Shown here in pieces: positions 1 to 64,000 of a DNA stretch of 64,000 bases. A model generated the notes under the pieces. The model was given only the letters and a program-made list of their open reading frames with translations. It was not told where the DNA came from and ran no database searches. The translations under genes were made by a program, and so were the position numbers. Where the stretch lies: positions 6,259-70,258 of the forward strand of contig JANTFR010000001.1 in NCBI GenBank assembly GCA_024763355.1, read 5' to 3'. The DNA comes from Anaerolineales bacterium (lineage in GTDB: Bacteria > Chloroflexota > Anaerolineae > Anaerolineales > DRKV01). How positions within the stretch are numbered: the first letter of the stretch is position 1; each line of letters opens with the position of its first letter.

Positions 1-279
1 AAAGACAAAGCCTACTTTGCGGTTACGGATTTCCGCCAACTGGTCATCGTTCAACTCCGAGACGCGTTCCCCGTCCAGGTAATACTCGCCCGAAGTGGGA
101 CGGTCCAGACACCCCAGGATGTTCATCAAGGTGGATTTGCCGGAGCCGGAGGGTCCCATGATGGCGACCACCTCCCCCCTGTGAATCGTCACCGAAAGGC
201 CGCGCAGAGCGTGGACTTCCACCGTTCCCATGCGGTAGATTTTGGTCAGGTCTTGGGCAACCACGACTTCGTCGCGCAT
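1..279 (-). CDS. ABC transporter ATP-binding subunit (MacB/LolD-like), first 93 codons; gene runs off the left edge
   Basis: Own minus-strand translation from ATG at 279: [73 protein letters not shown]... with Walker [10 protein letters not shown]. Absent from the ORF track because it is open-ended. Starts 2 nt after the stop of the adaptor gene. Confidence 0.85.
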
Positions 280-281
280 GC

Positions 282-1685
282 CTACCTCCCGAAGGGCGGG
301 CCGCCCTGCTGCTCGAACTGGGAGGGCGGATTGAGAATGATGAGGTCGCCCTCCTGCAAATCGCCCCCTGCCACCTCGCTGTATGTATCCGACGAGGCTC
401 CCAGGGTGATGGTGACGGGCTGAGGCTCCCCGCCCTTGAGAACGTACACTACCCGCTCTCCATCCCGAAAGCGTACAGCCCGGTTGGGCACCAGCAGGAC
501 ATCCTCCAATTCGCTGACCACAATGGTGACCGCGGCGGTCATGGCGGGTTTGACTTCTTCATCGACATCTTTCAGTTCCACCGTAACCGTGAAGTTAACC
601 ACCCCTTGAGAGACCTGCCCCACGGGAGGCACCTCCACCACCTCGCCGCGGTACTCTTTGCCCAAAACGGCATCGAAAGTAAGTATCACCGGCTGCCCTA
701 CCTTCACGCGGTTGATGTCTACCTCCGAGATTTCCACGTCCACCAGCAGGTGGGAGAGGTCGTCCAGGCGGAAAGCGGTCGTACCGGGAGTGACCTGGTC
801 CCCGGTTTTAAGGTAAACCGCCGTCACGACAGCATCAAAAGGAGCCGTCAGCCGCGCCAGATTGACAGTAGCCTGAGCAGCAGCCACCCGCGCCCGGGCC
901 GCAGAGATGTCGTCGGCATCCGGCCCGGCCAGGAGGTCATCGTAAGTTTGCCGGGCATCGGCCAGTTGCGCCTGCGCGGTTTCCAGATTGGCCTGGGCAA
1001 CAGCCAGGTCCACCTCGTTCGCGGTTCCCAGCAGATTGTTGAGCCGCGCTACGGCGTTCTCGTATTCCCGTTGCGCATCGGCCAAACGGGACTGAAAATA
1101 GGCGCGCCGCAGGTTGTCCTCCGGCTTGTTCTCGTAGGGAGCAAAGTCTTCCTGCGCTTTGTCCCGCTTGTCCCGCGCCATCACCACGGCAGCCTGGGCA
1201 GCGTCAATATCCACCTGCCGGGCTTTGGATGTCAGGCTATCCAGGCGCTTTTGGGCGTCGTCCACGGCTTTTTGGGCATCGGCAATCGCTTTTTGCGCCT
1301 GGGCAAGGGTCAATTCGGAAGGCGGTTCAAGCAAGTCGTCCAGGGCTTTTTGCGCATTGACCAAATCGGCCTGGGCCAGGATAACATTTTGCGGCAGGGA
1401 AGTCTGTTCCAGGCTGGCAAGCACCTCGCCGCGGCGCACTGTATCCCCCACATCAACGTTCACCGTCTCAATCGTGCCGCTCGTCTGCCAGACCAGAACC
1501 GCTGTCTGATTGGCGCGCACACTCCCCGTAGCCCCGATAGTGGCCTGCAACGGCCCGCGGCGCGCCGCTTCGGTTTGATACGCGGTGGTGGATTGTTCTT
1601 GTTTCTGCACCTGATAACGGCGGAAAGCCCAAAATCCGCCTCCCAGGAGAACCAGCACCACTATCCAGCCGATAAATTTTTTCAT
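282..1685 (-). CDS. Efflux transporter periplasmic adaptor (HlyD/MacA membrane-fusion family)
   Basis: 467 aa: N-terminal TM helix ([16 protein letters not shown]), a long A/Q/L-rich coiled-coil hairpin, and C-terminal beta-barrel-like segments. Directly upstream of the ABC ATPase. Confidence 0.85.
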
Positions 1686-1842
1686 GCTTACTCCTCTTAT
1701 CTCGAATACCTGCCGCGCAGCGCAGCCCCATCAACAAATCGTCTGACCCGGCGCGGCCATGGTTCATTCCCGTAAATAGTTAAGTGCAGTTAGATTTTAG
1801 GCAGGATTTGATTTTTGTCAAGGGTAGAGGATTTTCCATTCA

Positions 1843-1875
1843 AGACCTCACAGGTCTTGAAGACCTGTGAGGTCT
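1843..1875. repeat. Palindromic hairpin element, copy 1 (AGACCTCACAGGTCT-tga-AGACCTGTGAGGTCT)
   Basis: Perfect 15-bp inverted repeat with a 3-nt loop, in the divergent spacer between the adaptor gene and the GltD-like gene. Same element at 57622 and 60630. Confidence 0.9.
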
Positions 1876-2088
1876 GCCAGGAACCCAAACCAAACAGCCG
1901 AAATCCGTGGTATATTGTACGCTGTTTTCCTTTCGCGATGCTTAATCGCATGTAAAACCCAAATATGACCATTGTCATCTTGATTGGTGACATCCGCGGG
2001 TAAACAAAAGCCTGCTTTCCCGTTAACATGGGTGCGCCATCATTAGCCCTGTTTTTGCGGAAGCGATGTGAGCGAGGAGGCCTCGATT

Positions 2089-3567
2089 ATGCAAACAATT
2101 CCCAGCGAATTTTTAGATATCAATCGCAAAGAGCGACTGCTTATTCCCTTTTTTGACCTGGATACCCGCCCCCCTGAAGAGCGGGTTTGCGATTTCAATG
2201 ACGTGGTTATCGCCTTCGATGAGGAGCGCGCCCGCATCGAAGCCGCCCGTTGTATTCATTGCCCCGACCCGGCCCCTTGCGTGGATGCCTGCCCGGTGCA
2301 CAACGACATCCCTTCAGCCATGTGGCTGATTGAGCAAGGCCGCTACCTTGAAGCAGCCGCCCTCTATCGCGAGACCAGCTCCATGCCTGAGATTTGCAGC
2401 CGGGTATGCCCGCACGAGCAGTTGTGTCAGGGGTCATGCGTCCGCAATAAGGAAGAGGAACCGGTGCTCACCGGCATGCTGGAAACTTTCGTCACCGATT
2501 ACGAGCGCCAGGTCAAGGGTGTGGAAGTTCCTGTACCGCCGCAAAAAAACGGGCATCAAGTCGCCATCGTCGGGGCCGGCCCTGCGGGGCTTTCCTGCGC
2601 AGAGCAGTTGTTGCAAAAAGGCTATGATGTCACCCTTTTCGATGCCAAGCCGGCCCCCGGCGGCTTGCTGACTTACGGTATTCCCAACTTCAAACTGCCG
2701 AAAGAAGTTGTCTTCGCCCGTTGGGAAGACCTGGAACGCGCCGGCGCCAAATTCGTGGGCAACACCTACATCGGGAAAGACAAGACGATTGACGACCTCT
2801 TCAATGAAGGCTTCGAGGCGGTCTTCATCGGCGTAGGCACCGAAATCGACGCTCCCATGAACGTGGAAGGCGAAGACCTGCCCGGCGTTTACAAGGCTAC
2901 TGAGTATCTCATCCGTGCCAACGTAGACCCTGCCATCCTGCCTCCGGAATTGCAGGGCAAACCGGAGATTGGCGATAAGGTGGTGGTGGTTGGCGGCGGC
3001 GACACCGCCTCCGATTGCTTGCGCTCCAGTCTGCGCCTGGGTGCCAAAGAAGTGACCTGCGTCTACCGCCGCACCGAGAAAGAGATGCCCGGCGGAGCGA
3101 AAGACCGCAAACTCGCCAAAGAAGAAGGCGCCCGGTATATGTTCCTCACCCAGCCGGTGCGCTTCATCGCCGGAGAAGACGGACGCGTCGGCGCGGTGGA
3201 ATGCATCCACATGGAACTGGGCGAGCCGGACGAATCGGGACGCCGCCGTCCCATTCCCATCGAAGGCTCCAATTTCATCCTGGAGGCCGACACCGTGGTT
3301 CTCGCGCTGGGCTATTGGCCGGACGAGACTATCGGGAAGACTACCCCAGGGCTGGAAACCCGCAAATGGGGCCTGATTGTGGCTGACCCCGAAACCGGCG
3401 CCACCACCCGCCCCGGCGTTTTTGCCGGCGGTGACGACGTAACTGGTCCCAGCCTGGTAGTAACCGCAGTAGCCGCCGGTCGTCGGGCAGCCAAAGGCAT
3501 AGACGAGTACGTCCGTTCCCAAGAAGAAGGCGCGAAATCCGGCGAAGCGCTCCCCGTCGCCGCCTGA
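2089..3567 (+). CDS. GltD-family NAD(P)H-dependent oxidoreductase (glutamate synthase small-subunit-like, Fe-S + FAD/NAD binding)
   Basis: Cys clusters CIHCPDPAPCVDACP and CSRVCPHEQLCQGSC; dinucleotide folds VAIVGAGPAGLSCA and VVVVGGGDTASD. I prefer ATG 2089 (GAGGAGG 8 nt upstream) over the track start GTG 2068. No large-subunit gene is adjacent. Confidence 0.8.
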   Translation: MQTIPSEFLDINRKERLLIPFFDLDTRPPEERVCDFNDVVIAFDEERARIEAARCIHCPDPAPCVDACPVHNDIPSAMWLIEQGRYLEAAALYRETSSMPEICSRVCPHEQLCQGSCVRNKEEEPVLTGMLETFVTDYERQVKGVEVPVPPQKNGHQVAIVGAGPAGLSCAEQLLQKGYDVTLFDAKPAPGGLLTYGIPNFKLPKEVVFARWEDLERAGAKFVGNTYIGKDKTIDDLFNEGFEAVFIGVGTEIDAPMNVEGEDLPGVYKATEYLIRANVDPAILPPELQGKPEIGDKVVVVGGGDTASDCLRSSLRLGAKEVTCVYRRTEKEMPGGAKDRKLAKEEGARYMFLTQPVRFIAGEDGRVGAVECIHMELGEPDESGRRRPIPIEGSNFILEADTVVLALGYWPDETIGKTTPGLETRKWGLIVADPETGATTRPGVFAGGDDVTGPSLVVTAVAAGRRAAKGIDEYVRSQEEGAKSGEALPVAA

Positions 3568-3764
3568 GGTGTTCCCTGCACCGGGATGTCTGCCTCCCCG
3601 GAAAGAATGTGACTTTTTTCACATTCTGCGCGTGACGGGAAAGACGCCGATTGTGATAAACGGAACTACCGCGACACACAAGAATCGTGTACGATGGAGT
3701 TGTCGGCGGTAAACAACCCGCCAGGGCAAAATCTTCCTCCCTACCTCCTTCCTCCTTTCGCTGT

Positions 3765-3794
3765 AATGAGCGGCCCGGCACCGGGCCGCTCATT
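3765..3794 (+). terminator. Perfect GC-rich hairpin (AATGAGCGGCCCGG-ca-CCGGGCCGCTCATT) downstream of the GltD-like gene
   Basis: 14-bp perfect inverted repeat. No U-tract follows, so terminator function is uncertain. Confidence 0.35.
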
Positions 3795-3808
3795 GATTCT
3801 ACCGGCTC

Positions 3809-3817
3809 TGGTAGAAT
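3809..3817 (+). promoter_or_regulatory. Candidate extended -10 promoter (TGgTAGAAT) for the dehydrogenase gene
   Basis: TGnTAGAAT motif about 105 nt upstream of ATG 3923. No clear -35. Confidence 0.35.
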
Positions 3818-3922
3818 GGCATCAATTCGGCTCCTGCCGCAAAAACCGGTCGGGGAGATGAGGGTCACTTCGGAAGTGCCATCACCTGTCACCTGCACAC
3901 TACTTCTACAGGAGAATTTACC

Positions 3923-4813
3923 ATGCAAGAAACAATCGGTTTCATCGGCCTGGGCATCATGGGGAGCGGCATGAGCCGCAATCTGCTCAAGGCCGGATTT
4001 CCTCTCATTGTCTGGAATCGCACAGCAAGCAAGATGACTCCGCTGGTAGAAGCGGGCGCACAAGCCGCCGCTTCACCCGCCGACCTGGCCTCCCGCTCCG
4101 GGGTCATCATCACCTGCGTCAGCAACACCGCCGACGTGGAGGCAGTCGTCCTGGGCGAAAACGGCGTCATTCACGGGGCGCGTCCCGGCGCGCTCGTCAT
4201 CGACATGAGCACCATCAGCCCGGATGCCACCCGCCAAATGGCCGCCCAACTGGAGCAGAAAGGCATCCACATGCTGGACGCCCCCATTAGCGGGGGCAGC
4301 GAAGGGGCGGCAAACGGCACGCTTTCCATCATGGTGGGCGGCGAGGCAGCCCAGGTGCAGCGCGCTATGCCGTATTTCCAGGCGATGGGGAAGACCATCA
4401 CCCACGTAGGCGGACACGGCGCGGGACAGATGGTCAAACTGGTCAACCAGATTCTGGTGGTAGGCAATGCCCTGGCGATGAGCGAGGCTTTGCTCTTCGC
4501 TCAGGCCGGCGGCGTAGACCTGGAGAAAACGCTGCAAGCAGTCAGCGGGGGCGCGGCGGGGAGTTGGATGCTCTTCCACCGCGGGCCGCAAATCATCGCC
4601 CGAGACTGGCGCCCCGGTTTCACCATTGACTTGCAGCAAAAGGACTTGCGTCTCGTTCTGGGAGAGGCCGACCGCATGGGCGTGCCTGCCCTGGTGACCG
4701 CCCAGGTCTTCAACCTGTACCGCACCTTGCAGCAGGCAGGGCTGGGGAGCGAGGGCAATCACGCCCTCATCAAGGCGCTGGAACGCCTGACCGGATTGGA
4801 AGTGGGCGCTTGA
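3923..4813 (+). CDS. NAD(P)-dependent beta-hydroxyacid dehydrogenase (3-hydroxyisobutyrate / 2-hydroxy-3-oxopropionate reductase family)
   Basis: N-terminal Rossmann motif IGFIGLGIMGSGMSRNL; family-typical length of 296 aa; SD AGGAGA upstream. Confidence 0.85.
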   Translation: MQETIGFIGLGIMGSGMSRNLLKAGFPLIVWNRTASKMTPLVEAGAQAAASPADLASRSGVIITCVSNTADVEAVVLGENGVIHGARPGALVIDMSTISPDATRQMAAQLEQKGIHMLDAPISGGSEGAANGTLSIMVGGEAAQVQRAMPYFQAMGKTITHVGGHGAGQMVKLVNQILVVGNALAMSEALLFAQAGGVDLEKTLQAVSGGAAGSWMLFHRGPQIIARDWRPGFTIDLQQKDLRLVLGEADRMGVPALVTAQVFNLYRTLQQAGLGSEGNHALIKALERLTGLEVGA

Positions 4814-5038
4814 ACCCCCAGAGACACAACTTTCCACGCAAAGTCTCAAAGAACTCTGACAATTAGCCGCCGGAGAGCGGCTTCGCAGGCGTTGATGCAG
4901 GTTCATCTGCCGCTTCTTGCCATATTTGCCGACATCCGCAGTCTTTTTCCTGCTATACCCCGCTCCAAATCTTGGGTATACTATGCTTGGTAACCGTGGC
5001 ATTCACCCTGTCCTGCTTCCAGCACAACCCCACAATTT

Positions 5039-5731
5039 ATGCTTCCCCTTCGCGACACCATCCGCTCCCATCGCTTCCCCATAATAACGTGGGCTTTGAT
5101 TGGCCTCAACACCCTCGTCTTTCTCTTCGAGGCCCAACTTTCCCCACAGGCGTTGACGCACTTCGTAAATACCTGGGGGCTGGTTCCGGCAGAATTCTCG
5201 CTGCTCTCCCCGCTCAGTTGGGGGCGCGTCCTGCTTTCCATGTTCCTGCACGGAGGCTGGTTCCACATCATCTCCAATATGTGGTTCCTGTACATCTTTG
5301 GCGACAACGTGGAGGACCGCATGGGGGCGGGACGCTACCTGTTGTTCTACCTGCTGGGGGGAGCAGCCGCCGCGCTGGGACAGGTACTTATCGCCCCCGG
5401 CAGCACCACCCCGGTCGTCGGGGCCAGCGGAGCCATCGCCGCCGTACTGGGAGGCTACTTCGTCCTCTACCCCACCGCCAAAGTCACCACCTTGGTTCCG
5501 GTTTTCTTCTTCATCACTTTCGTGGACATTCCCGCCGTGCTCTACCTGGGCTTCTGGTTTGTCATGCAGATATTTTCCGGCATGGCTGCCTTAGGCGCTC
5601 CTATGAACGCCGGGGTTGCCTGGTGGGCGCACATCGGCGGATTCCTGTTTGGGATGCTGGCGGTACACCTGTTCACGGAGAAAGAACCCGCCTACCACCG
5701 CACCTACCCGGACGAATACTGGCCCTGGTAG
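5039..5731 (+). CDS. Rhomboid-family intramembrane serine protease
   Basis: Multi-TM protein with WFHIISNMWFLYIFG, catalytic-Ser motif GASGAIAAVLG and catalytic-His region AHIGGFLFG. Confidence 0.85.
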   Translation: MLPLRDTIRSHRFPIITWALIGLNTLVFLFEAQLSPQALTHFVNTWGLVPAEFSLLSPLSWGRVLLSMFLHGGWFHIISNMWFLYIFGDNVEDRMGAGRYLLFYLLGGAAAALGQVLIAPGSTTPVVGASGAIAAVLGGYFVLYPTAKVTTLVPVFFFITFVDIPAVLYLGFWFVMQIFSGMAALGAPMNAGVAWWAHIGGFLFGMLAVHLFTEKEPAYHRTYPDEYWPW

Positions 5732-5821
5732 CAGACTTCCGAGATTTCCCCAGAGTGACGTTCATCCGGAGCGCCTCTCCTCAAAATCTCGGAAGTCTGG
5801 GTCACATTCAGGAGGTCGTGT

Positions 5822-6667
5822 ATGAACTTTATGGATATTTTCTGGCTAATTTTGCTATTGTCTTCCTTCCAGCCCTTGCTGCGGCAGCGCATGTTAGAAG
5901 CAGCGCGCCTCCGCCTGTTTCGCAAACTGGAAGCGAAACGCAAGAGCCGGGTGATTGCCCTTATTCACCGGCAAGAGACGCTCTCCTTTCTCGGCTTTCC
6001 GATTGCCCGCTACATCGACGTACACGATTCCGAGGAAGTTTTGCGCGCCATCAAGATGACCGACGACGAGATGCCCATAGACCTCATCCTGCACACGCCG
6101 GGGGGACTGGTGCTGGCTGCCGAGCAAATTGCCTACGCCCTCAGCAAACATCCTGCCAAAGTGACCGTTTTTGTGCCCCATTACGCCATGTCCGGCGGCA
6201 CATTGATTGCCCTGGCCGCCGACGAAATCGTCATGGACCCCAACGCCGTCCTCGGCCCGGTAGACCCCCAGTTAGGGCAGTTCCCCGCCGCATCTATCCT
6301 GAAGGCGGTGGAACAAAAAGACCCCAACAACGTAGATGATGAGACCCTCATCATGGCGGATATGGCCCACAAAGCTATCAATCAGGTCAAACAGACCGTC
6401 CACGCCCTGGCCGCCACCCACCTGGATGAGGAAACCGCCAGACGCCTTTCGGAAACGCTGCCGGTCGGCCTGTGGACGCACGATTACCCCATCACCGCCG
6501 AGGCCGCCCGCGACTTCGGGCTGAACATCAACACCGACCTGCCTCCGGAGATTTACCAGTTGATGAATCTCTTCCCGCAAACCGCCCAACGGCGTCCCTC
6601 CGTGGAATACATCCCCATACCGTACCACCGCCAGCCCAACTCATCCAACCAGAAGACCCTGATATAG
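5822..6667 (+). CDS. Membrane-anchored Clp-fold serine protease (SDH / NfeD-ClpP-like family)
   Basis: N-terminal TM helix, then LILHTPGGLVLAAEQIAYAL ... YAMSGGTLIALAADEIVM, typical of Clp-fold serine proteinases. SD AGGAGG. Confidence 0.7.
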   Translation: MNFMDIFWLILLLSSFQPLLRQRMLEAARLRLFRKLEAKRKSRVIALIHRQETLSFLGFPIARYIDVHDSEEVLRAIKMTDDEMPIDLILHTPGGLVLAAEQIAYALSKHPAKVTVFVPHYAMSGGTLIALAADEIVMDPNAVLGPVDPQLGQFPAASILKAVEQKDPNNVDDETLIMADMAHKAINQVKQTVHALAATHLDEETARRLSETLPVGLWTHDYPITAEAARDFGLNINTDLPPEIYQLMNLFPQTAQRRPSVEYIPIPYHRQPNSSNQKTLI

Positions 6668-6720
6668 TCTCACCTTGAATCCCCATCTGGCCGATTCTCA
6701 CCCCCCAAAGGAGGCCTACC

Positions 6721-7935
6721 ATGACCGACGATTATCCCATCTCCGAAACTCCCGAAGAAGCCGAGAACCCGCTCCCCGAGGAGCAGCCGGCAGAGACGGG
6801 AGATGCGGAAATCATCTCCCCGCCCCCGGAAGAAAGTGCGGAACCGATTGACCTCAACACGGCCACGAAAACGCAACTCGTCTCCCTGCCGCACATCGGA
6901 CGCAGGCTGGCACAGCGCATCATCGAAGCGCGCCCCATCCACGCTCTGGAAGACCTGGCCGCCCTTCGCGGCATCAGCCTGGCGGCCATCGAAGACCTGC
7001 GCCCCCTGGTGACGATTTCTCTCCCGGAGGAGGCTCCCCCTGAGCCAGAAGCATCCTCCGAGGCAGAGGAGGCGCTTCCCACCTTACGGGCTGCCGAGGG
7101 GCTGGAAGCCCTCGAAGAGGAACTCCTGGGAGATGCCGAACCCGAAGCGGAGCCACCCACCGAGGAGGAGGCCGAAACTGAGGCAGCAGAAGCCCTGGAG
7201 CGTCTGGAGGAGGCCGTCTTGGGGCAGGAAGACACCGAAGACCTCGGCCCCATTCCATCCGCCCCGCCACCCGAAGAACCGCCCGAACCCCCTGAAGAGC
7301 CCGCGCCTCCGCCGGACGAAGTCCCTGCCCCCGAACCCCGGCCCGCCCCAATGGGGATAACCCGTAGCCACGCCTGGTGGCTGGCTTTCATCAGTTCGCT
7401 GGTCACCCTCGTGTTGGCAATAATCTTTTCCCTAGCCGTGTTGGCGGGCATCAACGGCGGCTTGCGCTACGCTGGGCCGCAGGATATCCGTCAGGTATCC
7501 CATCAGATTGAAGGAGTCAACCAGCAAGCAGAAAGTCTCCGCCAGGATATAGAGGGGCTGCGCAGCCGCCTGGACAACCTGGAATCCATCAGCGGGCGGG
7601 TAGATAACCTGGAAAGGCAGTCCGACTCCATTCAGGGCGCGGTAAGCGACCTCCAGGAAAATCTTTCCACCATGGAAGGCGACCTGGAAACGCTGGACGA
7701 CTCCGTTGCATCCCTGCAAACCCAGGTGGATGAACTCTCCCAGGAGCAAGGCGCTTTCCAATCCTTCTTCCAGCAATTGGGCGACCTGATTGACGAATTC
7801 TTCGCTGGAGAAGGCGCGGTGGCAACTCCGGAAACGCCGGCCACGCCGCCCGTGGGCACTATCACCCCCACCCTCACGCCTACGAGTCACCCGCCTACCC
7901 CCACCGTTACCCCCTCCGCGACATCCGTTCCATAA
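6721..7935 (+). CDS. ComEA-like helix-hairpin-helix domain + acidic Pro/Glu-rich region + TM helix + coiled coil + Thr/Pro-rich tail protein
   Basis: HhH motif IDLNTATKTQLVSLPHIGRRLAQRIIEARP; long E/P/A low-complexity segment; TM WWLAFISSLVTLVLAIIFSLAVLAGI; heptad-like LESISGRVDNLERQSDSIQGAVSDLQENL; SD AAGGAGG. Confidence 0.6.
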   Translation: MTDDYPISETPEEAENPLPEEQPAETGDAEIISPPPEESAEPIDLNTATKTQLVSLPHIGRRLAQRIIEARPIHALEDLAALRGISLAAIEDLRPLVTISLPEEAPPEPEASSEAEEALPTLRAAEGLEALEEELLGDAEPEAEPPTEEEAETEAAEALERLEEAVLGQEDTEDLGPIPSAPPPEEPPEPPEEPAPPPDEVPAPEPRPAPMGITRSHAWWLAFISSLVTLVLAIIFSLAVLAGINGGLRYAGPQDIRQVSHQIEGVNQQAESLRQDIEGLRSRLDNLESISGRVDNLERQSDSIQGAVSDLQENLSTMEGDLETLDDSVASLQTQVDELSQEQGAFQSFFQQLGDLIDEFFAGEGAVATPETPATPPVGTITPTLTPTSHPPTPTVTPSATSVP

Positions 7936-7947
7936 GGGAGTCTCCCT

Positions 7948-8943
7948 ATGAGTACGCAAAAACCCCCCGCCCCTTCCTTCGGGCAACGTATCGGCAGAGC
8001 ATTTCTGGCCTTCGTACGCGCCATCGTCGTTCTGCTGATACTTGTCGCCATCGGCGCGCTGCTGGTCTGGAGCCTGCCGCGGCTCTACACGCAATTCATC
8101 CTGCCCGTGCAGGAACACGGCGCCCGCATCGAAGACCTGCAAACCCAGCAAGACGAACTGGCAGCACAACTCACCGAGCAAAATGCGGCGCTTCTGGAAC
8201 GCATTCAGACGCTGGAAGAACAACGGGACAGCGACAAACAGACCATCGACGAACTCAATGCCCGGATACGCGCTCTCAACGACGACCTGGGCAACCTTAC
8301 CCGGCAGCAAGAAGCCTCGCAAGCCGCGCTGGAAAATCTCCAGCAAGACCTCGATGCGCTCACCCAAACGCTGGATGCGCTTGAGTCCCAGTACGCCGCC
8401 TTGCAGGAAAGCGTAGATGCCAATCAGGAAGGCCTCACCTTGCTAAGTGATTATCTCACCTCGCAGGAGGCCCCCCTGGCCGTCGTGTATCGCGAGGTGC
8501 AACTGGTCAAGGCGATGGAACTGCTGACACGCAGTCGCATCTCTCTGGAATTGAGCGATGCCGGACAGGCCCGCAGCGCGGTGGAGGAAGCCCGCGCCCT
8601 GCTTCTCGATTTGCGCACTTTTACCTTCGGGGCGCAAACGGAGGCCCTGGATGCCATCATCGAGCGTCTCGACCTCACCCTGGACGACTTCGGCAAAGCC
8701 CCTTCGCTGGTATCCAACGACCTGGAGAGCGCCTGGCAACTTCTCCTGGCCGGCCTGCCCGACAACACCTTACCGCCTGCCGGCAGTCTGCAAATCGTAG
8801 TTACCCCCTCGGTGGAAATTTCCACGACAATGGGGTATCCGCCGGAACCCGGAGAAGAAATCACCGTTACGGTTCCACTGACTGACGAGCAAGAAAGCGC
8901 CCCGCCCGCCGAAGCGACGCCGGAGCCTACCGCTTACCCTTGA
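7948..8943 (+). CDS. N-terminally membrane-anchored coiled-coil protein (hypothetical; HemX-like layout)
   Basis: TM AIVVLLILVAIGALLVWSL, about 130 aa of Q/L/E/D heptads, then a helical C-terminal region. Resembles the next gene in layout. Confidence 0.55.
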   Translation: MSTQKPPAPSFGQRIGRAFLAFVRAIVVLLILVAIGALLVWSLPRLYTQFILPVQEHGARIEDLQTQQDELAAQLTEQNAALLERIQTLEEQRDSDKQTIDELNARIRALNDDLGNLTRQQEASQAALENLQQDLDALTQTLDALESQYAALQESVDANQEGLTLLSDYLTSQEAPLAVVYREVQLVKAMELLTRSRISLELSDAGQARSAVEEARALLLDLRTFTFGAQTEALDAIIERLDLTLDDFGKAPSLVSNDLESAWQLLLAGLPDNTLPPAGSLQIVVTPSVEISTTMGYPPEPGEEITVTVPLTDEQESAPPAEATPEPTAYP

Positions 8944-8972
8944 TGCACGCATGAAATTTCGGGAGATTACGC

Positions 8973-9713
8973 ATGACCGAACAAGACATTTCCCCCACGC
9001 CTGAAGAGGCGCTTCCCCCTCAAGAGGAAGCCATTCCCGAAGAAACCCCGGCAGCAGACTCCCTTCCGGAGGCCCCCGCCCCCCCGGAGGAGGTCAGCCC
9101 CCCGGATTCTTTCACGCCTCCGCCCGCCGAGGCCGAGAGTACCCCATCCCCCAGCCGGGCACGCACTTTTCTGCGAAAAGCCCTCCGCTGGCTTATCGGA
9201 CTCTTCATCGTCTTTGCCCTGGGGTACCTGACCGCCTTTTTCACCATCTACCAGCCCCTGGCAAACAAATACGCTCAGGTCACATCTGATGCCCAAAAAG
9301 CCGCCGACCAGATTACCTCGCTGCAAGCAGACCTGGAGGCCGCCAACGCCCAGGCAGACGCGCTTCAAGAGAAACTGAAGGCCCTCGCCGCAGAGCGAGA
9401 TACCCTTCAGGAAGAAGTGGATGCCGCCGAACTCCACTTTTACACCCTGCGCGCCCTCTCTGACGTGCAGGGTGCGCGCCTGGCCCTGGCTGGCGAAGAC
9501 CTCGACACCGCTCGCGTCTATCTCTCCAAGACGCCCACCTACCTGGAGACGATGCAATCCCTGGCCGACTCCGATATGCAGGATGCCATCAAGGATATGC
9601 AGCAGCGCCTCACCCTGGTGCGGGGCGAACTGGAGGACAACCCCGATACGGCCGCCACGGATTTGGCTATCCTGGCCGACTGGCTGCGCCAGTTCGAGAC
9701 CGCTTTGCCCTGA
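8973..9713 (+). CDS. Pro/Glu-rich N-tail + TM + coiled-coil protein (hypothetical; paralogous layout to 7948..8943)
   Basis: P/E-rich 60 aa, TM WLIGLFIVFALGYLTAFFTIY, coiled coil ITSLQADLEAANAQADALQEKLKALAAERDTLQEE, and a helical tail with the same L..A..L..D..A pattern as the previous protein. Confidence 0.55.
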   Translation: MTEQDISPTPEEALPPQEEAIPEETPAADSLPEAPAPPEEVSPPDSFTPPPAEAESTPSPSRARTFLRKALRWLIGLFIVFALGYLTAFFTIYQPLANKYAQVTSDAQKAADQITSLQADLEAANAQADALQEKLKALAAERDTLQEEVDAAELHFYTLRALSDVQGARLALAGEDLDTARVYLSKTPTYLETMQSLADSDMQDAIKDMQQRLTLVRGELEDNPDTAATDLAILADWLRQFETALP

Positions 9714-9722
9714 CCTGAATCT

Positions 9723-9764
9723 AAAAAAAGCAGCGGACGACGAAGAGTCGTCCGCTGCTTTTTG
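9723..9764. terminator. Bidirectional rho-independent terminator between convergent genes
   Basis: AAAAAAA-GCAGCGGACGAC-gaaga-GTCGTCCGCTGC-TTTTT: perfect 12-bp stem flanked by an A-run and a T-run. Confidence 0.85.
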
Positions 9765-9779
9765 ATTCTTAGCGAGACA

Positions 9780-10880
9780 TCAGTAACGCAGCAAAGCAGC
9801 CACCCCACCAACTTCCCGCAGTTTAGGCACATCCTGAACGATTTCCACCTCGCCGCTGGACTGCATCACGTGTCGGATGGCGTACTCCACGGCATCGGGC
9901 AAGAGGCTAAACTGCCCTCCGCAGAAGGGGCAGGCATCCATCTTTTTGGTGGTGGTATAGCCGCAACTCTTGCACACATAGCCGCTCTGGTGGTAATCGT
10001 CGCTGACCAGGAGGGTCAAGACGCGTCCGGCGCGGGCCGCTTCCAAAACGTCATCCAGGCCGACGGCTCCTTCGCGTCCTTTAGCCGCCGCGGTAATCAC
10101 GTCCTCTACTAGCACGGCCTCTTCTTGTCGGTCGTACGCTGCCACAAGACGGCGAGCCTCTTCCTGTATCTCGCTCGCGCCGGCATTCATACTCACCGAG
10201 AAGGTCTCCACAACCCGGCTCTGCCACTGCTTGGGGAGATGCTGCCGAAAGAGGGCGATATTTTCCTCCGTGCCGGCCAGCAAAACGTGGCGAATCTTGT
10301 TTTGGGAGAGAAAACGCACGGCAAACTCGGCGGCGCGTTTCATGTTCTGTTCTATCGTCTCTTCGACGCGGTCAGTCCTTCCGGGCGTACCGCCGCGGCT
10401 ATCCGGATATTGGGAACCGCCCCCTCGCTTCATGCGATGGACGGGTTTCCCCGTAAACCCCGGATGTTCTTGCAGCACCCCCAGATGGAAGGTGAACACT
10501 CGCGCCCGCTGGCTGTCCACCAGGATGATTCCATAGTAGCCATAGCGGTCCAGCAGGTTCGCCAGCGGCTTCACGTGCGGGCGGTCATGGACGCGCACCC
10601 GGTCCGGGACGGGGATAGCCAGCGAGTAGACGCGGAAGAAATCTTCCGAAGCGCAGGAAAACAAGGCCACACTGCGCCCTTTGCCGTCATACTCGCGTTC
10701 CATGTATCCCAGGACAACTTCCTTGTCTTGCGGTAAATCCACGCTGCGCAGCATGGCGCGCAGCCGCGGCAAAGCGCTCTCATCGTTTCCCGTAAGAGCA
10801 TCGGTATTCAGATACACGCTCAACACAGGATGCGATGCCTGATAAGCAAGCAGTTCCTCGAACTTCTGTTCCGTGAGCAT
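9780..10880 (-). CDS. Archaeo-eukaryotic release factor (aeRF1/Pelota/Vms1)-like protein with inserted Cys4 zinc ribbon
   Basis: Gly-rich loop with Gln (HRMKRGGGSQYPDSRGG) where aeRF1-type proteins carry GGQ/GxxQ; C-terminal CKSCGYTTTKKMDACPFCGG. I prefer ATG 10880 (AAGGAG 8 nt upstream) over GTG 10889. Family call is from memory of the baeRF/VLRF1 layout, not a search. Confidence 0.55.
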   Translation of the reverse strand: MLTEQKFEELLAYQASHPVLSVYLNTDALTGNDESALPRLRAMLRSVDLPQDKEVVLGYMEREYDGKGRSVALFSCASEDFFRVYSLAIPVPDRVRVHDRPHVKPLANLLDRYGYYGIILVDSQRARVFTFHLGVLQEHPGFTGKPVHRMKRGGGSQYPDSRGGTPGRTDRVEETIEQNMKRAAEFAVRFLSQNKIRHVLLAGTEENIALFRQHLPKQWQSRVVETFSVSMNAGASEIQEEARRLVAAYDRQEEAVLVEDVITAAAKGREGAVGLDDVLEAARAGRVLTLLVSDDYHQSGYVCKSCGYTTTKKMDACPFCGGQFSLLPDAVEYAIRHVMQSSGEVEIVQDVPKLREVGGVAALLRY

Positions 10881-10905
10881 GGGTGACACTCCTTTGGTGC
10901 TACCG

Positions 10906-12021
10906 TTACGGACGTTTCCCCAGGGTCAGGTCCAGGTCGCGTTCCGTCCCGTTGCGCAGGATGGTGACCTGAACCGTATCGCCAGGGGATTTGAACTTGA
11001 ACAGGTAACTAATCAACTGATTGAAGTCTTGCACCTCCTTTCCGTCGAGGGCAGTGATGATATCTTCTTCCCGCAGCCCCGCCTCATCCGCCGGGCTGCC
11101 GGGGGTTACGCCGGTGATATACACACCCCAATACTGGGGCAGACCGAGTTCTTCCTGGGTCATCAGGGTAATTTCCGGCAGGGCGGCAATGCCCAGGTAA
11201 GGGTAATCAAACTTGCCATCTGTAATCAGCGCGGGCACAACACGCTTGACGATGTTGGAGGCCACCGCAAACCCCACCCCGCTGTTCATCGGCGTCCCGT
11301 CGAAGGCAAAGGAGTTGGTACGGATAGCGCGGTTGACGCCGACGACCTCCCCCCGCATATTGAGCAGCGGCCCGCCGGAATTGCCCGGATTGATGGCGGC
11401 ATCCGTTTGCAGAATTTCGCCGCTGGTGAAGAAGCCCCCGCTGTTGGCCTCGCGCATGGAATCCAGCGTGCGCCCCTTGCCGGAGATGATGCCCACCGTC
11501 ATCGTGCCGCTGTACCCGAAGGGATTGCCGATGGCGACCACCGTCTCGCCGGTCTTCACCGCGTCAGAATCGCCCAGGGGGATGGGGTGCAGTTCGGCGG
11601 CAGGGGCATCCACTTTGAGCACGGCCAGGTCGGAATCCAGGTCGGTGCCCACAATCTCGGCAAAGACCTTGTACCCGGAGGGAAAATCCACCTCCACTTT
11701 TTGGGCGCCGTCCACTACGTGAAAATTCGTAATGATATGCCCCTGCGTGTCATATACAAAACCGCTGCCCTGTCCTCCGCCGTTCTCCGTCACCACGCGG
11801 ATAGACACCACACCGGGGTCTACGCGTTCGTAAAGCGCCGCCAGGACATCTTGCTGACTGGAAAAAGCAGGCGCATCATAGGGCGGAGCGGTCAATTGCG
11901 GCTGCGGCACACCGGAGGGGTTTTCCATCGCCGGGCTGGTTCCCAAAATCGTCTGACAGGCCAGACTATTGAGGGCAATAACTGCGATGAGCAGGCCAAA
12001 TACCTTTAAAACGGATTTCAT
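10906..12021 (-). CDS. HtrA/DegP-type trypsin-like serine protease with C-terminal PDZ domain
   Basis: Signal/lipobox-like N-terminus (LIAVIALNSLACQ), catalytic-Ser motif GNSGGPLLN, His region ITNFHVV, and a PDZ-like tail. SD AAGGAG. Confidence 0.85.
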   Translation of the reverse strand: MKSVLKVFGLLIAVIALNSLACQTILGTSPAMENPSGVPQPQLTAPPYDAPAFSSQQDVLAALYERVDPGVVSIRVVTENGGGQGSGFVYDTQGHIITNFHVVDGAQKVEVDFPSGYKVFAEIVGTDLDSDLAVLKVDAPAAELHPIPLGDSDAVKTGETVVAIGNPFGYSGTMTVGIISGKGRTLDSMREANSGGFFTSGEILQTDAAINPGNSGGPLLNMRGEVVGVNRAIRTNSFAFDGTPMNSGVGFAVASNIVKRVVPALITDGKFDYPYLGIAALPEITLMTQEELGLPQYWGVYITGVTPGSPADEAGLREEDIITALDGKEVQDFNQLISYLFKFKSPGDTVQVTILRNGTERDLDLTLGKRP

Positions 12022-12085
12022 GATGCGGGTCTCCTTGAAAATAACCTGGGGGTTCGGTTCTGTGCAGGGGAGGCCAATCTCACCC

Positions 12086-13069
12086 CTACCGTGATGCGCT
12101 AGCAGCCAGTTCCTCGAAAAGTTTTTTCTGCTTTGGGGTGAGATTGCGCGGTAACTCCACCTGAATTTTCGCCAGCAAATCGCCGCGCTGAGAAGGATTT
12201 TTCAGGTGAGGCATGCCGCGTCCGCGCAGGCGGAAGGTCTGCCCCGGCTGCGTGCCCGGCGGGATGGTCAACACCAGGCTGCCGCCGGTGGGCGTAGGAA
12301 CGTGTACCTCCCCGCCCAGAACGGCGGTGTAAAGGTCCACCGGCACGGTGGTGTGCAGATTGTACCCTTTGCGCTTGAAACGCGGGTCTTCGGCGACCTC
12401 CACGCGCAGGTACAGGTCGTGCGACTGCCCGGATGCGTCCCTGATGGCTCCGGGGACGCGCACTTTGGTGCCCGTCCGCGCTCCGGCAGGGATTTTCACT
12501 TCCAGGCGACGACCATCCACCTCAAAAGTGCGACTTGTGCCCTGGTATGCCTCCGCCAGACTGATGGTGACGGCCTGCTCGTAGCGGCGGAGTGGTGCAT
12601 TGCGCTGCTGCGCCCGGCTCCCCCCGCGGCGGGCGCCCCCCGCCTGGCGGAACAAATCTTCCATGTTGATGCCCTGCTGCGCTCCCCCCATGCCCCCTCC
12701 AAAAATGGTGCGGAAAAAGTCAGAGAAGCCGCCCGCGCCGCCAAACAGGTCATCTAAATTACCGACTTCGACGCGCACGCCACCAGGAGTACCGGTAGCC
12801 CATTGAGACCAGTTGAAATCCCCGGGGCCGCCGCGGCTTTGCCACGACTGGTACGCGCTGCCCAACTGGTCATAGCGGGCGCGTTTTTCAGGGTCGCTGA
12901 GCACCTGGTATGCTTCGTTTATTTCTTTGAATTTTTCTTCTGCGGTCTTATCGTCTGGGTTGCGGTCGGGATGATATTGCATTGCCAGTTTGCGATAGGC
13001 TTTTTTGATATCCTCTTCACTGGCATTTTTGTCTACACCAAGAATTGCATAATAATCTCTATATTCCAT
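12086..13069 (-). CDS. DnaJ-class co-chaperone without zinc-finger domain (CbpA-like)
   Basis: J-domain [35 protein letters not shown]-rich linker, two C-terminal beta domains, no CxxCxGxG repeats. Start moved to the internal MEYRDYY (ATG 13069). Confidence 0.85.
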
Positions 13070-13149
13070 AACCTCGTCGCCTTGTACGGTCCCCTCACGG
13101 CAGAAACGCGGCACGTCTCGTCGCTCCGGAACCGAAATAGTATAGTGAT

Positions 13150-13206
13150 GGGATACGCTTTTCCCCGCCAAGGCGTGGAAAAAGACGCCTCACGTTCTGG
13201 TATCCC
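13150..13206 (-). other. Nested hairpin in the predicted 5' leader of the dnaJ-like/htrA/aeRF1-like operon
   Basis: On the minus strand GGGATAC...AGGCGT-ctttttcc-ACGCCT...GTATCCC: outer 7-bp and inner 6-bp stems, starting about 9 nt after the predicted TSS. Confidence 0.35.
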
Positions 13207-13221
13207 AATCGGGGTGTTTTC

Positions 13222-13250
13222 ATTGTAGAAAGCAATAGCGCACGAGTCAA
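13222..13250 (-). promoter_or_regulatory. Near-consensus sigma-70-type promoter for the dnaJ-like operon
   Basis: Minus strand TTGACT (13250-13245), 17 nt spacer, TACAAT (13227-13222), about 150 nt upstream of ATG 13069. Confidence 0.6.
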
Positions 13251-13371
13251 GCGTATCGCGCTTCTTTTTATACAACTCTAACTGTAGATAGCCACCATCC
13301 ATCCCCCAGATTCCCCGGTAACGCACCGTCTCACCCCCGCGTCGCAAAACAAGCCGGCTTCCGGCAAGGCG

Positions 13372-14379
13372 CTAGAAATGGGTCAAACGCCAATGCAATT
13401 GCGGCAAGGTCATCCTCTTCCAAACCCCAATGCGCGGCAGTTGCAAGGGGTTGTGCTGCGCCAGGTCCGCCTGTTCATTCATCATTGTGAAGGCGAGTTC
13501 AATACCCTCCAGGCGCAGCGCATCCTCGACGGCTTGATTGAAAGTCTCGATTTTCCCATCCGGATAAGCAAAGACCGGCAAAGCCGTCCTAATGTGCTGG
13601 GCAATCAATTGCTGAGAGAAATGTATCTCCTGGTAGGCTCTGTCCAGGTCAACTCGCGTCAGGATGGAATGTGTGTGGGTATGCGCGGCGATGGTTACAC
13701 CCTGCCCGGCCAGGTCACGCAGTTCATCCCAGGTTAAGGTGCTGTTTTGCGGTTCAAAAGGAGGCTCCGCCTGTTCGTATAACTCCTGCACCAGAGCAAG
13801 CGCAGCCTCATTCTCCTGGGATTTCACAAACCGCGCCAGAGACTCCACCGCCGCCCGCTTGTGCTCCGGCGTATCCACAAGGTAGATGCCTGCGGGGGTA
13901 GAAATGGATTCCTTCCGCGACCAGAAAATCGCCTGATACAACTTATCCCACCAAAACAATTCCCTGCCGCCAACGAAAGCAGTAGGGACAAAAAGCGTTG
14001 GCTGGATACCGTACTCCCGAACAATGGGGTGGATGATTTCTGCAAAATCCCGATATCCATCGTCCACGGTAACCAGGACAGCATCGGGCGGCAGTTGTGC
14101 ATCTCCCCGCGCTGCAGCCAGAACATCAGCCATGCTGACCGGATGATATTGGTTGGCAATCAGGCGCATATGCGCCCGGAAAGCATCAGGAGACGCGCTG
14201 ATATGCACCGGATCGAGCCAGGGACGATGCTCCGGGCTATCCACACGATGATAAACAAGGACGTACACCCTTTGCCCGGTATGCGGGAGCCGTTGCGATA
14301 CCATGCGGAAGAGGCCGGCTTGTTCCGCCAGCCCCATCAGCCCGTGTTTGATTTTCTTATGCCAGGGTTTCCGCCTCAT
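13372..14379 (-). CDS. Polysaccharide deacetylase (carbohydrate esterase 4 / NodB-type) family protein
   Basis: VLVTVDDGYRDF (DD metal/catalytic motif) and a later HTHTH region. ATG overlaps the stop of the upstream gene (ATGA coupling at 14376-14379). Confidence 0.75.
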   Translation of the reverse strand: MRRKPWHKKIKHGLMGLAEQAGLFRMVSQRLPHTGQRVYVLVYHRVDSPEHRPWLDPVHISASPDAFRAHMRLIANQYHPVSMADVLAAARGDAQLPPDAVLVTVDDGYRDFAEIIHPIVREYGIQPTLFVPTAFVGGRELFWWDKLYQAIFWSRKESISTPAGIYLVDTPEHKRAAVESLARFVKSQENEAALALVQELYEQAEPPFEPQNSTLTWDELRDLAGQGVTIAAHTHTHSILTRVDLDRAYQEIHFSQQLIAQHIRTALPVFAYPDGKIETFNQAVEDALRLEGIELAFTMMNEQADLAQHNPLQLPRIGVWKRMTLPQLHWRLTHF

Positions 14380-16640
14380 AGAGAATCACGTTTTGCAGAG
14401 CGAATGATGACACTGACGAGCACTGCCAGCGCCAGAACCGATGATACTGCAATCGCCGGGATAATCCAGCCCGGCTTCTGGGCAACCTGTCCTTCAGGGA
14501 AAGGAGTAATGACCTGTGCGGGAAGGGAAGTAAGGCCAGGCACGGCTGTCGCTGCCAGATTGCCAGACCCAAGCCCCAGGCGCGTGTCCGCGGTAAAGAG
14601 GCGGTCTTCTCGCACGACGGCGAAATTCCCGTTCAGTTTGCCGCGTAAAGTGCTATCCAACAAGGCATTGACTGCCCAGGAAAGCCCATCCGGAGTGCTG
14701 CCCAAGACCCCTAACATAGTGCGCTGAGAATCCCACGGCGGAGTGAACAATTCCAGATACCCCAGAGAAGTTCCTTTCGGAATGCGGTAGGTAATTTGCA
14801 ACCCGCTCTCGGCGGCGATATCTTCTCCGGAAGGGAATGGCACCGGCATGGCATCGCCCACGTCCGAGAGCACCGGCAATTTACTGGGCTGCCCAATGAC
14901 AATCCAGTCGCGCTGGCGGAACGTTTCCGGAATATCGTCTGCAAAAGCCAGGCCAAACTCCAAAATGGCTCCGCCCCGCCGACGGGCAAGGTCCGCTCCC
15001 AGCGAGGCCCCCAGTTTCCAGGCTTGAGGGTCATCGGGAGGCAGAATGAACGCCAAGGAGGAGAGCGTGGGGCTGGCAACAAAGAGACTGGGGTAATTTC
15101 CCAGATTGCGAAAATCCATCAAGGCGATTTGCATCGGCATCAAAGGCATGTGGATAAGCGAATCCGGGGTCAAGGTAATCCACAAGTTAGAAAGCACCAG
15201 GTTGGAGCAGTAATCCGTGGGAATAAGGTCTGCAGCAATGACCAGACGATTGACGCCGGGGAGCAGCGCGTAGCGCGACAGGACGAAATCTTCCACTCCC
15301 TGTTTGGCGGTGTTCTCGTCAAAGCGTGCACTACCGATAATCTGGTCGTTGAGATACACCAACATTCCGGAGCGGGCAAAATCTATCATCGCCGAGTGGT
15401 TGAAACGCAGGCGGAGATAGGCGTCTTCGCTAGTGGTCATCCCCGGCGGCACATAAAGCTGGATGTCGAAATAATGCACCCCAAAGCCGTTGGCGGTCTG
15501 GACGGAGTATCCCAGGTCGCTGAAAGTGCGGTCATCCGGCACATTGGAGATAACGACGCTGGATTCCACATCACTAATCAATGCCAAATCGGGACGCCCG
15601 CTGGTGCGTAAAGCCCCCGAACTGAAGGCCTGCGCCGCTTTTTGTAAACCGGCCTCGTCGTTTCCAGAGACCATCACCCACACCAGAGTATCGTTTGCCG
15701 GGTTCAACGCCATTTGAATCACACCGTCACCGGCCTGTAAATCAGGGTGCTGCAATGCCCCTCCAGCGAAGGAAACCGGCCACGCCGCGCTGGTAAAAGA
15801 CCGAAATGCAGCCGGCTTACCCACAAAAACAACGTGATTTGCCGCCATAATCTGCGGGGTGACTTCACCGGCGAACAACAACTCCGGAACCAGGGTGTTG
15901 CGAGTCATGCGCGCCATGCCGCCCACAGCGAGGTAAGCGGCTTCCAGTTCTTCTCTGGATGGGTCATCGGGAGCCACCACAACCACAGATTCGGTCTGGA
16001 AGGAATCCAACTGGTAGATGGGCCGCGGCAGGAGAGCGAGGTCCAGGGCGGGAGGTTGGATATCGTGCGGAAAGTAGAATTGCGAATCAGCCTGCACGGT
16101 AATCGCCGTCTGGTTGTCGTAGGCGCAGTCTATGGCCGCGTTGAGGAACAGATACAACTCATGCCGCCCGTCGTTGCGAGGGGATTGCAGAACTTCATCC
16201 GGGAGGGGAATGCGCACCGTGCGCTCGCCAATCCAGTCGAATACCACCGTAGCAATCAATTGTCCATTAAAAGACACCTCCAAAGTCCCCCCATTGGCCG
16301 CCCGAATTCCTTCAACGCCCCCGCCGCGCGCGGTGGAGAAATAGGCGTTCAGGTGCAGGTACAACTCCGCGCCGGGTTGCAACGCCCAGGTGGAGGGCAG
16401 CCCAAAGCGCAAACGTTTGGAATCATACGGCCCGTGGAGCACTTCTGGGGAGGGCATACCTATCATGGAGAAGGGTACCAGGTCTTCCGCCGAAATCAGC
16501 ATCGGTACGGCGGGCGCCGTCGGCGTGGGCGCAGGGACGGGCGGCGTCCCGCTTTGTGCGAAGGCGCCTTTCCCCGCTGGAGCCAGAACGGTAAAGACCA
16601 ACCCTAAGGTAACAAGGATGACTGTTGTGCGTCGCGACAT
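14376..16640 (-). CDS. BcsB-like polysaccharide-synthase accessory subunit (large extracytoplasmic protein with N-terminal signal anchor and C-terminal TM)
   Basis: 754 aa from the internal MSRRTTVILVTLGLVFTVLAP; two similar halves (EVSFNGQLIATVVF... / MLVYLNDQIIGSARF...); C-terminal TM WIIPAIAVSSVLALAVLVSVII. This topology and length are typical of BcsB. Assigned by pattern only. Confidence 0.55.
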   Translation of the reverse strand: MSRRTTVILVTLGLVFTVLAPAGKGAFAQSGTPPVPAPTPTAPAVPMLISAEDLVPFSMIGMPSPEVLHGPYDSKRLRFGLPSTWALQPGAELYLHLNAYFSTARGGGVEGIRAANGGTLEVSFNGQLIATVVFDWIGERTVRIPLPDEVLQSPRNDGRHELYLFLNAAIDCAYDNQTAITVQADSQFYFPHDIQPPALDLALLPRPIYQLDSFQTESVVVVAPDDPSREELEAAYLAVGGMARMTRNTLVPELLFAGEVTPQIMAANHVVFVGKPAAFRSFTSAAWPVSFAGGALQHPDLQAGDGVIQMALNPANDTLVWVMVSGNDEAGLQKAAQAFSSGALRTSGRPDLALISDVESSVVISNVPDDRTFSDLGYSVQTANGFGVHYFDIQLYVPPGMTTSEDAYLRLRFNHSAMIDFARSGMLVYLNDQIIGSARFDENTAKQGVEDFVLSRYALLPGVNRLVIAADLIPTDYCSNLVLSNLWITLTPDSLIHMPLMPMQIALMDFRNLGNYPSLFVASPTLSSLAFILPPDDPQAWKLGASLGADLARRRGGAILEFGLAFADDIPETFRQRDWIVIGQPSKLPVLSDVGDAMPVPFPSGEDIAAESGLQITYRIPKGTSLGYLELFTPPWDSQRTMLGVLGSTPDGLSWAVNALLDSTLRGKLNGNFAVVREDRLFTADTRLGLGSGNLAATAVPGLTSLPAQVITPFPEGQVAQKPGWIIPAIAVSSVLALAVLVSVIIRSAKRDSL

Positions 16641-16747
16641 AGAATTCCACGCTTCCTTTGGAGCCCGACATTGCAAACCGGGCATCGAAACGACTTTCTC
16701 TTGAACAATGATAACCCCGCTTCGGGATAGAAAGGCTCCAAGCGCCC

Positions 16748-17962
16748 TCATTCCCGGCGGGATACCCTCCGCCATGCTGCCGGCTGCTCCCCATGCAGGA
16801 AACGCCACAGCCCTTGCAGCGCGGCAAGGTTGCTATCCACAAGAAATGCGGGCAGGTAAAGAGCCTTTCCTATTTTCCCAGGGATTTGGAAAAACTTGCC
16901 TGACAATGCTGCGAGGTAAAAAAGTACCTGCCCTCCAAAAGCCAGGGCGTTGCAAGGAGGCCCCAGCCGCCACCAGGCTCGCCGCCCCCCAGATGGCGGA
17001 CATAGAACGGCCCCCAAAGCCCCTGTCAGTGCGGCGAGCATCCCGAAAGGGACCAGCGGGCGGGTAAATTTGTGGGAGACCACTTGCCAGACACGCAAGG
17101 GCTGCCGCCACGGGAGCCAGCGCGGCGCGTAACGCATGGCCTGATAGCGCCCCGCCACGATACGGCTGCGGCGCTCCACCTCGTCCCGCGCCGAGGCAGA
17201 GGCACGTTCCACGGAACGCGCCTGGGGCTGATACACAATCCGGTATCCCCGCCTGAGAATTTGCATCATCAGGTAAAAATCATCATTGATAATCCCCCGC
17301 GGGGCAGGCACGAAGAGTTCCCGCCGGATGGCAAAAATCTCTCCCGCCACACCGGTACACGTTCCCAGGCGGCTTTCCTGCGCCTTGACGAAGGACTCGT
17401 ATTTCCAGTACAGGCCCTCTGAAGCCCCCAGTGAATCCTCCTCTTCCAGCAGCGACTTGGCCCCGCTCACCCCGCCCACGGAGGGGTCGCCAAAGGGCGC
17501 GGCCAGGTGCAGCAAAGCGTCCGCTTCGTACAGATTGTTGGCATCCGAGAAAACCACGATTTCGCCGCGCACAAAGGGCATGGCGCGGTTGATAGCCGCC
17601 ATCTTGCCGGCACGCCGCGGTTCGTAGAGCACCTCCACCCCGCGTTGGGCATAGCCGCGGGCGATGTCCACGGTGGCATCATCGCTCCCATCGGCTGCAA
17701 TCAAAATCTGGAGGCGTTCCGGCGGGTATTTCAAGGCCAGGACGTTCTCGATTTTGCGGGCAATCACCTTTTCCTCATTGTAAGCCGCAATCAAGAGCGT
17801 CAGCACGGGCCATTCGGAGGGAGGAGCAAAGCGCGGCGCAGGGCGCAAACGAGCGAGAAGGGTCACCAGCAAGGGATATCCCAGGTAGGAATACGCTACC
17901 AGCCCCGCGCCGCCCCAAAACAAGGCCCCGCTCCAGCGATTACGGCCGGCTCCTTTGTCCAT
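16748..17962 (-). CDS. Family-2 glycosyltransferase, membrane-embedded (processive synthase-like)
   Basis: N-terminal TM, LTLLIAAYNEE, ILIAADGSDDAT, VVFSDANN (DxD-like), and C-terminal TM helices. Start taken at the internal MDKGAGRNRW (ATG 17962), 4 nt after the stop of the upstream GT4 gene. Confidence 0.75.
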   Translation of the reverse strand: MDKGAGRNRWSGALFWGGAGLVAYSYLGYPLLVTLLARLRPAPRFAPPSEWPVLTLLIAAYNEEKVIARKIENVLALKYPPERLQILIAADGSDDATVDIARGYAQRGVEVLYEPRRAGKMAAINRAMPFVRGEIVVFSDANNLYEADALLHLAAPFGDPSVGGVSGAKSLLEEEDSLGASEGLYWKYESFVKAQESRLGTCTGVAGEIFAIRRELFVPAPRGIINDDFYLMMQILRRGYRIVYQPQARSVERASASARDEVERRSRIVAGRYQAMRYAPRWLPWRQPLRVWQVVSHKFTRPLVPFGMLAALTGALGAVLCPPSGGRRAWWRLGPPCNALAFGGQVLFYLAALSGKFFQIPGKIGKALYLPAFLVDSNLAALQGLWRFLHGEQPAAWRRVSRRE

Positions 17963-17966
17963 ACGG

Positions 17967-19106
17967 TCACAGCCTCCTTTCGGCCAGAATCTCCCGGTAC
18001 ACATCCGCCAGTTCTTCCACCACCACGTCCAGGGCGTAAGATGTCTCCACCCGCCGGCGGGCGGCCTTGCCCAGGCGGGCGCGCAAGGCATCATCACCCA
18101 GCAGGTGCAACAAGGCAGCCTCCAAAGCGGGTCGGTCATCGGGCGGAATCAGCCAACCAGTCTCCCCATGGGAGACGACCTCCGGCGCAGCGCCCACCCT
18201 CGTGAGCAGAACGGCCAGACCGGTGCTCATCGCCTCCAGCATAGCCCCGGAAATGCCCTCGGCAATGGAAGGCAGCACGAACAAATCAGCCGCCGCCAGA
18301 AATTCATCCACATTTTGGACGTACCCGTGGAAGAAAACTTCCTCCCCCGCGGCGGATTGCAGGGCTTCTTGCTGGTCCCCCTCCCCCAAAATGTGGAGGC
18401 TCGCTTTGGGGTGAGCGCGGCGCACCCGAGGCCAGGCATCCACCAGAAAGTTCACCCGCTTCTCGGCGGCCAGCCGCCCGCTGAAGACGACCATCAGAGC
18501 ATCCGCGGGGACCCCCAAATGGCGGCGTAACGCCGCCCGCGCCTCCGGCGGACGCGGGTAAAAACGGGCGATGTTCACGCCATTGGGGATGTGCACCAGA
18601 CGCTTCGGAGGCACACCCGCCGACTGCAATTCGTCGGCAATCTCCCGGCTGATGCAGATGAAGCGCTCCCCCTGTGAAGCAATGGCGGCCATGCGCCGCG
18701 CTCCCAGGAATTTTTGCTGCAAGCGCTGCACGTCGCCGATAGAACCACCGCGATGGGGCGTGAAGAGCAACGGCCAGCCCCACAAACGCTTTGCCAGCAA
18801 GCCGATAGTAGCCGCAGAGAACAATTCATGGGCGTGCAAGATGTCGGGCTGGATGCGTCCCAAAACGCGCAGGGCGTGGAAGGTGTAACTCAGCGAAGCG
18901 GTAGCCTTTGGCCCGAAAATGGGGACGCGGTGTACGGATACGCCATCCATGTGCTCGAAGGCGGGCAGTCCGGCGTGCCGCCGCGTGATGATGTGGACAT
19001 CGAAGCCCAGGCGTACCAGCCGGGATGCCTGCGCGTGCGTCTGGCGCTCCATGCCCCCCAGGAGGGGCAGATAGCGCTGAATGGTAACGGCTAGGGTTGG
19101 TTGCAT
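17967..19106 (-). CDS. Family-4 (GT-B) glycosyltransferase
   Basis: C-terminal EGISGAMLEAMSTGLAVLLTRVGAAPEVV (the E-x7-E region of GT4). Start taken at MQPTLAVTIQRY (ATG 19106); residues upstream in the track ORF are translated micro-repeats. Confidence 0.75.
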   Translation of the reverse strand: MQPTLAVTIQRYLPLLGGMERQTHAQASRLVRLGFDVHIITRRHAGLPAFEHMDGVSVHRVPIFGPKATASLSYTFHALRVLGRIQPDILHAHELFSAATIGLLAKRLWGWPLLFTPHRGGSIGDVQRLQQKFLGARRMAAIASQGERFICISREIADELQSAGVPPKRLVHIPNGVNIARFYPRPPEARAALRRHLGVPADALMVVFSGRLAAEKRVNFLVDAWPRVRRAHPKASLHILGEGDQQEALQSAAGEEVFFHGYVQNVDEFLAAADLFVLPSIAEGISGAMLEAMSTGLAVLLTRVGAAPEVVSHGETGWLIPPDDRPALEAALLHLLGDDALRARLGKAARRRVETSYALDVVVEELADVYREILAERRL

Positions 19107-19300
19107 TGGTTCATCGGTTGCATTGGTTGCATTGGTTGCGTTGGTTGCATTGGTTGCATTGGTCGGATTGGTCGGATTGGTCAGGTAGTCGCCTGGTCGG
19201 GTAGTCTGTCGTCCGCCGTCCGTGGTCCGTGGTCTGTCGTCCGTCGCACGCCGCACGCCGCACGGTCTACCGTCCACCGTCTACGGTCCGTTGTCCGTCG
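19096..19300 (-). repeat. Micro-repeat array filling the whole spacer from the helicase-like stop to the GT4 start (about 14 x 7-mer, then about 10 x 9-mer)
   Basis: Minus-strand reading: GACGACGGACAACGGACC GTAGACGGTGGACGGTAGACC GTGCGGC GTGCGGC GTGCGAC GGACGACAGACCACGGACCACGG... CTACCCGACC..CTACCTGACC AATCCGACC x2 AATGCAACC x5-6, with the ATG inside the last units. Heptamer phase is constant 19206-19296; 9-mer phase 19098-19187. Confidence 0.9.
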
Positions 19301-21436
19301 TCAGTTTCCTGTCTCCATCAAAATGCGCGCCAGGGCGCGGAAGAGAGGGCCGCGCTGTTCGTAGCCCTGTTCGTTGAGTTCGCTGATGCCCAGGTAGATG
19401 CCTTTGCGGCAGCGGCGTACCAGCCCCAGCGCCAGACGCGCCAGGGTCTCGCGGTTGGTGTCGGCTTCGTCGAAATCCGTCCACGGGCGGCCAAATTCCC
19501 ACCGGCGGTTGAGGATGTAGGGATGGGTGAGAGGTTGGGCGATGCGGGTGAACCACTGCATGCTGCCGATGTCCAGCCAGAATTGGTAGTCCACGGCGCG
19601 GTTTTGCATCAGGAAGGTGTACGCCGGGGAGAGGAAGACGGCATCCGCCTCCGGCGACTGCCAGCGGCCCAGGTATTGGGCGGCAATCACGCCGTCCTCC
19701 ACCATGCGGAGGTATTCCTTTCCCACCGGCACGCCTTCGGCTTCCAGCACATCCCCCACCGCCCAGCGGAATTTGCGCACAGATTCCACCAGCATGGCCG
19801 CGGTTTGGGCGGCGTCGTAATCGCTGTGGAAGCCGTACCCCGGCTGGGAGAGCACCTCCCCGAACAGGCGGCGAATGAAGTGGTCGAGGGGCTGCGGCGC
19901 GCCGTCCTGATAAACTACCAGCCATTGGCGCAGGTTTTCGTAGGCCATCCCCAGACGGTAGGTAATCCGTTCGCGGGCGGCTTCCTCCAGGTTCTCGAAA
20001 GGCGTCAGGCGGGGACCTTCCGGGCCGAGGCGGTAGACGATGTCAGTCAGGAGGCGGGCGCGCACCAGGTCCATCGCCTCGATGGACTGCATGAGAGCGG
20101 CGCTGAAGTCGAAGGCGGCGGGATAGATGCCCCAATCGGGGTGCGCCAGGGCAGCCAGGGTCAGGAGGGAGCGGGTGGCGGGTTCTTCCCGCAGGGCGCG
20201 GGAGGGGCGGTGAGAGCGCGTCGGGAGGCCGGCATCTTCCAGGCGCGTCGTCAGGGCAAAGCGCAGCGAATCGATCAGGAAGGGGGCCAGGACGACAATC
20301 TCCCCGGGGGGGACTCCATCATCCACCAGGGCGGCGATTTGCTCCGTGACCCAGTCGAGCATCTGGGGGTAGTAGCGCAAATCGGGGGGGTAGGCAAGGT
20401 AACGGGAGACGCTCCCCCTCCGAATGGGGGGAGGCGGTTCTTTGGGGTCTGCATCCCCCTCCGAGGGGGGGCGGAGGCGCACCCAATGGGCGAGATGTTC
20501 CCCCAAATCGAGCAATTCACCGGGGGTAACGTGCGATTCCGAAAAGCGCACCGTTTCCCCGCACAGTTCCGCCAGGGGGAGCATACTTTGGGGGTCGGCA
20601 CCCAGGAAACGGCGGTATCCGGCTTCTTCGTCGAAAATCAGGAGGGCGCTCTCGAAATCGGGCAGCCATTCGGAGAGCAGGTCGGCCACGAGAGGCGGGT
20701 TTTCTTCCAGGTTGTCGGCAATCAGGTGGCGGTAGGTGTCCTGAAGGTACTCGCGGCACAGGGGCGTATCCCACAGGTGGCGGCGAAAGACCTCCAGTTG
20801 GAGGGAGAAGTCGAGCAGGTTGTGCTCCAGGCAAAAGCGGCGGAAGTCGTCTATGCAGGTTTGCGTCTCGTCGAAGATGTGGGCGTGACCGCTTTCCACG
20901 GGCCAGGAGGCTTTGAGGCGCCGGGAGACCTCGGCGAGGGGATAGGCGTTGAAGGCGGCTTTGTTGAGGTTATCGACCAACTGGCTATAGAGGCGATTGC
21001 GGCTGATGGTCAGGCCGGTGAACATCCCCTCCTGCAGACGCGGACGGACGAGATGCGCCATGTAGTACTGGGCGGTCTCCAGGGTGAGGAAGACGGGGGG
21101 CAGGTCGGGGCGGGCGAAGCCGGCCTCCTCGGCCACCAGGGGCCAGAAGAGTTCCGTCATGCGGCGCGCCAGGCCGCCGATGGTGAGCAAATCGGGGGCA
21201 GTGCCGTTGATGACGCCGGGGGTTTGCAGCGCCAGGGTGTACGGCTCTCCCAGGGTGCGTTGCGGAACGAGGATGAGAATTTGTCCGCCGGGGATGCCCT
21301 GCGCCATGAGGTGCAGCATCCGCTCCACGCCGACGGTGGTTTTTCCGCTCCCCGCCGGCCCGCGCAGGAAGACGGCGCCGCGAGGCGGGGCTTCGATAAG
21401 GGTGCGCTGGGAGGGGGTGAGGGGGAAAGTGGGCAA
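19301..21436 (-). CDS. UvrD/Rep-like superfamily-1 helicase-related P-loop protein
   Basis: LTPSQRTLIEAPPRGAVFLRGPAGSGKTTVGVERMLHL (Walker A) and ILILVPQRT. The start is uncertain: no ATG/GTG after the repeat array, so I chose the in-frame TTG at 21436. The longer track ORF (to 21838) runs through the 8-mer array and overlaps the acd gene start. Confidence 0.6.
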   Translation of the reverse strand: MPTFPLTPSQRTLIEAPPRGAVFLRGPAGSGKTTVGVERMLHLMAQGIPGGQILILVPQRTLGEPYTLALQTPGVINGTAPDLLTIGGLARRMTELFWPLVAEEAGFARPDLPPVFLTLETAQYYMAHLVRPRLQEGMFTGLTISRNRLYSQLVDNLNKAAFNAYPLAEVSRRLKASWPVESGHAHIFDETQTCIDDFRRFCLEHNLLDFSLQLEVFRRHLWDTPLCREYLQDTYRHLIADNLEENPPLVADLLSEWLPDFESALLIFDEEAGYRRFLGADPQSMLPLAELCGETVRFSESHVTPGELLDLGEHLAHWVRLRPPSEGDADPKEPPPPIRRGSVSRYLAYPPDLRYYPQMLDWVTEQIAALVDDGVPPGEIVVLAPFLIDSLRFALTTRLEDAGLPTRSHRPSRALREEPATRSLLTLAALAHPDWGIYPAAFDFSAALMQSIEAMDLVRARLLTDIVYRLGPEGPRLTPFENLEEAARERITYRLGMAYENLRQWLVVYQDGAPQPLDHFIRRLFGEVLSQPGYGFHSDYDAAQTAAMLVESVRKFRWAVGDVLEAEGVPVGKEYLRMVEDGVIAAQYLGRWQSPEADAVFLSPAYTFLMQNRAVDYQFWLDIGSMQWFTRIAQPLTHPYILNRRWEFGRPWTDFDEADTNRETLARLALGLVRRCRKGIYLGISELNEQGYEQRGPLFRALARILMETGN

Positions 21437-21470
21437 GGGGGAAGTTGGGAGGGAGTGAAGTGGAAGCGGA
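21403..21470 (-). repeat. Pyrimidine-rich CCACTT-family leader repeats at the helicase-like gene start
   Basis: Minus strand: CCGCTTCCACTTCACTCCCTCCCAACTTCCCCCTTGCCCACTTTCCCCCTCACCCCC. Shares CCCACTT(T/G)C cores with 30846-30905 and 46274-46321. Confidence 0.7.
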
Positions 21471-21499
21471 TGACGGGCGTAGACGGAGGACGACAGACC

Positions 21500-21587
21500 G
21501 ATGAACCGATGAACCGATGAACCGATGAACCGATGAACCGATGAACCGATGAACCGATGAACCGATGAACCGATGAACCGATGAACC
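21500..21587 (+). repeat. Perfect tandem array, 11 x GATGAACC
   Basis: 88 nt with no mismatch, preceded by GATGACGGGCGTAGACGGAGGACGACAGACC. Lies in the divergent spacer upstream of the acd promoter. Confidence 0.95.
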
Positions 21588-21645
21588 AATTGTAACCCAA
21601 ACCAAAGGGGGAAGAATGACACTTTCCACAGGCAGGCCTCGCGGC

Positions 21646-21651
21646 TATAAT
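21646..21651 (+). promoter_or_regulatory. Candidate -10 box (TATAAT) for the acyl-CoA dehydrogenase gene
   Basis: GGCTATAATGG 38 nt upstream of ATG 21690, followed by SD GAAGGAGAA. The -35 is poor (TTCCAC). Confidence 0.45.
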
Positions 21652-21689
21652 GGCGCACAAGGTCTATCGTTTGACGAAGGAGAACATTC

Positions 21690-22904
21690 ATGGATTTCAA
21701 CCTGTCCGAAGAGCATCGCATGGTGCAAAAAATGGTACACGACTTCGCCCAACGGGAAGTCGCTCCCATCATCAAAGAGTGGGACCGCAAACAGGATATG
21801 GCCCCCTTCATCCTGCCGCGCATGGGGGAACTGGGCATCCTGGGGATTTGTATTCCGGTCCGCTACGGAGGCGCGGGGATGGATTACGTCTCCCTGGGGC
21901 TGGCCTGCGAGGAACTGGAAGCGGTGGACACCACCCTGCGGGTGGTCATGTCCGTCCACACGGGGCTGTGCAGCATGACTCTGCTGCAATGGGGCAGCGA
22001 GGAGCAGAAGCAAAAATTCCTCGTGCCGCTGGCAAAAGGCGAAAAAATCGGCTGCGGGGCTTTCACCGAACCGGGAGCAGGCTCCGATTTCGCCCACATT
22101 CGCGGCAGCGCCCGCCGCGAAGGGGATTACTACATCCTGAACGGCGAGAAAATGTGGATTTCGCTGGCGAACAAGGCCGATTACGCCATGGTGACAATGC
22201 GTACCAATCCCAATGCAGAGAAAGCCAGCCGCGGCCTGACCTCCTTCATCGTGGATTTGCACAGTCCCGGCGTGACCCGCGGCGACATCCACGGGAAACT
22301 GGGGGTGCGCGCCGGCTCAACGGGCTGGATTCACTTCCAGGATGTGCGCGTCCCCGCGGAAAATCGCATTGGCGAGGAGGGCGAGGGCTTCAAAATCACG
22401 ATGTCGGCTTTCGACAACGGGCGTTACACCGTAGCCGCCGGCGCCACCGGCCTCATTCGTGCCGCGCTGGAGGAAAGCGTCAAATACGCCCGCGAGCGGC
22501 AGGCCTTCGGCAGCCCTATTGCCCAGCACCAACTCATCCAGGCAAAAATCGCCCGCATGGCAGTGGATTACGAGGCAGCGCGCCTGCTCTACCTGCAAGC
22601 CGGCTGGATGAAAAACGCGGGCAGCCGCAACACGCGGCAAACCTCGGCGGCCAAGTGGTTCGCCACGGATGCGTCCTTCGAGGCGGCCAGCGAGGCGGTG
22701 CAAATTCACGGGGGTTACGGCTTCAGCGACGAATACAACGTGGAACGCTACCTGCGGAATTCCAAAGGCGCGGTAATTTACGAGGGCAGCAACGAGATTC
22801 AGCGTCTCATCCAGGCCAGTTACGCCCTCGGATGGCGCACCGACAAACCCCTGCGCCGCGAACTTCCGCCTTACGACCCCGATTTCTGGCAGGAAGAAGC
22901 CTGA
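21690..22904 (+). CDS. Acyl-CoA dehydrogenase
   Basis: 404 aa: [53 protein letters not shown] (C-terminal catalytic Glu region). Followed by etfBA. Confidence 0.9.
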
Positions 22905-22920
22905 GAGCGTGGTAAAATTC

Positions 22921-22976
22921 AGTATCCGCCCGACCGGTCGGTAGGGACACCTACCCGCAGAGCGGATACTTTTTTA
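22921..22976 (+). terminator. Rho-independent terminator after acd (branched stem + T6)
   Basis: AGTATCCGC ... GCGGATACT TTTTTT, with internal palindromes CCGACCGGTCGG and GGTAGG-gaca-CCTACC. Confidence 0.7.
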
Positions 22977-23104
22977 GTCCTGTGTGGAAACGGTACCACG
23001 TCTCTATGTGAAGAAATCATGGACGAAAGAACGCAGATTTCCGTAGATTCCTTTTTCCGTCCATCTGTGTCCATCCGTGTCAAGGAGTTCAAGGAGGTGC
23101 CATT

Positions 23105-23872
23105 TTGAACATTGTCGTATGTGTCAAACAAGTGCCCGATACCGCCGCGCAGGTCGTGGTGGAAAACGGGCAGGTGACCTGGGGCGACGCGCCCCTCGTC
23201 ATCAACCCGTGGGATGAGTTCGCCGTAGAGGCCGCCCTGCAACTGGCAAAGGAACACGGCGGCAGCGTGACGGTGCTCACCATGGGAGACGAAAGCGCCA
23301 AAGAGGCCATCAAGCATGCCCTGGCTATGGGCTGCAAACAGGCCGTGCGCATCGAAGGCCCCGCCGACGCCGATACGCTGGTCACGGCGCAAGTGCTGGC
23401 CGCCGCCATCCAGAAAATCGGCGATGTGGACCTGGTCACTTTCGGGCGGCAGGCCATCGACGGCGATAACGGCGTCACCCCCGCCATGGTCGGACGTTTC
23501 CTGGGCTGGCCGGTCTTCAGTTTGAGCGCCACCATCCCCGAAATCGCCGACGGAGTCGTCACCGTGCAGCGCGCCACGGAGGAAGGCCGTCAGGTGGTGG
23601 AGGGCAAGTTGCCCGCCATCTTCAGTTTCGGGAAGGACATCGGCGAACCGCGCTATCCCTCCTTCATGGGCATCCGCAAGGCATCGCGGGCCAAAGTCCC
23701 CGTGTGGACGCTGGACGACCTGGGATTGAGCGCCCTGCTACCGGCGGTCTCCTGGCCTGAGGTGATGAATCCGCCCAAGCGGGAAATCACCACCGAAATC
23801 ATCGAGGGCGACAGCCCGGCAGATATCGCCGAAAAACTGGCCGACAAGATTATGGCGGAGAAGGTGCTGTGA
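23105..23872 (+). CDS. etfB: Electron transfer flavoprotein beta subunit
   Basis: MNIVVCVKQVPDTAAQV..., the classic EtfB N-terminus. TTG start with SD AAGGAGG. 4-nt overlap with etfA. Confidence 0.9.
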   Translation: MNIVVCVKQVPDTAAQVVVENGQVTWGDAPLVINPWDEFAVEAALQLAKEHGGSVTVLTMGDESAKEAIKHALAMGCKQAVRIEGPADADTLVTAQVLAAAIQKIGDVDLVTFGRQAIDGDNGVTPAMVGRFLGWPVFSLSATIPEIADGVVTVQRATEEGRQVVEGKLPAIFSFGKDIGEPRYPSFMGIRKASRAKVPVWTLDDLGLSALLPAVSWPEVMNPPKREITTEIIEGDSPADIAEKLADKIMAEKVL

Positions 23873-24918
23873 TGAGCGAGAAAATCTGGGTTTACGTTGA
23901 CCAATTCAAAGGCGAGGCCCTGCCGGCCTCCTGGGAAGCCGTCCATGCTGCCCGCGCTCTGGCGGAAAACCTGGGCGGCGGCGTTACCGCCCTGGTCTTC
24001 GGGCAGGGCGTGGAATCCCTGGCGCAAACCGCTATCCACTACGGAGCGGATGAGATTCTCCTGGCCGACGACTCCACGCTGGCCGACTACCGCGGGGAAG
24101 CCTACGCGGCTACTCTGGCGAAACTCGCTTCCGAGGGCAAGCCGCAGGCCATCCTCTTCCCCACCACGACTCGCGGGCGCGAACTGGCCGCCATGACGGC
24201 TGCCGACCTGAAGGTGGGCGTGATGCCCGATGTGACCGCCCTGGAAGTGCAGGATGGACGGATTGTCGCCACCCGTCCCGTCTACGCCGGCAAGTTGCTG
24301 GCAAAGGTCGTCTCCCGCACCGACCCGCAAATCTTCACCCTGCGCGTGCGCGCCTTCGGCAAGCCTGCCCTGGATGAAAGCCGCACGGGAACGGTCACAT
24401 CTGTGGAAGCGGTGCTCTCTGAGGAGGAGATTCCCACCCGCGTGGTGAATTACCTGCAATCCGAGGGCGGCGTCAGCCTGACAGACGCCAGCGTGATTGT
24501 CTCCGGCGGACGCGGCACCTCCAACAATCCATCCCTGACCCCGCCGCCGGACATCACCGACGAGAAAGAACAGGAAATTTGGCGCGCCCAACAGGGCTTC
24601 AAGTTGATTGGCGAACTGGCCGATACGCTGGGCGGAGCCGTAGGCGCCAGCCGCGCCGCGGTGGATGCCGGATACATCCCCTACAGCCACCAGGTAGGGC
24701 AAACCGGCAAGGTCGTCTCCCCCGACCTGTACATCGCCTGCGGCATCTCCGGCGCTATCCAGCACCTGGCGGGAATGCGCACCAGCAAGGTGATTGTCGC
24801 CATCAACAAAGACCCCGAAGCCCCCATCTTCAAGGTGGCCCGCTTTGGTGTGGTCGGCGACCTGTACGACATCGTCCCCGCCCTGAACGAGGCCATGAAG
24901 AAACGACTGGGCAAATAG
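23869..24918 (+). CDS. etfA: Electron transfer flavoprotein alpha subunit
   Basis: C-terminal FAD-binding region VSGGRG...[19 protein letters not shown]...[14 protein letters not shown]. Confidence 0.9.
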
Positions 24919-24953
24919 CAGTTTGTCCGAGGGAATCTTCAAGTGCATTGAAA

Positions 24954-24993
24954 ACACAGGTACAAGCCGTTGGCTTGTACCTGTGTCATTTTT
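24954..24993 (+). terminator. Rho-independent terminator after etfA
   Basis: ACACAGGTACAAGCC-gtt-GGCTTGTACCTGTGT followed by CATTTTT. Confidence 0.85.
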
Positions 24994-25214
24994 GGGGTCT
25001 CTGAGATTTTGCAAGGTAACGGGAAGATGTGGGGATGACATTTTTCGTGCAAGAGGCATAATGCATGGGAAATTAGAGCCAAATCCAAACTCTGGGACCT
25101 TGCCGGAAAGGACAATAGAGTACAATACGTAAAGAAGAACGCCTGCTTCCTGATGAGAAATCTCACCTGGAAGAACGAAAGCGCTGGAGAAACAGCACCA
25201 CTAAGGGAACCCGC

Positions 25215-26858
25215 ATGGACGACAAGGAAAACATCTGGGTTGTCGAACACGACCCGGAAATCACCGCAGTACTTCGGAGTGCCTTGCAAGCCACCGGACA
25301 TACTGTTCGCGTTGTACCGGATTCTGGCAGCGCGTTGTCGCAGATAAGGGAGGAAATTCCAACCCTCGCCATCGTGGATTTACATTTACCGGGCTTGAGC
25401 GGCAAAGATTTATTGGCTGCCTGGCGCGCTCAGAACATCCAGATACCGGCCATAGCCATTGCACGACAGGGAGAGCAAGAAGACATCATTCAGGCATTCC
25501 GCCTGGGCGCAGCAGATTACCTGGCGTGGCCTATGCGGGAGGCCGAGGTAGTATCCGCCGTGGAACGCGTTTTGGGGCAACACAGTGTACAGCGCGAACG
25601 CGATAGCCTGCTCCAGAAGATGCAGCGTACCAATCAGGCACTCCAACAGCAGGTACGCGATTTACAGACCCTCACAGCACTCGGTAAAGCGGTCGTTTCC
25701 ACGGCAGACCAGAAAGATTTGTTAGAGAAAATTGTCGAGGGGGCCGTATTCGTTTCCCAAGCCAACCGCGGCTGGTTCATGCTGTATAACGCCCACCAGA
25801 AGAACTTGCTATTGGCAGCCCAACACGGCTTGCCAAAAGCGCTGCTGCGCAACCTGCACCGCCCCTGGAATGACGGTATCAGCCGGAAAGCATTCCAACG
25901 CGGCAAACCGCTACACCTTTTCGGGAAAGACCTCGCCTCAAACCAGGTCCTCGCCAGCCTTGGGCAATCTGTCCTCGCCATGCCGGTATCCATCAAGGGA
26001 GACGCAGCCGGAGTCCTGGTAACCGTGCGACAGAGCAAACAACCCTTCTCGAAGCATGAACAAGCCATGTTGAGTGCCGTGGCGGATTATGCATCTATCG
26101 CCCTGGTCAACGTCCGCATGATGCATGTATTGCAAGAGAGAGCACAACGTCTGGAGCACCTGGCCGAGAGCGTTCGTCTCAACGAGCAAATCAAGGCCGA
26201 GATTTTGGAAAACGTCAGCATGATATTGCGCGAACCACTCACCAGCGCCCTGGGATATGCCGAAATGCTGGCAGAGGAGCAACTGGGTGCGCTCAACACC
26301 GAACAAAGCCAGGCTGTCATAGTCATTCGCCAAAAATTACAGGTCACCAGTCAGGTGGCCGAGCATCTAACTGTCCTCAGCGAACAAGAAAAACTGGTGA
26401 ACCAGGGCGAGGCGACCTTGCAATCCGTGGTGCAGCAGGTACTGAACCGCTTGCAAAGAGTGGCGCAACAGCAAGGCATCGGCTTTGTCATCGGGTATCA
26501 TCAACGCACCGATGTTTTGCAGTTCAACCCTGCCCACCTGGAACGCGTTGTGGAATCCATGCTGGTATACGCCTTGCACATTGCTCCGCGCGGGGCACAA
26601 ATGACCATCAGCACGCTGGCCGACAAGGACGGCCGCACCTTGCTCCGCATACGCAGCAAGGCGACCGAATTGACAACCAGGCAGGTACAACGGTTGGTCA
26701 ATGCAGACACGGAAGGGTTATTGAAAAATCAAACCCGCTTTACCGGGGTAAGCATTAGTTTATCCCTGGCCAAGCAGATAGCGGCTCTCTACGGGGCGGC
26801 GTTGAGCATCACAAACAACGATAAAGAAATCACTTTCGCACTCAAATTTGCAGAATAA
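25215..26858 (+). CDS. Hybrid regulator: receiver domain + GAF + degenerate (pseudo) histidine-kinase module
   Basis: REC with LAIVDLHLPG, but the conserved Lys position reads ADYLAWP. GAF-like middle. The HisKA position reads NVSMILREPLTSALGYAEML (phospho-His replaced by Met). N, G1 and G2 boxes are not recognisable in the C-terminal domain. Confidence 0.7.
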   Translation: MDDKENIWVVEHDPEITAVLRSALQATGHTVRVVPDSGSALSQIREEIPTLAIVDLHLPGLSGKDLLAAWRAQNIQIPAIAIARQGEQEDIIQAFRLGAADYLAWPMREAEVVSAVERVLGQHSVQRERDSLLQKMQRTNQALQQQVRDLQTLTALGKAVVSTADQKDLLEKIVEGAVFVSQANRGWFMLYNAHQKNLLLAAQHGLPKALLRNLHRPWNDGISRKAFQRGKPLHLFGKDLASNQVLASLGQSVLAMPVSIKGDAAGVLVTVRQSKQPFSKHEQAMLSAVADYASIALVNVRMMHVLQERAQRLEHLAESVRLNEQIKAEILENVSMILREPLTSALGYAEMLAEEQLGALNTEQSQAVIVIRQKLQVTSQVAEHLTVLSEQEKLVNQGEATLQSVVQQVLNRLQRVAQQQGIGFVIGYHQRTDVLQFNPAHLERVVESMLVYALHIAPRGAQMTISTLADKDGRTLLRIRSKATELTTRQVQRLVNADTEGLLKNQTRFTGVSISLSLAKQIAALYGAALSITNNDKEITFALKFAE

Positions 26859-26871
26859 AAAAGGGATTTGT

Positions 26872-28809
26872 ATGGCAGGTACATTGGTTCTTTTGGCGCT
26901 CAAAGATACATACGTCGCTAAATTGATGGCTCAAGGAGCCTTGATGCCCGCTGGATACCAGCACGTAGTAGCCGAGAACGGCGCAGATTTATCTCTTTTG
27001 GCAGAGAAACATGCCGCCGATATTCTCGTATTGGACGTCAATTTTGGGGAACCAGACCCGTTTGCTGCCCTGGCACGCATCCACAAGCGACATCCTCTCC
27101 TGAGCACCATCCTGCTTTCCTCGCGTCCCGAACAGGTCGCCTTGCGCAGTCTGCGTTTAGGGGTAGCGGACATTTTGAAGCCTCCTTTACGCACCTCCGA
27201 TTTGCTGCGCTCCCTCAGATACATTCAAGAAGAACGCGCCCTGGTAGAGAATAAAGTCATTCTCCCCCTCAAGCGAGACACGCGTTCCCTGAAACAGCGT
27301 GCCCAGGCTTTCCAAAAATTGGCCGAAGTCGGTCAGATGATAACCGGTTCGTTGTCTCTGGACCAGGTGCTCAAAGCCGCTGTGGATGCCGCCGTCTCGC
27401 TTACTGACGCCCAAGAGGGCAGTTTGCTCCTGCTGGATGAGCAAACCGGCGAACTGTACGTGCGGGCCGAGCGCAACCTGGACGACCATTTCACCAAGAC
27501 ATTTCGCCTGCGCGTGGACGACAGTCTGGCCGGCAAAGTATTAGCCACTGGAGAGCCTTTGTTGATTTCCCGCCAGGGACCGCAAAAAATCAAGACGGCT
27601 TACCTGGTACATTCCCTGATTTACGCCCCCCTGCGCATCGGGGAAAAGGTCATCGGCGTGCTGGGCGTAGACCACCGCGACCAGGTCGGCGATTTCACCC
27701 AGGAACATCTGCTGCTGGTTTCTGCCCTGGCAGATTTTGCCGCCATCGCCATTCAGAACGCACACCTGTATGCGACCACCGAGGCTGAACGAGACAAATT
27801 AAACACAATCCTGACCAGCGTTCGCGATGGCGTCCTCGTTATGGATAATGAGAAACGTATCATTTTCATCAATGCCATGGCCGCCGAGATTTTCAATATC
27901 AACGGACAGCAAGCGGTCGGAGAACACGTTTCCCGCCTGATTTATCACGACACTTTTCTCTCGCTGGTGGAAAACGCTCCCCAGCAATTGCCGGAGCAAG
28001 AGGAAATTCACACTCTCGATGGGCGTTTTTTCAGTGTCCAGGGAGCCGATATTCCCCGCGTGGGAGTGGCCTTCACCCTGCACGATATCACCCACCTCAA
28101 AGAACTGGACCGTCTCAAAAGCGAATTCGTCAACACCGTATCCCATGATTTGCGTTCTCCCCTCACTGCCATCATGGGATACACCGAATTGCTCGGACGC
28201 ATCGGCCCTCTCACCGAGCAGCAGCAAATTTTCGTCGAGCGGGTGCAAAACAGCGTAGCAAATATCACCGCGTTGGTCAATCAATTACTGGACCTGGGAC
28301 GAATCGAGGCCGGTTTCGATACGCACAAAGAATTGATAGACATTGGCCCGGTGGTGCGCTTCGCGGTCGACTCAATGCAATTGCAAGCCGAAGAGAAAAG
28401 CCAGGACCTTGTCACCCACATCGAGCAGGAGTTACCTGCTATCATGGCAAATCCTGCCCGCATCCAGCAAGTAGCCGAAAATTTGATTGGCAACGCCATC
28501 AAATATACGCCAAGTGGAGGCCGCATTGAAGTACGTGTATACTCCGAAGAACATCAAATTATTCTCCAGGTGAGCGACAACGGCCCGGGGATTCCCTCTC
28601 CAGACCAGCCCTACGTTTTTGACAAATTCTACCGGGGAAGCAATGTGGCCGAGGAGACCTCCGGCACTGGCCTGGGACTGGCAATCGTCAAATCCATAGT
28701 GGAGGCACACAACGGCCGGGTATGGGTCGAATCAAAATTGGGGGAGGGCAGTACCTTTACTGTTGTTTTCCCCTCAGAATTGCCCTACGCACCGAACACG
28801 CCCCCTTAA
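26872..28809 (+). CDS. Sensor histidine kinase (REC-like N-domain + GAF + PAS + HisKA + HATPase_c)
   Basis: H-box FVNTVSHDLRSPLTAIMGYTELL, N-box LIGNAIKYTP, G1 VSDNGPGI, G2 GTGLGLAIVKSIVEAHNG. I prefer ATG 26872 over TTG 26848. Confidence 0.85.
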   Translation: MAGTLVLLALKDTYVAKLMAQGALMPAGYQHVVAENGADLSLLAEKHAADILVLDVNFGEPDPFAALARIHKRHPLLSTILLSSRPEQVALRSLRLGVADILKPPLRTSDLLRSLRYIQEERALVENKVILPLKRDTRSLKQRAQAFQKLAEVGQMITGSLSLDQVLKAAVDAAVSLTDAQEGSLLLLDEQTGELYVRAERNLDDHFTKTFRLRVDDSLAGKVLATGEPLLISRQGPQKIKTAYLVHSLIYAPLRIGEKVIGVLGVDHRDQVGDFTQEHLLLVSALADFAAIAIQNAHLYATTEAERDKLNTILTSVRDGVLVMDNEKRIIFINAMAAEIFNINGQQAVGEHVSRLIYHDTFLSLVENAPQQLPEQEEIHTLDGRFFSVQGADIPRVGVAFTLHDITHLKELDRLKSEFVNTVSHDLRSPLTAIMGYTELLGRIGPLTEQQQIFVERVQNSVANITALVNQLLDLGRIEAGFDTHKELIDIGPVVRFAVDSMQLQAEEKSQDLVTHIEQELPAIMANPARIQQVAENLIGNAIKYTPSGGRIEVRVYSEEHQIILQVSDNGPGIPSPDQPYVFDKFYRGSNVAEETSGTGLGLAIVKSIVEAHNGRVWVESKLGEGSTFTVVFPSELPYAPNTPP

Positions 28810-28816
28810 ACGCCCA

Positions 28817-28843
28817 GCCCCCGCTAAACAAAGTAGCGGGGGC
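28817..28843 (+). terminator. Hairpin after the kinase gene (GCCCCCGCTA-aacaaag-TAGCGGGGGC)
   Basis: Perfect 10-bp stem 8 nt after the stop. No U-tract. Confidence 0.4.
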
Positions 28844-29040
28844 CTTCGCCAAAGGAGGAAACAGCGATGAAAGTGTTTGGGAAACGGGCATTTCCAAACG
28901 TGGATGTATTGTAGTCCAAGGCGGGGGATTGACCACTGTCAAATGTCACATCTCACCAGTGACGTAAGACACACAGAATTGCCTTTTTTGTTTTTCTTGC
29001 AACAAGTATAGCAACAAAAGTAGCGGGGATTCAAGAATTT

Positions 29041-30177
29041 TTAAACGCGCCCGGAAGTATCCTCTCCCGACCTTGCCGCGGGCAGCCACACGCGGAAGGT
29101 CGTGCCTTCTTCCGGGCGGGTCTCAAACGTGAGACGGCCTCCTTGTAAACGCGCCAGCATTTGGGCGACGCTCAACCCCAGCCCCCATCCGGGATGGTCG
29201 CGCACCCGCTGGTCCTCCGAGCGGAAAAATTGCTCGAAGACGCGGGGAGCATCCTCTTCAGCGATGCCCATGCCGGTATCCTCCACAATGAAGGTTACGC
29301 CCTCCCCATCCTCCTGCGCCGTGAGGCGGATGTTACCGCCCTCCGGGGTATAGAGCACCGCGTTGCGCAGCAAAATCGTCAAGATTTCCGCAGCCCGCCC
29401 CGCATCGGCCTGCAAGCGCGGCAGGTCAGCGGGGATGTCTTGTTCGAGGTGCTGCTTGCGTTCCACCGCAATGTCCTCCACAGCGAGAAGCCCCTTTCGG
29501 GCAACTTCGGCGGGCGCAACCGCCGCGATTTGCAGTTTCAGACGGCCTTCTTCCGCCTTCGAGAGGTCGGAAAGGTTGGCAATCAGGCGCGACATGCGTT
29601 CCACGTTGTTGCGGATGACGCCCAGGAAGTTGGTCTGCATTTCGTTGACTTCTCCGGCCATGCCCTTGAGCATCAGGTCAGTGTAGCCCTTGATAGAAGT
29701 CATCGGCAGGCGCAACTCGTGGGAAATCACCGAGACGTAAGCAGATTTTTCTTTGCGGGCGCGCTCGTAGGCCGTTTTCCAGCGCCGTTTTTCGTAGAGG
29801 AGCCCGACAATTGTGCCGAAGGTCTCCGCCAGGGTGCGCCCGGCTTCGCCGAGGGGATGCCCGGCCTCCAGATACAGACGCCCTTCCGGCGGCTCCTGCA
29901 TGGAGAGCAGGAGGACGCCCAAGGGCATTTCCCGCTCCCCAGAGAGCAGGGCCTCCCAATGCGGAATATCGCCGGTGGAGAAAGGCGCACCCTCGGCGGT
30001 GAGGCCCACTTCCAGGGGCGGAGATTTCTCATCCATAGCGGGAGCCACAAAAAGGGCGCGGCTTCCCCCGGTACTCTTCAACAGGCGGCGCAGTCCTTCT
30101 CTCAGGGAAATTTCCAGGGGTTCGTCCTCCTGCGGGAGGCGGTTCCAGGTTTGCAAAGCGCGCAAAATCGTATTCAT
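29041..30177 (-). CDS. Sensor histidine kinase (GAF-like N-domain + HisKA + HATPase_c), cytoplasmic
   Basis: H-box YVSVISHELRLPMTSIKGYTDLM, N-box LLRNAVLYTP, G1 VEDTGMGI, G2 GWGLGLSVAQ. Confidence 0.85.
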   Translation of the reverse strand: MNTILRALQTWNRLPQEDEPLEISLREGLRRLLKSTGGSRALFVAPAMDEKSPPLEVGLTAEGAPFSTGDIPHWEALLSGEREMPLGVLLLSMQEPPEGRLYLEAGHPLGEAGRTLAETFGTIVGLLYEKRRWKTAYERARKEKSAYVSVISHELRLPMTSIKGYTDLMLKGMAGEVNEMQTNFLGVIRNNVERMSRLIANLSDLSKAEEGRLKLQIAAVAPAEVARKGLLAVEDIAVERKQHLEQDIPADLPRLQADAGRAAEILTILLRNAVLYTPEGGNIRLTAQEDGEGVTFIVEDTGMGIAEEDAPRVFEQFFRSEDQRVRDHPGWGLGLSVAQMLARLQGGRLTFETRPEEGTTFRVWLPAARSGEDTSGRV

Positions 30178-30180
30178 GGG

Positions 30181-30843
30181 TCATTCGCTTTCGGTAGTCT
30201 GCGCCGCATAAGGACACACATCCCGCAAGGGGCAGGCGGCGCAACGGGGGCGGCGGGCGGTGCAAATCTCCCGTCCCAGGCGGATGAGGTTGAGATGGGC
30301 GGCGTAATAGGCGTCGGGAGGGAATTGTTTCTCCAGGTAGGCGTGCGCTTTTTCTACGCTCATCTTTGGCGGGCGCAGCCCCAGGCGTCCGGTGACGCGA
30401 TAGACGTGCGTGTCCACCGGAAAAGCGGGCATCCCCAGCGAAAAGCACATCACGATGGCTGCCGTCTTGGGGCCGACCCCTTTGAAGCGGGTCAGCCAGG
30501 CGCGCACATCTTCGGGCGGCAGTTCCCGCAGGAAATCCAAATCCAGGGTTCCCCGCTCGGCGGTGATTTGCCGCAAGACGCCCTGAATGCGCGGCCCTTT
30601 CTGGTTTGCCAGCCCCGCCACGCGGATGGCAGCGATGACGTCCTCCTCAGGCGCATCGCGCACGGCCTCCCAGGTGGGGTAGCGCTTCCGGAGCGCATCA
30701 AAGGCCTTGTCGCGGTTGGTGTCGTTGGTGTTTTGCGAAAGGATGGTGGAAACCAGTTCATCCAGCGGAGGAAGCGGATTACGCCATTCAGGTTTGCCGT
30801 AGAATTCCAGCAAGCGGTTGTGAACTTGAAGAGCAGTGGGCAT
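30181..30843 (-). CDS. Endonuclease III-like HhH-GPD base-excision glycosylase with 4Fe-4S cluster
   Basis: HhH GVGPKTAAIVMCFSLG, catalytic region PVDTHVYRV, Cys cluster CTARRPRCAACPLRDVC. Start at the internal MPTALQVHNRL (ATG 30843). Confidence 0.8.
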   Translation of the reverse strand: MPTALQVHNRLLEFYGKPEWRNPLPPLDELVSTILSQNTNDTNRDKAFDALRKRYPTWEAVRDAPEEDVIAAIRVAGLANQKGPRIQGVLRQITAERGTLDLDFLRELPPEDVRAWLTRFKGVGPKTAAIVMCFSLGMPAFPVDTHVYRVTGRLGLRPPKMSVEKAHAYLEKQFPPDAYYAAHLNLIRLGREICTARRPRCAACPLRDVCPYAAQTTESE

Positions 30844-30845
30844 GG

Positions 30846-30905
30846 GGGAAAAATTTGCAAGCAGACAAGTGGGGAAGTGGGAAAGTAGGCAAGTTTGCAA
30901 GTGAG
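30846..30905 (-). repeat. CCACTT-family pyrimidine-rich leader repeats abutting the endonuclease III-like start codon
   Basis: Minus strand: CTCTCACTTGCAAACTTGCCTACTTTCCCACTTCCCCACTTGTCTGCTTGCAAATTTTTCCCC-ATG. CACTTGCAAACTT is identical to 46276-46288. Confidence 0.85.
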
Positions 30906-30942
30906 AGCGGGGCGCGGAGGCTGTGCTTTATGGCGGGTTCGT

Positions 30943-30991
30943 CATTCCGCATTCACCATTTTGCACTCTGCATTCCGCATTCTGCATTTTC
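30943..30991. repeat. 7 x heptamer array CATTNNG (minus strand CNNAATG / GAATGCG-type), abutting the asparaginase stop codon
   Basis: CATTCCG CATTCAC CATTTTG CACTCTG CATTCCG CATTCTG CATTTTC in constant 7-nt phase. Confidence 0.9.
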
Positions 30992-32038
30992 TCACTCTCC
31001 ATCCCGCACGGCAAACACGGGGTAGCCTTCTCCAACTTGCAGTTTGCGCCAGTTATAGATGGGAAAGCGCGGCCCGAAAGAGGCCAGGGTTTGCATCTGG
31101 ACGTCGCTCAGGGCTCCCAGTTGGCGCAAGATTTCCAGTGCTACGGCGGAGCGGACTTTCTTGCGGGCGTCGCCATCCGAAATTTTGAAGGCGATACCCA
31201 GCGCTGGAGAGTTCTCGCCCAACGCACCCGGCAGGAGACCGATGCCCTGGTATCCCTCCGCGCCCCCCTTGCTGAGAATTTTTCCGCCGCCAACCCGCAT
31301 GAGAGCGGTATCAAAGCGTCCGGGGCCGCCCACCATCTCGGGATAGGAGGTCATGGCATGGGTAATCTTGCGGCAGGCGGCGGCGCGTTTCTCGGGCAAG
31401 GCAGAGGGGTCGCACAGCCGGGCGTAGGCCTGCGCCGCGTTTCGCAAGGGAACAGCAAAATTGGGGGCAGAGCAGCCGTCCGTACCCAGGGCAACCGCTT
31501 CGGGCGGGAGGCCGCACATTTCGGCAAAGGTGCGCAGGATGCGCTGCTGGACGGGATGCGCCGGATTGACGTAATCAGCGGTGGGTGTGCCCAACATACG
31601 GGCAAAGGCTAACATGCCGCTGTGTTTCCCGGAGCAATTGTGCCGGTTGGGGGTGGGTTCTTCCCCGGCGGCCTCGAGCCGCTCGGCGGTCTCCTGGTGG
31701 TAGGGAGGGTGCGTGCCACACAGGAGGTCGTCCTCCGTAACGCCGGCCTTGCGCTGAATGGCGGAGGCCACGGCGACGTGCTCATCCGTGCCGGAGTGAG
31801 AGGCGCAAATCAGGGCTGTTTCTCGGGCGGTCAAACCAAAATGCTCGAGGCCGCCCGCCTCCACAAAAGGCAGCGCCTGGAATGGTTTTGCCGTGGAGCG
31901 CAGGAATGTGACCGTGTCGGGATTTCCGTAATGCCACAGGAGGTTTCCCTGGTTGTCGCAAACGGTTATCGCCCCAAAGTGGATGGACTCGACCGTCTGC
32001 CCGCGGGTCAGGGCAAATACAGGCTGATAATTATTCAT
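30992..32038 (-). CDS. L-asparaginase II family protein
   Basis: N-terminus VFALTRGQTVESIHFGAITVCD...FLRSTAKPFQALPFVE and CSGKHSGMLA, as in the Rhizobium-type asparaginase family. Confidence 0.75.
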   Translation of the reverse strand: MNNYQPVFALTRGQTVESIHFGAITVCDNQGNLLWHYGNPDTVTFLRSTAKPFQALPFVEAGGLEHFGLTARETALICASHSGTDEHVAVASAIQRKAGVTEDDLLCGTHPPYHQETAERLEAAGEEPTPNRHNCSGKHSGMLAFARMLGTPTADYVNPAHPVQQRILRTFAEMCGLPPEAVALGTDGCSAPNFAVPLRNAAQAYARLCDPSALPEKRAAACRKITHAMTSYPEMVGGPGRFDTALMRVGGGKILSKGGAEGYQGIGLLPGALGENSPALGIAFKISDGDARKKVRSAVALEILRQLGALSDVQMQTLASFGPRFPIYNWRKLQVGEGYPVFAVRDGE

Positions 32039-32886
32039 TTTCTACGCTTCTCTTCCTTGAGATAGTGACGGCGGTAGTAGGCTTCCAGCCCGTATTCCAG
32101 GCGCAAGGTATAGAAACCGCGACGGTTAGCGGGTGTAGTCAGCGTCTCAAGCAATTCAGGAGCCAGGGAACGCACCTGTTTGGGCGGTGTTTTCTGGGCG
32201 TGTAAGTCCGCCAGGCGTTCCTGCACTTGCAGCAAAAACTCTCGTTGCGCGTGGACATCCTCCTGCACTGCGGTGCCGCTCCGCCCAATAATGATGACGA
32301 AGCCATCACGGGTCATTTCTTCGAGCGCGTCCAGCGTCTCCAGCCAGGCGGGGATGTCGGCGTTGGCAAGGAAAGGCGGTTGGTTCTTAAAAACCGCATC
32401 TCCTACAAAGGCCACTTTGCGCTGGGGAATAACCACCCAGGCAGCCCCTTGCATAGGACCGGGATGAGATTCGATGTTCACATCGCTTTCTCCCCAATGC
32501 AAGGTAACCTGCGCCGTAAACGTAAAATCGGGTTGCAACCAACGACGGCTGCCCAGGGGAGCGCACAGTTCCCATTCCGCTCCCGATTCGTCGCCCTGTC
32601 CCTTGAAGAGGCCGGTACGCTTTTTCAACACAGCAGCCGTTTTGTGCTGCGTAATTACCGGCGCTTCCATCATCCGCAATCCCAGGGTGCGGTCGTAGTG
32701 TGCATCCAGGGCAACAAGCATGCGCTCTCCACCGCCGCGGCTATGCAGCACGGAACGCCAGTTGCGGATATCTTCCGTTCGGAGGGGGGTGTCAATCAAA
32801 AGCAGTCCGTGAGGCTGACTGATAGCCCCTACCGTTACACCAGGGTAACAGTCTTCGTAGAAAATTCCTTCGTCAATTGTGTGCAT
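32035..32886 (-). CDS. MBL-fold metallo-hydrolase family protein (divergent)
   Basis: Beta-lactamase-fold-like pattern (LLIDTPL ... ALDAHYDRT ... FVGDAV). The HxHxDH motif is degenerate. 4-nt overlap with the asparaginase gene. Confidence 0.5.
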   Translation of the reverse strand: MHTIDEGIFYEDCYPGVTVGAISQPHGLLLIDTPLRTEDIRNWRSVLHSRGGGERMLVALDAHYDRTLGLRMMEAPVITQHKTAAVLKKRTGLFKGQGDESGAEWELCAPLGSRRWLQPDFTFTAQVTLHWGESDVNIESHPGPMQGAAWVVIPQRKVAFVGDAVFKNQPPFLANADIPAWLETLDALEEMTRDGFVIIIGRSGTAVQEDVHAQREFLLQVQERLADLHAQKTPPKQVRSLAPELLETLTTPANRRGFYTLRLEYGLEAYYRRHYLKEEKRRK

Positions 32887-33015
32887 AAGAAATGGTCACC
32901 ACGTTTATTCTTCGGTTGCCATAAATTGTACCAATGTGCTTCTCTCAAATTTCTCAGTCGGTACAGACTGACTAAGCAATTCCTTTGAGCAATTTGCGGG
33001 AAAACGCACAAGACG

Positions 33016-35139
33016 CTAGTTGCCCGCAACCTCGGCAGAATGGGTTAGCAGCGATTCGGGAGGTGCAGAAGGCAGGGTTATCGAGAAGCGGGAGCCTACG
33101 CCCACCTGACTCTTGACCCAGATGCGCCCGCCGTGCCCTTCCACTGCCAGCCGGCAAAATGTCAACCCCAGCCCTAGGCCCTTGCTTCCAGGCCGGGAAC
33201 GCAGGCGAGTAAACTTATAGAAGATGTGTTCCTGTTCAGAAGAAGGAATACCCGGGCCAGTGTCAATCACCGAGATTTCAACCATTTCATCCCTGGGCCT
33301 GGCTTCAATACGGATGCGTCCTTGCGAGGCGGTGTATTTGACGGCGTTATCCAGCAAGTTGATGAGTACCCGGCGAATCATGTCTTTATCTACGTACAGG
33401 GCGGGCAAGTCGGGGGGAATAGCCACCTCCAGACTTTGCTGTTTGGCTTCCAGAGAAAGCCTCACCGCTTCAATGGCATCATCCACCAGGGGCACAACAC
33501 CCACAATTTCCTGCGAGAGCATCGGTTTCCCGGATTCCAGACGGTGGACGTCCAGGAGGGAATTCGTCAAGCGTTGAATGCGCTCGGTAGAGCGCTCGGC
33601 AATTTGCACCACGCTTTCGATGGTCTCATCGTTTTGCGGCAACATACTGCGCAATATCTCCAGGCTGGAGATAATGTTGGAAAGAGGCGAGCGCAGGTCG
33701 TGATAAATCATGGAAATCAAGTCATTACGCAGACTGTCAATATGCTTGCGTTCCGTGATATCACGCAAAATCCACTGGATATGAGGCCTGCTTTCAATGG
33801 AGACGCGACGTGCCAGCACTTGCACGGGAATGGTCTCTCCCCCTTGCAGGTGCATTACTGATTCGTAGATAATCGTCCGAGCGCTTTCTTGCAACGCTTC
33901 CAGGCGCTCCCCGGTGTGTTGTTCGTCTACCTGGTGCAAATCAGCAATGGACATACGGTACAGTTCATCTTGCGAGAAACCGCTTGTCTCAATCGCCTGG
34001 CGGTTAGCCTCCACAATGCGACCTTCCATATCTGTGATGATGATGGGGGACAGACTATCTTCGAATAAATCCCGATAGCGCTGATGGGCAGCCTGCAATT
34101 GGACAAAGAGTTGGGCATGGGAGATGGCCGTCCCTGCAAGATTGCAGATGCCATTGAGCACCATGAGGGTATCCCGTTCAAAGCGGCCGTGTTGGGGGTT
34201 GAGAGCCTCCAGCACCCCAATGATTTTCCCATCCTGAGAAATAGGGGAGCAGGCTATCGCGCTGGTATAAAAGCCGGTGCGCCGGTCTGTTTCGGGCTGG
34301 AAGCGAGGGTCGCCATGGGCATGGTGAACGATAACGGGCTGCCCTCTCCTGGCTACCCACCCCGCAATGCCCTCCCCCACCTTGAGACGCATCCCGACAA
34401 GTTGCGAGCCAGCGCCCCCGTCTACGGCTCGGAAAACGAGTTCGCCCGTCTCTTCGTCCAGCAAAGCCAGGGAACTTGCCTGAACGTTGAGCGCCTGTCG
34501 GGTCTGGGCCGCGATGCGCTGCAAGACTTCATCCAGTTTGATGGTGGCATTGATAACCGAGGCTGTCTCTGCCAGGGCGCCCATTACTCTTGCCTGCCGC
34601 TTGCTCTCGGCATAGAGACGGGCGTTGAGCACGGCTACGCCGGCCTGGTCGGCAATGGCCTGTACCAGAGAAAGGTGCTGTCTCCCAAATTTCCCGGGCG
34701 TGCTATTGACCAACGTGATAACCCCTACCAATTGTTCGCGGGCTATCAAAGGGGTGCTGATGGCCGATTTCGGCCCTGTCCGGTCAACGGCATCGTCGGG
34801 ACGGCGCAGCCAGCGGGGGTCTTTGCTGGTGTCTTTTACCAGCGCCGCCGTGCGGTTACGCATCACCCACCCGGCCAGCCCTTGCTCCGTGGTGATGCGG
34901 AGTTGCTGGGTGGTTTGCGAGAGAATATTGCTCCCGTGAATGATGGCCGATTCTATCGGCTCACCGTGTTCATCAACCACGATGATGCTCCCACTTTGCG
35001 CCCCGATATTCCGCATCGTCAAAAACAAGACCCGCTGCAATACAGTGCGTAAATCCAGGGCACTGTTGAATTCGCGGCTGACATCATACAGCAGTTTGAG
35101 TGTCTCTTGCGGGCTACGGAGCGGTTGCGTGGAACTCAT
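33016..35139 (-). CDS. Sensor histidine kinase (2 x GAF + PAS + HisKA + HATPase_c), cytoplasmic
   Basis: H-box ISMIYHDLRSPLSNIISSLEIL, N-box LLDNAVKYT, G1 VIDTGPGI, G2 GLGLGLTFCRLAVEGHGG. Confidence 0.85.
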   Translation of the reverse strand: MSSTQPLRSPQETLKLLYDVSREFNSALDLRTVLQRVLFLTMRNIGAQSGSIIVVDEHGEPIESAIIHGSNILSQTTQQLRITTEQGLAGWVMRNRTAALVKDTSKDPRWLRRPDDAVDRTGPKSAISTPLIAREQLVGVITLVNSTPGKFGRQHLSLVQAIADQAGVAVLNARLYAESKRQARVMGALAETASVINATIKLDEVLQRIAAQTRQALNVQASSLALLDEETGELVFRAVDGGAGSQLVGMRLKVGEGIAGWVARRGQPVIVHHAHGDPRFQPETDRRTGFYTSAIACSPISQDGKIIGVLEALNPQHGRFERDTLMVLNGICNLAGTAISHAQLFVQLQAAHQRYRDLFEDSLSPIIITDMEGRIVEANRQAIETSGFSQDELYRMSIADLHQVDEQHTGERLEALQESARTIIYESVMHLQGGETIPVQVLARRVSIESRPHIQWILRDITERKHIDSLRNDLISMIYHDLRSPLSNIISSLEILRSMLPQNDETIESVVQIAERSTERIQRLTNSLLDVHRLESGKPMLSQEIVGVVPLVDDAIEAVRLSLEAKQQSLEVAIPPDLPALYVDKDMIRRVLINLLDNAVKYTASQGRIRIEARPRDEMVEISVIDTGPGIPSSEQEHIFYKFTRLRSRPGSKGLGLGLTFCRLAVEGHGGRIWVKSQVGVGSRFSITLPSAPPESLLTHSAEVAGN

Positions 35140-35255
35140 ACAGGAGGCTTTCTGTAAAAAGGATTGCCGGGGATAAAGAAAACAACAGTTTGGTGAATTA
35201 TCAAACCATCCCTGACTTCTCTACCTGTGTAGGGAAAATTGCAATGCGAGTGGTT

Positions 35256-35292
35256 ATACTCTGTTTTATAGAGTATCTGTTTTGTAGAGTAT
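35256..35292. promoter_or_regulatory. Candidate operator: tandem 16-mers CTGTTTTATAGAGTAT / CTGTTTTGTAGAGTAT plus inverted half-site ATACTCT
   Basis: Two adjacent 16-bp units (15/16 identical) at 35261-35292. ATACTCT (35256-62) is the reverse complement of AGAGTAT in both units. AT-rich spacer about 120 nt upstream of the kinase ATG (35139, minus strand). Confidence 0.4.
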
Positions 35293-35365
35293 AGCATATT
35301 TACCCCCGTAAAGATGTTGCTAAAATGTGACGGGTACGCGTCTCCATCGCGAAAAAGGGAGCGTC

Positions 35366-36391
35366 TCAGCCGGCTCGGCTGCCTTCCACCTGCCCGGCAA
35401 GACGCAGTCGCGGCATATCCAGCAGAAGCGTTTCGACGGTCAACCTGGGGTTGACGTATTTTTCCAGGCGCTCGATGGCACGCTGTACCGCCCGCACACA
35501 TTCCCCGCTTGTCTCGAACGTTATCTGTGCGGCAATGCTGCGGACTGCTTCCGCGTAATCCAGATTGGTGATGGGGACTTCCGCTCCGCTGGTGACGAAG
35601 AAAACATCCCGCCAGAAAGAGAGCCAGGCACGGAGCGCTCCCGGCAGCGTAGAGCGGTCTTTGGCGAGACGCTCGGCGACGGCGAAACGCTCCACGCGGG
35701 GAGCGGGCAGCAACGCGAGCAGGGTTTCGATGGATTGGCGGCGGTCTTCCATCAAGGACGGGTCTTCCAGCAGGCGGAGGGCAAAGCCGGGGCGTCCTTC
35801 GCTGATGTGAGCAGCAAGACGGGCTTCTTCAGCGGGGATGTCTCGAAGGGCCGCTATCCCCTGGGCAACGGTATCCACCGGAAGAGGGCGCAGCCGCAAG
35901 ATTTCACAACGGGAGGCAATCGTGGGGAGCAGGGATTCCGCATCGCTGGCGGTCATCAGGGCAATCACATTGGGCGGCGGTTCTTCCAGCGTTTTGAGCA
36001 AGGCGTTAGCCGCGCTGGGATGGGCTTCTTCAAAACGCAGCAGAAGGGCGATTTTGTAAGGCGCTTCGTAAGGGGCCAGGGAAAGGCCGCGCTGCAAATC
36101 CCGGATTTGTTCCACTTTGAGCGTGCCGCCGGCGCGCTCGGCCTGGACGATGTACAGGTCAGGGTGCTGCATGGCGGCAATCTGCCGACAGGCGCGGCAC
36201 GTTCCACAGGGCACGCCGGGGGCGAGGGGCGCGGTGCAGTTGAGCGCCTGGGCAAAACGCAGCGCCAGCGTGCGGCGGCCTACTCCCGGAGGGCCGGTAA
36301 ACAGGTAGGCGTGCCGCACGTTATCATGCCGGATGTGCGCTTGCAGGAGGCGGACAGCCCAGGTGTGTCCGATGAGATTCCAGGCATTCAT
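35366..36391 (-). CDS. holB: DNA polymerase III delta-prime subunit
   Basis: HAYLFTGPPGVGRRTLALRFAQALNC and the zinc module CGTCRACRQI. Confidence 0.85.
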   Translation of the reverse strand: MNAWNLIGHTWAVRLLQAHIRHDNVRHAYLFTGPPGVGRRTLALRFAQALNCTAPLAPGVPCGTCRACRQIAAMQHPDLYIVQAERAGGTLKVEQIRDLQRGLSLAPYEAPYKIALLLRFEEAHPSAANALLKTLEEPPPNVIALMTASDAESLLPTIASRCEILRLRPLPVDTVAQGIAALRDIPAEEARLAAHISEGRPGFALRLLEDPSLMEDRRQSIETLLALLPAPRVERFAVAERLAKDRSTLPGALRAWLSFWRDVFFVTSGAEVPITNLDYAEAVRSIAAQITFETSGECVRAVQRAIERLEKYVNPRLTVETLLLDMPRLRLAGQVEGSRAG

Positions 36392-36460
36392 GAGGGGAAA
36401 GAGGGTAGCGTGAACCCCCGCGAGGCTTTGCCGTCTCGCGGGGGCTCACAGGGAAGAAGG

Positions 36461-37417
36461 TCAACTTTCGGAGGTAATTTTGGCGGCCTTGCGCTTGCGC
36501 CGCCAGCGGATGATGCCGCGCACGATGAGGTAAATGGGCAGCAAGATGACTACGCCAACGGGAATGGCGTACAGCGCCAGCCAGATGAGTACATCCACGA
36601 TGTTCTGGTAAGTTTTCAACAGGGCGCGGATGGCTTCTTTGGCGACCCCGCTCGGCTCCCAGCCGCCGATAGAGATGGGCTGCACAGCGGCATCGGCAAT
36701 CAAATCCACGCTGATGGCGGAGAGCGCCGAAGACTGCTCCAGGTATTGCATGCGCCCCTTGATGACCTCAATTTCCTGGCGCACGTTGGTCAATTCCTGA
36801 TAAACCCGCAGCACATCCTCGGTTTTGTAGGCCTCCTCCATGATTTTTTGCAACTGGGCTTCGGCGGCTTCCAGGTTGCGCAGGCGGGAGTTCAGGTCGG
36901 TGTATTCGCTGGTGACATCCTGGCTGGAGATGTCTTCCCGCAAAGGCAATTGGTCGCTGTGGGCTTTGATTTGCTCCAGGGCATCGTTGAGTTTCTCGGC
37001 AGGGACGCGCACAGTGATGGAGGCTCGCGGCACTTTGACGCCGCCTTCCAGGGTTGTCTGATACAGGTTGGCGCTGACCACGTAGCCGCCCATGCTCTCT
37101 GCCATCTGACCGATAGCATCCATCACAGCAGGCGGGTCTTCCACGACCAGTTGCAGGTCGGCGTTCTTGATGACCAGACGCTCGACGGAGGGGGCGGCGG
37201 CATCGGCGGCGAAATCACCTTCGCCGGTTTCCGGGAAGGCCATCGGCGCAGGGGCGGCTTCCTCGGCGTAGGAGGGCGCTCCCATACCTCCGACGGTCTT
37301 CCCAGTAGGCATCTCCACGACGCCGGGGTATACCGCTTCCTGGTTGGCGGAGCGGGCAGCGCAGGCGCTCAGGGTAAGAGCAAGCAATACAAGCGCAACA
37401 GTGATACGTTTCCACAT
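36461..37417 (-). CDS. DUF4349-type lipoprotein (coiled-coil, C-terminal TM helices)
   Basis: Lipobox LALTLSAC after the internal start MWKRITVAL; TSEYTDLNSRLRNLEAAEAQLQKIMEEA; two C-terminal TM helices. The layout matches my memory of DUF4349. Confidence 0.65.
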   Translation of the reverse strand: MWKRITVALVLLALTLSACAARSANQEAVYPGVVEMPTGKTVGGMGAPSYAEEAAPAPMAFPETGEGDFAADAAAPSVERLVIKNADLQLVVEDPPAVMDAIGQMAESMGGYVVSANLYQTTLEGGVKVPRASITVRVPAEKLNDALEQIKAHSDQLPLREDISSQDVTSEYTDLNSRLRNLEAAEAQLQKIMEEAYKTEDVLRVYQELTNVRQEIEVIKGRMQYLEQSSALSAISVDLIADAAVQPISIGGWEPSGVAKEAIRALLKTYQNIVDVLIWLALYAIPVGVVILLPIYLIVRGIIRWRRKRKAAKITSES

Positions 37418-37556
37418 GGCGATTCTCTCCTTGTTTGTGACCCCATCCGGGCAAGGGAGGGGTGCGTTGATTGTACCAGTGTTTGTCATAACGCAAGGGA
37501 GCAGGAAAGAGTTCCCGGCGGCAATTCGGAGACACAGATGAGTACAGATGTTTTGT

Positions 37557-37606
37557 TTCGTGCCCATTCGTGTTTCTTCGTGTCCATTCGTGGACATTCG
37601 TGGACA
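37557..37606 (+). repeat. 5 x decamer array TTCGTGNNCA directly upstream of the pcrA -10 box
   Basis: TTCGTGCCCA TTCGTGTTTC TTCGTGTCCA TTCGTGGACA TTCGTGGACA, then CGTGC-TATAAT. Confidence 0.9.
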
Positions 37607-37611
37607 CGTGC

Positions 37612-37617
37612 TATAAT
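37612..37617 (+). promoter_or_regulatory. -10 box TATAAT 9 nt upstream of the pcrA ATG (near-leaderless transcript predicted)
   Basis: GCTATAATCACCGCGCTATG; no SD is possible in the 9-nt gap. Confidence 0.5.
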
Positions 37618-37626
37618 CACCGCGCT

Positions 37627-39783
37627 ATGGACATCCTGGCAGGTCTCAACATTCAACAGCAGCAGGCCGTCACCGCCGGGCTGGGCCCCGTCATCGTGCT
37701 TGCCGGCCCCGGTTCCGGCAAAACGCGCGTCCTCACCCACCGCATCGCCTACCTGATTGGCTATCTGGGGGCGCGCCCCTACAACATCCTGGCGGTGACC
37801 TTCACCAACAAGGCTGCCCGAGAGATGAACCGCCGGGTAGAAGACCTGCTCGGCGGACAGACGCGCGGCCTGACGGTGGGTACGTTTCACGCCTTCTGCG
37901 CCCGTCTGCTGCGCCGCGAGGCCGAACACTTGCCCGTGGACGCCAATTACGTCATCTTCGACGCCGACGACCAGATTGGACTCGTCAAACAGGCCCTCAA
38001 AGACCTCAATCTGGATGACAAACGCTACCGTCCCTACGGGGTGCACGCCGCCATCTCCAACGCCAAGAACGAATTGCGCGGTCCGGACGAATATCCGGTG
38101 CAAAATTACCGCGATGAAGTCGTCCGCCGCGTCTACGAGCAGTACCAGAAATTGCTCCTTGCCAGCAACGCCGTGGATTTCGACGACCTGCTGCTTTACA
38201 CCGCCCGTCTGCTGGAAATGCACCCCGCGGTGCGCGAGCGCTACGCCCGCCGCTTCGAGCACGTCCTGGTGGACGAATTTCAGGACACCAACATGGCGCA
38301 ATACAGCCTCCTGCGCCATCTGGCCTCCTTCCACGGCAACATTTTCGTGGTGGGTGACGCCGACCAGTCCATTTACCGCTGGCGGGGCGCAGATTACCGC
38401 AACGTGCTGCGCTTCGAGAAGGACTACCCCGACGCCCAGGTAATTTTGCTGGAACAAAACTACCGTTCCACGCAGACCATTTTAGACGTAGCGATGGCGG
38501 TCATTGACCAGAATCCGCACCGCACCCCCAAGAAACTCTTTACCGACCGCGGCAGCGGCCTTCCCGTGACCATCAAGGAAATCGCCACCGACCGCCAGGA
38601 AGCCCAGTACGTCATCGAGACGATTGCCTCCCTGATTGCCCGCCACAAGGCACAGCCCGGCGATTTCGCCGTCATGTACCGCACCAACGCCCAATCCCGT
38701 ATTTTGGAGGAAACCTTCCTGCAGGCCGGCCTGCCCTACAAAATCGTGGGGGCGCAGCGTTTCTACGGACGGCGGGAAATCAAGGACATGATTGCCTACC
38801 TGCGGCTGGTGCACAATCCGCACGATGAAGTCAGCCTGATGCGCGTCATCAACGTGCCTCGCCGCGGCATCGGGGCAAAAACCGTCGCCGCTTTGCGGAC
38901 TGCGGCGCAGAAGGCCGGCCTCTCGATGGGCGCGCTGCTTTTAGAACTGGCGCAGAACCCCGAATCGCCCCACGCGGCGGCCTTCAGCGGACGCGCCCTG
39001 GGACTGTTGCGCGCTTTTGGCGATGCTCTCGCCTCCTGGCGCGCCGCCGGCCTCTCCCCCCGCCCCCTGCTGGACCGCATTCTGGACGACATTGACTACC
39101 GTCCCTACATTGACGACGGCTCCGACGAAGGCTACAGCCGCTGGGAGAACGTGATGGAATTGCGCCGCCTGGCCGCCGAGCAGGACGAAGCCGGACTGGA
39201 AGCCTTTCTGGAGCAAATTGCCCTCGTCGCCGACCAGGATACCCTCGACGAAAAGAGCAACGTCCCTACCCTGCTGACCTTCCACGCCGCCAAAGGGTTG
39301 GAGTTTCCGATTGTCTTTCTCGTCGGCCTCAACGACGGCATCCTGCCTCACCGTCGTTCCTTCGACGACCCCGAAGCCATGATGGAGGAACGCCGTCTGT
39401 TCTACGTGGGAATCACCCGCGCCAAAGACCGCCTTTATCTGCTCTATTCGGAGGAGCGCTACACTTACGGATATCCCGATTACGCCGAACCATCCCGTTT
39501 TTTGGCGGATATCCCCGAAGATTTGCTCACCGATGGGAAAAAGAGAACCTCCCGCGGCCCGCGGCGGGCGCGGCAAACCCGTTGGGAATCCTCCTCCAAA
39601 AAATCCCGCCCTCCCTCCAAGCCCCGCTACGCTGCCGGTCAGCGGGTGCGGCATCCCAAATTCGGGGAGGGTCTCATCCTCAGCACCCGTCTCGACGGCG
39701 AAGACGAAATCCTGGATGTCTTCTTCGAGAACGTCGGCATGAAGCGCGTCATCGCCTCCCTGGCGCGTCTCGAAAGCGTCTAA
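37627..39783 (+). CDS. pcrA: ATP-dependent DNA helicase PcrA/UvrD
   Basis: LNIQQQQAVTAGLGPVIVLAGPGSGKTRVLTHRIAYL, VDEFQDTN, YRSTQTIL, VTFHAAKGLEFPIVFL, LFYVGITRAK. Start at the internal MDILAGL. Confidence 0.9.
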   Translation: MDILAGLNIQQQQAVTAGLGPVIVLAGPGSGKTRVLTHRIAYLIGYLGARPYNILAVTFTNKAAREMNRRVEDLLGGQTRGLTVGTFHAFCARLLRREAEHLPVDANYVIFDADDQIGLVKQALKDLNLDDKRYRPYGVHAAISNAKNELRGPDEYPVQNYRDEVVRRVYEQYQKLLLASNAVDFDDLLLYTARLLEMHPAVRERYARRFEHVLVDEFQDTNMAQYSLLRHLASFHGNIFVVGDADQSIYRWRGADYRNVLRFEKDYPDAQVILLEQNYRSTQTILDVAMAVIDQNPHRTPKKLFTDRGSGLPVTIKEIATDRQEAQYVIETIASLIARHKAQPGDFAVMYRTNAQSRILEETFLQAGLPYKIVGAQRFYGRREIKDMIAYLRLVHNPHDEVSLMRVINVPRRGIGAKTVAALRTAAQKAGLSMGALLLELAQNPESPHAAAFSGRALGLLRAFGDALASWRAAGLSPRPLLDRILDDIDYRPYIDDGSDEGYSRWENVMELRRLAAEQDEAGLEAFLEQIALVADQDTLDEKSNVPTLLTFHAAKGLEFPIVFLVGLNDGILPHRRSFDDPEAMMEERRLFYVGITRAKDRLYLLYSEERYTYGYPDYAEPSRFLADIPEDLLTDGKKRTSRGPRRARQTRWESSSKKSRPPSKPRYAAGQRVRHPKFGEGLILSTRLDGEDEILDVFFENVGMKRVIASLARLESV

Positions 39784-39798
39784 ACTCCTGCATTCACC

Positions 39799-40296
39799 AT
39801 GTCTCCCGTCCTGCCTCCCAACGCCCTGGAAGTCATCAGCCACAGCGCCGAACAGACCCGCCGCGTAGGTGTGCGCCTGGGAACTTTGCTGCAAGCCGGC
39901 GACCTGATTTGTCTCCACGGCGACCTGGGCACGGGCAAGACGACCTTCGTGCAAGGCGTGGCCCGCGGCTGGGGCGCATACGACCCGGTGACCAGCCCGA
40001 CTTTTGTGCTCATCAACGTCTATCGCCGCACCGATGGCGGACAATTGTTCCACGTGGATGCCTACCGTCTCAGCGGCCCGCAAGAAGCCTGGGACCTCGA
40101 CCTGGATGCCTATCTGGAGCGCGGCCCCCTGGTGGTGGAGTGGGCGGAGCGCATTGACGAGGCCCTCCCCGCCGAGCGTCTAGACGTGGCCTTCACCTGG
40201 CGGGACGACACGCAACGCGACTTGCTTCTCACCGCCCGCGGCTCGCATTACGAAACCCTGCTCACCGAACTCCGTCGCCGCACCTTTGGGAGGTAG
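39799..40296 (+). CDS. tsaE: tRNA t6A37 biosynthesis ATPase TsaE
   Basis: LHGDLGTGKTTFVQGVARG and SPTFVLINVY, characteristic of TsaE/YjeE. Confidence 0.85.
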   Translation: MSPVLPPNALEVISHSAEQTRRVGVRLGTLLQAGDLICLHGDLGTGKTTFVQGVARGWGAYDPVTSPTFVLINVYRRTDGGQLFHVDAYRLSGPQEAWDLDLDAYLERGPLVVEWAERIDEALPAERLDVAFTWRDDTQRDLLLTARGSHYETLLTELRRRTFGR

Positions 40297-40416
40297 ACGA
40301 CAGACCACAGACCACGGACGACAGACGACAGACCGCGGACGACGGGCGACAAACCACGCGACCACCCGACCACCCGACTACCTGACCACGCGACTACCCG
40401 ACCACCCGACTACCTC
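40297..40416 (+). repeat. Micro-repeat array filling the entire tsaE-tsaB spacer (9 x 7-mer GACSACR, then 7 x 8-mer CNGACYAC)
   Basis: GACGACA GACCACA GACCACG GACGACA GACGACA GACCGCG GACGACG GGCGACA AACCACG, then CGACCAC CCGACCAC CCGACTAC CTGACCAC GCGACTAC CCGACCAC CCGACTAC CTCCC-ATG. Confidence 0.9.
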
Positions 40417-40418
40417 CC

Positions 40419-41087
40419 ATGCTCCTTGCCCTCGACACATCCACCCGTTATAGCGGCATCGCCCTGTACGCAGAGGGGCGCGTCCTGCTGGAGCACACCT
40501 GGCAGAGCGCCCACTACCACACCCGCCACCTGGCCCCGGCGGTGGAGGGAGCCTTGTCCATAGTCGGGGCGCAGCCCGCCGACCTGAAGGGCATCGTTGT
40601 GGCGCTCGGCCCCGGCTCCTTCACCGGACTGCGTATCGGGCTGGCATTCGGCAAAGGGCTGGCGCTGGCGCGGCACATCCCGATTGTCGGCATCTCCACC
40701 CTGGATTTCCTCGCCGCCGCCCAGATGCCCTCGGAATTGCCTCTCCTGGCAGTTTTGCGGGCCGGCAGAGGACGCTACTCCCTGGGCGAATATCGCTGGG
40801 AGAATGGGGGCTGGCATCCCGCCGGCGCTTTGAGCGTTCTCACCCTCCCGGAACTGACCCGGCGCGCCCAATCTCCCTGCGTGATATGCGGGGAATTTCC
40901 GCCAGAAGCGCGTCAAACCTTGCGGAAGGAAGCCCCGCAAGCGCGGCTGGTCTCTCCGGCCGCATCCCTGCGCCGCCCGGCCTACCTCGCCGAACTCGGC
41001 TGGCAGCGCCTCCGGAACGGCGAACGCGACGACCCCGTGACCCTCGCCCCCATCTACCTGCACTTCCCGACCGCGGGCAAAGGATGA
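40419..41087 (+). CDS. tsaB: tRNA t6A37 biosynthesis protein TsaB
   Basis: MLLALDTSTRYSGIALY... and VVALGPGSFTGLRIGLAFGKGLA. Confidence 0.85.
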   Translation: MLLALDTSTRYSGIALYAEGRVLLEHTWQSAHYHTRHLAPAVEGALSIVGAQPADLKGIVVALGPGSFTGLRIGLAFGKGLALARHIPIVGISTLDFLAAAQMPSELPLLAVLRAGRGRYSLGEYRWENGGWHPAGALSVLTLPELTRRAQSPCVICGEFPPEARQTLRKEAPQARLVSPAASLRRPAYLAELGWQRLRNGERDDPVTLAPIYLHFPTAGKG

Positions 41088-41109
41088 TGGACAATAGGCG
41101 GTGGACGGT

Positions 41110-41181
41110 GAACCAATGCAACCGATACAACCGATGTAACCAATGCAACCAATGCAACCAATCCAACCGATGCAACCACCT
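41110..41181 (+). repeat. 8 x 9-mer array (C/G/T)AACC(A/G)AT(G/A/C) in the tsaB-rimI spacer
   Basis: GAACCAATG CAACCGATA CAACCGATG TAACCAATG CAACCAATG CAACCAATC CAACCGATG CAACCACCT, preceded by GGCGGTGGACGGT. Contains several in-frame ATGs. Confidence 0.9.
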
Positions 41182-41199
41182 CCCCCCACCATCCGCCCC

Positions 41200-41688
41200 A
41201 TGACCGTCGAAGACATTCCGCAAGTGATGGCGGTGGACGAAGCCTCCTTCGCCATGCCCTGGCCGGAGCACGCTTACAAATTCGAGGTGCTGGAGAATCG
41301 CGTCTCCGTCGCCCTGGTAGCCGAAGCGCCGGAGAGCGGCCAGGTCATTGGTATGGTGGTGGTATGGGTCTTGCTCGACGAAGCGCACATCGCCACCATT
41401 GGCGTTCATCCCGCCTGGCGTCGCCGCGGCCTGGGAAGGCTACTGCTGGCCTCCGCTCTCATCGAGAGCATTCGGCGCGGGGCGACGACGGCAACCCTGG
41501 AAGTGCGGGTCAGCAACGAACCGGCTCAGGCGCTCTATCGCCAGTTCGGATTCGAGGTAGTGGGACGCCGACCCCGCTACTACAACGATAACAACGAAGA
41601 CGCCCTCCTGATGACCGCTTCCTCGCTGGACGAAACCTTCCTGCGCCAACAAACGGAGGCCCTGCCCTCCTCGATGGACTTTCGGTAG
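41200..41688 (+). CDS. rimI: Ribosomal-protein-alanine N-acetyltransferase (GNAT)
   Basis: IRPMTVEDIPQVMAVDEASF and the acetyl-CoA motif VHPAWRRRGLGRLLL. The start is ambiguous: in-frame ATGs at 41143, 41152, 41170 and 41200, the first three inside the repeat array. Confidence 0.75.
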   Translation: MTVEDIPQVMAVDEASFAMPWPEHAYKFEVLENRVSVALVAEAPESGQVIGMVVVWVLLDEAHIATIGVHPAWRRRGLGRLLLASALIESIRRGATTATLEVRVSNEPAQALYRQFGFEVVGRRPRYYNDNNEDALLMTASSLDETFLRQQTEALPSSMDFR

Positions 41689-41743
41689 TATTCACCCGCC
41701 TGTATCCCATCTGCGTCATCTGTGTTCCCCCGGAGGCTGTTCC

Positions 41744-42358
41744 ATGACCCCTGAAGAAATTTTGCAGCAAGTCGCCCAGGAAGTGTCTGTCTGCACGCGC
41801 TGCCCTCTCCACCATTCCCGCAAAAACCCCGTCCCCGGCGAAGGCCCTGCCGATGCCGACATCATGCTGATTGGCGAAGGCCCCGGCTTCCACGAGAACG
41901 AGCAGGGACGCCCCTTCGTAGGGGCTTCCGGCAGATTTCTGGAGCAACTGCTGGCGAGTATCGGTCTCAAACGCGAAGATGTTTTCATCGCCAACGTAGT
42001 CAAATGCCGTCCGCCGGGCAACCGCGACCCCCAGCCCGAAGAACTGGCGGCCTGCGCGCCCTATCTCGACCGCCAGATTGAGGCCATCAATCCCAAAGTG
42101 ATTGTCACCCTGGGACGTTTCTCGATGGCGAAATTCATCCCCAACGCCCGCATCAGCCGCATCCACGGGCAGCCGCATCGCGTCGAGGGACGGCTGGTTG
42201 TCCCCATGTTCCATCCCGCCGCCGCGCTCCACCAACCCCGTTGGCGCCCTCTCATCGAAGAGGACTTTGCTCGCCTGCCGGAACTGATTGCCGCCGTGGA
42301 AAAGGAACGCCTCGCCGCGGAGCCTCCGCCCGAACCGAAACAACTTTCCCTGTTTTAG
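41744..42358 (+). CDS. Family-4 uracil-DNA glycosylase (Fe-S)
   Basis: CTRCPLH..., GEGPGFHENEQGRPFVG, VKCRPPGNRDP, HPAAAL. Confidence 0.85.
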   Translation: MTPEEILQQVAQEVSVCTRCPLHHSRKNPVPGEGPADADIMLIGEGPGFHENEQGRPFVGASGRFLEQLLASIGLKREDVFIANVVKCRPPGNRDPQPEELAACAPYLDRQIEAINPKVIVTLGRFSMAKFIPNARISRIHGQPHRVEGRLVVPMFHPAAALHQPRWRPLIEEDFARLPELIAAVEKERLAAEPPPEPKQLSLF

Positions 42359-42384
42359 GGAGACGCCGGGCGACAATGCCCTGT

Positions 42385-42452
42385 GAACCAATGAACCAAT
42401 GCAACTAATGCAACCGATGCAACTAATGAACTAATGAACTAACCAACCAATG
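42385..42452 (+). repeat. 8-/9-mer array (G/C)AAC(C/T)AATG running into the dehydrogenase start codon
   Basis: GAACCAATG AACCAATG CAACTAATG CAACCGATG CAACTAATG AACTAATG AACTAACC AACCAATG-AACCAA. The ATG at 42450 is part of the last unit. Confidence 0.9.
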
Positions 42453-43763
42453 AACCAAACTACGCTCCTCTCCAAAATCCAATCCAAAGACCTGCGCATC
42501 GTCGTGCTCGGCATGGGATACGTTGGCCTGCCGCTAGCGATGGTCTTTGCCGAGGCCGGTTTCGACGTCACCGGCGTTGACCCCATCGAAGAAAAAGTCG
42601 CCCGCCTCAATCGCGGCGAGAGTTACGTCAAGGATGTCCCCTCGGAGCAGGTCGCCCGCTGGGTGCAGGCCGGCACTTTTCGCGCCACCGCCGATTTCTC
42701 CGTCATCCGGGAGGCTGACGCGGTCAGCATCTGCGTCCCTACCCCGTTGCGGAAGACCGGCGACCCCGATTTGTCATTCATCATCTCGGCCACGGACGAA
42801 CTGGCGCGCTACGTCCACCCCGGCATGGTAGTCGTCCTGGAATCCACCACCTACCCCGGCACCACCCGCGAGATTCTGCTCCCCAAACTGGAAGCATCTG
42901 CCAATTTGAAAGTGGGCGAAAACTTCTTCCTGGCCTTCTCCCCGGAGCGCGTCGACCCCGGACGCGAGGACTGGACGACGGTCAACACCCCCAAAGTGAT
43001 GGGCGGCATCACCCCCGCCTGCACCGAAGTGGCCTCCGCCTGGTACGGACAGGCCATCCAGACCGTCGTGCCGGTCACTTCCGCCGAGGTAGCCGAAATG
43101 GCAAAACTGCTCGAAAACACCTTCCGGATGATAAACATCGGGCTGGTCAACGAACTGGCGCTGATGTGCGACCGTCTGGGCGTGGACGTGTGGGAAGTCA
43201 TTGAAGCCGCGGCCACCAAACCCTTCGGCTTCATGAAGTTCACCCCAGGCCCCGGCCTGGGCGGGCACTGCATCCCCATTGACCCGCTCTACCTCTCGTG
43301 GAAACTGCGCTCCCTCAACTACACCGCCAAATTCATCGAACTGGCATCCGAAATCAACACCGGCATGCCGCGCTACGTGGTCGGCAAGGTGCAGGACGCC
43401 CTCAACGAACATCGCAAACCGCTCAAAGGCAGCCGCGTGCTCGTTTTGGGGGCGGCTTACAAGCCCGATATTGACGACCTGCGCGAATCTCCCGCCCTGG
43501 ATGTGATTGGTCTCCTGGCGCAGAAGGGCGCCGAGGTCTCTTACCACGACCCCTACATCCCCCACTTCCGGCACGACGGCTTCACCATGCGCTCGGTGGA
43601 CGACCTGATGGAGGCGGTACACGCCGCCGACTGCGTGGTGATTGTCACCAACCACAGCGACTACGATTACGCCGCCATTCTGGAAAACGCCCGCCTCATC
43701 GTGGATACCCGCAACGCCCTCGGCCCCGCCGGGCGCAACAACCCCAAAGTAATCCGTCTCTGA
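42450..43763 (+). CDS. Nucleotide-sugar dehydrogenase (UDP-GlcNAc/ManNAc 6-dehydrogenase, WbpA/WecC-like)
   Basis: IVVLGMGYVGLPLAMVFAEAG, ICVPTPL, SPERVDPG, GLGGHCIPIDP. Confidence 0.85.
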   Translation: MNQTTLLSKIQSKDLRIVVLGMGYVGLPLAMVFAEAGFDVTGVDPIEEKVARLNRGESYVKDVPSEQVARWVQAGTFRATADFSVIREADAVSICVPTPLRKTGDPDLSFIISATDELARYVHPGMVVVLESTTYPGTTREILLPKLEASANLKVGENFFLAFSPERVDPGREDWTTVNTPKVMGGITPACTEVASAWYGQAIQTVVPVTSAEVAEMAKLLENTFRMINIGLVNELALMCDRLGVDVWEVIEAAATKPFGFMKFTPGPGLGGHCIPIDPLYLSWKLRSLNYTAKFIELASEINTGMPRYVVGKVQDALNEHRKPLKGSRVLVLGAAYKPDIDDLRESPALDVIGLLAQKGAEVSYHDPYIPHFRHDGFTMRSVDDLMEAVHAADCVVIVTNHSDYDYAAILENARLIVDTRNALGPAGRNNPKVIRL

Positions 43764-43767
43764 CCCC

Positions 43768-43872
43768 CCGTCACCCACCGCCCACCGCCCACCGTCAGCC
43801 CTTCAGCCGTCAGGCGTCAGGCATCAGCTACCGTCCACCGTCTACCATCAACCCTTCACCATTCAGCCACTC
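43768..43872 (+). repeat. About 15 x heptamer array (CCCACCG / GTCAGGC / ACCGTCY / ACCMTTC families) filling the dehydrogenase-epimerase spacer
   Basis: CCCGTCA CCCACCG CCCACCG CCCACCG TCAGCCC TTCAGCC GTCAGGC GTCAGGC ATCAGCT ACCGTCC ACCGTCT ACCATCA ACCCTTC ACCATTC AGCCACT. The complement of 43764-43790 fits a G3+N4 x4 quadruplex pattern. Confidence 0.9.
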
Positions 43873-43885
43873 TCCGGAGTTTTCC

Positions 43886-44863
43886 ATGTCCCGATATCTT
43901 CTCACTGGCGCCGCTGGCTTCATCGCCGCCCGCACGGGCGAAATGCTGCTCGAAAACGGCCACACCGTCTTTGGCGTGGACAACATCAACGACGCCTACG
44001 ACGTCCGTATGAAGCAGCACCGTCTGGAAAAACTGCAAACCTACCCCAATTTCACCTTCCGGCGGATGGATATCGCCGACAAGGAAGATGTCCTCTCCCT
44101 GGCGGAGCAGGCCCCCTTCGATGCGGTCATCAACCTGGCCGCCCGCGCCGGGGTGCGCGCCAGCGTCCAAAATCCCTGGGTGTACGTGGATACCAACCTG
44201 ACCGGCACCCTCAACCTGCTGGAGCTCAGCCAGCGCGCCGGCATCCCTAAATTCATCCTGGCCTCCACTTCCAGCATCTACGGGCAGGACGCCCCCCTCC
44301 CCACCCCGGAAACCGCCGACAGCAGCCGCCCTCTCCAGCCCTACGCGGCCAGCAAGAAGGCCGCCGAAGCCATGAGCCACGCCTATCACTACCTGTACGG
44401 CATTGACGTCAGCGTGGTGCGTTTCTTCACCGTCTACGGCCCGGCGGGACGCCCCGATATGTCCGTCTTCCGCTTCATCCGCTGGATTAGCGAGGGCGAA
44501 CCCCTGCACCTCAACGGGGACGGCAGCCAGTCCCGCGGCTTCACCTACGTGGACGACATCGCCCGCGGCGTGGTTCTCGCCCTCCAGCCGGTGGGCTACG
44601 AGATTTTCAACCTCGGCGGGCACGAAAACCTCACCATCAAAGAACTCATCGAGCGCATCGAGGCCCTCACGGGGCGCAAAGCGAACATCGTGCAGCACCC
44701 CTTTCCCCAGGCGGATATGAAAGCCAACCTGGCCGACATCAGCAAGGCGGGAAAGATGCTGGGCTGGGAGCCGGGCGTCAGCCTGGATGAGGGCCTGCGC
44801 CGCACGGTGGCATGGTACAACGAAAACCGCGCCTGGGCGAAGGAACTCTCGCTCAATGTTTGA
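43886..44863 (+). CDS. NAD-dependent sugar-nucleotide epimerase/dehydratase (UDP-glucuronate 4-epimerase-like)
   Basis: LLTGAAGFIAARTGEMLL (GxxGxxG) and YAASKKAAE (YxxxK). Confidence 0.85.
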   Translation: MSRYLLTGAAGFIAARTGEMLLENGHTVFGVDNINDAYDVRMKQHRLEKLQTYPNFTFRRMDIADKEDVLSLAEQAPFDAVINLAARAGVRASVQNPWVYVDTNLTGTLNLLELSQRAGIPKFILASTSSIYGQDAPLPTPETADSSRPLQPYAASKKAAEAMSHAYHYLYGIDVSVVRFFTVYGPAGRPDMSVFRFIRWISEGEPLHLNGDGSQSRGFTYVDDIARGVVLALQPVGYEIFNLGGHENLTIKELIERIEALTGRKANIVQHPFPQADMKANLADISKAGKMLGWEPGVSLDEGLRRTVAWYNENRAWAKELSLNV

Positions 44864-44946
44864 CCACGGATGACGGACCACGGACGACGGACGACTGACC
44901 GCGGACGACGGATGCCCCGCACGTCGCGCTCCGCACCCCGCACCCA
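44862..44946 (+). repeat. Heptamer array (GACSACG x7, then CCGCAC-type units) filling the epimerase-flippase spacer
   Basis: GACCACG GATGACG GACCACG GACGACG GACGACT GACCGCG GACGACG GATGCCC CGCACGT CGCGCTC CGCACCC CGCACCC-ATAC-GTG. Confidence 0.9.
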
Positions 44947-44949
44947 TAC

Positions 44950-46251
44950 GTGAACACCCTCCTGAGCCGCATCCTCAAAAACTCCGGTTATCTCTTCAGC
45001 GCCACGGGGATTACCGCCGCCCTGAGCATGGTGCAGGGCATCCTGGCAGCGCGCCTCTTGGGCGTGACCCAATTCGGCATGTTGGGGGTCATCACCATGT
45101 TTGCCACGGTGGTCAACAAACTGGCCTCCTTCCGCATGAACGAACTGGTGGTCAAATACGTCGCCCAGCGCACGGCGGAGGACGACCACCGCGGCGCGGC
45201 AACCGTCTTCAAGGCTGCCGTCCTGGTGGAAGGCGGCACCTCGCTGGTCGCCTTTGCCGTCCTGATGGCGCTTGCTCCCCTCGGAGCGCGCTACTTCGCC
45301 CACGACCCGGCCACCACTGCCTGGTTTCGACTCTACGGCGGCGGCATCATCCTTGCCAACCTGGTTTTCGAGAGCGGCACCGGGCTGCTCCAGATTGCCG
45401 ACCGCTTCCGGCGCATCGCCTTCATCCAGGTCGGCCAAAGCGTCTTGACCCTGCTGCTGATTAGCGCGGCCTACTGGAAGGGTGCAGGTCTCTTTGCGGT
45501 AGTGCTGGCCTACATGACGGGGAAGGCCCTCGGCTCCCTGGGGATGACCGCGGCCGCTCTTTGGGAAGCGCGTACCCGCTGGGGGGGCGGTTGGTTCCGT
45601 CTCCCTTTGAGGGGCTTGCGCTCCCAATGGCGGGAACTGGCCCGTTTCGCGGTCAGCACCAACCTGAGCGGCACGCTCAGTCTCATCAACAAAGACAGCG
45701 AACTCCTGTGGGTTTCCCTGCTGCGCTCTCCCACCGAGGCTGGCTACTACAAACTGGCGCTGGCGCTTGCCAACCTCGTCCAGATGCCCATCAGCCCCCT
45801 GCCGCGGGCCACCTACCCCGAACTCTCCCGCGAGGTCGCCCGCCGCAACTGGCGCAACGTGCGCTACGTGCTGAAACAAGGTTCGCGAGTAGCCTTTGCA
45901 TACACCGCGGCGGTCGTTGCGGGGCTGGCGCTCCTGGGACGTCCGTTGATTGCCGCCCTGTACACACCGGAATACCTGCCCGCTTACCCCGCTCTGCTTA
46001 TCCTGCTGGCCGGTTTCCTGGTCGCCAACACTTTTTACTGGAACCGGGTCGCCCTGCTCTCCCTGGGACGCGCCGACCTGCCCGCCAAAATCAATTTCGG
46101 GTTGGCGCTCTTCAAAGTTGCGGGCGTCCTGTTGCTGGTTCCCATTTGGGGCTACCTGGCGAATGCCGGTCTGCTGGCCGCCTCCTACATCATCGGCGTT
46201 GCTCTGGCCGTGACACTTTTCTACCGCCAGTTGAAGAAGATGGATGGCTGA
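44950..46251 (+). CDS. Polysaccharide flippase (Wzx / MOP superfamily), about 12 TM
   Basis: 433 aa, highly hydrophobic, N-terminus LLSRILKNSGYLFSATGITAALSMVQGILAARLLG, typical of oligosaccharide flippases. GTG start. Confidence 0.75.
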   Translation: MNTLLSRILKNSGYLFSATGITAALSMVQGILAARLLGVTQFGMLGVITMFATVVNKLASFRMNELVVKYVAQRTAEDDHRGAATVFKAAVLVEGGTSLVAFAVLMALAPLGARYFAHDPATTAWFRLYGGGIILANLVFESGTGLLQIADRFRRIAFIQVGQSVLTLLLISAAYWKGAGLFAVVLAYMTGKALGSLGMTAAALWEARTRWGGGWFRLPLRGLRSQWRELARFAVSTNLSGTLSLINKDSELLWVSLLRSPTEAGYYKLALALANLVQMPISPLPRATYPELSREVARRNWRNVRYVLKQGSRVAFAYTAAVVAGLALLGRPLIAALYTPEYLPAYPALLILLAGFLVANTFYWNRVALLSLGRADLPAKINFGLALFKVAGVLLLVPIWGYLANAGLLAASYIIGVALAVTLFYRQLKKMDG

Positions 46252-46321
46252 CGTACCACGTACCTCGTACTTGCCCACTTGCAAACTTTCCACTTGCTCA
46301 CTTTCCCACTTGCAAACTTTC
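46252..46321 (+). repeat. CGTACYN x3, then 3 x about 16-mer CCACTTGCAAACTTTC-family repeats abutting the GT4 start codon
   Basis: CGTACCA CGTACCT CGTACTT GCCCACTTGCAAACTTTC CACTTGCTCACTTTC CCACTTGCAAACTTTC CTC-ATG. Confidence 0.9.
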
Positions 46322-46324
46322 CTC

Positions 46325-47485
46325 ATGCGTCTCGCCTACATCCTCCCCTCCCTGCAAACCTCCGGGTGGCGGCGTTATGCCGAGAGTCTGCTGCCACGGC
46401 TGGCCGAACACGTAGAGCCGCACCTGATTGTCTCTGCCGCCGATGCCGGCCTTGCCGCCGACCTCTTCCCCGATTGGCCGCGCTACACCCTCCCCACCGT
46501 GCAGGAGGCATCCCTGAGCGGACGGCGCTCCCGCTGGGCGCTGTTGCGCTCCCTGTGGCAAGTACGGCGTCTTCCGCTCCCTCCTTTGAGCCTGGTACAT
46601 TCGCTGGAGGCCTACCCCGCCGGTCTGGTGGGGCACGTTTTGGGGCGGCATCTGGGATTGCCGCATTTGCTCACCGCCCACGGGACGTATGCCGTCCTAT
46701 GGGCGCGTTACCCCCTCGACCGTTGGGCCTATCGGCGGGTACTGCGCGGCGCGGCGGCGGTGTGCCCCGTCTCCCGCGGCACCGCGGCCCTGATACAACG
46801 GATGTTCCCCGAAGCCATCACCTCACAGCAGGTGCGCGTTATTCCCAACGGCAACGATTTCTGGCGCAATATCCCCCGTACCAAGGCACTGGAACGCCCC
46901 CGGCCTGCCATCCCAACCCTGCTTACCGTAGGCGACATCAAACCGCGCAAAGGACTGCACCGCAGTCTGGCCGCGTTTGCCCGTCTGCACGAGGAAATGC
47001 CCCAGGCGCGCTATTGGATTGTTGGCAAGTACCGCCCGCAGGATGCTTACTTCCGCTCTTTGCAGGATTTCGTGCGCCGGCGCGGCCTGGAGGAGGCGGT
47101 CACCTTCTGGGGGCGCGTGGACGATACCCAACTGGACGCCCTCTATCGGGGCGCGTCGCTCTTCGTGCTGGCCTCTCAGGAGGAGAACCTGCACTTCGAG
47201 GGCTTCGGACTGGTCTATCTGGAGGCCGGGTCGTACGGCCTGCCCGTCATCGGGACGCGCTCCGGCGGCATCCCCGACGCCGTGCGGGACGGAGAAACCG
47301 GCTTGCTGGTCGCTCCCGGCGACGTGGAGGCGCTCTTCCAGGCCATGCGCCGCCTGCTGAACGATGAAACCCTCGCCCGCCGTCTGGGGAGGGCCAACCG
47401 CCGTCTCGCCGAGAGCCTCACCTGGGAGCGCACCGCCCAGGCCTGGCTGGAGACTTACGCTGCGCTCTCCAACGCGGAGGGGTGA
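46325..47485 (+). CDS. Family-4 (GT-B) glycosyltransferase
   Basis: EGFGLVYLEAGSYGLPVIGTRSGGIPDAV (E-x7-E). Start at the internal MRLAYILPSLQ. Confidence 0.8.
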   Translation: MRLAYILPSLQTSGWRRYAESLLPRLAEHVEPHLIVSAADAGLAADLFPDWPRYTLPTVQEASLSGRRSRWALLRSLWQVRRLPLPPLSLVHSLEAYPAGLVGHVLGRHLGLPHLLTAHGTYAVLWARYPLDRWAYRRVLRGAAAVCPVSRGTAALIQRMFPEAITSQQVRVIPNGNDFWRNIPRTKALERPRPAIPTLLTVGDIKPRKGLHRSLAAFARLHEEMPQARYWIVGKYRPQDAYFRSLQDFVRRRGLEEAVTFWGRVDDTQLDALYRGASLFVLASQEENLHFEGFGLVYLEAGSYGLPVIGTRSGGIPDAVRDGETGLLVAPGDVEALFQAMRRLLNDETLARRLGRANRRLAESLTWERTAQAWLETYAALSNAEG

Positions 47486-47606
47486 CAGATTGACAAAACG
47501 CGCAAATGCCTGATGTATTCACCCAGAGACGCGGCGAGCACAGAGTTTCCTTGATGTTTTGTGGCGATTTCCCGTGTTCTCCGTGGCTCCGTGTGCCACA
47601 AACGGG

Positions 47607-48209
47607 CTACCCTTTCCCGTCTGTCCCCTGCGCCTCCCGCTCCACCCAGCGCTCCAGGCCTGCCGGCGGGGTGTAGGTCGTCAGCGCATCCAGCAAAGCA
47701 TCCGGCTGAGATTCACACTGGAACAGGGCGCGGTGTTCCTCGTAGATGAAGCCTTCGGAGCGGGCGTGTTCCACCATCGCCAGCAGGGAGTCGTAGTATC
47801 CGGCCACGTTCAGCAAGCCAATCGGCTTGCGGTGCAGCCCAATCTGCGCCCAGGTCAAAATCTCGAAGAACTCCTCGAAAGTGCCGAAACCGCCCGGCAG
47901 AGCGATGAAAGCATCCGCTATTTCGGCCATGCGCGCCTTGCGGGTGTGCATATCGGGGGTGATTTCCAAACTCGTCAGCCCGGCGTGCGCCAGCACCGGC
48001 GTGTAAAACATCTCCGGGATGACGCCGATTACCTTTCCGCCGTTTTCCAAAACTGCATCGGCTACCGCGCCCATCAGGCCGGTGCGCCCTGCGCCATAAA
48101 CCAGCGTCAGGCCGCGCCGCGCCAGCGCCGCTCCCAGCGTTCTGGCCCCTTCCAGGTAGCGGTCGGGAAGATTATCCGCCGAACCGCAATAGACACAAAT
48201 CTTTTCCAT
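47607..48209 (-). CDS. LOG-family (TIGR00730-type) nucleotide phosphoribohydrolase
   Basis: ICVYCGS..., LVYGAGRTGLMGAVA, ALPGGFGTFEEF (PGGxGTxxE). SD GGAGGAGG before ATG 48209. Confidence 0.85.
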   Translation of the reverse strand: MEKICVYCGSADNLPDRYLEGARTLGAALARRGLTLVYGAGRTGLMGAVADAVLENGGKVIGVIPEMFYTPVLAHAGLTSLEITPDMHTRKARMAEIADAFIALPGGFGTFEEFFEILTWAQIGLHRKPIGLLNVAGYYDSLLAMVEHARSEGFIYEEHRALFQCESQPDALLDALTTYTPPAGLERWVEREAQGTDGKG

Positions 48210-48220
48210 ACCTCCTCCAT

Positions 48221-48250
48221 CCACGAATGGTCACGAATGAGCACGAATAG
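48221..48250 (-). repeat. 3 x decamer (minus strand CATTCGTGNN), same TTCGTG family as 37557-37606, facing the LOG gene
   Basis: Plus strand CCACGAATGG TCACGAATGA GCACGAATAG; minus strand reads CTATTCGTGC TCATTCGTGA CCATTCGTGG just upstream of the SD. Confidence 0.85.
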
Positions 48251-48257
48251 CATCAAC

Positions 48258-48313
48258 GCACTTGGCACTTGGCACTTGACACGTGATACATGATACGTGA
48301 TACGTGACACGTG
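48258..48313 (+). repeat. 8 x heptamer array (GCACTTG x3, then AYACRTG x5) upstream of the TPR gene promoter
   Basis: GCACTTG GCACTTG GCACTTG ACACGTG ATACATG ATACGTG ATACGTG ACACGTG in constant phase. Confidence 0.9.
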
Positions 48314-48331
48314 ATTATACCCCTCGGCAGG

Positions 48332-48337
48332 TATAAT
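48332..48337 (+). promoter_or_regulatory. -10 box TATAAT exactly 6 nt upstream of the TPR gene ATG (leaderless mRNA predicted)
   Basis: CAGGTATAATCTCATCATG. Confidence 0.5.
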
Positions 48338-48343
48338 CTCATC

Positions 48344-49732
48344 ATGTCTCGCCGCCGCGCCCTCCTTTTCGTTTTCCTGATTTTCCTCCTCGGAGACTTT
48401 GTCTGGTGGCAGGCCGGCGCGCAAAACCGCGCCGCCCGCCGCGCCCTGGCACAGCGTGGCGAAGGCTATTCCCTGAGCGAACTGACCACCCTGGCACAGA
48501 CCGTCCCCGCGCCTGCCCTGTGGGAGGTGGCCGCCTGGCGAGCGGAGGAACGGGAACAATTCTCCATCGCGCGGGCCTGTCTGCTGCGCGCCCGCGCCGA
48601 GGGGATGCTCTCCTCCCAGGGGTACGGGCTGCTGGGCGACCTCACCGCCGAAACGGGCAACCTGGAAACCGCAGTCTCCTTCTGGGAGCAGGCTGTGGAA
48701 CAGGACGCCCCCCAGGCGGACATCTGGCGGCGCAAACTGGCGCAAGTGGCCGAAAGCCGCGGGGATTGGGAGGCCGCCCTGGAGCACTACCGCATTCTCT
48801 CGCAGCACGCCCCCGCAGATGCAGAACTTCTCTGCAAGGTAGCCACGCTGCTTTCCGTCCTGCACCCCGCCGAAGCCCCCGCATATCTGGAACTCGCTGC
48901 CGCCTCGTCTTCTCCCTGCGCCGCGTTGGCCGCATCCCTGCGCGATGCCCTCGTGCAGGGTAGTTTGCAGGACGACCCCGCTTACATCGCCGTGCTGACG
49001 GGACGAGCATTGGGGGCGCATGGGGAATGGGCGCTGGCCGCCGAAGCCTTCCGCCGCGCCGTGGAGCGCAATCCCGATTACGCCGAAGGTTGGGCTTTCT
49101 GGGGACAGGCCCTCGAAACCCTCGGCCTGGACGGAAGTCGCGCCCTGGAAACCGCGCTGCGTCTCGACCCCGCTTCGCTCACCGCGGCCAGTTTGAACGC
49201 CCTCTACTGGCGCAACCGCGGGCAACCCGAAAAAGCGCTGGTCTATTTCTACCGCGCCGCCCGCAGCGAGCCGGAAAACCCGCTGTGGGAGATGGAAATC
49301 GGGGCGACTCTGGCGCAGATGGGGAATATCTCCAATGCGCTGGAACACTACCGCAAAGCGACCTCCCTGGCGTCCAACGACCCCGCTCCCTGGCGCGCCC
49401 TGGCGGAGTTTTGCCTGCAATACGGTCTGGAAATCAAGGAAACCGCCCTGCCCGCCGCCCGCCAAAGCGTTCTGCTGGCCCCTCAGGAGGCCGCCTCCCC
49501 GGAAATCCTGGGACGCGTGTACCTGCGCCTGGGCGACCTGACCAGCGCCCGCCGCCTCGCCCGCCGCGCCCTCGCCCTGGATTCCGGTTACACCCCGGCC
49601 TACCTGGATTTAGGGCTGATTGCATCCCTGCAAGGGGACGACGCCCTTGCCCGCCGCATGTACCAGACCGTTATCTCCCTCGCTCCGGATTCCCCCTGGG
49701 CTGCCCAGGCCCGCCGCCTGCTGGGGCCATAG
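48344..49732 (+). CDS. Tetratricopeptide-repeat protein with N-terminal TM/signal anchor
   Basis: N-terminus RRRALLFVFLIFLLGDFVWW, then repeated A/L/Y-rich 34-aa units (e.g. GWAFWGQALETLGLDGSRALETALRLDP). Confidence 0.7.
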   Translation: MSRRRALLFVFLIFLLGDFVWWQAGAQNRAARRALAQRGEGYSLSELTTLAQTVPAPALWEVAAWRAEEREQFSIARACLLRARAEGMLSSQGYGLLGDLTAETGNLETAVSFWEQAVEQDAPQADIWRRKLAQVAESRGDWEAALEHYRILSQHAPADAELLCKVATLLSVLHPAEAPAYLELAAASSSPCAALAASLRDALVQGSLQDDPAYIAVLTGRALGAHGEWALAAEAFRRAVERNPDYAEGWAFWGQALETLGLDGSRALETALRLDPASLTAASLNALYWRNRGQPEKALVYFYRAARSEPENPLWEMEIGATLAQMGNISNALEHYRKATSLASNDPAPWRALAEFCLQYGLEIKETALPAARQSVLLAPQEAASPEILGRVYLRLGDLTSARRLARRALALDSGYTPAYLDLGLIASLQGDDALARRMYQTVISLAPDSPWAAQARRLLGP

Positions 49733-49875
49733 CGCAGCCCCTCTTGCGGTACAATAATGAACCATTTTCGTGAAACGCGAGGCTTGATTGAGAGAAGTAA
49801 GTCGCGATGTTCTCTGCGGCTTCGTGTGACAATCGCATCTGCCCATTTTATTCCCCTTTCCCCCGGAGGTTCCCC

Positions 49876-50538
49876 ATGAAACGATTTGCCCGTCCCGCCC
49901 TTGCCCTGATAGTCGTTTTGCTCTCTTCGCTGGCCTGCCAGACCCTGACAGGCGGCGGAAGCCCTTCCGCGGGGGGCGCATCGGGTTCGCAAGTTCTCTT
50001 CCAGGATGATTTCTCCGATTCCAACAGCGGATGGGATAGCGTGCGCACCGAGGATGGGGTCACAGATTACGAAAACGGCGCTTACCGCATCTTCGTCAAC
50101 ACGGACAACATGGATGTCTGGGCCAATCCCAGCCTGTCCTTCACCGATGTCCACATTGAAGTGGATGCCACCAAAGCAGGCGGCCCGGACGACAACGATT
50201 TCGGCATCATCTGCCGTTACAAGGACGTAGACAACTTCTACTTCTTCATCATCAGCAGCGACGGCTATTTCGGCATCGGCAAGACCGTGGATGGGGAACA
50301 ACAACTCATCGGCGCGGAGAGCATGGATACCAGCGATGCCATTCGGCAAGGCAATGCCACCAATCACATCACGGTGGATTGCGTCGGCTCTACGCTCTCT
50401 CTTTCGGTCAACGGTACCCATCTCCAGACCGTCGAGGACGCCGATTTTTCATCCGGCGACGTGGGACTGCTGGCCGGAACCTATGACGAACCCGGCACGG
50501 ACATCCTTTTCGACAACTTCGTCGTCACCGCCCCCTGA
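49876..50538 (+). CDS. Secreted lipoprotein, jelly-roll/LamG-like domain (hypothetical)
   Basis: Lipobox LLSSLACQ after the internal MKRFARPAL. Beta-rich body ending DILFDNFVVTAP, as in lectin-fold DUFs. SD GGAGG. Confidence 0.5.
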   Translation: MKRFARPALALIVVLLSSLACQTLTGGGSPSAGGASGSQVLFQDDFSDSNSGWDSVRTEDGVTDYENGAYRIFVNTDNMDVWANPSLSFTDVHIEVDATKAGGPDDNDFGIICRYKDVDNFYFFIISSDGYFGIGKTVDGEQQLIGAESMDTSDAIRQGNATNHITVDCVGSTLSLSVNGTHLQTVEDADFSSGDVGLLAGTYDEPGTDILFDNFVVTAP

Positions 50539-50541
50539 ACC

Positions 50542-51819
50542 GTGAAGATCTATCTCGACACCATCGGCTGCCGCCTCAACCAGAGCGAAATCGAGCGCAT
50601 GTCCCGCCAGTTTCGCGCCGCAGGACATGAGATTGTAGCGCGCCCCGAGGCCGCCGACCTGGCCGTGGTCAACACCTGTGCGGTGACCACCCAGGCGGCA
50701 GCCGACTCGCGCAAAGTGATTCGGCGGGCGGCACGCGCCGGCGTGGAGGAGGTAATTGCCACCGGCTGCTGGGCGACCCTGGAGCCGGAAGCGGCAGCCG
50801 CCCTCCCCGGAGTGCGCCGCGTGGTGCCGAACCCCCGTAAAGAGGCCCTCGTTCCCGAGGTGCTGCACCTCCCCCCGGAGGTCTTCGACCTGGAGCCGGT
50901 GGAGCGTCAGCCCCTGCCCGGCGCGCGGCTGCGCACCCGCGCCTTCATCAAGGCACAGGACGGCTGTGACAACCGCTGTACCTTCTGCATCACTACGATT
51001 GCCCGCGGGCCGGCGCGCAGCCGTCCCGTGGAGGCCGTCACAGAGGACATTGCGGCTGCACTGGCCGGCGGGGCGCAGGAGATTGTCCTTACCGGCGTCC
51101 ATCTCGGCTCCTGGGGAGCGGATTTCTCGCCGCGGCGTCATCTCCGGCATCTGGTCGAGCACATCCTGACGCATACCACCGTCCCCCGCCTGCGGCTTTC
51201 CTCCCTCGAACCCTGGAACCTGGACGCCGCTTTCTTCGAGTTATGGCAGGAGCCGCGCCTATGCCGGCATCTCCATCTGCCGCTGCAATCCGGCTGCGAT
51301 GCCACCCTGCGCCGCATGGCCCGCAAGACGACCCGTAAATCCTTCGCCGCCCTGGTGGAGGCCGCCCGTAAGGTCGCTCCCGACATCGCCATCACCACCG
51401 ACATCATCGTGGGCTTCCCCGGCGAGAGCGAAGATGAGTTCGAGGCCAGCCTGGATTTCGTTCGCCGCATGGAGTTCGCCGCCGGGCACGTCTTCACCTA
51501 TTCGCCGCGGCCCGGCACCGCCGCCGCCCGCATGAAGGGGCAGGTTCCCCACGCGGTACGCAAGGCGCGCAACGCCCGCATGCAAGCCGTCTTTGCAGAG
51601 AGCGGAGCGCGCTATCGGGCGCGCTTCCTGGGCGCGACCCGGCAGGTGCTTTGGGAAAGCGCCGTCTCCCTCGGCCCCGAAGGCTGGACGCTCAGCGGCC
51701 TGACCGACAACTACCTGCGCGTCCACGCCCAGGCCCCGCAAAACCTGTGGAACCGTCTTTCTGCCGTGCGTCTCACCGCCCTGGAAGGCGGCGCGCTGCG
51801 CGGCGTCCTGGCCGGATAA
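50542..51819 (+). CDS. mtaB: Radical-SAM methylthiotransferase, MiaB-like (MtaB type)
   Basis: N-terminal UPF0004 domain IYLDTIGCRLNQSE...VVNTCAVT and radical-SAM cluster CDNRCTFCITTIARG. GTG start. Confidence 0.75.
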   Translation: MKIYLDTIGCRLNQSEIERMSRQFRAAGHEIVARPEAADLAVVNTCAVTTQAAADSRKVIRRAARAGVEEVIATGCWATLEPEAAAALPGVRRVVPNPRKEALVPEVLHLPPEVFDLEPVERQPLPGARLRTRAFIKAQDGCDNRCTFCITTIARGPARSRPVEAVTEDIAAALAGGAQEIVLTGVHLGSWGADFSPRRHLRHLVEHILTHTTVPRLRLSSLEPWNLDAAFFELWQEPRLCRHLHLPLQSGCDATLRRMARKTTRKSFAALVEAARKVAPDIAITTDIIVGFPGESEDEFEASLDFVRRMEFAAGHVFTYSPRPGTAAARMKGQVPHAVRKARNARMQAVFAESGARYRARFLGATRQVLWESAVSLGPEGWTLSGLTDNYLRVHAQAPQNLWNRLSAVRLTALEGGALRGVLAG

Positions 51820-51823
51820 TCTC

Positions 51824-52195
51824 ATGTCCTTGCGCGTCGGCACCGACCTGGTGGAAATCGCCCGTCTGGAGCAAATCATCGCCCGGCACGGGGAGCGCTT
51901 TCTGCGGCGCATCTACACCCCGCAGGAACTGGAAGACTGCGCCGGCAAACTGCCCTCCCTGGCGGCGCGTTGGGCGGCCAAAGAAGCGGTCGCCAAAGCC
52001 CTGGGAACAGGCATCGGGCCGGTGGCCTTCCGCGAAATCGAAGTGCGCCGCGGCCCACAGCGGGAGCCCACCCTGCACCTGCACGGCAACGCCGCCGCTC
52101 TCTCCGCCGACCTCGGCCTGACGGAGTGGGCCGTCAGTTTGAGCCACACCGACCGCTACGCCGTGGCGATGGTCGCCGCGGTGGGAGGACGGTAG
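51824..52195 (+). CDS. acpS: Holo-[acyl-carrier-protein] synthase
   Basis: VGTDLVEIARLEQ..., AARWAAKEAVAKALGTG, SLSHTDRYAVAMV. Confidence 0.85.
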   Translation: MSLRVGTDLVEIARLEQIIARHGERFLRRIYTPQELEDCAGKLPSLAARWAAKEAVAKALGTGIGPVAFREIEVRRGPQREPTLHLHGNAAALSADLGLTEWAVSLSHTDRYAVAMVAAVGGR

Positions 52196-52204
52196 ACGGT
52201 GGAT

Positions 52205-52239
52205 AGTGCGGAGTGCGGAGTGCGGGGTGCGACGTGCGG
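52205..52239 (+). repeat. 5 x heptamer array (A/G/C)GTGCG(G/A)
   Basis: AGTGCGG AGTGCGG AGTGCGG GGTGCGA CGTGCGG, preceded by GGACGGTAGACGGTGGAT, which starts inside the acpS 3' end and spans its stop codon. Confidence 0.9.
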
Positions 52240-52270
52240 TAGACTACCTGACCACCCGCCCCTGACTAAT

Positions 52271-52450
52271 CCGACCAATTCGACCAATCCGACCACTTCG
52301 ACCAATCCGACCACTTCGACCACTCCGACCACTCCGACCACTCTGACCAATCAGACCACTTCGACCACTTCGACCACTCCGACCAATCAGACCACTTCGA
52401 CCACCCCGACCAATTCGACCAATCAGACCACTCCGACCAATCAGACCAAC
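52271..52450 (+). repeat. 20 x 9-mer array, consensus YNGACCAMT, ending 6 nt before the HerA-like ATG
   Basis: CCGACCAAT TCGACCAAT CCGACCACT TCGACCAAT CCGACCACT TCGACCACT CCGACCACT CCGACCACT CTGACCAAT CAGACCACT TCGACCACT TCGACCACT CCGACCAAT CAGACCACT TCGACCACC CCGACCAAT TCGACCAAT CAGACCACT CCGACCAAT CAGACCAAC. Confidence 0.95.
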
Positions 52451-52456
52451 CGACCC

Positions 52457-54145
52457 ATGAACCAACTCGCCTACATCATCGGCGGGGGACTGAAAGAGAA
52501 CTTTCGCGCCCGCCTCAACGTCTCACCGCAGGAAGTACAGGAGGGGGCTTTTGTCGTCATCGAGAGCGGGGAATGGCTGTTCTACGGGCTAGTCACCGAC
52601 ATCCAGTTGGGGGCCACCGACCCTCGTTTTGCGGATGAGCAAACCGAAGACCGCCTGCCCCCCGTGCTGGCGCGCGCCCTCCACGGGCAGACCCTCTACA
52701 CCAATCTGGAAATTCTGCCCGCCCTGATGCTGGAACGCGGTCCGCAGGAGGAGGCGGCATTTGCCCGCTGGCTGGATGAAATCGAGAGCGGCTTGCGGGA
52801 GAAGCCGCGCCCCATGCCGGTCAAGACCGTCCCGCCGCACCACGCGCCCGTGCGCCTGGCAACCGAGGGCGACATCGCCGAAATTTTCGGCAAGGCCGAG
52901 AAGAGCAACTTCGTCATCGGGCACACCCGCGAGCAGGGACATCCTGTGCGCGTCAACCTGGAGAAGTTCGTCCAGCGTTCCGCCGGCATCTTCGGGGCCA
53001 CCGGCACGGGCAAATCCTTTCTGACGCGTCTCGTCCTGGCGGGGTTGATGAAGCACAACGTGGCCTCCGTGCTGGTCTTCGACATGCACAACGAATACGG
53101 CTTCGACGACACCGCCTCGGATACGGGAGCGCGGGTCGTCGGGCTGCGTACCAAATTCCGGAGCAAGGTGCGCGTCGTCGGGCTGGGGGCGGGAGCCACC
53201 ATCCGGGGGCAGGTTCCCGATTTCAACCTGGAAATCCCGATGAGCGCCATCCGCCCGGCGGATATCGAGATGCTGACGCGGGAACTCAATCTCAAAGAGA
53301 CCACCCCTACCACGCTGGAAGCCCTGGTGCATACCTTCGGGGCGCAGGGCTGGTTCAAGGCCTTCAAGGAAATGACCACCGAAGTGTGGACGGAGGAGGA
53401 AACAGGCAAGAAATTCCCCGCGCCGGGCAGCGTGGCAGCCTGGGCCAACAAGCACGGCGTCAACGTGATGGCTGCCGAGGGGCTGCACAGCAAATTGCGC
53501 CGCCTGTTCAACAAACCCTACATCGTGGAAAACCCCGCCAGCGACGGCATCGCCGAGGTGATTAAGGCCCTGGAGGCCGGGCAGCACGTCATCCTCTCCT
53601 TCGGTAAACACGAGAGCGACCTGGATTACCTCCTGGTCAGTAACCTGCTGACCCGACACATCCGCGAGCGCTGGGAGCAGACCACCAACCGCTTCCGCAC
53701 CCACGGAGAGCAGGAGCCGCGTCCACTGGTGATTGCCGTCGAGGAGGCCCACAAACTGCTCAATCGCGAGATGGCCGCCCAGACGACTTTCAGCACGATT
53801 GCCCGCGAACTGCGCAAGTACTACGTCACCCTGCTGATTATTGACCAGCGCCCCTCGCAGATTTACGACGAGGTCATGTCCCAACTGGGGACGCGCATCT
53901 CCGGCTGGCTGGGGGACGAGGACGACATCCGGGCGGTGCTCTCCGGCCTGGCAGGACGGGATGCCCTGCGGGGGATGCTGGCGCGTTTGCAGCCCAAGGA
54001 GGAAGTCCTGCTCCTGGGGTGGGGCGTCCCCATGCCGCTGCCGGTGCGCTCCCGCCGCTACGACGATGCCTTTTGGAAGGAATTACTGGGGGGGAAAAGC
54101 GGGGGAGATACGGTGGGGAAAACGATAAAGGAATTAGGGTTCTAA
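52457..54145 (+). CDS. HerA/FtsK-like (DUF87-type) P-loop ATPase
   Basis: Walker A GIFGATGTGKSFLTRLVLAG, Walker B-like PLVIAVEEAHKLL, YYVTLLIIDQRPSQI. Start at MNQLAYIIGGG (ATG 52457); the track ORF start at 52199 reads through the repeat array. Confidence 0.75.
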   Translation: MNQLAYIIGGGLKENFRARLNVSPQEVQEGAFVVIESGEWLFYGLVTDIQLGATDPRFADEQTEDRLPPVLARALHGQTLYTNLEILPALMLERGPQEEAAFARWLDEIESGLREKPRPMPVKTVPPHHAPVRLATEGDIAEIFGKAEKSNFVIGHTREQGHPVRVNLEKFVQRSAGIFGATGTGKSFLTRLVLAGLMKHNVASVLVFDMHNEYGFDDTASDTGARVVGLRTKFRSKVRVVGLGAGATIRGQVPDFNLEIPMSAIRPADIEMLTRELNLKETTPTTLEALVHTFGAQGWFKAFKEMTTEVWTEEETGKKFPAPGSVAAWANKHGVNVMAAEGLHSKLRRLFNKPYIVENPASDGIAEVIKALEAGQHVILSFGKHESDLDYLLVSNLLTRHIRERWEQTTNRFRTHGEQEPRPLVIAVEEAHKLLNREMAAQTTFSTIARELRKYYVTLLIIDQRPSQIYDEVMSQLGTRISGWLGDEDDIRAVLSGLAGRDALRGMLARLQPKEEVLLLGWGVPMPLPVRSRRYDDAFWKELLGGKSGGDTVGKTIKELGF

Positions 54146-54251
54146 TGCGCTCAGAACCTGTAAGCGCAGGCAGGCGCGCTTACCCCGTCGCCGGTTTCTC
54201 CCTCGTCAGGTCGGAGAATTCCGAATCTTTTCTCACTTTCAAGTAGTTTGT

Positions 54252-54257
54252 TACAAT
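54252..54257 (+). promoter_or_regulatory. -10 box TACAAT exactly 6 nt upstream of the methyltransferase ATG (leaderless mRNA predicted)
   Basis: GTTTGTTACAATCAAGGCATG; no SD. Confidence 0.45.
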
Positions 54258-54263
54258 CAAGGC

Positions 54264-55136
54264 ATGAACGAACCAATCATCCGCCCGCTGCTTGGTGACT
54301 GCCGCGAGGTGCTCCGTACCCTGGACGACGAATCGATTGACCTGATTGTTACTTCGCCGCCCTACGCCGACCAGCGCAAAAACACCTACGGGGGCATCCA
54401 TCCCGACGATTATGTGGCCTGGTTCCTGCCGATTGCGGCGGAATTGCAACGCGTCCTCAAACCCACGGGAACTTTCATCCTGAACATCAAAGAACGCGTT
54501 GTCAAGGGGGAACGCCACACCTACGTCCTCGAGTTGATACTTGCCATGCGCCGCCAGGGGTGGCTCTGGACGGAAGAATTCATCTGGCACAAAAAGAATT
54601 CCTACCCCGGCAAGTGGCCTAATCGTTTTCGGGATGCCTGGGAACGCTTGCTGCAATTCAACAAACAACGGCAGTTCCACATGTACCAGGAAGCCGTGAT
54701 GGTACCCATGGGGGACTGGGCCAGGAAACGCCTCAAGAATCTGAGCGATACGGACAAAATTCGGGACGAATCACGGGCCGGCAGCGGCTTTGGGAAACGG
54801 GTTGCCAACTGGGTGGGACGCGAGAAGGTGTATCCCACCAACGTCCTGCACATGGCTACCGAGACACGCAACCGCAACCACAGCGCGGCTTTCCCCGAAG
54901 CGCTTCCGGCATGGTTTATCAAACTGTTTACTCAGGAGGGCGACTGGGTGCTGGACCCCTTCATGGGTTCCGGCACAACTCTGCGGGCGGCGTACCGCCT
55001 GCGCCGCAACGCGATTGGGATTGACATCATGGAAACCTATTACGAGCAGGTCAAGGCCAGTTTGAAAGACCTGCAAACCCCACAACTCTCCCTTTTCGAG
55101 GCACAGGAAGCCTATGAACCCCCTCGACCTGAATGA
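54264..55136 (+). CDS. Beta-class DNA methyltransferase (N4-cytosine or N6-adenine; SPPY suggests m4C)
   Basis: Motif IV DLIVTSPPYADQR near the N-terminus and motif I VLDPFMGSGTTLRAA near the C-terminus (IV-before-I order). Confidence 0.85.
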   Translation: MNEPIIRPLLGDCREVLRTLDDESIDLIVTSPPYADQRKNTYGGIHPDDYVAWFLPIAAELQRVLKPTGTFILNIKERVVKGERHTYVLELILAMRRQGWLWTEEFIWHKKNSYPGKWPNRFRDAWERLLQFNKQRQFHMYQEAVMVPMGDWARKRLKNLSDTDKIRDESRAGSGFGKRVANWVGREKVYPTNVLHMATETRNRNHSAAFPEALPAWFIKLFTQEGDWVLDPFMGSGTTLRAAYRLRRNAIGIDIMETYYEQVKASLKDLQTPQLSLFEAQEAYEPPRPE

Positions 55137-55842
55137 TGTGCGCGATTTCGTGGCCGAAAACATTGGAGCCTTCCACAACCGCCGCCTGGAAAGACTCCAA
55201 TCCCTGCAACTCCGGCAAATTCTGAAGCGTAAGAACCCGTACCTGTTCCGCGCCAAGAACATCGATACCTCCCAAGCACTGGTAAGGGAGTTGCTGGACG
55301 CGCATCTCTCCTCGCAAGAGGAAACCATCTTCGGCCAATTTCTGGAAGAATTAGCCGTTTTCGTATGTCAGCGCGTTTACGGTGGACGAAAATCCACCGC
55401 CGAAGGGATTGACCTGGAATTCGAGAAGGACGGCGTGTACTACATCGTGGCCGTCAAGTCCGGCCCCAACTGGGGCAACAGCAGCCAGATTGCCCGCATG
55501 AAAAACAACTTCAAACAGGCCCGCCGGCGGCTGCGTCAAAACCGGCAAATGGGCAATGTCGTGGCCGTCAACGGGTGCTGTTACGGAAAAGACAACAAGC
55601 CGGACAAAGGCGATTACCTGAAATTGTGCGGGCAGCGCTTTTGGGAGTTCATTTCCGGCAACGACCGTCTCTACCTCGAAATCATCGAGCCGTTGGGGCA
55701 CCAGGCGGAAGAGCGCAACGCGGCTTTTCGGCGGGAATACGCCCGCATCGTCAACCTGTTCACAATGGACTTCGGAGCCGAATTCTGCACCGAAGGTCTG
55801 ATTGACTGGGAAAAACTGGTGCGTTTCAATTCTGCCCTCTGA
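55114..55842 (+). CDS. Putative type II restriction endonuclease (TdeIII/PmeII-like by recollection)
   Basis: 23-nt overlap with the methyltransferase gene. LKRKNPYLFRAKN, GIDLEFEKDGVYYIVAVKSGPNWGNSSQ (candidate D..ExK nuclease core). Family name is from memory only. Confidence 0.55.
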   Translation: MNPLDLNDVRDFVAENIGAFHNRRLERLQSLQLRQILKRKNPYLFRAKNIDTSQALVRELLDAHLSSQEETIFGQFLEELAVFVCQRVYGGRKSTAEGIDLEFEKDGVYYIVAVKSGPNWGNSSQIARMKNNFKQARRRLRQNRQMGNVVAVNGCCYGKDNKPDKGDYLKLCGQRFWEFISGNDRLYLEIIEPLGHQAEERNAAFRREYARIVNLFTMDFGAEFCTEGLIDWEKLVRFNSAL

Positions 55843-55876
55843 CTGTCCATCTCCCTTCATAGGAGACACCAAAACC

Positions 55877-56695
55877 ATGAAGACTTACCCTCTCCCCGAC
55901 GGCACCTCCCTTCCCCCCCTGGGGCTGGGAACCTGGCGCATGGGCGGCGGGATGAACGCCGATACATCCCGCGACGCCGAGGTGCTGGAGGCTTTGCGTT
56001 ACGCTCTCCAAATCGGCTACCGCCATTTCGATACTGCCGAAATCTACGGCAACGGGCACGCCGAAGAACTTCTCGGACGGGCGCTGCGCGAGAGCGGCAT
56101 CCCGCGGGAGGAAATTTTCATCACCTCCAAAATCTGGCCCAACCACCTGACCTACGACGGAACGCGGCGCGCCTGCGAGGGCAGTTTGCGCCGCCTGGGA
56201 ACGGATTATCTCGACCTGTACCTCATCCACTGGCCGCCCTCTTTGCCGCTGGAAGATGGTTTTCGCGCCCTCAACGCCCTCGTGCGGGAGGAACGGGTGC
56301 GTTACCTGGGGGTCAGCAATTTCGATGTGCCCCTCATGCGCCGCGCCGAGGCCCTCAGCGAGACGCCTCTGCTGACCAACCAGGTTCCGTACAGCCTCTT
56401 CAACCGCGATTACGCCCGCAACGGGGTACTGAAGCACTGCCAGGAGCACGGCATCCTGCTAACGGCCTACACCCCGCTGGAAAAAGGCCGGCTGGCGAAT
56501 TCTCCCGTCCTGGCTTCGATTGCCGCGGCCCGCGGGGCCACTCCCGCCCAGATTGCGCTGGCCTGGCTGCTGGCACAGCCCGGCGTGATTACCATCCCAA
56601 AGGCGGTGCAGCGCCGCCATCTGGAGGAGAATTTGGCCGCGGCGGACATCCAACTCACCCCCGAAGAAATGCGCGCTCTGGACGCGCTGGCCTGA
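55877..56695 (+). CDS. Aldo/keto reductase
   Basis: LGLGTWRMGG, HFDTAEIYGNG, DLYLIHWP. Start at the internal MKTYPLPDG with SD AGGAGA. Confidence 0.85.
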   Translation: MKTYPLPDGTSLPPLGLGTWRMGGGMNADTSRDAEVLEALRYALQIGYRHFDTAEIYGNGHAEELLGRALRESGIPREEIFITSKIWPNHLTYDGTRRACEGSLRRLGTDYLDLYLIHWPPSLPLEDGFRALNALVREERVRYLGVSNFDVPLMRRAEALSETPLLTNQVPYSLFNRDYARNGVLKHCQEHGILLTAYTPLEKGRLANSPVLASIAAARGATPAQIALAWLLAQPGVITIPKAVQRRHLEENLAAADIQLTPEEMRALDALA

Positions 56696-56704
56696 GGAAA
56701 ACTC

Positions 56705-57610
56705 GTGAGTGCTCAGAAATCACATCCCATAGAAGTGCGCGTCCCGGCGACGACCGCCAACCTGGGTCCGGGCTTCGACAGCCTGGCGCTGGCGCTGGAC
56801 TTATGGAACAAGACGCGCTTCACCCTCAGCGATACACCGGGGGTGCACTGCGAGATTACGGGGGAGGGGGCCGGCAATCTCCCCAAAGGGGAGGAGAACC
56901 TAATTTGGCGCGCCCTCACCCGTCTGTACGCCGAGGCAGGCGCGGCGCCGCCATCCGGGGTGCGGATTGCCTGTGAAAACGGTATCCCTCTGGGGTCCGG
57001 GCTGGGTTCCAGCGCCGCCGCGGTGGTGAGTGGTCTCCTGGGGGGCAACGCCCTCCTGGGGGAACCGTTCTCCCCGCGGGACATCATCCGCCTGGCGGCC
57101 TCCATCGAGGGACATCCCGACAACGCCGCCGCGGCCCTGCTCGGCGGGCTGGTGATTGTCAGCGAAAAACATCTGCGGCAAGTGCCCATTCCTCCCTGGG
57201 CGGTGGTGTACGTCCTCCCGCAGGTGAAATTCTCGACGGAGCAGGCGCGGGCCGCCCTCCCCGCGCAGGTGACGTTTTCCGCCGCGGCGGAGAGCATCGG
57301 GCGCGCCCTGCTGGTCGTGGAAGCCCTGCGAGACCGGGATTTGCCCCTCCTGCGGGAGGCCACCCGCGACGTACTGCACCAGCCTTACCGCCTGCCGCAC
57401 CTCCCCGGCATGGAGGCCGCCCTGGAGGCCGCCCGGCAGGCAGGCGGAGCGGCCGCCCTCTCCGGGGCAGGGCCGGGGATGGTCGTCTTCTGCGAGAGAA
57501 GGCAGACCGCCGCCATCGCAGAGGCCGCCCAGGCCGCTTTCCGCGCCGCCGGTGTGGAGAGCCGCGTCTGGCTGCTGCGCGATTCGGCCCAGGGAGCGAT
57601 TGTGGTATAG
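56705..57610 (+). CDS. thrB: Homoserine kinase
   Basis: VRVPATTANLGPGFDSLALAL and the GHMP motif GIPLGSGLGSSAAAVV. GTG start. Confidence 0.85.
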   Translation: MSAQKSHPIEVRVPATTANLGPGFDSLALALDLWNKTRFTLSDTPGVHCEITGEGAGNLPKGEENLIWRALTRLYAEAGAAPPSGVRIACENGIPLGSGLGSSAAAVVSGLLGGNALLGEPFSPRDIIRLAASIEGHPDNAAAALLGGLVIVSEKHLRQVPIPPWAVVYVLPQVKFSTEQARAALPAQVTFSAAAESIGRALLVVEALRDRDLPLLREATRDVLHQPYRLPHLPGMEAALEAARQAGGAAALSGAGPGMVVFCERRQTAAIAEAAQAAFRAAGVESRVWLLRDSAQGAIVV

Positions 57611-57621
57611 TGGACGTATGC

Positions 57622-57654
57622 AGACCTCACAGGTCTGAGAGACCTGTGAGGTCT
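57622..57654. repeat. Palindromic hairpin element, copy 2 (AGACCTCACAGGTCT-gag-AGACCTGTGAGGTCT)
   Basis: Perfect 15-bp inverted repeat 12 nt after the thrB stop and 17 nt before the response-regulator ATG. Could act as a terminator/attenuator, but has no U-tract. Confidence 0.9.
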
Positions 57655-57671
57655 CCTCAAAGGAGAATGCC

Positions 57672-58349
57672 ATGGGCACCAGAATTCTGGTTATCGAAGA
57701 TGACGAGGCCATCGTCCGTTTTGTGCGCCGGGGGCTGTCGTATGAAAATTACGAAGTGGAGGTAGCCACCGACGGGTTGACCGGCCTGCAAAAGGCCCAG
57801 CAAGACCCGCCCGACCTGGTGGTGCTGGATTTGATGCTCCCCGGCCTGGACGGGATGGAGGTCTGCCGCCGGCTGCGGGCAGGCAGCAACGTGCCCATCC
57901 TGATTTTGACGGCGCGGGATTCGGTCAACGACCGCGTTATGGGGCTGGATATGGGCGCGGACGATTACATGGTCAAACCCTTCAATCTGGACGAACTCCT
58001 GGCGCGCATCCGCGCCCTCCTGCGGCGCACCAAGCCCGCCGTCCCCCAGGTGCTGCGCTTTGCCGACCTGGAACTGGATACCGGCACGCGGCAGGCGCGG
58101 CGCGGCGAGCGTACCATTTCCCTGACCTCCAAAGAATACGACCTGCTGGAGTTGTTTCTCCTCCACCCCCGTCAGGTGCTGACCCGGGATTTCATCTTCG
58201 ACCGCGTCTGGGGCTACGATTTCGGCGGGGCCAGCAACATCATCGAAGTGTACATGCGCTATCTGCGGCAAAAACTGGAAGAAGGGGGCGAGCCGCGCCT
58301 GCTCCATACCGTGCGGGGGGTAGGTTACGTGCTGAGGGAACCCGACTAG
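57672..58349 (+). CDS. OmpR/PhoB-family response regulator
   Basis: [31 protein letters not shown], and a winged-helix C-terminus [19 protein letters not shown]. Confidence 0.9.
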
Positions 58350-59759
58350 ATGACGCTGCGCTCCCGCTTCACCCTGCTCTACACGCTGCTCCTGGGCGGG
58401 TTGCAATTGGTACTCGGCATCGTCCTTTACCAGGTCATCTCCGGAACCATCTTGCAGCAGGTGGATGACGTTTTGCTGGATACCTCCCAACGGGTAGTCC
58501 GCTACATCAACGCTACCGCCGCGCAGCCCCTCACCGCCGCATCTTTCGAGCCGCTAGAGCAGGAACTGGAAACGGAGCGCACCGGCATCAGCAGCATCCA
58601 ATTGTGGGGAACATCCGAAACGCTCATCTGGGCCTGGCCGCGGCGCATCGGGCCGCTGGTCAAACCCCTTTCGCGCCCCGCGCTCTACGCCAACCGCTCG
58701 GAATTCGTCTCGGCCACCTTGAACGGGGAACGCCTGCGGGTGCTCTCCCTCGTTCTGCGGCGCGGCGGCGAACCTTTCGGGGTGCTCCAAATCGGGATGG
58801 GGCTGACCTTTTTGGAGCGGTTGCGCTCTTCGGTTTTGCAGATTCTCCTCTTGTGGAGCATAATTACCGCTTTGGGAGCCGGCCTGATTGTGTGGTTCGC
58901 CACCCAAAGGCTGCTCGCCCCCGTGGAAAGCGTCACCCGCGTCGCCTTGCAAATCACCCGCGCTGACGACCTTTCCCGGCGCATCCCCCCCTACGGGCTG
59001 CCGCCCAACGATGAAATCGGCCAGTTGATTATGGCCTTCAACCAGACTCTGGAGCGCCTGGAACGCCTGTTCCTTGTCCAGCGGCGCTTTCTGGCCGACG
59101 TGAGCCACGAACTGCGGACTCCCCTGACGGTCATCAAGGGCAACGTGGCCCTCCTGCGCCGCCTCCCTGGGCAGGATGTGGAATCGCTGGACAGCATCGA
59201 AAACGAAGTTGACCGTCTCACCCGGCTGGTGGGCGATTTGCTGGTGCTCTCCCGCGCCGAGAGCGGCAATCTGCCCCTGACGCGCACGCCCACCGAACTC
59301 GATGCCCTGGTGCTGGAGGTCATCGGCGAATTGCAGGTGCTGGCGAAAGACCACGTGCGCCTGGAAATCGGGGATTTCGACCAGGTGCAGGTATGCGCAG
59401 ACCGCGACCGTCTCAAACAGGTTCTCGTCAACCTGGTGGGCAACGCCCTGCGCTACACGCCGGCGGGCGGCACGGTGCGCGTGGGCATCGGCAAAAGTGA
59501 AGGGCAGGCGCACCTCAGCGTGCAGGATAGCGGCCCCGGCATCGCTCCCGAAGATTTGCCCCACATTTTCGAGCGTTTTTATCGGGCGGAGAAGGCCCGG
59601 ACGCGCGGCAAAGACGGGCAGGGATTCGGCCTGGGACTTTCCATCGCCTATTGGATTGTGCGCGCCCACGAAGGCCGCATTACAGTGGATTCTCGTCCCG
59701 GAGAGGGCACCACCTTTCACATCTGGTTGCCCCTCTCCCACCCCGATTGTGCTACCTGA
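58350..59759 (+). CDS. Sensor histidine kinase (2 TM + HAMP + HisKA + HATPase_c)
   Basis: H-box FLADVSHELRTPLTVIKGN, N-box LVGNALRYTP, G1 VQDSGPGI, G2 GFGLGLSIAYWIV. Starts immediately after the regulator stop. Confidence 0.9.
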   Translation: MTLRSRFTLLYTLLLGGLQLVLGIVLYQVISGTILQQVDDVLLDTSQRVVRYINATAAQPLTAASFEPLEQELETERTGISSIQLWGTSETLIWAWPRRIGPLVKPLSRPALYANRSEFVSATLNGERLRVLSLVLRRGGEPFGVLQIGMGLTFLERLRSSVLQILLLWSIITALGAGLIVWFATQRLLAPVESVTRVALQITRADDLSRRIPPYGLPPNDEIGQLIMAFNQTLERLERLFLVQRRFLADVSHELRTPLTVIKGNVALLRRLPGQDVESLDSIENEVDRLTRLVGDLLVLSRAESGNLPLTRTPTELDALVLEVIGELQVLAKDHVRLEIGDFDQVQVCADRDRLKQVLVNLVGNALRYTPAGGTVRVGIGKSEGQAHLSVQDSGPGIAPEDLPHIFERFYRAEKARTRGKDGQGFGLGLSIAYWIVRAHEGRITVDSRPGEGTTFHIWLPLSHPDCAT

Positions 59760-60585
59760 CCCCCAAAACGTTCCGCGCCTGTGCACACAGGCTGGCGCCC
59801 CCTGCATTCAACCACTCTTGCAGGCGGGCGCTTTGCTTTTTCCCGGCCCGCGCGTCGGCATAGATGCCCGCTCCCCAGTAAACGTAACGGACGGTTTCCG
59901 CCGCCCACAGCGATTCGGGACGGCTGGCCCCCCCGATGCCGCCGTTGTACCCGGCCAGCGCCAGCCGGGCCTCTTGCCCAAAGGCATCCAGGGCGCGGCG
60001 CAGATACCCCATCCCCCGCAAAGCATTGATATCCGGGTCGTAGGGGTTTTCTCCGCTCTTGAAGTGGAACGGCATGACCTGAAACAGCCCCATCGCTCCG
60101 GCGCGAGAAGTGGCCTGCGGGTTGCCGCAGGATTCAATCTGCATCACCGTGGCAACCAGATTGGGGTCCATGTCCCACTGGCGTGCCCAGCGCAGGATGT
60201 CCTTCTTCCAGTATTGCACTTCGGGGGTGAAGAGAGGGGCCAAATTTTTCTTCTTCCCGCCGGGAGCGGCCTCCGCCTCCGGTGAGGGCGCCTGTGCCGC
60301 AACAACGGCTGCTGCTTGTTTCTGTGCGGCGGGAGCAGGCGTAGCCGCGGGGAAAAAGGCGTACACGAAGAAAGCCAGCAATCCCCCAAAGAAGAGCACT
60401 AGCGCAGGCGGGAGCAGGACGGGGAACAAGAAAATCCCGTCTTCGGAGGCGTACCAGGGGAAAGATGCCCCCTCGTCGTATTCCTCCGAAAGGAGATAGG
60501 TTTCCTCCCAGGTTTCTGCTCCCCAATCCGGCGGATATTCGACCGCAGGGAGGAAATCAGCCTCCCAAAATTCGTTCTCAGGCAT
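59752..60585 (-). CDS. Membrane-anchored lytic transglycosylase (SLT domain)
   Basis: VMQIESCGNPQATSRAGAMGLFQVMPFHF (catalytic E-S region + GLMQ-like motif) and N-terminal TM FLFPVLLPPALVLFFGGLLAFFVYAFF. I prefer ATG 60585 over GTG 60615. Confidence 0.8.
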   Translation of the reverse strand: MPENEFWEADFLPAVEYPPDWGAETWEETYLLSEEYDEGASFPWYASEDGIFLFPVLLPPALVLFFGGLLAFFVYAFFPAATPAPAAQKQAAAVVAAQAPSPEAEAAPGGKKKNLAPLFTPEVQYWKKDILRWARQWDMDPNLVATVMQIESCGNPQATSRAGAMGLFQVMPFHFKSGENPYDPDINALRGMGYLRRALDAFGQEARLALAGYNGGIGGASRPESLWAAETVRYVYWGAGIYADARAGKKQSARLQEWLNAGGASLCAQARNVLGVR

Positions 60586-60629
60586 CGGGTGAACCCTTGC
60601 GCGACGCTCGAACACCTTAGTCGCCGTCG

Positions 60630-60667
60630 AGTCCTCACAGGTCTATCAAGGCAGACCTGTGAGGACT
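60630..60667. repeat. Palindromic hairpin element, copy 3 (AGTCCTCACAGGTCT-atcaaggc-AGACCTGTGAGGACT)
   Basis: 15-bp perfect stem. Relative to copies 1 and 2 the A>T change in the left arm is matched by T>A in the right arm (compensatory). Lies between the membrane-protein gene and the SLT gene. Confidence 0.9.
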
Positions 60668-60694
60668 GTCAGGGAGAGGAAAGGGAGCGGCACA

Positions 60695-61447
60695 TCATCG
60701 GCGGTATTGCCCCCGGCCTTCCGGCGCACTCATCGAGACGGGATGATAGGTCGGTTCGGGGCGGGTGTATCCGCCGTCCAGGGGGGCATATTCGGGTTCA
60801 TCCCGATATTGCTGCCTGCGAGCAGCCGCTTTGGGCGCTGGGCGGAAAGAAGTCGCTGCGGCAGGCTTCGGGCGGCGGGTCGTCGCCGGAGAGGGGCGGT
60901 AGGTGCCGCGTCCGCTCCTCGGAGCGTAGGAAGAACGCGTCGCGTTCTTTTCCGCCTGGCTGAAGAGGCGGTCTCCCGCCACAGAAAAGGTGCCGATGAT
61001 AAGCACCCGGATGAGCCACACCATGATAGCCACGAAGACGGGCACGACCTTGAGCAGAGTCTGGCGGGCAATGACCGCATTTCCCAGCGTCTCATGGTTG
61101 AGGATGGCAATGGAAACGCCCCACCAGGTCAGCATGGCGTTCATGGCGGCGGCCAGCAGCCAGGCGCCGAAGAGATACCAAACTTCGGTGGGTTCATCCG
61201 CCCCTTGTTCGGGGGTAAAAATGCGGGCGATACCGGCGAAATCGATGCCGCAAAAGGCAATTGCCAGGATGCTGGACCAGCGCAGACCGGCAAAACTCAA
61301 TTCACCGAGCAAATCGCCGAGGGCAAACTGGGTGGTACTGAAGTTGAAAATTTCAAACGCCAGCAGCGCAGCGATGATGAGCAGACCGAACAGCAAGCCG
61401 CGCTGGAGTCGCAGATGGGCAAAAGATGCAGGGAGAGCGCGATTCAT
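60695..61447 (-). CDS. Hypothetical 4-TM membrane protein with basic/Pro-rich disordered C-tail
   Basis: TM segments (LLFGLLIIAALLAFEIF; ILAIAFCGIDFAGIA; WYLFGAWLLAAAMNAMLTWW; VVPVFVAIMVWLIRVLIIG), then RSSYAPRSGRGTYRPSPATTRRPKP.... SD GGAGG. No family recognised. Confidence 0.6.
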   Translation of the reverse strand: MNRALPASFAHLRLQRGLLFGLLIIAALLAFEIFNFSTTQFALGDLLGELSFAGLRWSSILAIAFCGIDFAGIARIFTPEQGADEPTEVWYLFGAWLLAAAMNAMLTWWGVSIAILNHETLGNAVIARQTLLKVVPVFVAIMVWLIRVLIIGTFSVAGDRLFSQAEKNATRSSYAPRSGRGTYRPSPATTRRPKPAAATSFRPAPKAAARRQQYRDEPEYAPLDGGYTRPEPTYHPVSMSAPEGRGQYRR

Positions 61448-61570
61448 GGGAAACCTCCAAAAGGGGGATTTGCGAGGACCGGAAAAGGCGGCAAATCCAA
61501 AACGGCTGAGAAAATCTCGGCGCGCAGGTACCTGAAAGTACGGTTTTCAGGGCATTGCAATGGCAAGCAC

Positions 61571-61600
61571 ATTATAGAACAGATGTTCTAATTTTGTCAA
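61571..61600 (-). promoter_or_regulatory. Consensus sigma-70-type promoter (TTGACA-18-TATAAT) reading toward the 60695..61447 gene
   Basis: Minus strand cTTGACAaaattagaacatctgttcTATAATg: -35 at 61600-61595, -10 at 61576-61571. Confidence 0.7.
61575..61590. promoter_or_regulatory. Candidate LexA (SOS / Cheo-type) box TAGAACAGATGTTCTA overlapping the -10
   Basis: Perfect palindrome with a GAAC-N4-GTTC core inside the promoter spacer, overlapping 2 nt of the -10 hexamer. Confidence 0.5.
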
Positions 61601-61648
61601 GGAGATTTTTACTCATGGAGGTAAAACGCAAGGATAGAAGTCCCCCAC

Positions 61649-62107
61649 TCAATAAAACGTCACCTCGTGGCTTTGCAAAATTCCATTTTTGTACACAAAA
61701 CGGGCCGAAAAGCAGTGCGGTTCGTCCAGCCAGGGGATGAAAATGCGGTCGCCCTCCCACAGGGGCAGGGAAAGTACTTCATCGTTCGGCACCCAGCGCA
61801 AAACGCCCTCGCGGGAATCAATCAACTCCCCATCGAATTCGGTGGCAGTGAAGAGGAAGACGTACCAATCGTCGAAACCGTCAAAGGCGGGAAAAGTGAT
61901 GACCCCATGCAGACGCGGATTGCGGATACGCAGCCCGCTCTCCTCCTCCACCTCCCGGATGACACACGCCTCAGGGCTTTCGCCGGGCTCCAGTTTGCCG
62001 CCCAGGCCGTTCCATTTACCCTGGTGCATATCGTTCTTTTTCTTGATGCGGTGGAGCATGAGGGTATGCCCGTTTTTCCGCAGGTAACACAAGGTAGCAA
62101 GTTTCAT
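61649..62107 (-). CDS. NUDIX hydrolase (MutT/8-oxo-dGTP diphosphatase-like)
   Basis: Nudix box GGKLEPGESPEACVIREVEEESGL. Start at the internal MKLATLCYL. Confidence 0.85.
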   Translation of the reverse strand: MKLATLCYLRKNGHTLMLHRIKKKNDMHQGKWNGLGGKLEPGESPEACVIREVEEESGLRIRNPRLHGVITFPAFDGFDDWYVFLFTATEFDGELIDSREGVLRWVPNDEVLSLPLWEGDRIFIPWLDEPHCFSARFVYKNGILQSHEVTFY

Positions 62108-62279
62108 TGTACGGTCTCTTTCGTCATCACTTCCGGAATTTTGCCAAAGCGACGGCATTCTAACACAATTGCACAGCTATCTAGTCTCCCGCCTGCAGCA
62201 AGACATTCCCTTGCGGCCGGATGCCGCCCGTCCGGCAGGGAGAAATATCAGCGTTTTGTAAGAATCGCAGATGCGTCCC

Positions 62280-62309
62280 TTGACTATACCCCCGTCCAAC
62301 GTGTAAGAT
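62280..62309 (+). promoter_or_regulatory. Candidate groEL promoter (TTGACT-18-TAAGAT)
   Basis: -35 at 62280-62285, -10 at 62304-62309, 10 nt upstream of CIRCE. Confidence 0.5.
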
Positions 62310-62319
62310 TTGCACGTAA

Positions 62320-62346
62320 TTAGCACTCTCTTTTTCTGAGTGCTAA
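62320..62346. promoter_or_regulatory. CIRCE operator (HrcA binding site)
   Basis: TTAGCACTC-tctttttct-GAGTGCTAA, an exact match to the CIRCE consensus TTAGCACTC-N9-GAGTGCTAA, 92 nt upstream of the groEL ATG. Confidence 0.9.
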
Positions 62347-62437
62347 TTGCGTTTTGCACCTGACGGAAAACGGAAACACAGTTTAGCACTTCATCAACCC
62401 AAAATCCTTCTCAAACTGGAAAAAGGAGTAAGCAGTT

Positions 62438-64000
62438 ATGGCAGCGAAACAACTGGCCTTCTCTGAGGAAGCCCGCCGCAAACTTCAAAAAGGTATGGAT
62501 ATGCTCGCCAACGCGGTCATCACCACCCTGGGTCCCAAGGGCCGCAACGTGGCAATTGACCGCAAATTTGGTTCTCCCACCATCACGCACGATGGTGTGA
62601 CCGTGGCCAAAGAAATCGAACTGGAAGACCCCTTCGAGAACATGGGCGCCCAGTTGCTCAAAGAGGCGGCCACCAAGACCAATGACATCGCCGGTGACGG
62701 CACCACCACCTCCACCGTCCTGGCGCACGCTATCGTCGCCGAGGGCATGAAGAACCTCGCTGCGGGCGCCAACCCCATGCTGCTGAAGCGCGGCATTGAA
62801 GCCGCCACCAAGGCTGTGGCCGAAAACATCAGCGCGCAGGCCATTGAGGTCACCACCAAAGAAGAGATTGCCAACGTGGCTTCCATTTCCGCGCAAGACC
62901 GCGAAATCGGCGAACTGATTGCCGAGGTGATGGACAAAGTCGGCAAGGACGGCGTCATCACTGTGGAGGAATCCAAAGGGCTGGCTTTCGAAACCGAATA
63001 CGTCGAAGGTATGCAGTTCGACCGCGGCTACATCTCCCCTTACTTCATCACCGACCCCGAATCGATGGAAGCCGCCATCGAAAATCCCTACCTGTTGATT
63101 TACGACAAGAAAATCTCCGCCGCCACCGACATCGTGCCCTTGCTGGAGAAACTGGTACAGATTGGCAAACGCGAACTGGTCATCATCGCCGAGGATGTGG
63201 ACGGCGAAGCGCTGGCAACTTTGGTGCTGAACAAACTGCGCGGGATGCTCAACGTGCTGGCCGTCAAAGCTCCGGGATTCGGCGACCGCCGCAAGGCCAT
63301 GCTGCAAGACATCGCCATCCTGACCGGCGCGACCGTGATTTCCGAGGAAACCGGCCGCAAACTCGATAGCGTCACCGTTGCCGACCTGGGCCGCGCCGAG
63401 AAGGTGTCCTCCACCAAAGAGGAAACCACCATCGTGGGCGGTCAGGGCGACCCCGAAGCCATCAAGGGACGCATTGAGCAAATTCGTGTGGAGATTGACA
63501 AGAGCACCAGCGACTACGACCGCGAGAAACTCCAGGAACGCCTGGCGAAACTCTCCGGCGGCGTCGCCATCATCCGTGTGGGTGCGGCCACCGAGACCGA
63601 ACTGAAAGAGAAGAAGCACCGCGTGGAAGATGCCCTCTCCGCCACCCGCGCTGCGGTGGAAGAAGGCATCGTCCCCGGAGGCGGCGTGGCGTTGATTAAT
63701 GCCCTCTCCGCGGTGGATGGCATTGAGATGGACAACGAAGACGCCCAGATTGGCGTCAACATGGTACGCAAGGCTCTCTCCGTGCCGATGCGCAAAATTG
63801 CCGAGAACGCCGGTAAGGATGGCTCGGTTATCATCGAGAACGTGCGCCGCGAGCAGGAAAAGAGCGGCAAGCACACCATCGGCTACAACGTGCTTACCGA
63901 TGAATACGTGGACATGATTGAAGCCGGCGTGATTGACCCCGCCAAAGTCACCCGCGGCGCGCTCGAGAACGCGGCCTCCATCGCGGCTATGATTCTCACC
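62438..64000 (+). CDS. groEL: Chaperonin GroEL (60 kDa), first 521 codons; runs off the right edge
   Basis: Own translation: [96 protein letters not shown]... SD AAGGAG. Not in the ORF track because open-ended; the track shows only its antisense shadow (62411..63874). Confidence 0.95.

Follow-up and report, generated by a model that had tools for sequence, protein, structure and literature searches.

The "long simple sequence repeats" of prokaryotic genomes have units of 5-11 nt. Mycobacterial MIRU have units of ~46-100 bp and carry small ORFs, which overlap with the stop codon on one side and the start codon on the other. Among leader sequences, the omega leader of TMV is G-free and CAA-rich and contains 8-nt direct repeats. 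The textbook rut site is a C-rich, G-poor and unfolded stretch. TAACTGA direct repeats occur in marine Beggiatoaceae, some cyanobacteria and Bacteroidetes (MacGregor 2015, PMC4679880). A canonical Shine-Dalgarno (SD) sequence is present in ~10% of the spacers that contain them, compared with 25% genome-wide; binding of S1, Csp or CsrA and translational roles have been proposed only (PMC4679880). Xanthomonas and Nostoc have repeats of the heptamers GGGNATC / GGGGAYT that can fold into G-quadruplexes (Rehm 2015, PMC4692102). Furthermore, unstructured CA-rich leaders, including CA-repeat tails, drive or enhance initiation in experiments (Sterk 2018, PMC5934652).

Here we analyzed a window, i.e. 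a complete stretch of 64,000 nt, from an Anaerolineales bacterium (DRKV01; GCA_024763355.1, JANTFR010000001.1, positions 6,259-70,258, forward strand). The whole analysis was done in silico; that the arrays are transcribed, how the genes are grouped into operons and how translation starts are inferred. The intergenic DNA of one filamentous Chloroflexota lineage is colonised by fast-changing arrays of 7-10-nt repeats. These belong to an already known, functionally unexplained class of short tandem repeats, which now appears in a new phylum.

Repeat arrays in the polysaccharide cluster and across the window

In all four consecutive spacers of a polysaccharide cluster, Tandem Repeats Finder (TRF) recovered tandem arrays (periods 7-10 nt) at the positions reported in the initial annotation, and the gene identities and start codons given there were upheld by Pfam and by homologue lengths. 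The spacers and their components are:

42359..42449, + strand: UDG / UDP-glucose dehydrogenase spacer, (AACCAATG / AACTAATGC)n array
42384-42458: AACCAATG array in the UDG/dehydrogenase spacer, period 8/9, ~9 copies (TRF)
43764..43885, + strand: dehydrogenase / epimerase spacer, C-rich heptamers CCCACCG, CCGTCAG and ACCGTCY
43774-43794: CCCACCG x3 in the dehydrogenase/epimerase spacer (TRF)
43792-43828: CCGTCAG x5.1 in the same spacer, then ACCGTCY units (TRF)
43764..43790, - strand (template strand): G-quadruplex-pattern motif GGGCGGTGGGCGGTGGGTGACGGGGGG (pattern match)
44864..44949, + strand: epimerase / flippase spacer, T-poor heptamers, then CCCCGCA
44862-44912: GACGACG x7.3 (GACGGAC/GACCACG heptamers), beginning at the epimerase stop codon (TRF)
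44915-44945: CCCCGCA x4.4, reaching the flippase GTG at 44950 (TRF)
46252..46324, + strand: flippase / GT4 spacer, ACGTACC, then CCACTTGCAAACTTTC x3.4 up to ATG 46325
46251-46270: ACGTACC x2.9 in the flippase/GT4 spacer (TRF)
46269-46322: 16-mer CCACTTGCAAACTTTC x3.4 in the flippase/GT4 spacer (TRF)

The dehydrogenase ATG (42450) falls inside the last unit of its array and has no SD; several upstream AUGs in this spacer form small overlapping ORFs. The starts of the flippase (GTG 44950) and of GT4 (ATG 46325) also have no SD, while the epimerase retains GGAG at 43876-43879, 6 nt 5' of ATG 43886. The suggestion that each spacer is made from a different family is correct within the cluster only; families recur at 19097, 19204, 30867, 40296 and 41111. 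We read the four spacers as local cases of a population of short tandem repeats that is specific to this lineage and extends over the genome. Further arrays are found in these spacers of the window:

40297..40418, + strand: TsaE / TsaB spacer, GACGACA/GACCACA heptamers, then ACCACCCG octamers to ATG 40419
41088..41199, + strand: TsaB / RimI spacer, AACCAATGC x7.6 array at 41111-41178
52196..52456, + strand: ACPS / HerA spacer, AGTGCGG x5, then GACCAATCC/GACCACTCC 9-mers x20 to ATG 52457
19107..19300, - strand: UvrD-like helicase / GT4 spacer, array reaching ATG 19106
21437..21689, - strand: probable 5' UTR of UvrD-like helicase, within the spacer facing a divergent acyl-CoA dehydrogenase gene
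30844..30991, - strand: asparaginase II / HhH-GPD gene spacer, ending at ATG 30843
37418..37626, no strand: DUF4349 / UvrD divergent spacer, TTCGTGTCCA / TTCGTGGACA 10-mers at 37557-37606
48210..48343, no strand: LOG-like / TPR divergent spacer, CACGAATGAG x3.2, GCACTTG x3.6 and TGATACG x5.6

The RimI start was placed at 41200 by homology. Read in the sense direction, 19107..19300 passes from GACGGTG/GACGGAC heptamers over GACTACCYG units to TGCAACCAA x9.6, and 30844..30991 from purine-rich GAATGCR heptamers past the stop to TCCCACTT / CTTGCAAA units. The helicase 5' UTR contains a conserved TTACAAT followed by TCATCGGT x11.4 at 100% identity (21497-21587); a C-rich CCACTT-type tract lies between this array and TTG 21436. 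The array at 37557-37606 is followed directly by TGcTATAAT (37609-37617), which forms an extended -10 element; the UvrD ATG at 37627 looks leaderless. The units of this divergent spacer also include operator-like half-sites, TGTCCA-N4-TGGACA at ~37575-37600. The array in 48210..48343 (minus strand) ends just before a strong GGAGGAGG 5' of ATG 48209.

Arrays cover 19.5% of the intergenic and 0.2% of the coding bases of the window. When TRF rows with a period of 5-12 and at least 2.8 copies were counted, the window gave 31 and ten Markov shuffles gave 0-7. Periods of 7 dominate in the window and its close relatives (43 arrays), followed by 8 (25), 9 (11) and 10 (5). Arrays were found in 30/64 co-directional, 7/10 divergent and 1/6 convergent spacers. 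They are two-part composites that fill entire spacers from stop codon to start codon, reach lengths of 316 and 536 nt with up to ~60 copies, and represent at least 15 distinct unit families within 64 kb. The genes behind them are functionally unrelated (tsaB, rimI, sugar-nucleotide enzymes, glycosyltransferases, helicases, HhH-GPD, herA). An Rfam search of the window gave no match. Purine-rich, T-poor heptamers often start exactly at the stop codon. Because arrays also occur in divergent promoters, at stop-proximal sites and, with reversed orientation, in distal 5' UTRs, they are a general intergenic phenomenon rather than a translation leader as such.

Array turnover among syntenic relatives

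The syntenic relatives L081 and L208 (95.4% nt identity to the window in the epimerase gene) retain the unit families; their arrays are 1.4-4.6 times longer than those of the window, although short-read genome assemblies may misestimate such lengths. In L083 and L084 (~90% nt identity) these spacers again hold arrays, which are from other families: orthologous spacers have 0% of their 8-mers in common with the window. In L085, L086 and L209 (~84% nt identity) the spacers measure 0-82 nt and contain no arrays. Array evolution in these relatives is very fast. Non-orthologous spacers within and between genomes show an 8-mer containment of 3-13%; a rough guess for unrelated sequences of such length is <1%. 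Arrays were absent in 62 of the 81 sequences scanned (the window plus 80 more distant Anaerolineales loci); a few unrelated lineages among these 80 loci also have them. The distribution across lineages is patchy.

SD sequences and leader structure

As the initial annotation had noted, an SD is absent before tsaB, rimI, the dehydrogenase, the flippase, both GT4 genes, the HhH-GPD gene and herA, and the epimerase has GGAG. The complementary statement, that array-free genes have strong SDs, did not hold: 18-19 of the 41-44 array-free genes in the window (~43%) lack one, and two genes listed as array-free, at 48209 and 23105, both have an array directly upstream of the SD. When only arrays within 30 nt of the start were counted, a Fisher test for a link with missing SDs in the window gave p=0.024; at a limit of 60 nt it gave p=0.10. 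The link is real but weak, and it depends on the definition.

Array-free relatives speak to the order of events. In L085, L086 and L209 an SD is missing from 10/11 orthologues of array-preceded genes and, in array-free loci overall, from 19/32 genes, counts that are not independent, since the loci of the relatives are mutually orthologous. The SD-less orthologues are preceded by short C-rich spacers of 0-82 nt. Judged from these sequences, the arrays are not the reason for the missing SDs. Because ~43% of the array-free window genes and nearly all array-free orthologues do without an SD, SD-independence appears mostly to predate the arrays. Genes that use an SD either lack an array, as UDG does in every relative, or have one that ends 5' of the SD (48209, 23105 and the window epimerase). 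Where an array abuts the ATG, the SD of the array-free relatives is absent, both at the epimerase (L081, L083, L084) and at herA (window, L083, L084); this would fit functional substitution at least as well as passive tolerance.

The composition of the spacers is polar. In all 29 array-bearing co-directional spacers taken together, the last 30 nt before the start contain on average 8% G and 50% C, and the first 30 nt contain 30% G and 13% T; the stop-proximal halves are often purine-rich. The orientation of the units tracks position: CCACTTGC is found 5' of starts and its complement GCAAGTGG 3' of stops, the same is true for CACCGTC and GACGGTG, and the AACCAATG family, which is in sense before starts, is reversed in the distal helicase 5' UTR of L208. 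The low leader structure anticipated in the initial annotation was borne out by folding: between -60 and +30, array-preceded starts have a minimum free energy of -9.7 kcal/mol on average and other genes one of ~-19.6 kcal/mol, irrespective of whether the latter have an SD (-19.5) or not (-19.8). Predicted accessibility from -20 to +10 is 0.73 behind arrays, 0.50 for SD genes and 0.57 for SD-less array-free genes. When the array leaders were reverse complemented, the average minimum free energy dropped to -26 kcal/mol (from -9.7) and the accessibility to 0.42 (from 0.73). Whole spacers folded no better than shuffles (z -2.1 to +1.3). The array leaders are thus G-poor and predicted to be unusually unstructured in an orientation-dependent manner. 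Of the proposed SD-independent initiation on unstructured leaders, the leader properties stand in silico, but the arrays do not explain the missing SDs.

Probable origin of the arrays and comparison with known systems

The explanation that we consider reasonably probable is that slippage-born arrays grew in old C-rich spacers, were filtered by selection on the start region and were superimposed on pre-existing SD-independent initiation. Arrays would arise and change length by replication slippage from a shared repertoire of unit families. The relatives show that the intercistronic spacers, 5' UTRs and divergent promoter regions in which they expanded existed beforehand as short C-rich stretches. 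The arrays are presumably transcribed within polycistronic mRNAs. Selection would mostly have a filtering role: over the 30-60 nt 5' of the start the sequence is G-poor and predicted to be unfolded, and where an SD is used the array ends before it. Before the arrays came, the genes now behind them would already have been initiated independently of an SD, on C-rich leaders without structure; arrays are compatible with this mode and may modestly reinforce it, but would not be its creator. Two observations are left unexplained by slippage alone, namely the recurrence of unit families at non-orthologous spacers and the purine-rich, T-poor heptamers beginning exactly at stop codons.

The initial annotation proposed SD-independent initiation on unstructured C/A-rich leaders, for example by S1-type recruitment. 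In this reading the start-proximal, G-depleted C/A-rich arrays would be adaptive, SD-free ribosome recruiters (standby sites or enhancers), and their copy number would tune translation in operons. This is consistent with the predicted, orientation-dependent lack of structure at the starts, with the invariably G-poor last 30 nt and with the loss of the SD at the epimerase and herA precisely where arrays reach the ATG. In E. coli, CA-repeat 5' tails also raise translation by an amount that depends on tail length (PMC5934652), and the TAACTGA repeats of Beggiatoaceae combine the same placement and SD scarcity with the same proposal (PMC4679880). However, SD-less orthologues also lack arrays, the arrays extend to 316 and 536 nt although 16-18 nt suffice for the maximal CA-tail effect, they also occur in promoters, in G/T-rich distal 5' UTRs and as purine-rich tracts after stops, and AACCAATG arrays place 5-8 rival AUGs in an equal SD-free, unstructured context; we regard this role as rather unlikely. 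It is improbable that the units are sites for a lineage-specific RNA- or DNA-binding trans-acting protein and the array-preceded genes a regulatory network, as proposed for TAACTGA. The limited repertoire common to non-orthologous spacers of a genome, the patchy lineage distribution and the half-sites in some divergent-spacer units would agree with such a protein, but not at least 15 families per 64 kb with periods of 7-10 nt, complete unit turnover at orthologous spacers of ~90% identical relatives, downstream genes without functional coherence and the lack of a conserved structure. Rut-like Rho loading sites, acting as intra-operon attenuators that set downstream expression, would match the start-proximal halves, which measure 60-500 nt, contain 50% C and 8% G and are predicted to be unfolded, and intrinsic terminators are not enriched in the spacers; yet the sense strand of many arrays or array halves is rich in purines or in G/T, and the same operons run array-free in relatives, which makes this very improbable. 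Phase variation, in which copy number switches polysaccharide genes on and off, could draw on the 2-3-fold difference in copy number between 95% identical relatives and on the surface polysaccharide made by some downstream genes. It is extremely improbable: the arrays are non-coding and mostly not between -35 and -10 elements, housekeeping genes (tsaB, rimI, helicases, HhH-GPD, herA) are array-preceded as often as surface genes, and repeats with 7-10 nt periods cannot cause frameshifts where the spacer is not translated. Almost no weight can be given to the regulation of transcription by G-quadruplex or i-motif structures of G/C-asymmetric arrays. GGGNATC heptamers of Xanthomonas and Nostoc do fold into G-quadruplexes in vitro (PMC4692102), and the canonical pattern noted earlier on the template strand at 43764-43790 is present; but the 9 motifs in the window match chance (8.4 +/- 2.9), most families have no GGG/CCC runs (AACCAATG, GACGGAC, CCACTTGC, TCATCGGT), and the motif is a by-product of the CCCACCG heptamers.

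Cyanobacterial STRR (short tandemly repeated repetitive) heptamers, discussed like the long simple sequence repeats in PMC4692102 and PMC4679880, share with the arrays tandem units of ~7 nt, several families per genome, many dispersed non-coding loci including intercistronic spacers, lineage specificity and filamentous hosts. In contrast, the window arrays are from Chloroflexota (Anaerolineales), have other units, commonly also show periods of 8-10 nt and are two-part composites occupying whole spacers; none of the STRR units CCCCAGT, TTGGTCA and CAACAGT was in tandem in the data scanned here. The TAACTGA system has SD-poor spacers and functionally unrelated downstream genes in common with the arrays (PMC4679880). 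It employs only one unit, which comes in sets of 2-6 copies and has 0 occurrences in the window, whereas the arrays have many families, ~60 copies at most and fast turnover. GGGNATC repeats show the same polarity as the arrays, with the G-rich strand coding after stops and non-coding before starts, the same preference for co-directional ORF gaps, the same spacers in related species with highly variable length and sequence, and no tie to surface or phase-variable genes (PMC4692102). They are defined by G-tracts and prefer four units; the window units are mostly without G-tracts, the arrays are common in divergent spacers too (7/10), and GGGNATC was not in tandem in the data scanned here. CA/AU-rich enhancers and standby sites resemble the arrays in having a G-poor, C/A-rich, repetitive and unfolded leader that abuts the start, with SD-independent initiation. 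These enhancers are short (16-70 nt) and experimentally proven; the arrays measure hundreds of nt, have a putative role and occur also where no start follows. MIRU are likewise intercistronic tandem repeats of operons, oriented with transcription and strain-variable in copy number, but their units of ~46-100 bp compare with 7-10 nt in the window. The arrays extend the known class of short tandem repeats to Chloroflexota, a new phylum for such repeats.

Distribution and unit families of the arrays

All four spacers between 42359 and 46324 (UDG/dehydrogenase, dehydrogenase/epimerase, epimerase/flippase and flippase/GT4) were identified by Tandem Repeats Finder (TRF) as short-period tandem arrays with the unit sequences given in the initial annotation. 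The gene assignments made there are upheld by Pfam matches to TsaE, TsaB, RimI, UDG, UDP-glucose dehydrogenase, NAD-dependent epimerase, the Polysacc_synt flippase and the GT4 glycosyltransferase. The arrays are not restricted to the polysaccharide cluster; at least 13 spacers in the 64-kb window (60.6% GC) carry them. TRF returned 31 rows for the window versus 0-7 for Markov shuffles, and arrays cover 19.5% of the intergenic versus 0.2% of the coding bases. The periods in the window and its close relatives are 7 (n=43), 8 (n=25), 9 (n=11) and 10 (n=5). All results are computational.

Array-carrying stretches of the window
19097-19289, array
21497-21587, array, perfect 8-mer in 11.4 copies
23059-23081, array
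30867-31008, array
37557-37606, array
40295-40415, array
41111-41178, array
Between 42359 and 46324, arrays of the four spacers of the polysaccharide cluster
48222-48315, array
52205-52455, array, 9-mer in 20 copies

The claim that each spacer is built from its own repeat family is true only inside the polysaccharide cluster, since elsewhere in the window the families recur. The units AACCAATG(C), GACGGAC, CACCGTC and CCACTTGC are found in 2-4 spacers apiece: the AACCAATG(C) family at 19097, 41111 and 42384, the GACGGAC family at 19204, 40296 and 44862, and CCACTTGC-type units at 30867 and 46269. Containment of 8-mers between non-orthologous spacers is 3-13%. Unit families common to non-orthologous loci could possibly reflect exchange between loci or convergent seeding.

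The G-quadruplex pattern noted on the minus strand at 43764-43790 is a real motif, but such motifs are not enriched in the window (9 found versus 8.4 ± 2.9 expected). It comes from a single array (three CCCACCG units plus a run of six C), and most unit families are free of G-tracts; we regard it as an incidental product of the CCCACCG heptamers.

In the divergent DUF4349/UvrD spacer (37557-37606) the 10-mers TTCGTGTCCA and TTCGTGGACA alternate. This alternation generates operator-like TGTCCA-N4-TGGACA palindromes immediately ahead of the UvrD -10 box; our inverted-repeat scan, with its minimum of 10 nt, did not report them.

Start codons, Shine-Dalgarno motifs and related loci

Starts were fixed by the first in-frame start codon past the upstream stop, by the onset of Pfam domains and by homologue lengths in relatives. 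A Shine-Dalgarno (SD) motif was called wherever a run of 4 or more bases from AGGAGGT had its end 4-13 nt ahead of the start; since GGAGG-type motifs accompany about half of the genes, the anti-SD of the 16S rRNA was taken as canonical. With these rules the list of SD-less array-preceded genes in the initial annotation proved correct, including the epimerase as the gene that does carry GGAG, and the UvrD-like helicase (TTG 21436) is to be added to it. An SD is absent from 8 of the 9 window genes with at least 30% array in their last 30 nt versus 19 of the 44 others (Fisher p=0.024), and from 9/12 versus 18/41 under a 60-nt array definition with refined starts (p=0.10). Of 22 genes in the relatives whose start lies within 30 nt of an array, 21 have no SD. 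This association is partly one of construction, because non-SD units that reach the ATG leave an SD no room. The proposed dichotomy between arrays and strong SDs fails on the 19 SD-less genes outside the array-preceded set. In addition, two sites listed as array-free with a strong SD, 48209 and 23105, do have an array, which ends just before the SD.

The 9-mer arrays preserve the reading frame (41143-41200 and 52199-52456). In-frame upstream ATGs would append an MQP-repeat N-terminal extension to RimI, and the HerA reading frame (52199-54145) stays open from GTG 52199 across the entire 9-mer array. Judged by homologue lengths the true starts are 41200 (RimI) and 52457 (HerA), and gene callers are likely to mis-annotate both. 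Arrays of this kind mislead gene callers: reading frames stay open through 9-mers, RimI and GT4 acquire false N-terminal extensions, and contigs break inside arrays, as in L082.

The AACCAATG arrays hold 5-8 AUGs. In the UDG/dehydrogenase spacer the AACTAATG units at 42376-42450 form three small ORFs in a chain (42376-42408, 42408-42434 and 42434-42442), joined through overlapping UAAUG stop-start junctions and ending 7 nt short of the dehydrogenase ATG. GGGAG lies directly past the UDG stop, 13 nt before the first AUG of the chain. The chain could serve as a termination-reinitiation relay, or it could have arisen by accident from the unit sequence.

Three further starts look leaderless: those of UvrD (37609-37627), a TPR protein (48325-48344) and an N6/N4 methyltransferase (54246-54264). 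In each case the ATG follows the end of a TATAAT or TACAAT box by only 6-10 nt, and the UvrD box (TGcTATAAT) is an extended -10 element. Leaderless starts would be a second SD-free route of initiation in this organism. A type II restriction-modification pair occupies 54264-55842, where, by annotation from the syntenic locus L086, an N6_N4 methyltransferase gene overlaps that of an EcoO109I-like endonuclease. The ORF starting at 62438, which we take to be groEL, has a strong AAAGGAG SD, and about 90 nt upstream of it lies a canonical CIRCE operator, TTAGCACTC-N9-GAGTGCTAA (62320-62346).

Syntenic loci were collected with an epimerase protein search, and two more (L208 and L209) were added by a helicase search. 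These loci are orthologous and so do not represent independent samples, and short-read assemblies can give wrong array lengths.

Syntenic loci from relatives and their sequence identity
L081 and L208, 96% amino-acid and 95.4% nucleotide identity
L083 and L084, 91-93% amino-acid and about 90% nucleotide identity
L085, L086 and L209, 86-87% amino-acid and about 84% nucleotide identity
L087, 84% amino-acid identity

Spacer alignment places arrays in the same spacers of the window, L081, L083 and L084. The window and L081 have unit families in common, with lengths of 122 versus 316, 86 versus 218 and 91 versus 213 nt. The window and L083/L084 have 0% of 8-mers in common in orthologous spacers. The corresponding spacers of L085, L086 and L209 are array-free and 0-82 nt long. 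On this comparison of sequences the arrays are the derived state. L082, a second assembly of the L081 locus that was compared with it for copy-number polymorphism, is identical and just ends inside the arrays.

Among GTDB species representatives (one genome for each species), the UDP-glucose dehydrogenase of the closest loci reaches no more than 78% protein identity, and a search with this protein found arrays mostly absent at that distance. Among 80 more distant Anaerolineales loci plus the window, 62 of the 81 sequences are array-free. The distribution is patchy, and a few unrelated lineages (L020, L067, L078 and L042) have arrays of other units. On manual inspection L067 also has arrays in the dehydrogenase-to-epimerase and epimerase-to-flippase spacers, with a G-poor sense strand. 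A crude ORF-based orientation test of the distant array-bearing loci gave 12 versus 12, a count that carries no weight given the spurious ORFs on both strands.

Relatives without arrays have 11 orthologues of the window's array-preceded genes, of which 10 have no SD and stand behind short, C-rich, G-poor spacers; in these loci as a whole 19 of 32 genes have none. Because the array-free orthologues share this state, SD-independence would mostly have preceded the arrays. The earlier idea of SD-independent initiation on C/A-rich leaders is plausible for these genes generally, but the arrays are not its cause. Two genes show a change. The GGAG of the epimerase is kept in the window, L085, L086 and L087 and absent in L081, L083 and L084, where the array reaches the ATG; HerA carries GGGAG in L086, and no SD is present where an array precedes it. 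UDG has GGAGG in every relative and never an array.

The clade is an unusually clean natural experiment, with the same operons in three states: array-free (L085, L086, L209), with one set of families (window, L081, L208) and with another set (L083, L084). Besides the window's own genome, GCA_054037075.1 and GCA_054010875.1 are rich in arrays, and GCA_054014395.1 and GCA_054028915.1 are array-free sisters. From this comparison the order of SD loss and array gain can be read directly, and the loci supply matched leader sets for translation assays with no design work.

Some of the relatives' arrays are unusual in themselves. The dehydrogenase-epimerase array of L083 (9916-9992) and L084 (5486-5557) has the unit CCTCCTAA / AACCTCCT, which resembles the anti-Shine-Dalgarno ACCUCCU (reverse complement AGGAGGTT) and places about 10 copies of it in the mRNA leader. 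The RimI/dehydrogenase spacer of L087 (2078-2613, 536 nt) consists of (GGAAAGT) x15 followed by (CCAACTAY) x54; it is the longest array seen, a length to be taken with caution in a short-read assembly. A metagenome scan with (AACCRATGN)x3, run without a control pattern, returned at least 120 contigs of 21-67% GC and is not a usable sample of this clade. The hits are mostly in-frame coding 9-mers of unrelated organisms (collagen-like G-T-N/G-T-D or P-M-Q); in contigs WLWE, WLWF and WLWH (45-47% GC) the repeat is intergenic and directly precedes ORF starts.

Polarity and predicted folding of the spacers

The composition of the arrays was analyzed in 29 array-bearing co-directional spacers from the window, L081, L083, L084 and L087. 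In 29/29 spacers the 30 nt that lead up to the start are G-poor (mean 8% G, 50% C), and the 30 nt that follow the stop have a mean content of 30% G and 13% T. This stop-proximal stretch frequently consists of purine-rich heptamers in an array that starts exactly at the stop, as in TAG-ACGGTGGACGG, TGA-CGGACGATGGACG and TGA-AAGTTTGCAAGTGG. Either orientation of a family occurs, depending on position: CCACTTGCAAACTTTC precedes the GT4 start in the window and its complement follows the TsaE stop in L083, and the orientation of CACCGTC/GACGGTG is likewise set by position. In the distal helicase 5' UTR of L208 (about 400 nt) the AACCAATG family is reversed (TTGGTTGS) and accompanied by GTCCGTC heptamers; the last ~100 nt before the start are C-rich again. 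A uniform transcription- or replication-coupled mutational bias cannot flip polarity within one spacer, so the rule is most readily explained by selection acting around the start codon.

The low structure predicted for these leaders in the initial annotation was borne out and depends on orientation. The mean minimum free energy of the region -60 to +30 is -9.7 kcal/mol for array-preceded genes versus -19.5 for SD genes and -19.8 for SD-less array-free genes; the accessibility of -20 to +10 is 0.73, 0.50 and 0.57, respectively. Replacing the leader by its own reverse complement gives -26 kcal/mol and an accessibility of 0.42. Array leaders thus present, in predicted folding, the unstructured, single-stranded G-poor tract directly before the start by which an SD-independent translational enhancer or standby site is recognized. 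The low structure is a matter of composition and not of a designed fold, because the predicted folding of whole spacers is no stronger than that of shuffles matched in composition (z -2.1 to +1.3). These z-scores, together with zero Rfam matches anywhere in the window, rule out a structured RNA or hairpin joining stop and start codons. They also speak against a structured cis-regulatory RNA (riboswitch, leader or attenuator), which is further opposed by orthologous spacers without a common 8-mer at ~90% coding identity. We also dismissed promoters and terminators within the spacers, since such sites are not enriched over shuffles between 37.3 and 52.6 kb.

The region upstream of dnaJ differs from the array spacers. 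Some 250-300 nt are kept in three lineages (window 13070-13371, L208 18125-18384, L209 17870-18121), with TTGACT-N17-TACAAT and a long leader; the region has no Rfam match at the gathering threshold and may be a conserved regulatory leader. At 9780-10880 a gene of the bacterial eRF1-like (baeRF) family adjoins those of an HtrA-type protease and DnaJ (annotation from the syntenic L208 and L209).

Origin of the arrays and comparison with known repeats

The best-supported explanation is a lineage-specific repeat population that evolves by slippage. Such repeats would spread through non-coding DNA until limited by selection on coding sequence, on SDs in use and on a G-poor, unfolded start region, and the genes they came to precede would already have been SD-independent. 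There is experimental precedent for initiation on unstructured C/A-rich leaders (PMC5934652). Alternatively, the arrays could be adaptive and enhance translation to a degree set by their copy number. The losses of the SD in the epimerase and in HerA favor this; the array-free orthologues, array lengths far above the needs of a standby site and arrays where no start codon follows all count against it, and we consider it unlikely. Likewise unlikely is a wider version, in which G-depleted start-proximal arrays would act as modular standby sites or enhancers, with copy number tuning SD-free translation, and purine-rich arrays at stop codons would form a second module, for example in post-termination ribosome handling. 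Such repeat-based intercistronic control would have independent origins in Chloroflexota, Cyanobacteria, Beggiatoaceae and Xanthomonas and, if true, would give STRR-type repeats a function at last.

The repeat population we favor is distinct from several familiar classes. Phase-variable repeats lie inside the reading frame or between -35 and -10 of surface or restriction-modification genes, where copy number switches expression; the arrays lie in untranslated spacers, nearly absent from coding bases, and the downstream genes are mostly housekeeping genes. CRISPR has 24-48-nt repeats with unique spacers, and REP and MITE elements have palindromic units or terminal inverted repeats. Units of 7-10 nt that follow each other head to tail without intervening spacers rule out CRISPR, REP/BIME and MITE; a scan of two array-bearing divergent spacers found no inverted repeat of 10 nt or longer.

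Intergenic heptamer-class repeats have been described in cyanobacteria since 1990 and later in Xanthomonas and Beggiatoaceae; we know of no established function for them. The closest precedents for the arrays are the cyanobacterial STRR and long simple sequence repeats, the TAACTGA repeats and the GGGNATC repeats. The STRR and long simple-sequence-repeat class has head-to-tail units of ~5-11 nt with heptamers commonest, many dispersed, mainly non-coding loci per genome and a few unit families common to the loci of one genome, and the window arrays fit it in all three respects. Strict STRRs (STRR1-3) have the units CCCCAGT, TTGGTCA and CAACAGT and occur in heterocystous cyanobacteria; these are not matched, as the three units are absent in tandem and the host belongs to the Anaerolineales. 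TAACTGA has 0 occurrences on either strand of the window. The arrays nevertheless behave like the TAACTGA repeats of Beggiatoaceae, which abut starts in forward orientation, mostly lack SDs and have been proposed to bind S1, Csp or CsrA (PMC4679880). Tandem GGGNATC is likewise absent from the window, and the arrays fall short of the at least 4 G-tracts per array and the above-background G-quadruplex potential of that type. They do share its polarity: GGGNATC repeats of Xanthomonas and Nostoc have the G-rich strand past stops and the complementary strand before starts, and related species carry them in the same spacers, with sequences that vary (PMC4692102).

Among the papers searched, there was no account of such arrays in Chloroflexota or Anaerolineae. 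None of the defining units of the precedents occurs in the window, and we file the arrays as a further instance of the known heptamer-class kind of repeat. What sets them apart is the many unit families, the two-part composites that fill whole spacers and the complete turnover at ~10% coding divergence.

Follow-up and report, generated by a model that had tools for sequence, protein, structure and literature searches.

Between the acpS gene and a herA-like gene of an uncultured Anaerolineales bacterium lies a spacer of 261 nt that consists of short tandem repeats from the stop codon of the first gene to the start codon of the second. This raises the question of what kind of sequence fills the spacer, how it came to be there, and from what the herA-like gene is translated. 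We approached it with the stretch of the source genome that contains the locus (64 kb; hereafter, the window, to which all positions refer unless a relative is named) and about 100 kb of sequence from relatives, in which gene starts were assigned with our own ORF and codon-usage caller.

A preliminary description of the spacer as a micro-repeat array, with five 7-mers followed by twenty 9-mers, proved exact, and all of its coordinates and repeat units are present to the base. On the plus strand, to which all of these elements belong, the array opens with an anchor, GGACGGTAGACGGTGGAT (52187-52204), which spans the acpS stop codon (TAG, 52193-52195) and is made of about 2.5 GACGGTR heptamer units (GGACGGT AGACGGT GGAT). 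Next comes a G-rich, stop-proximal heptamer module (AGTGCGG three times, GGTGCGA, and CGTGCGG; 52205-52239), to which Tandem Repeats Finder assigns a period of 7, 5.0 copies, and a score of 49. The following 31 nt (52240-52270; TA GACTACCT GACCACCC GCCCCT GACTAAT..) had been placed correctly but taken for a plain linker, while they are in fact a transition segment of repeat-family 8-mers, GACTACCT and GACCACCC being the units of an array at 40353-40415. Twenty phase-locked 9-mers with the consensus YNGACCAMT then occupy positions 52271-52450 (in Tandem Repeats Finder, a 9-mer in 19.9 copies with a score of 211 or, as period 36, a score of 251), and a truncated last unit, CGACCC (52451-52456), adjoins the start codon, so that the array ends 6 nt from the herA ATG. 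The GACCA core is identical in 20/20 nonamers, with variation confined to unit positions 1, 2, 8, and 9, and the block contains 11% G and 45% C (C:G = 81:20 over 180 nt). The nonamer periodicity is far beyond chance: at lag 9, the spacer of 261 nt has an autocorrelation of 0.69, and 2000 shuffles reach 0.41 at most. A CRISPR array, which would have 23-50-nt repeats alternating with unique spacers, was ruled out early on, and correctly, as the 7-9-mers are contiguous.

The genes around the spacer are as follows. A MiaB-like radical-SAM gene (50542..51819, plus strand; Pfam UPF0004 and Radical_SAM), the first gene shown of a co-directional run, is separated from its neighbours by spacers of 3-4 nt, and its synteny is kept in all relatives. 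It is followed by acpS, which encodes holo-ACP synthase (51824..52195, plus strand; Pfam ACPS, E = 5e-20). The final two codons and the TAG stop of acpS fall within the first repeat units, and the C-terminal tail of AcpS past the ...VAAxG motif is different in every relative. The third gene encodes a HerA-like DUF87 ATPase of 562 aa (52457..54145, plus strand; Pfam DUF87, 3e-27), and a restriction-modification pair adjoins it.

That the true start of this gene is the ATG at 52457 follows from several comparisons. The best 120 homologues listed are 558-586 aa long and cover only the residues from this ATG on, a database protein (P0001) that is 100% identical to HerA over 562 aa begins there, and the codon-usage score prefers it. 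Nevertheless, no stop interrupts the herA frame anywhere in the 261 nt that follow the acpS TAG, itself in the same frame, and this accounts, as had been proposed, for the long ORF call. Tracts of this kind thus lengthen ORF calls (648 aa called for HerA compared with 562 aa real), and they probably give rise to errors in the assembly and annotation of metagenome-assembled genomes from Chloroflexota. Among the other tracts, in-frame stops are found 12-60 nt before the start of the downstream gene. On these comparative grounds, the acpS-herA tract is to be regarded as non-coding.

If the tract is not translated, the next point is what it offers to the ribosome. The absence of a Shine-Dalgarno (SD) sequence had been noted, and indeed none of GGAG, GAGG, and AGGA occurs within 18 nt upstream of the herA ATG. 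No sigma-70-type promoter, by an E. coli-type consensus, and no intrinsic terminator were found in the spacer, and Rfam gave no match at gathering score across the whole 64-kb window. The RNA had been expected to be C/A-rich and probably unstructured, and the predictions agree: in the minimum-free-energy fold, 97.5% of the 40 nt that precede the herA ATG stay unpaired, and folding of the region from -60 to +20 is predicted to yield only -0.8 kcal/mol. The fold z-scores of -0.49 and -1.5 do not place the tract among structured RNAs, and no systematic signal of RNA structure was found across spacers (z from -2.1 to +2.2), the exception being one tract of inverted arrays in the relative locus L005 (z = -10.5). 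There is a 7-nt complementarity between the heptamers (CGGAGUG) and the nonamer junctions (CACUCCG), with a fold that is not above that of shuffles.

The spacer is not an isolated case. In the 64-kb window, 12 tracts occupy 1235 of the 6161 intergenic nt (20%) compared with 561 of the 57839 coding nt (1%), and they have repeat units and module order in common. For instance, a minus-strand tract at 19097..19289 repeats the order seen at herA (GACGGTR, GTGCGGC, GACGACR/GACCACG, GACTACCTGACCA, ATCCGACCA, and ATGCAACCA), while another fills the spacer between a tsaE-like and a tsaB-like gene with 7-mers and then 8-mers, ending 3 nt from the ATG (40295..40415, plus strand). Five further tracts lie on the plus strand within a few kilobases: AACCAATGC in 7.6 copies upstream of a rimI-like gene (41111..41178), TGAACCAA in nine copies, the last of which contains the ATG of a UDP-glucose dehydrogenase-like gene (42384..42458), CCCACCG / CCGTCAG followed by an inverted GACGGTR motif at 43829-43846 (43774..43828), GACGACG seven times and then CCCCGCA four times (44862..44945), and ACGTACC / ACTTGCCC, ending 2 nt from the ATG (46251..46322). 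A tract at 30867..31008 (minus strand) separates two minus-strand genes. Promoter regions also harbour them: one lies in a divergent promoter and 5′ UTR region in which the conserved -10 boxes and the SD are intact (48222..48315), another, TTCGTGGACA in 4.6 copies, is directly upstream of a TATAAT box (37557..37606), and a divergent spacer contains ACCGATGA in 11.4 copies with 100% identical units (21497..21587). The GACCA core recurs at periods 7, 8, and 9. The AACCAATGC tract is full of ATG codons, so freedom from start codons is not a general property of the tracts.

What these tracts share more strictly than their units is a strand polarity, which the preliminary description did not include in its view, nor did it include the lineage-wide family with common units. 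It had, however, made its case depend on an orientation bias toward gene starts, and such a bias is present: in 13/13 array-bearing co-directional spacers, C exceeds G in the last 40 nt in the mRNA sense (p = 2.4e-4), a count in which several spacers are orthologous and hence not fully independent. The mean G content of these 40 nt is 0.12 in array-bearing and 0.24 in array-free spacers, and GACCA outnumbers TGGTC by 43 to 1. Identical modules are G-rich near stops and inverted, and therefore C-rich, near starts. GTGCGG is stop-proximal (mean relative position 0.13), and its complement CCGCAC is nearer the start (0.52) in other spacers; GACGGTR directly follows stop codons elsewhere (at about 19270-19300 of the window, minus strand, at 3563 in the relative locus L208, and at 132 and 4068 in L210) and stands inverted near a start at 43829-43846 and in the relative locus L025. 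Among further spacers in L208 and L210, 7/8 obey the rule, with one tie. Array-adjacent starts also differ from others in having SD motifs in 1/8 cases compared with 23/45, and in a weaker fold from -60 to +20 (-7.7 compared with -16.2 kcal/mol; p = 0.009).

Coding third positions show a milder C-over-G bias on the sense strand (-0.21 and -0.06). The polarity is unlikely to stem from a mutational strand bias, given that transcription-associated deamination and leading-strand skew usually enrich the sense strand in G and T, not C. The polarity rule could reflect purifying selection alone, without a positive role for the repeats.

Comparison with relatives indicates that the acpS-herA tract is hypervariable. 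In these comparisons, for which copy numbers were taken from metagenome assemblies, the 98%-identical relative L001 has about 4 nonamers compared with the 20 found here, a different heptamer module, and a spacer of 104 nt, which is not a multiple of 3 and contains an in-frame TAA 27 nt upstream of herA. Its flanks are 92-95% identical in nucleotide sequence, and both the last 41 nt or so of the spacer and GACTACCT are conserved. In a sister lineage, the spacer is 58, 85, or 98 nt long in strains of one species whose flanks are 96-98% identical, and one of these alleles is built of entirely different units, so the variation in copy number between strains that had been anticipated is borne out. 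Same-species strains of that lineage also differ at the tract corresponding to 48222..48315, where ACGTGAT is found in 3.4, 5.4, or 8.4 copies. Four relatives with 80-87% HerA identity have no arrays at all; in 3/4 of these, acpS and herA overlap by 4 nt (ATGA), and in the other they are separated by a 22-nt spacer.

On a wider scale, just 4-5 of the 84 Anaerolineales herA loci compared have a high density of arrays. The loci include two sister pairs of one array-rich and one array-poor member, and other array-rich lineages use unrelated repeat units. Besides the source genome, the array-rich assemblies are GCA_054037075.1, GCA_054010875.1, JBDRGC01, and DYKW01, and array-free sisters are GCA_054042105.1, GCA_054028915.1, GCA_034435695.1, and DAOTZN01. 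An array in L005 (1399-1534) lies in a convergent spacer with no start codon near, which, together with the arrays in promoter regions, means that adjacency to a start is not required for arrays to exist. A search of metagenomes with the herA 5′ end, aimed at further alleles of this species, yielded 0 matches. More than 120 metagenome matches were obtained for a run of four GACCAMTNN units, but they were too heterogeneous to serve as evidence of homology: many stem from coding sequence with collagen-like repeats on the other strand (GGACCAATAG...), and of 80 matches only about a dozen represent intergenic arrays at most 70 nt upstream of a long ORF.

From its sequence, then, the tract is best described as a composite of 7-mers, 8-mer remnants, and 20 nonamers that belongs to a lineage-specific, fast-turnover family of intergenic repeats. 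As to what it does, we consider the chances slightly better than even (roughly 0.55) that repeats generated by slippage, akin to the short tandemly repeated repetitive (STRR) heptamers of heterocystous cyanobacteria and to long simple sequence repeats (LSSR), and filtered by selection, constitute an SD-independent, single-stranded leader for herA. Replication slippage or unequal exchange would both create such tracts and alter them, and they would expand into any unconstrained sequence that lies between a coding region and promoter or SD signals. Here, the tract would be transcribed as an untranslated intercistronic segment of a miaB-like/acpS/herA operon. The ATGA overlap of three of the array-free relatives has the layout of translational coupling. 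Here, the tract puts 261 nt between the two genes and leaves no SD, so herA would have to start from the 186-nt leader, which is G-poor, free of start codons, and predicted to be single-stranded. The most plausible route is SD-independent ribosome standby or scanning. The strict orientation rule could then be understood if a tract is tolerated beside a start codon only when its mRNA sense strand is poor in G. Each change in copy number would give a different spacer length, and perhaps a different level of herA output, and such changes would be frequent.

The simplest alternative is that the tract is a pure by-product, that is, neutral or mildly deleterious slippage debris in a lineage with altered replication or repair, doing nothing for herA. 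Several observations would fit this account: the patchy distribution, with array-rich and array-free sister genomes, the wholesale replacement of sequence within one species, the occurrence of tracts in convergent and promoter regions, the filling of the space around -10 boxes and SD that are themselves untouched, and the conservation of composition and not of unit sequence. The polarity would reflect only the purging of harmful orientations, whether G-rich, structure-forming, or bearing SD sequences or start codons. Nevertheless, the polarity is very strict, and the 20/20 GACCA cores, with variation at 4/9 positions, hint at a constraint beyond composition, even if co-descent of the units can mimic this. 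Moreover, herA still needs to be translated from the tract leader, which would make the tract at least a de facto initiation region. We therefore regard this account as possible but doubtful. Even as mere slippage debris, the tracts would be evidence of a lineage-specific mutational regime.

A bolder reading extends the leader hypothesis to whole genomes. In some Anaerolineales, polar composite arrays might have replaced SD sites and stop/start overlaps throughout, acting as tunable and hypermutable platforms for standby or scanning. G-rich heptamers of the GACGGTR type would nucleate next to the stop codon and give way by degrees to G-poor, C/A-rich units as the start codon is approached, possibly with a dedicated single-stranded-RNA-binding factor at GACCA-type cores. 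We think such a system of repeat-encoded intercistronic initiation unlikely, but if true, it could also account for the STRR and TAACTGA repeats that have long lacked an explanation in other filamentous bacteria.

Another possibility is that the tract loads Rho. C-rich, G-poor, unstructured, untranslated RNA is the textbook composition of rut sites, and the tract, with its C excess over 180 nt and its predicted single-strandedness, contains more than the at least 70-80 nt or so of such RNA that these sites call for. A rut-like attenuator of this kind would terminate part of the transcripts before herA, with its length setting the polarity of the operon; the rho gene itself was not found in the 64-kb window. 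However, similar tracts precede housekeeping genes (tsaB-, rimI-, and UDP-glucose dehydrogenase-like), for which attenuation would be costly, and many of the sister tracts are only 60-120 nt long, all of which makes this explanation quite improbable.

The invariance of the GACCA core, its excess over TGGTC, and its recurrence at three periods could also suggest a multivalent binding array, in which GACCA/AACCA cores spaced 7-9 nt apart, as (GACCAATCC)n RNA or DNA, bind a lineage-specific protein. S1-, Csp-, or KH-type proteins or a nucleoid protein would be the candidates, with control of translation or chromosome structure as the outcome, and protein binding has also been put forward for TAACTGA repeats and Nostoc heptamers (PMC4679880; bioRxiv 10.1101/2022.06.06.494920). 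It is difficult to reconcile this with units that are wholly different between tracts, and between same-species strains at one locus, or with the unrelated units of other array-rich lineages, and no candidate protein was identified; we give it little credence.

A classical phase-variation (contingency) switch, with repeat number turning herA on and off, might be suspected from the high variability in copy number and from the neighbouring restriction-modification pair, which is typical of phase-variable surroundings. Nonetheless, the tract is not part of an ORF and is not flanked by -35 and -10 elements, gain or loss of 9-nt units leaves a reading frame unchanged, and housekeeping genes are preceded by like tracts, so we hold this to be very improbable. 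Finally, the idea that the segment is translated, either as a T/N/P/S-rich N-terminal extension of HerA from the GTG at 52199 or by read-through of the TAG into an AcpS-linker-HerA fusion, with TNPTNST / TNPTNSTNPTTS peptides instead of the MNQLAYIIGGGLK N-terminus implied by a start at ATG 52457, draws on the open 261-nt frame shared with the acpS stop and on a unit length that is a multiple of 3, but is already largely refuted by comparison, as the extension is present in 0/120 of the homologues listed, the identical database protein begins at the ATG, the L001 spacer has an in-frame TAA and a length that is not a multiple of 3, other tracts contain in-frame stops, and codon usage favours ATG 52457.

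Descriptions of STRR, LSSR, and TAACTGA repeats go back decades, and in the literature cited here their role is a matter of proposals. The present locus, its sister tracts, and the relatives form a clean comparative system in this respect, as they provide orthologous spacers with and without arrays as well as intraspecific alleles, and the strand rule gives specific predictions for SD-independent initiation, Rho loading, and tuning by repeat length. We found no literature on tandem or heptanucleotide repeats in Anaerolineae or Chloroflexi, in line with the preliminary description, which knew of no role for such arrays in this type of genome.

For the mode of action that we favour, the nearest parallel is an engineered one. 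Single-stranded CA-repeat tails strongly raise initiation through ribosome standby, without pairing to 16S rRNA (Sterk, Romilly and Wagner 2018, PMC5934652), and they resemble the herA tract in placing single-stranded C/A-rich RNA upstream of the start. They were, however, tested in E. coli, saturate at 16-18 nt, and act with a ribosome binding site (PMC5934652), whereas the herA tract is natural, 186 nt long, and without an SD, so that an equivalence in function would be a matter of inference.

The likeness to STRR that had been pointed out is real at the level of class: both are abundant, intergenic, lineage-specific tandem repeats of the heptamer class in filamentous bacteria. The STRR consensus units themselves are absent, the units here being YNGACCAMT, AGTGCGG, GACGGTR, and others; STRR are heptamers of cyanobacteria, while the unit next to herA is a 9-mer, and the host belongs to Anaerolineales. 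We know of no polarity rule reported for STRR. Nostoc heptamer repeats do occur near starts and promoters (bioRxiv 10.1101/2022.06.06.494920). With tandem units of 5-11 nt beyond chance, a mostly non-coding location, variation in copy number, and a sporadic distribution, the tracts fall within the broader LSSR/STRR-like class. LSSR are described as sporadic and mostly non-coding, with 5-11-nt units among which heptamers predominate, and polymerase slippage is proposed as their origin (Mrazek et al. 2007, as summarised in PMC4679880), features that the tracts described here share. These Anaerolineales were outside that survey, and the 20% intergenic density in the window and the composite polar architecture come in addition.

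The precedent that comes nearest is known from marine Beggiatoaceae, whose TAACTGA heptamer direct repeats also occur in some Cyanobacteria and Bacteroidetes (MacGregor 2015, PMC4679880); a translational role has been proposed for them and is unproven (PMC4679880). Given that such repeats abut start codons that lack a ribosome binding site in these groups (PMC4679880), the herA tract has a published analogue, even though none was found for Chloroflexota. In either case, forward-oriented tandem units of 7-9 nt, each with one G, occupy intergenic DNA and end a few nucleotides from start codons, and the downstream genes mostly lack an SD and do not stand out in any functional class. In both, close strains differ by indels of whole units, and relatives have shorter spacers. 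The TAACTGA unit itself occurs in none of the window's tracts, and where that family has one dominant unit, usually in 2-6 copies, the tracts described here combine unit types of 7, 8, 9, and 10 nt in up to 20 copies. Furthermore, they belong to a chloroflexotal host, and, unlike TAACTGA repeats, they are composite tracts that fill the spacer from stop to start and run from G-rich to C-rich.

The spacer between acpS (51824..52195, +), which encodes a holo-ACP synthase (Pfam ACPS), and herA (52457..54145, +), which encodes a DUF87/HerA-like ATPase, is built of short tandem units, and the layout that the preliminary description gave for 52186-52456 matches the sequence exactly, in every module and coordinate. 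On the forward strand, the anchor GGACGGTAGACGGTGGAT lies across the acpS stop codon (TAG, 52193-52195) and is followed by five heptamers (AGTGCGG three times, GGTGCGA and CGTGCGG; 52205-52239), a 31-nt segment, twenty phase-locked nonamers (52271-52450), CGACCC and the herA ATG at 52457. Tandem Repeats Finder (TRF), with which repeats were called, reports 5.0 copies of the 7-mer and 19.9 of the 9-mer (score 211; as period 36, score 251), and at lag 9 the autocorrelation of the spacer reaches 0.69, with no value above 0.41 in 2000 shuffles. The 31-nt segment, described earlier as a linker, is present but is not unique sequence, as it is made of GACTACCT and GACCACCC, octamers that are also 8-mers of the array at 40353-40415. 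The anchor corresponds to 2.5 units of a GACGGTR heptamer also present elsewhere.

The window holds twelve intergenic tracts of 7-10-mers, the others lying, by TRF, at 19097-19289, 21497-21587, 30867-31008, 37557-37606, 40295-40415, 41111-41178, 42384-42458, 43774-43828, 44862-44945, 46251-46322 and 48222-48315. When coding and intergenic DNA are split by our own gene map, 20% of the intergenic DNA (1235 of 6161 nt) falls in repeats of period 5-40, versus 1% of the coding DNA (561 of 57839 nt). Repeats make up 45% or more of nine co-directional spacers, and most of these are occupied by the tract from the upstream stop up to 0-25 nt before the downstream start. Units and module order are common to the tracts: on the sense strand of the gene downstream, GACGGTR, GTGCGG and GACGACR/GACCACR heptamers precede GACTACCT and GACCACCC octamers, then start-proximal nonamers (GACCAATYC or AACCAATGC) and the ATG. 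For example, the tract at 19097-19289 (-) is a near module-for-module copy of the acpS-herA architecture. The tracts are clustered, with none in 1-17000 or 53000-64000 despite several spacers of more than 100 nt in both regions. In the divergent spacer at 21497-21587, 11.4 copies of the octamer ACCGATGA are 100% identical, a perfection that suggests very recent expansion.

The bias in orientation relative to gene starts that the preliminary description had implied is borne out in the window and its relatives. In all 13 array-bearing co-directional spacers, drawn from the window and from the related loci L001, L002, L005 and L025, C exceeds G on the sense strand in the last 40 nt before the start (binomial p = 2.4e-4), versus 19 of 32 array-free spacers, with mean G of 0.12 and 0.24, respectively. 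The rule holds in seven of eight further spacers from L208 and L210, the other being a tie; a preference for C over G, far less marked, is also seen at coding third positions (skew -0.21 and -0.06). Sense copies outnumber complements 43 to 1 for GACCA and 19 to 0 for GACGACR. The orientation of other modules depends on position, GTGCGG and GACGGTR adjoining stops and their complements CCGCAC and YACCGTC lying nearer starts; thus, it is composition relative to the mRNA that is conserved, and not unit sequence. The first 40 nt have G>C in 7 of the 13 spacers, so that a G-rich stop-proximal part is frequent without being universal.

The acpS-herA tract could be pure debris without a role. It could also be a rut-like loading site for Rho, which its composition fits (C:G = 81:20 across the 180 nt of nonamers), or an array of protein-binding sites, which would agree with a GACCA core that is constant in 20/20 nonamers, all variation being confined to unit positions 1, 2, 8 and 9. 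That the nonamers are a translated linker is less likely, as the comparison with relatives speaks against it. In L001, the herA frame is closed by a TAA 27 nt before the ATG and the spacer length is not a multiple of 3, and in-frame stops lie 12-60 nt upstream of genes adjoining other tracts. Furthermore, HerA homologues (558-586 aa) align only from ATG 52457 in all 120 matches listed, and the database protein 100% identical to HerA has 562 aa; therefore, the 648-aa ORF from GTG 52199 is an artefact of stop-free nonamers, as had been supposed from the open frame. In our judgement, 9-nt phasing puts acpS TAG, tract and herA in a single frame by coincidence. The geometry of the tract does not fit a classical phase switch. 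In L005, an array at 16141-16395, (AATCTCC/AATCCCC) x35, separates an ATG from a SAM-methyltransferase domain (...LDLGCGDG) in the same frame, and no other in-frame start follows the array; unlike the acpS-herA tract, its 7-nt unit could make it a true frame-shifting phase switch.

The C-terminal tail of AcpS beyond the conserved core differs in every relative, which fits a tract that supplies the present stop codon. The stop of the upstream gene frequently falls inside the first GAC-phased heptamer (TAGACGGTGGA, TGACGGTGGA), as at 52193-52204 and about 19270-19300 (-) in the window, L208 3560-3575, and L210 129-145 and 4065-4080. Thus, tracts seem to supply the stop codon of the upstream gene and to reshape the C-terminal tail of its protein.

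Neither a sigma-70-type promoter, by an E. coli-type consensus, nor an intrinsic terminator was found in the spacer. The miaB-like gene (50542..51819, +), acpS and herA are co-directional, with upstream gaps of 3-4 nt, and their co-transcription would be the most economical reading of this arrangement. Shine-Dalgarno motifs are in use in the window (GGAG, GAGG or AGGA within 18 nt of 23/45 ordinary starts), versus 1/8 array-adjacent starts (Fisher p = 0.06). The mean predicted fold at -60..+20 is -7.7 kcal/mol for array-adjacent starts versus -16.2 for others (Mann-Whitney p = 0.009), and -0.8 for herA. The expectation of an unstructured RNA agrees with the predicted whole-spacer fold, which leaves 97.5% of the final 40 nt unpaired; this fold is no better than those of shuffles (z = -0.49 and -1.5), and an Rfam search of the whole window gave no match. 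No ATG, GTG or TTG occurs, by the unit list, in the 186 nt before the herA ATG. Not every tract gives such a start-codon-free leader, since in-frame ATGs occur in AACCAATGC tracts. For instance, AACCAATGC nonamers at 41111-41199 precede a rimI-like gene with in-frame ATGs at -57, -48 and -30, and its N-terminus could vary in length (MQPMQPIQPMQPPPPTIRP-M...).

Other starts present different arrangements. In the region 48316-48346, GGTATAAT is found 6-7 nt before the ATG (48344) of a TPR-protein gene and is conserved in five relatives (L001 5775-5803, L002, L003 and L205 among the sites), pointing to a leaderless mRNA. GGTATAATC is present a second time, inverted (GATTATACC), some 20 nt upstream, and this copy is probably used by the divergent LOG-like gene; the 5′ UTR of that gene would then cross the repeats before reaching an intact GGAGG. 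A similar layout, TATAAT-N9-ATG, precedes the helicase gene at 37627. L005 4921-5113 (-) comprises (GGAGATT)x5, 4 nt and the complement (CTCCAAT)x19, ending 2 nt before an ATG, and is predicted to form a hairpin of about 30 bp (z = -10.5 versus shuffles) followed by a long single-stranded C-rich tail.

Given the conserved synteny of miaB-like, acpS and herA, orthologous spacers are directly comparable. L001 (HerA 98% identical, flanks 92-95% at the nucleotide level) has a 104-nt spacer with about six copies of a different heptamer (CAGACCA), GACTACCT, only about 4 nonamers (20 in the window) and the same terminal ...GACCAACCGACCCATG. L002 (HerA 91%) has 58 nt of unrelated C/T/A-rich units; L003, L205 and L206 (87%, 86% and 81%) have arrays nowhere and a 4-nt acpS/herA overlap, and the array-free L207 (87%) has a 22-nt spacer. 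Strains of the L002 species (flanks 96-98% identical) carry alleles of 58, 85 and 98 nt, the last with quite different units (ACACAGATGG x3.9 and ACCCATTC x4.5), and 5.4, 3.4 or 8.4 copies of an ACGTGAT array in the divergent LOG/TPR spacer. Other orthologous spacers measure 112, 91, 122, 86 and 134 nt in the window versus 82, 79, 43, 21 and 67 nt in L205. The copy-number differences envisaged between related strains are thus found, and the tracts accordingly turn over at a much higher rate than point substitutions accumulate, as slippage or unequal exchange would lead one to expect.

The best homologues of the flanking genes are in Anaerolineales/Chloroflexota metagenome-assembled genomes. 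Of the 84 Anaerolineales herA loci compared, most lack arrays; dense ones are confined to the window, L001, L005 and L025, and L002 has weaker ones. L025 carries arrays independently in its own acpS-herA spacer, whereas TRF calls no tandem array in L006 (HerA 94% identical to that of L025). In this sample (the 64-kb window and about 100 kb of relatives, from MAG assemblies with self-made gene calls), the trait is patchy and recent. Many unrelated metagenome contigs (L085-L164) contain nonamer arrays of the GACCAAT type. In L101, L106, L108, L120, L140, L144, L157 and L160, these lie 7-70 nt before long ORFs and share their orientation; many of the other arrays encode collagen-like Gly-X-Y repeats on the opposite strand. 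Between herA and an aldo-keto reductase gene, a restriction-modification pair (54264-55842; N6_N4 DNA methylase and EcoO109I-family endonuclease, 23-nt overlap) is present in L205, L207 and L210, absent from L001 and L002, and replaced in L003 by an AAA_14/DUF4143 ATPase and a methylase; this site is a variable defence islet.

We infer that, in certain Anaerolineales lineages, slippage-prone tandem units would proliferate wherever intergenic DNA is unconstrained, while tracts placing G-rich, SD-like, start-codon-bearing or structure-forming RNA beside a start would be removed by selection. The tract would have replaced a stop/start overlap, probably ancestral, of acpS and herA, and herA translation would now have to start from a leader that is long, single-stranded, C/A-rich and SD-free; length changes would alter spacing and perhaps output. 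Single-stranded CA-repeat tails have been found experimentally to strongly stimulate initiation through ribosome standby (PMC5934652). The descriptive steps of this account are observed; herA co-transcription, the initiation route and any adaptive value we infer.

The feature is real, and the preliminary description was correct, its interpretation in outline. Full-text literature searches found no such repeats reported for Anaerolineae or Chloroflexi. Among published systems, the TAACTGA heptamer repeats of marine Beggiatoaceae come closest: they are likewise intergenic, forward, a few nt from starts, mostly without an RBS and subject to unit-length indels between strains, and a translational role for them is a proposal only (PMC4679880). 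The tract can be grouped with these, as well as with the "long simple sequence repeats" that have units of 5-11 nt (summarised in PMC4679880) and the STRR and heptamer repeats of cyanobacteria (bioRxiv 10.1101/2022.06.06.494920), although its unit sequence and host rule out membership of the STRR or TAACTGA families. It differs in its many unit types and lengths, in composite tracts filling whole spacers, in stop-to-start G-to-C polarity with position-dependent module inversion, and in host phylum. On its sequence, it is a known repeat class in a new lineage, with a new, quantifiable architectural rule and a putative function.
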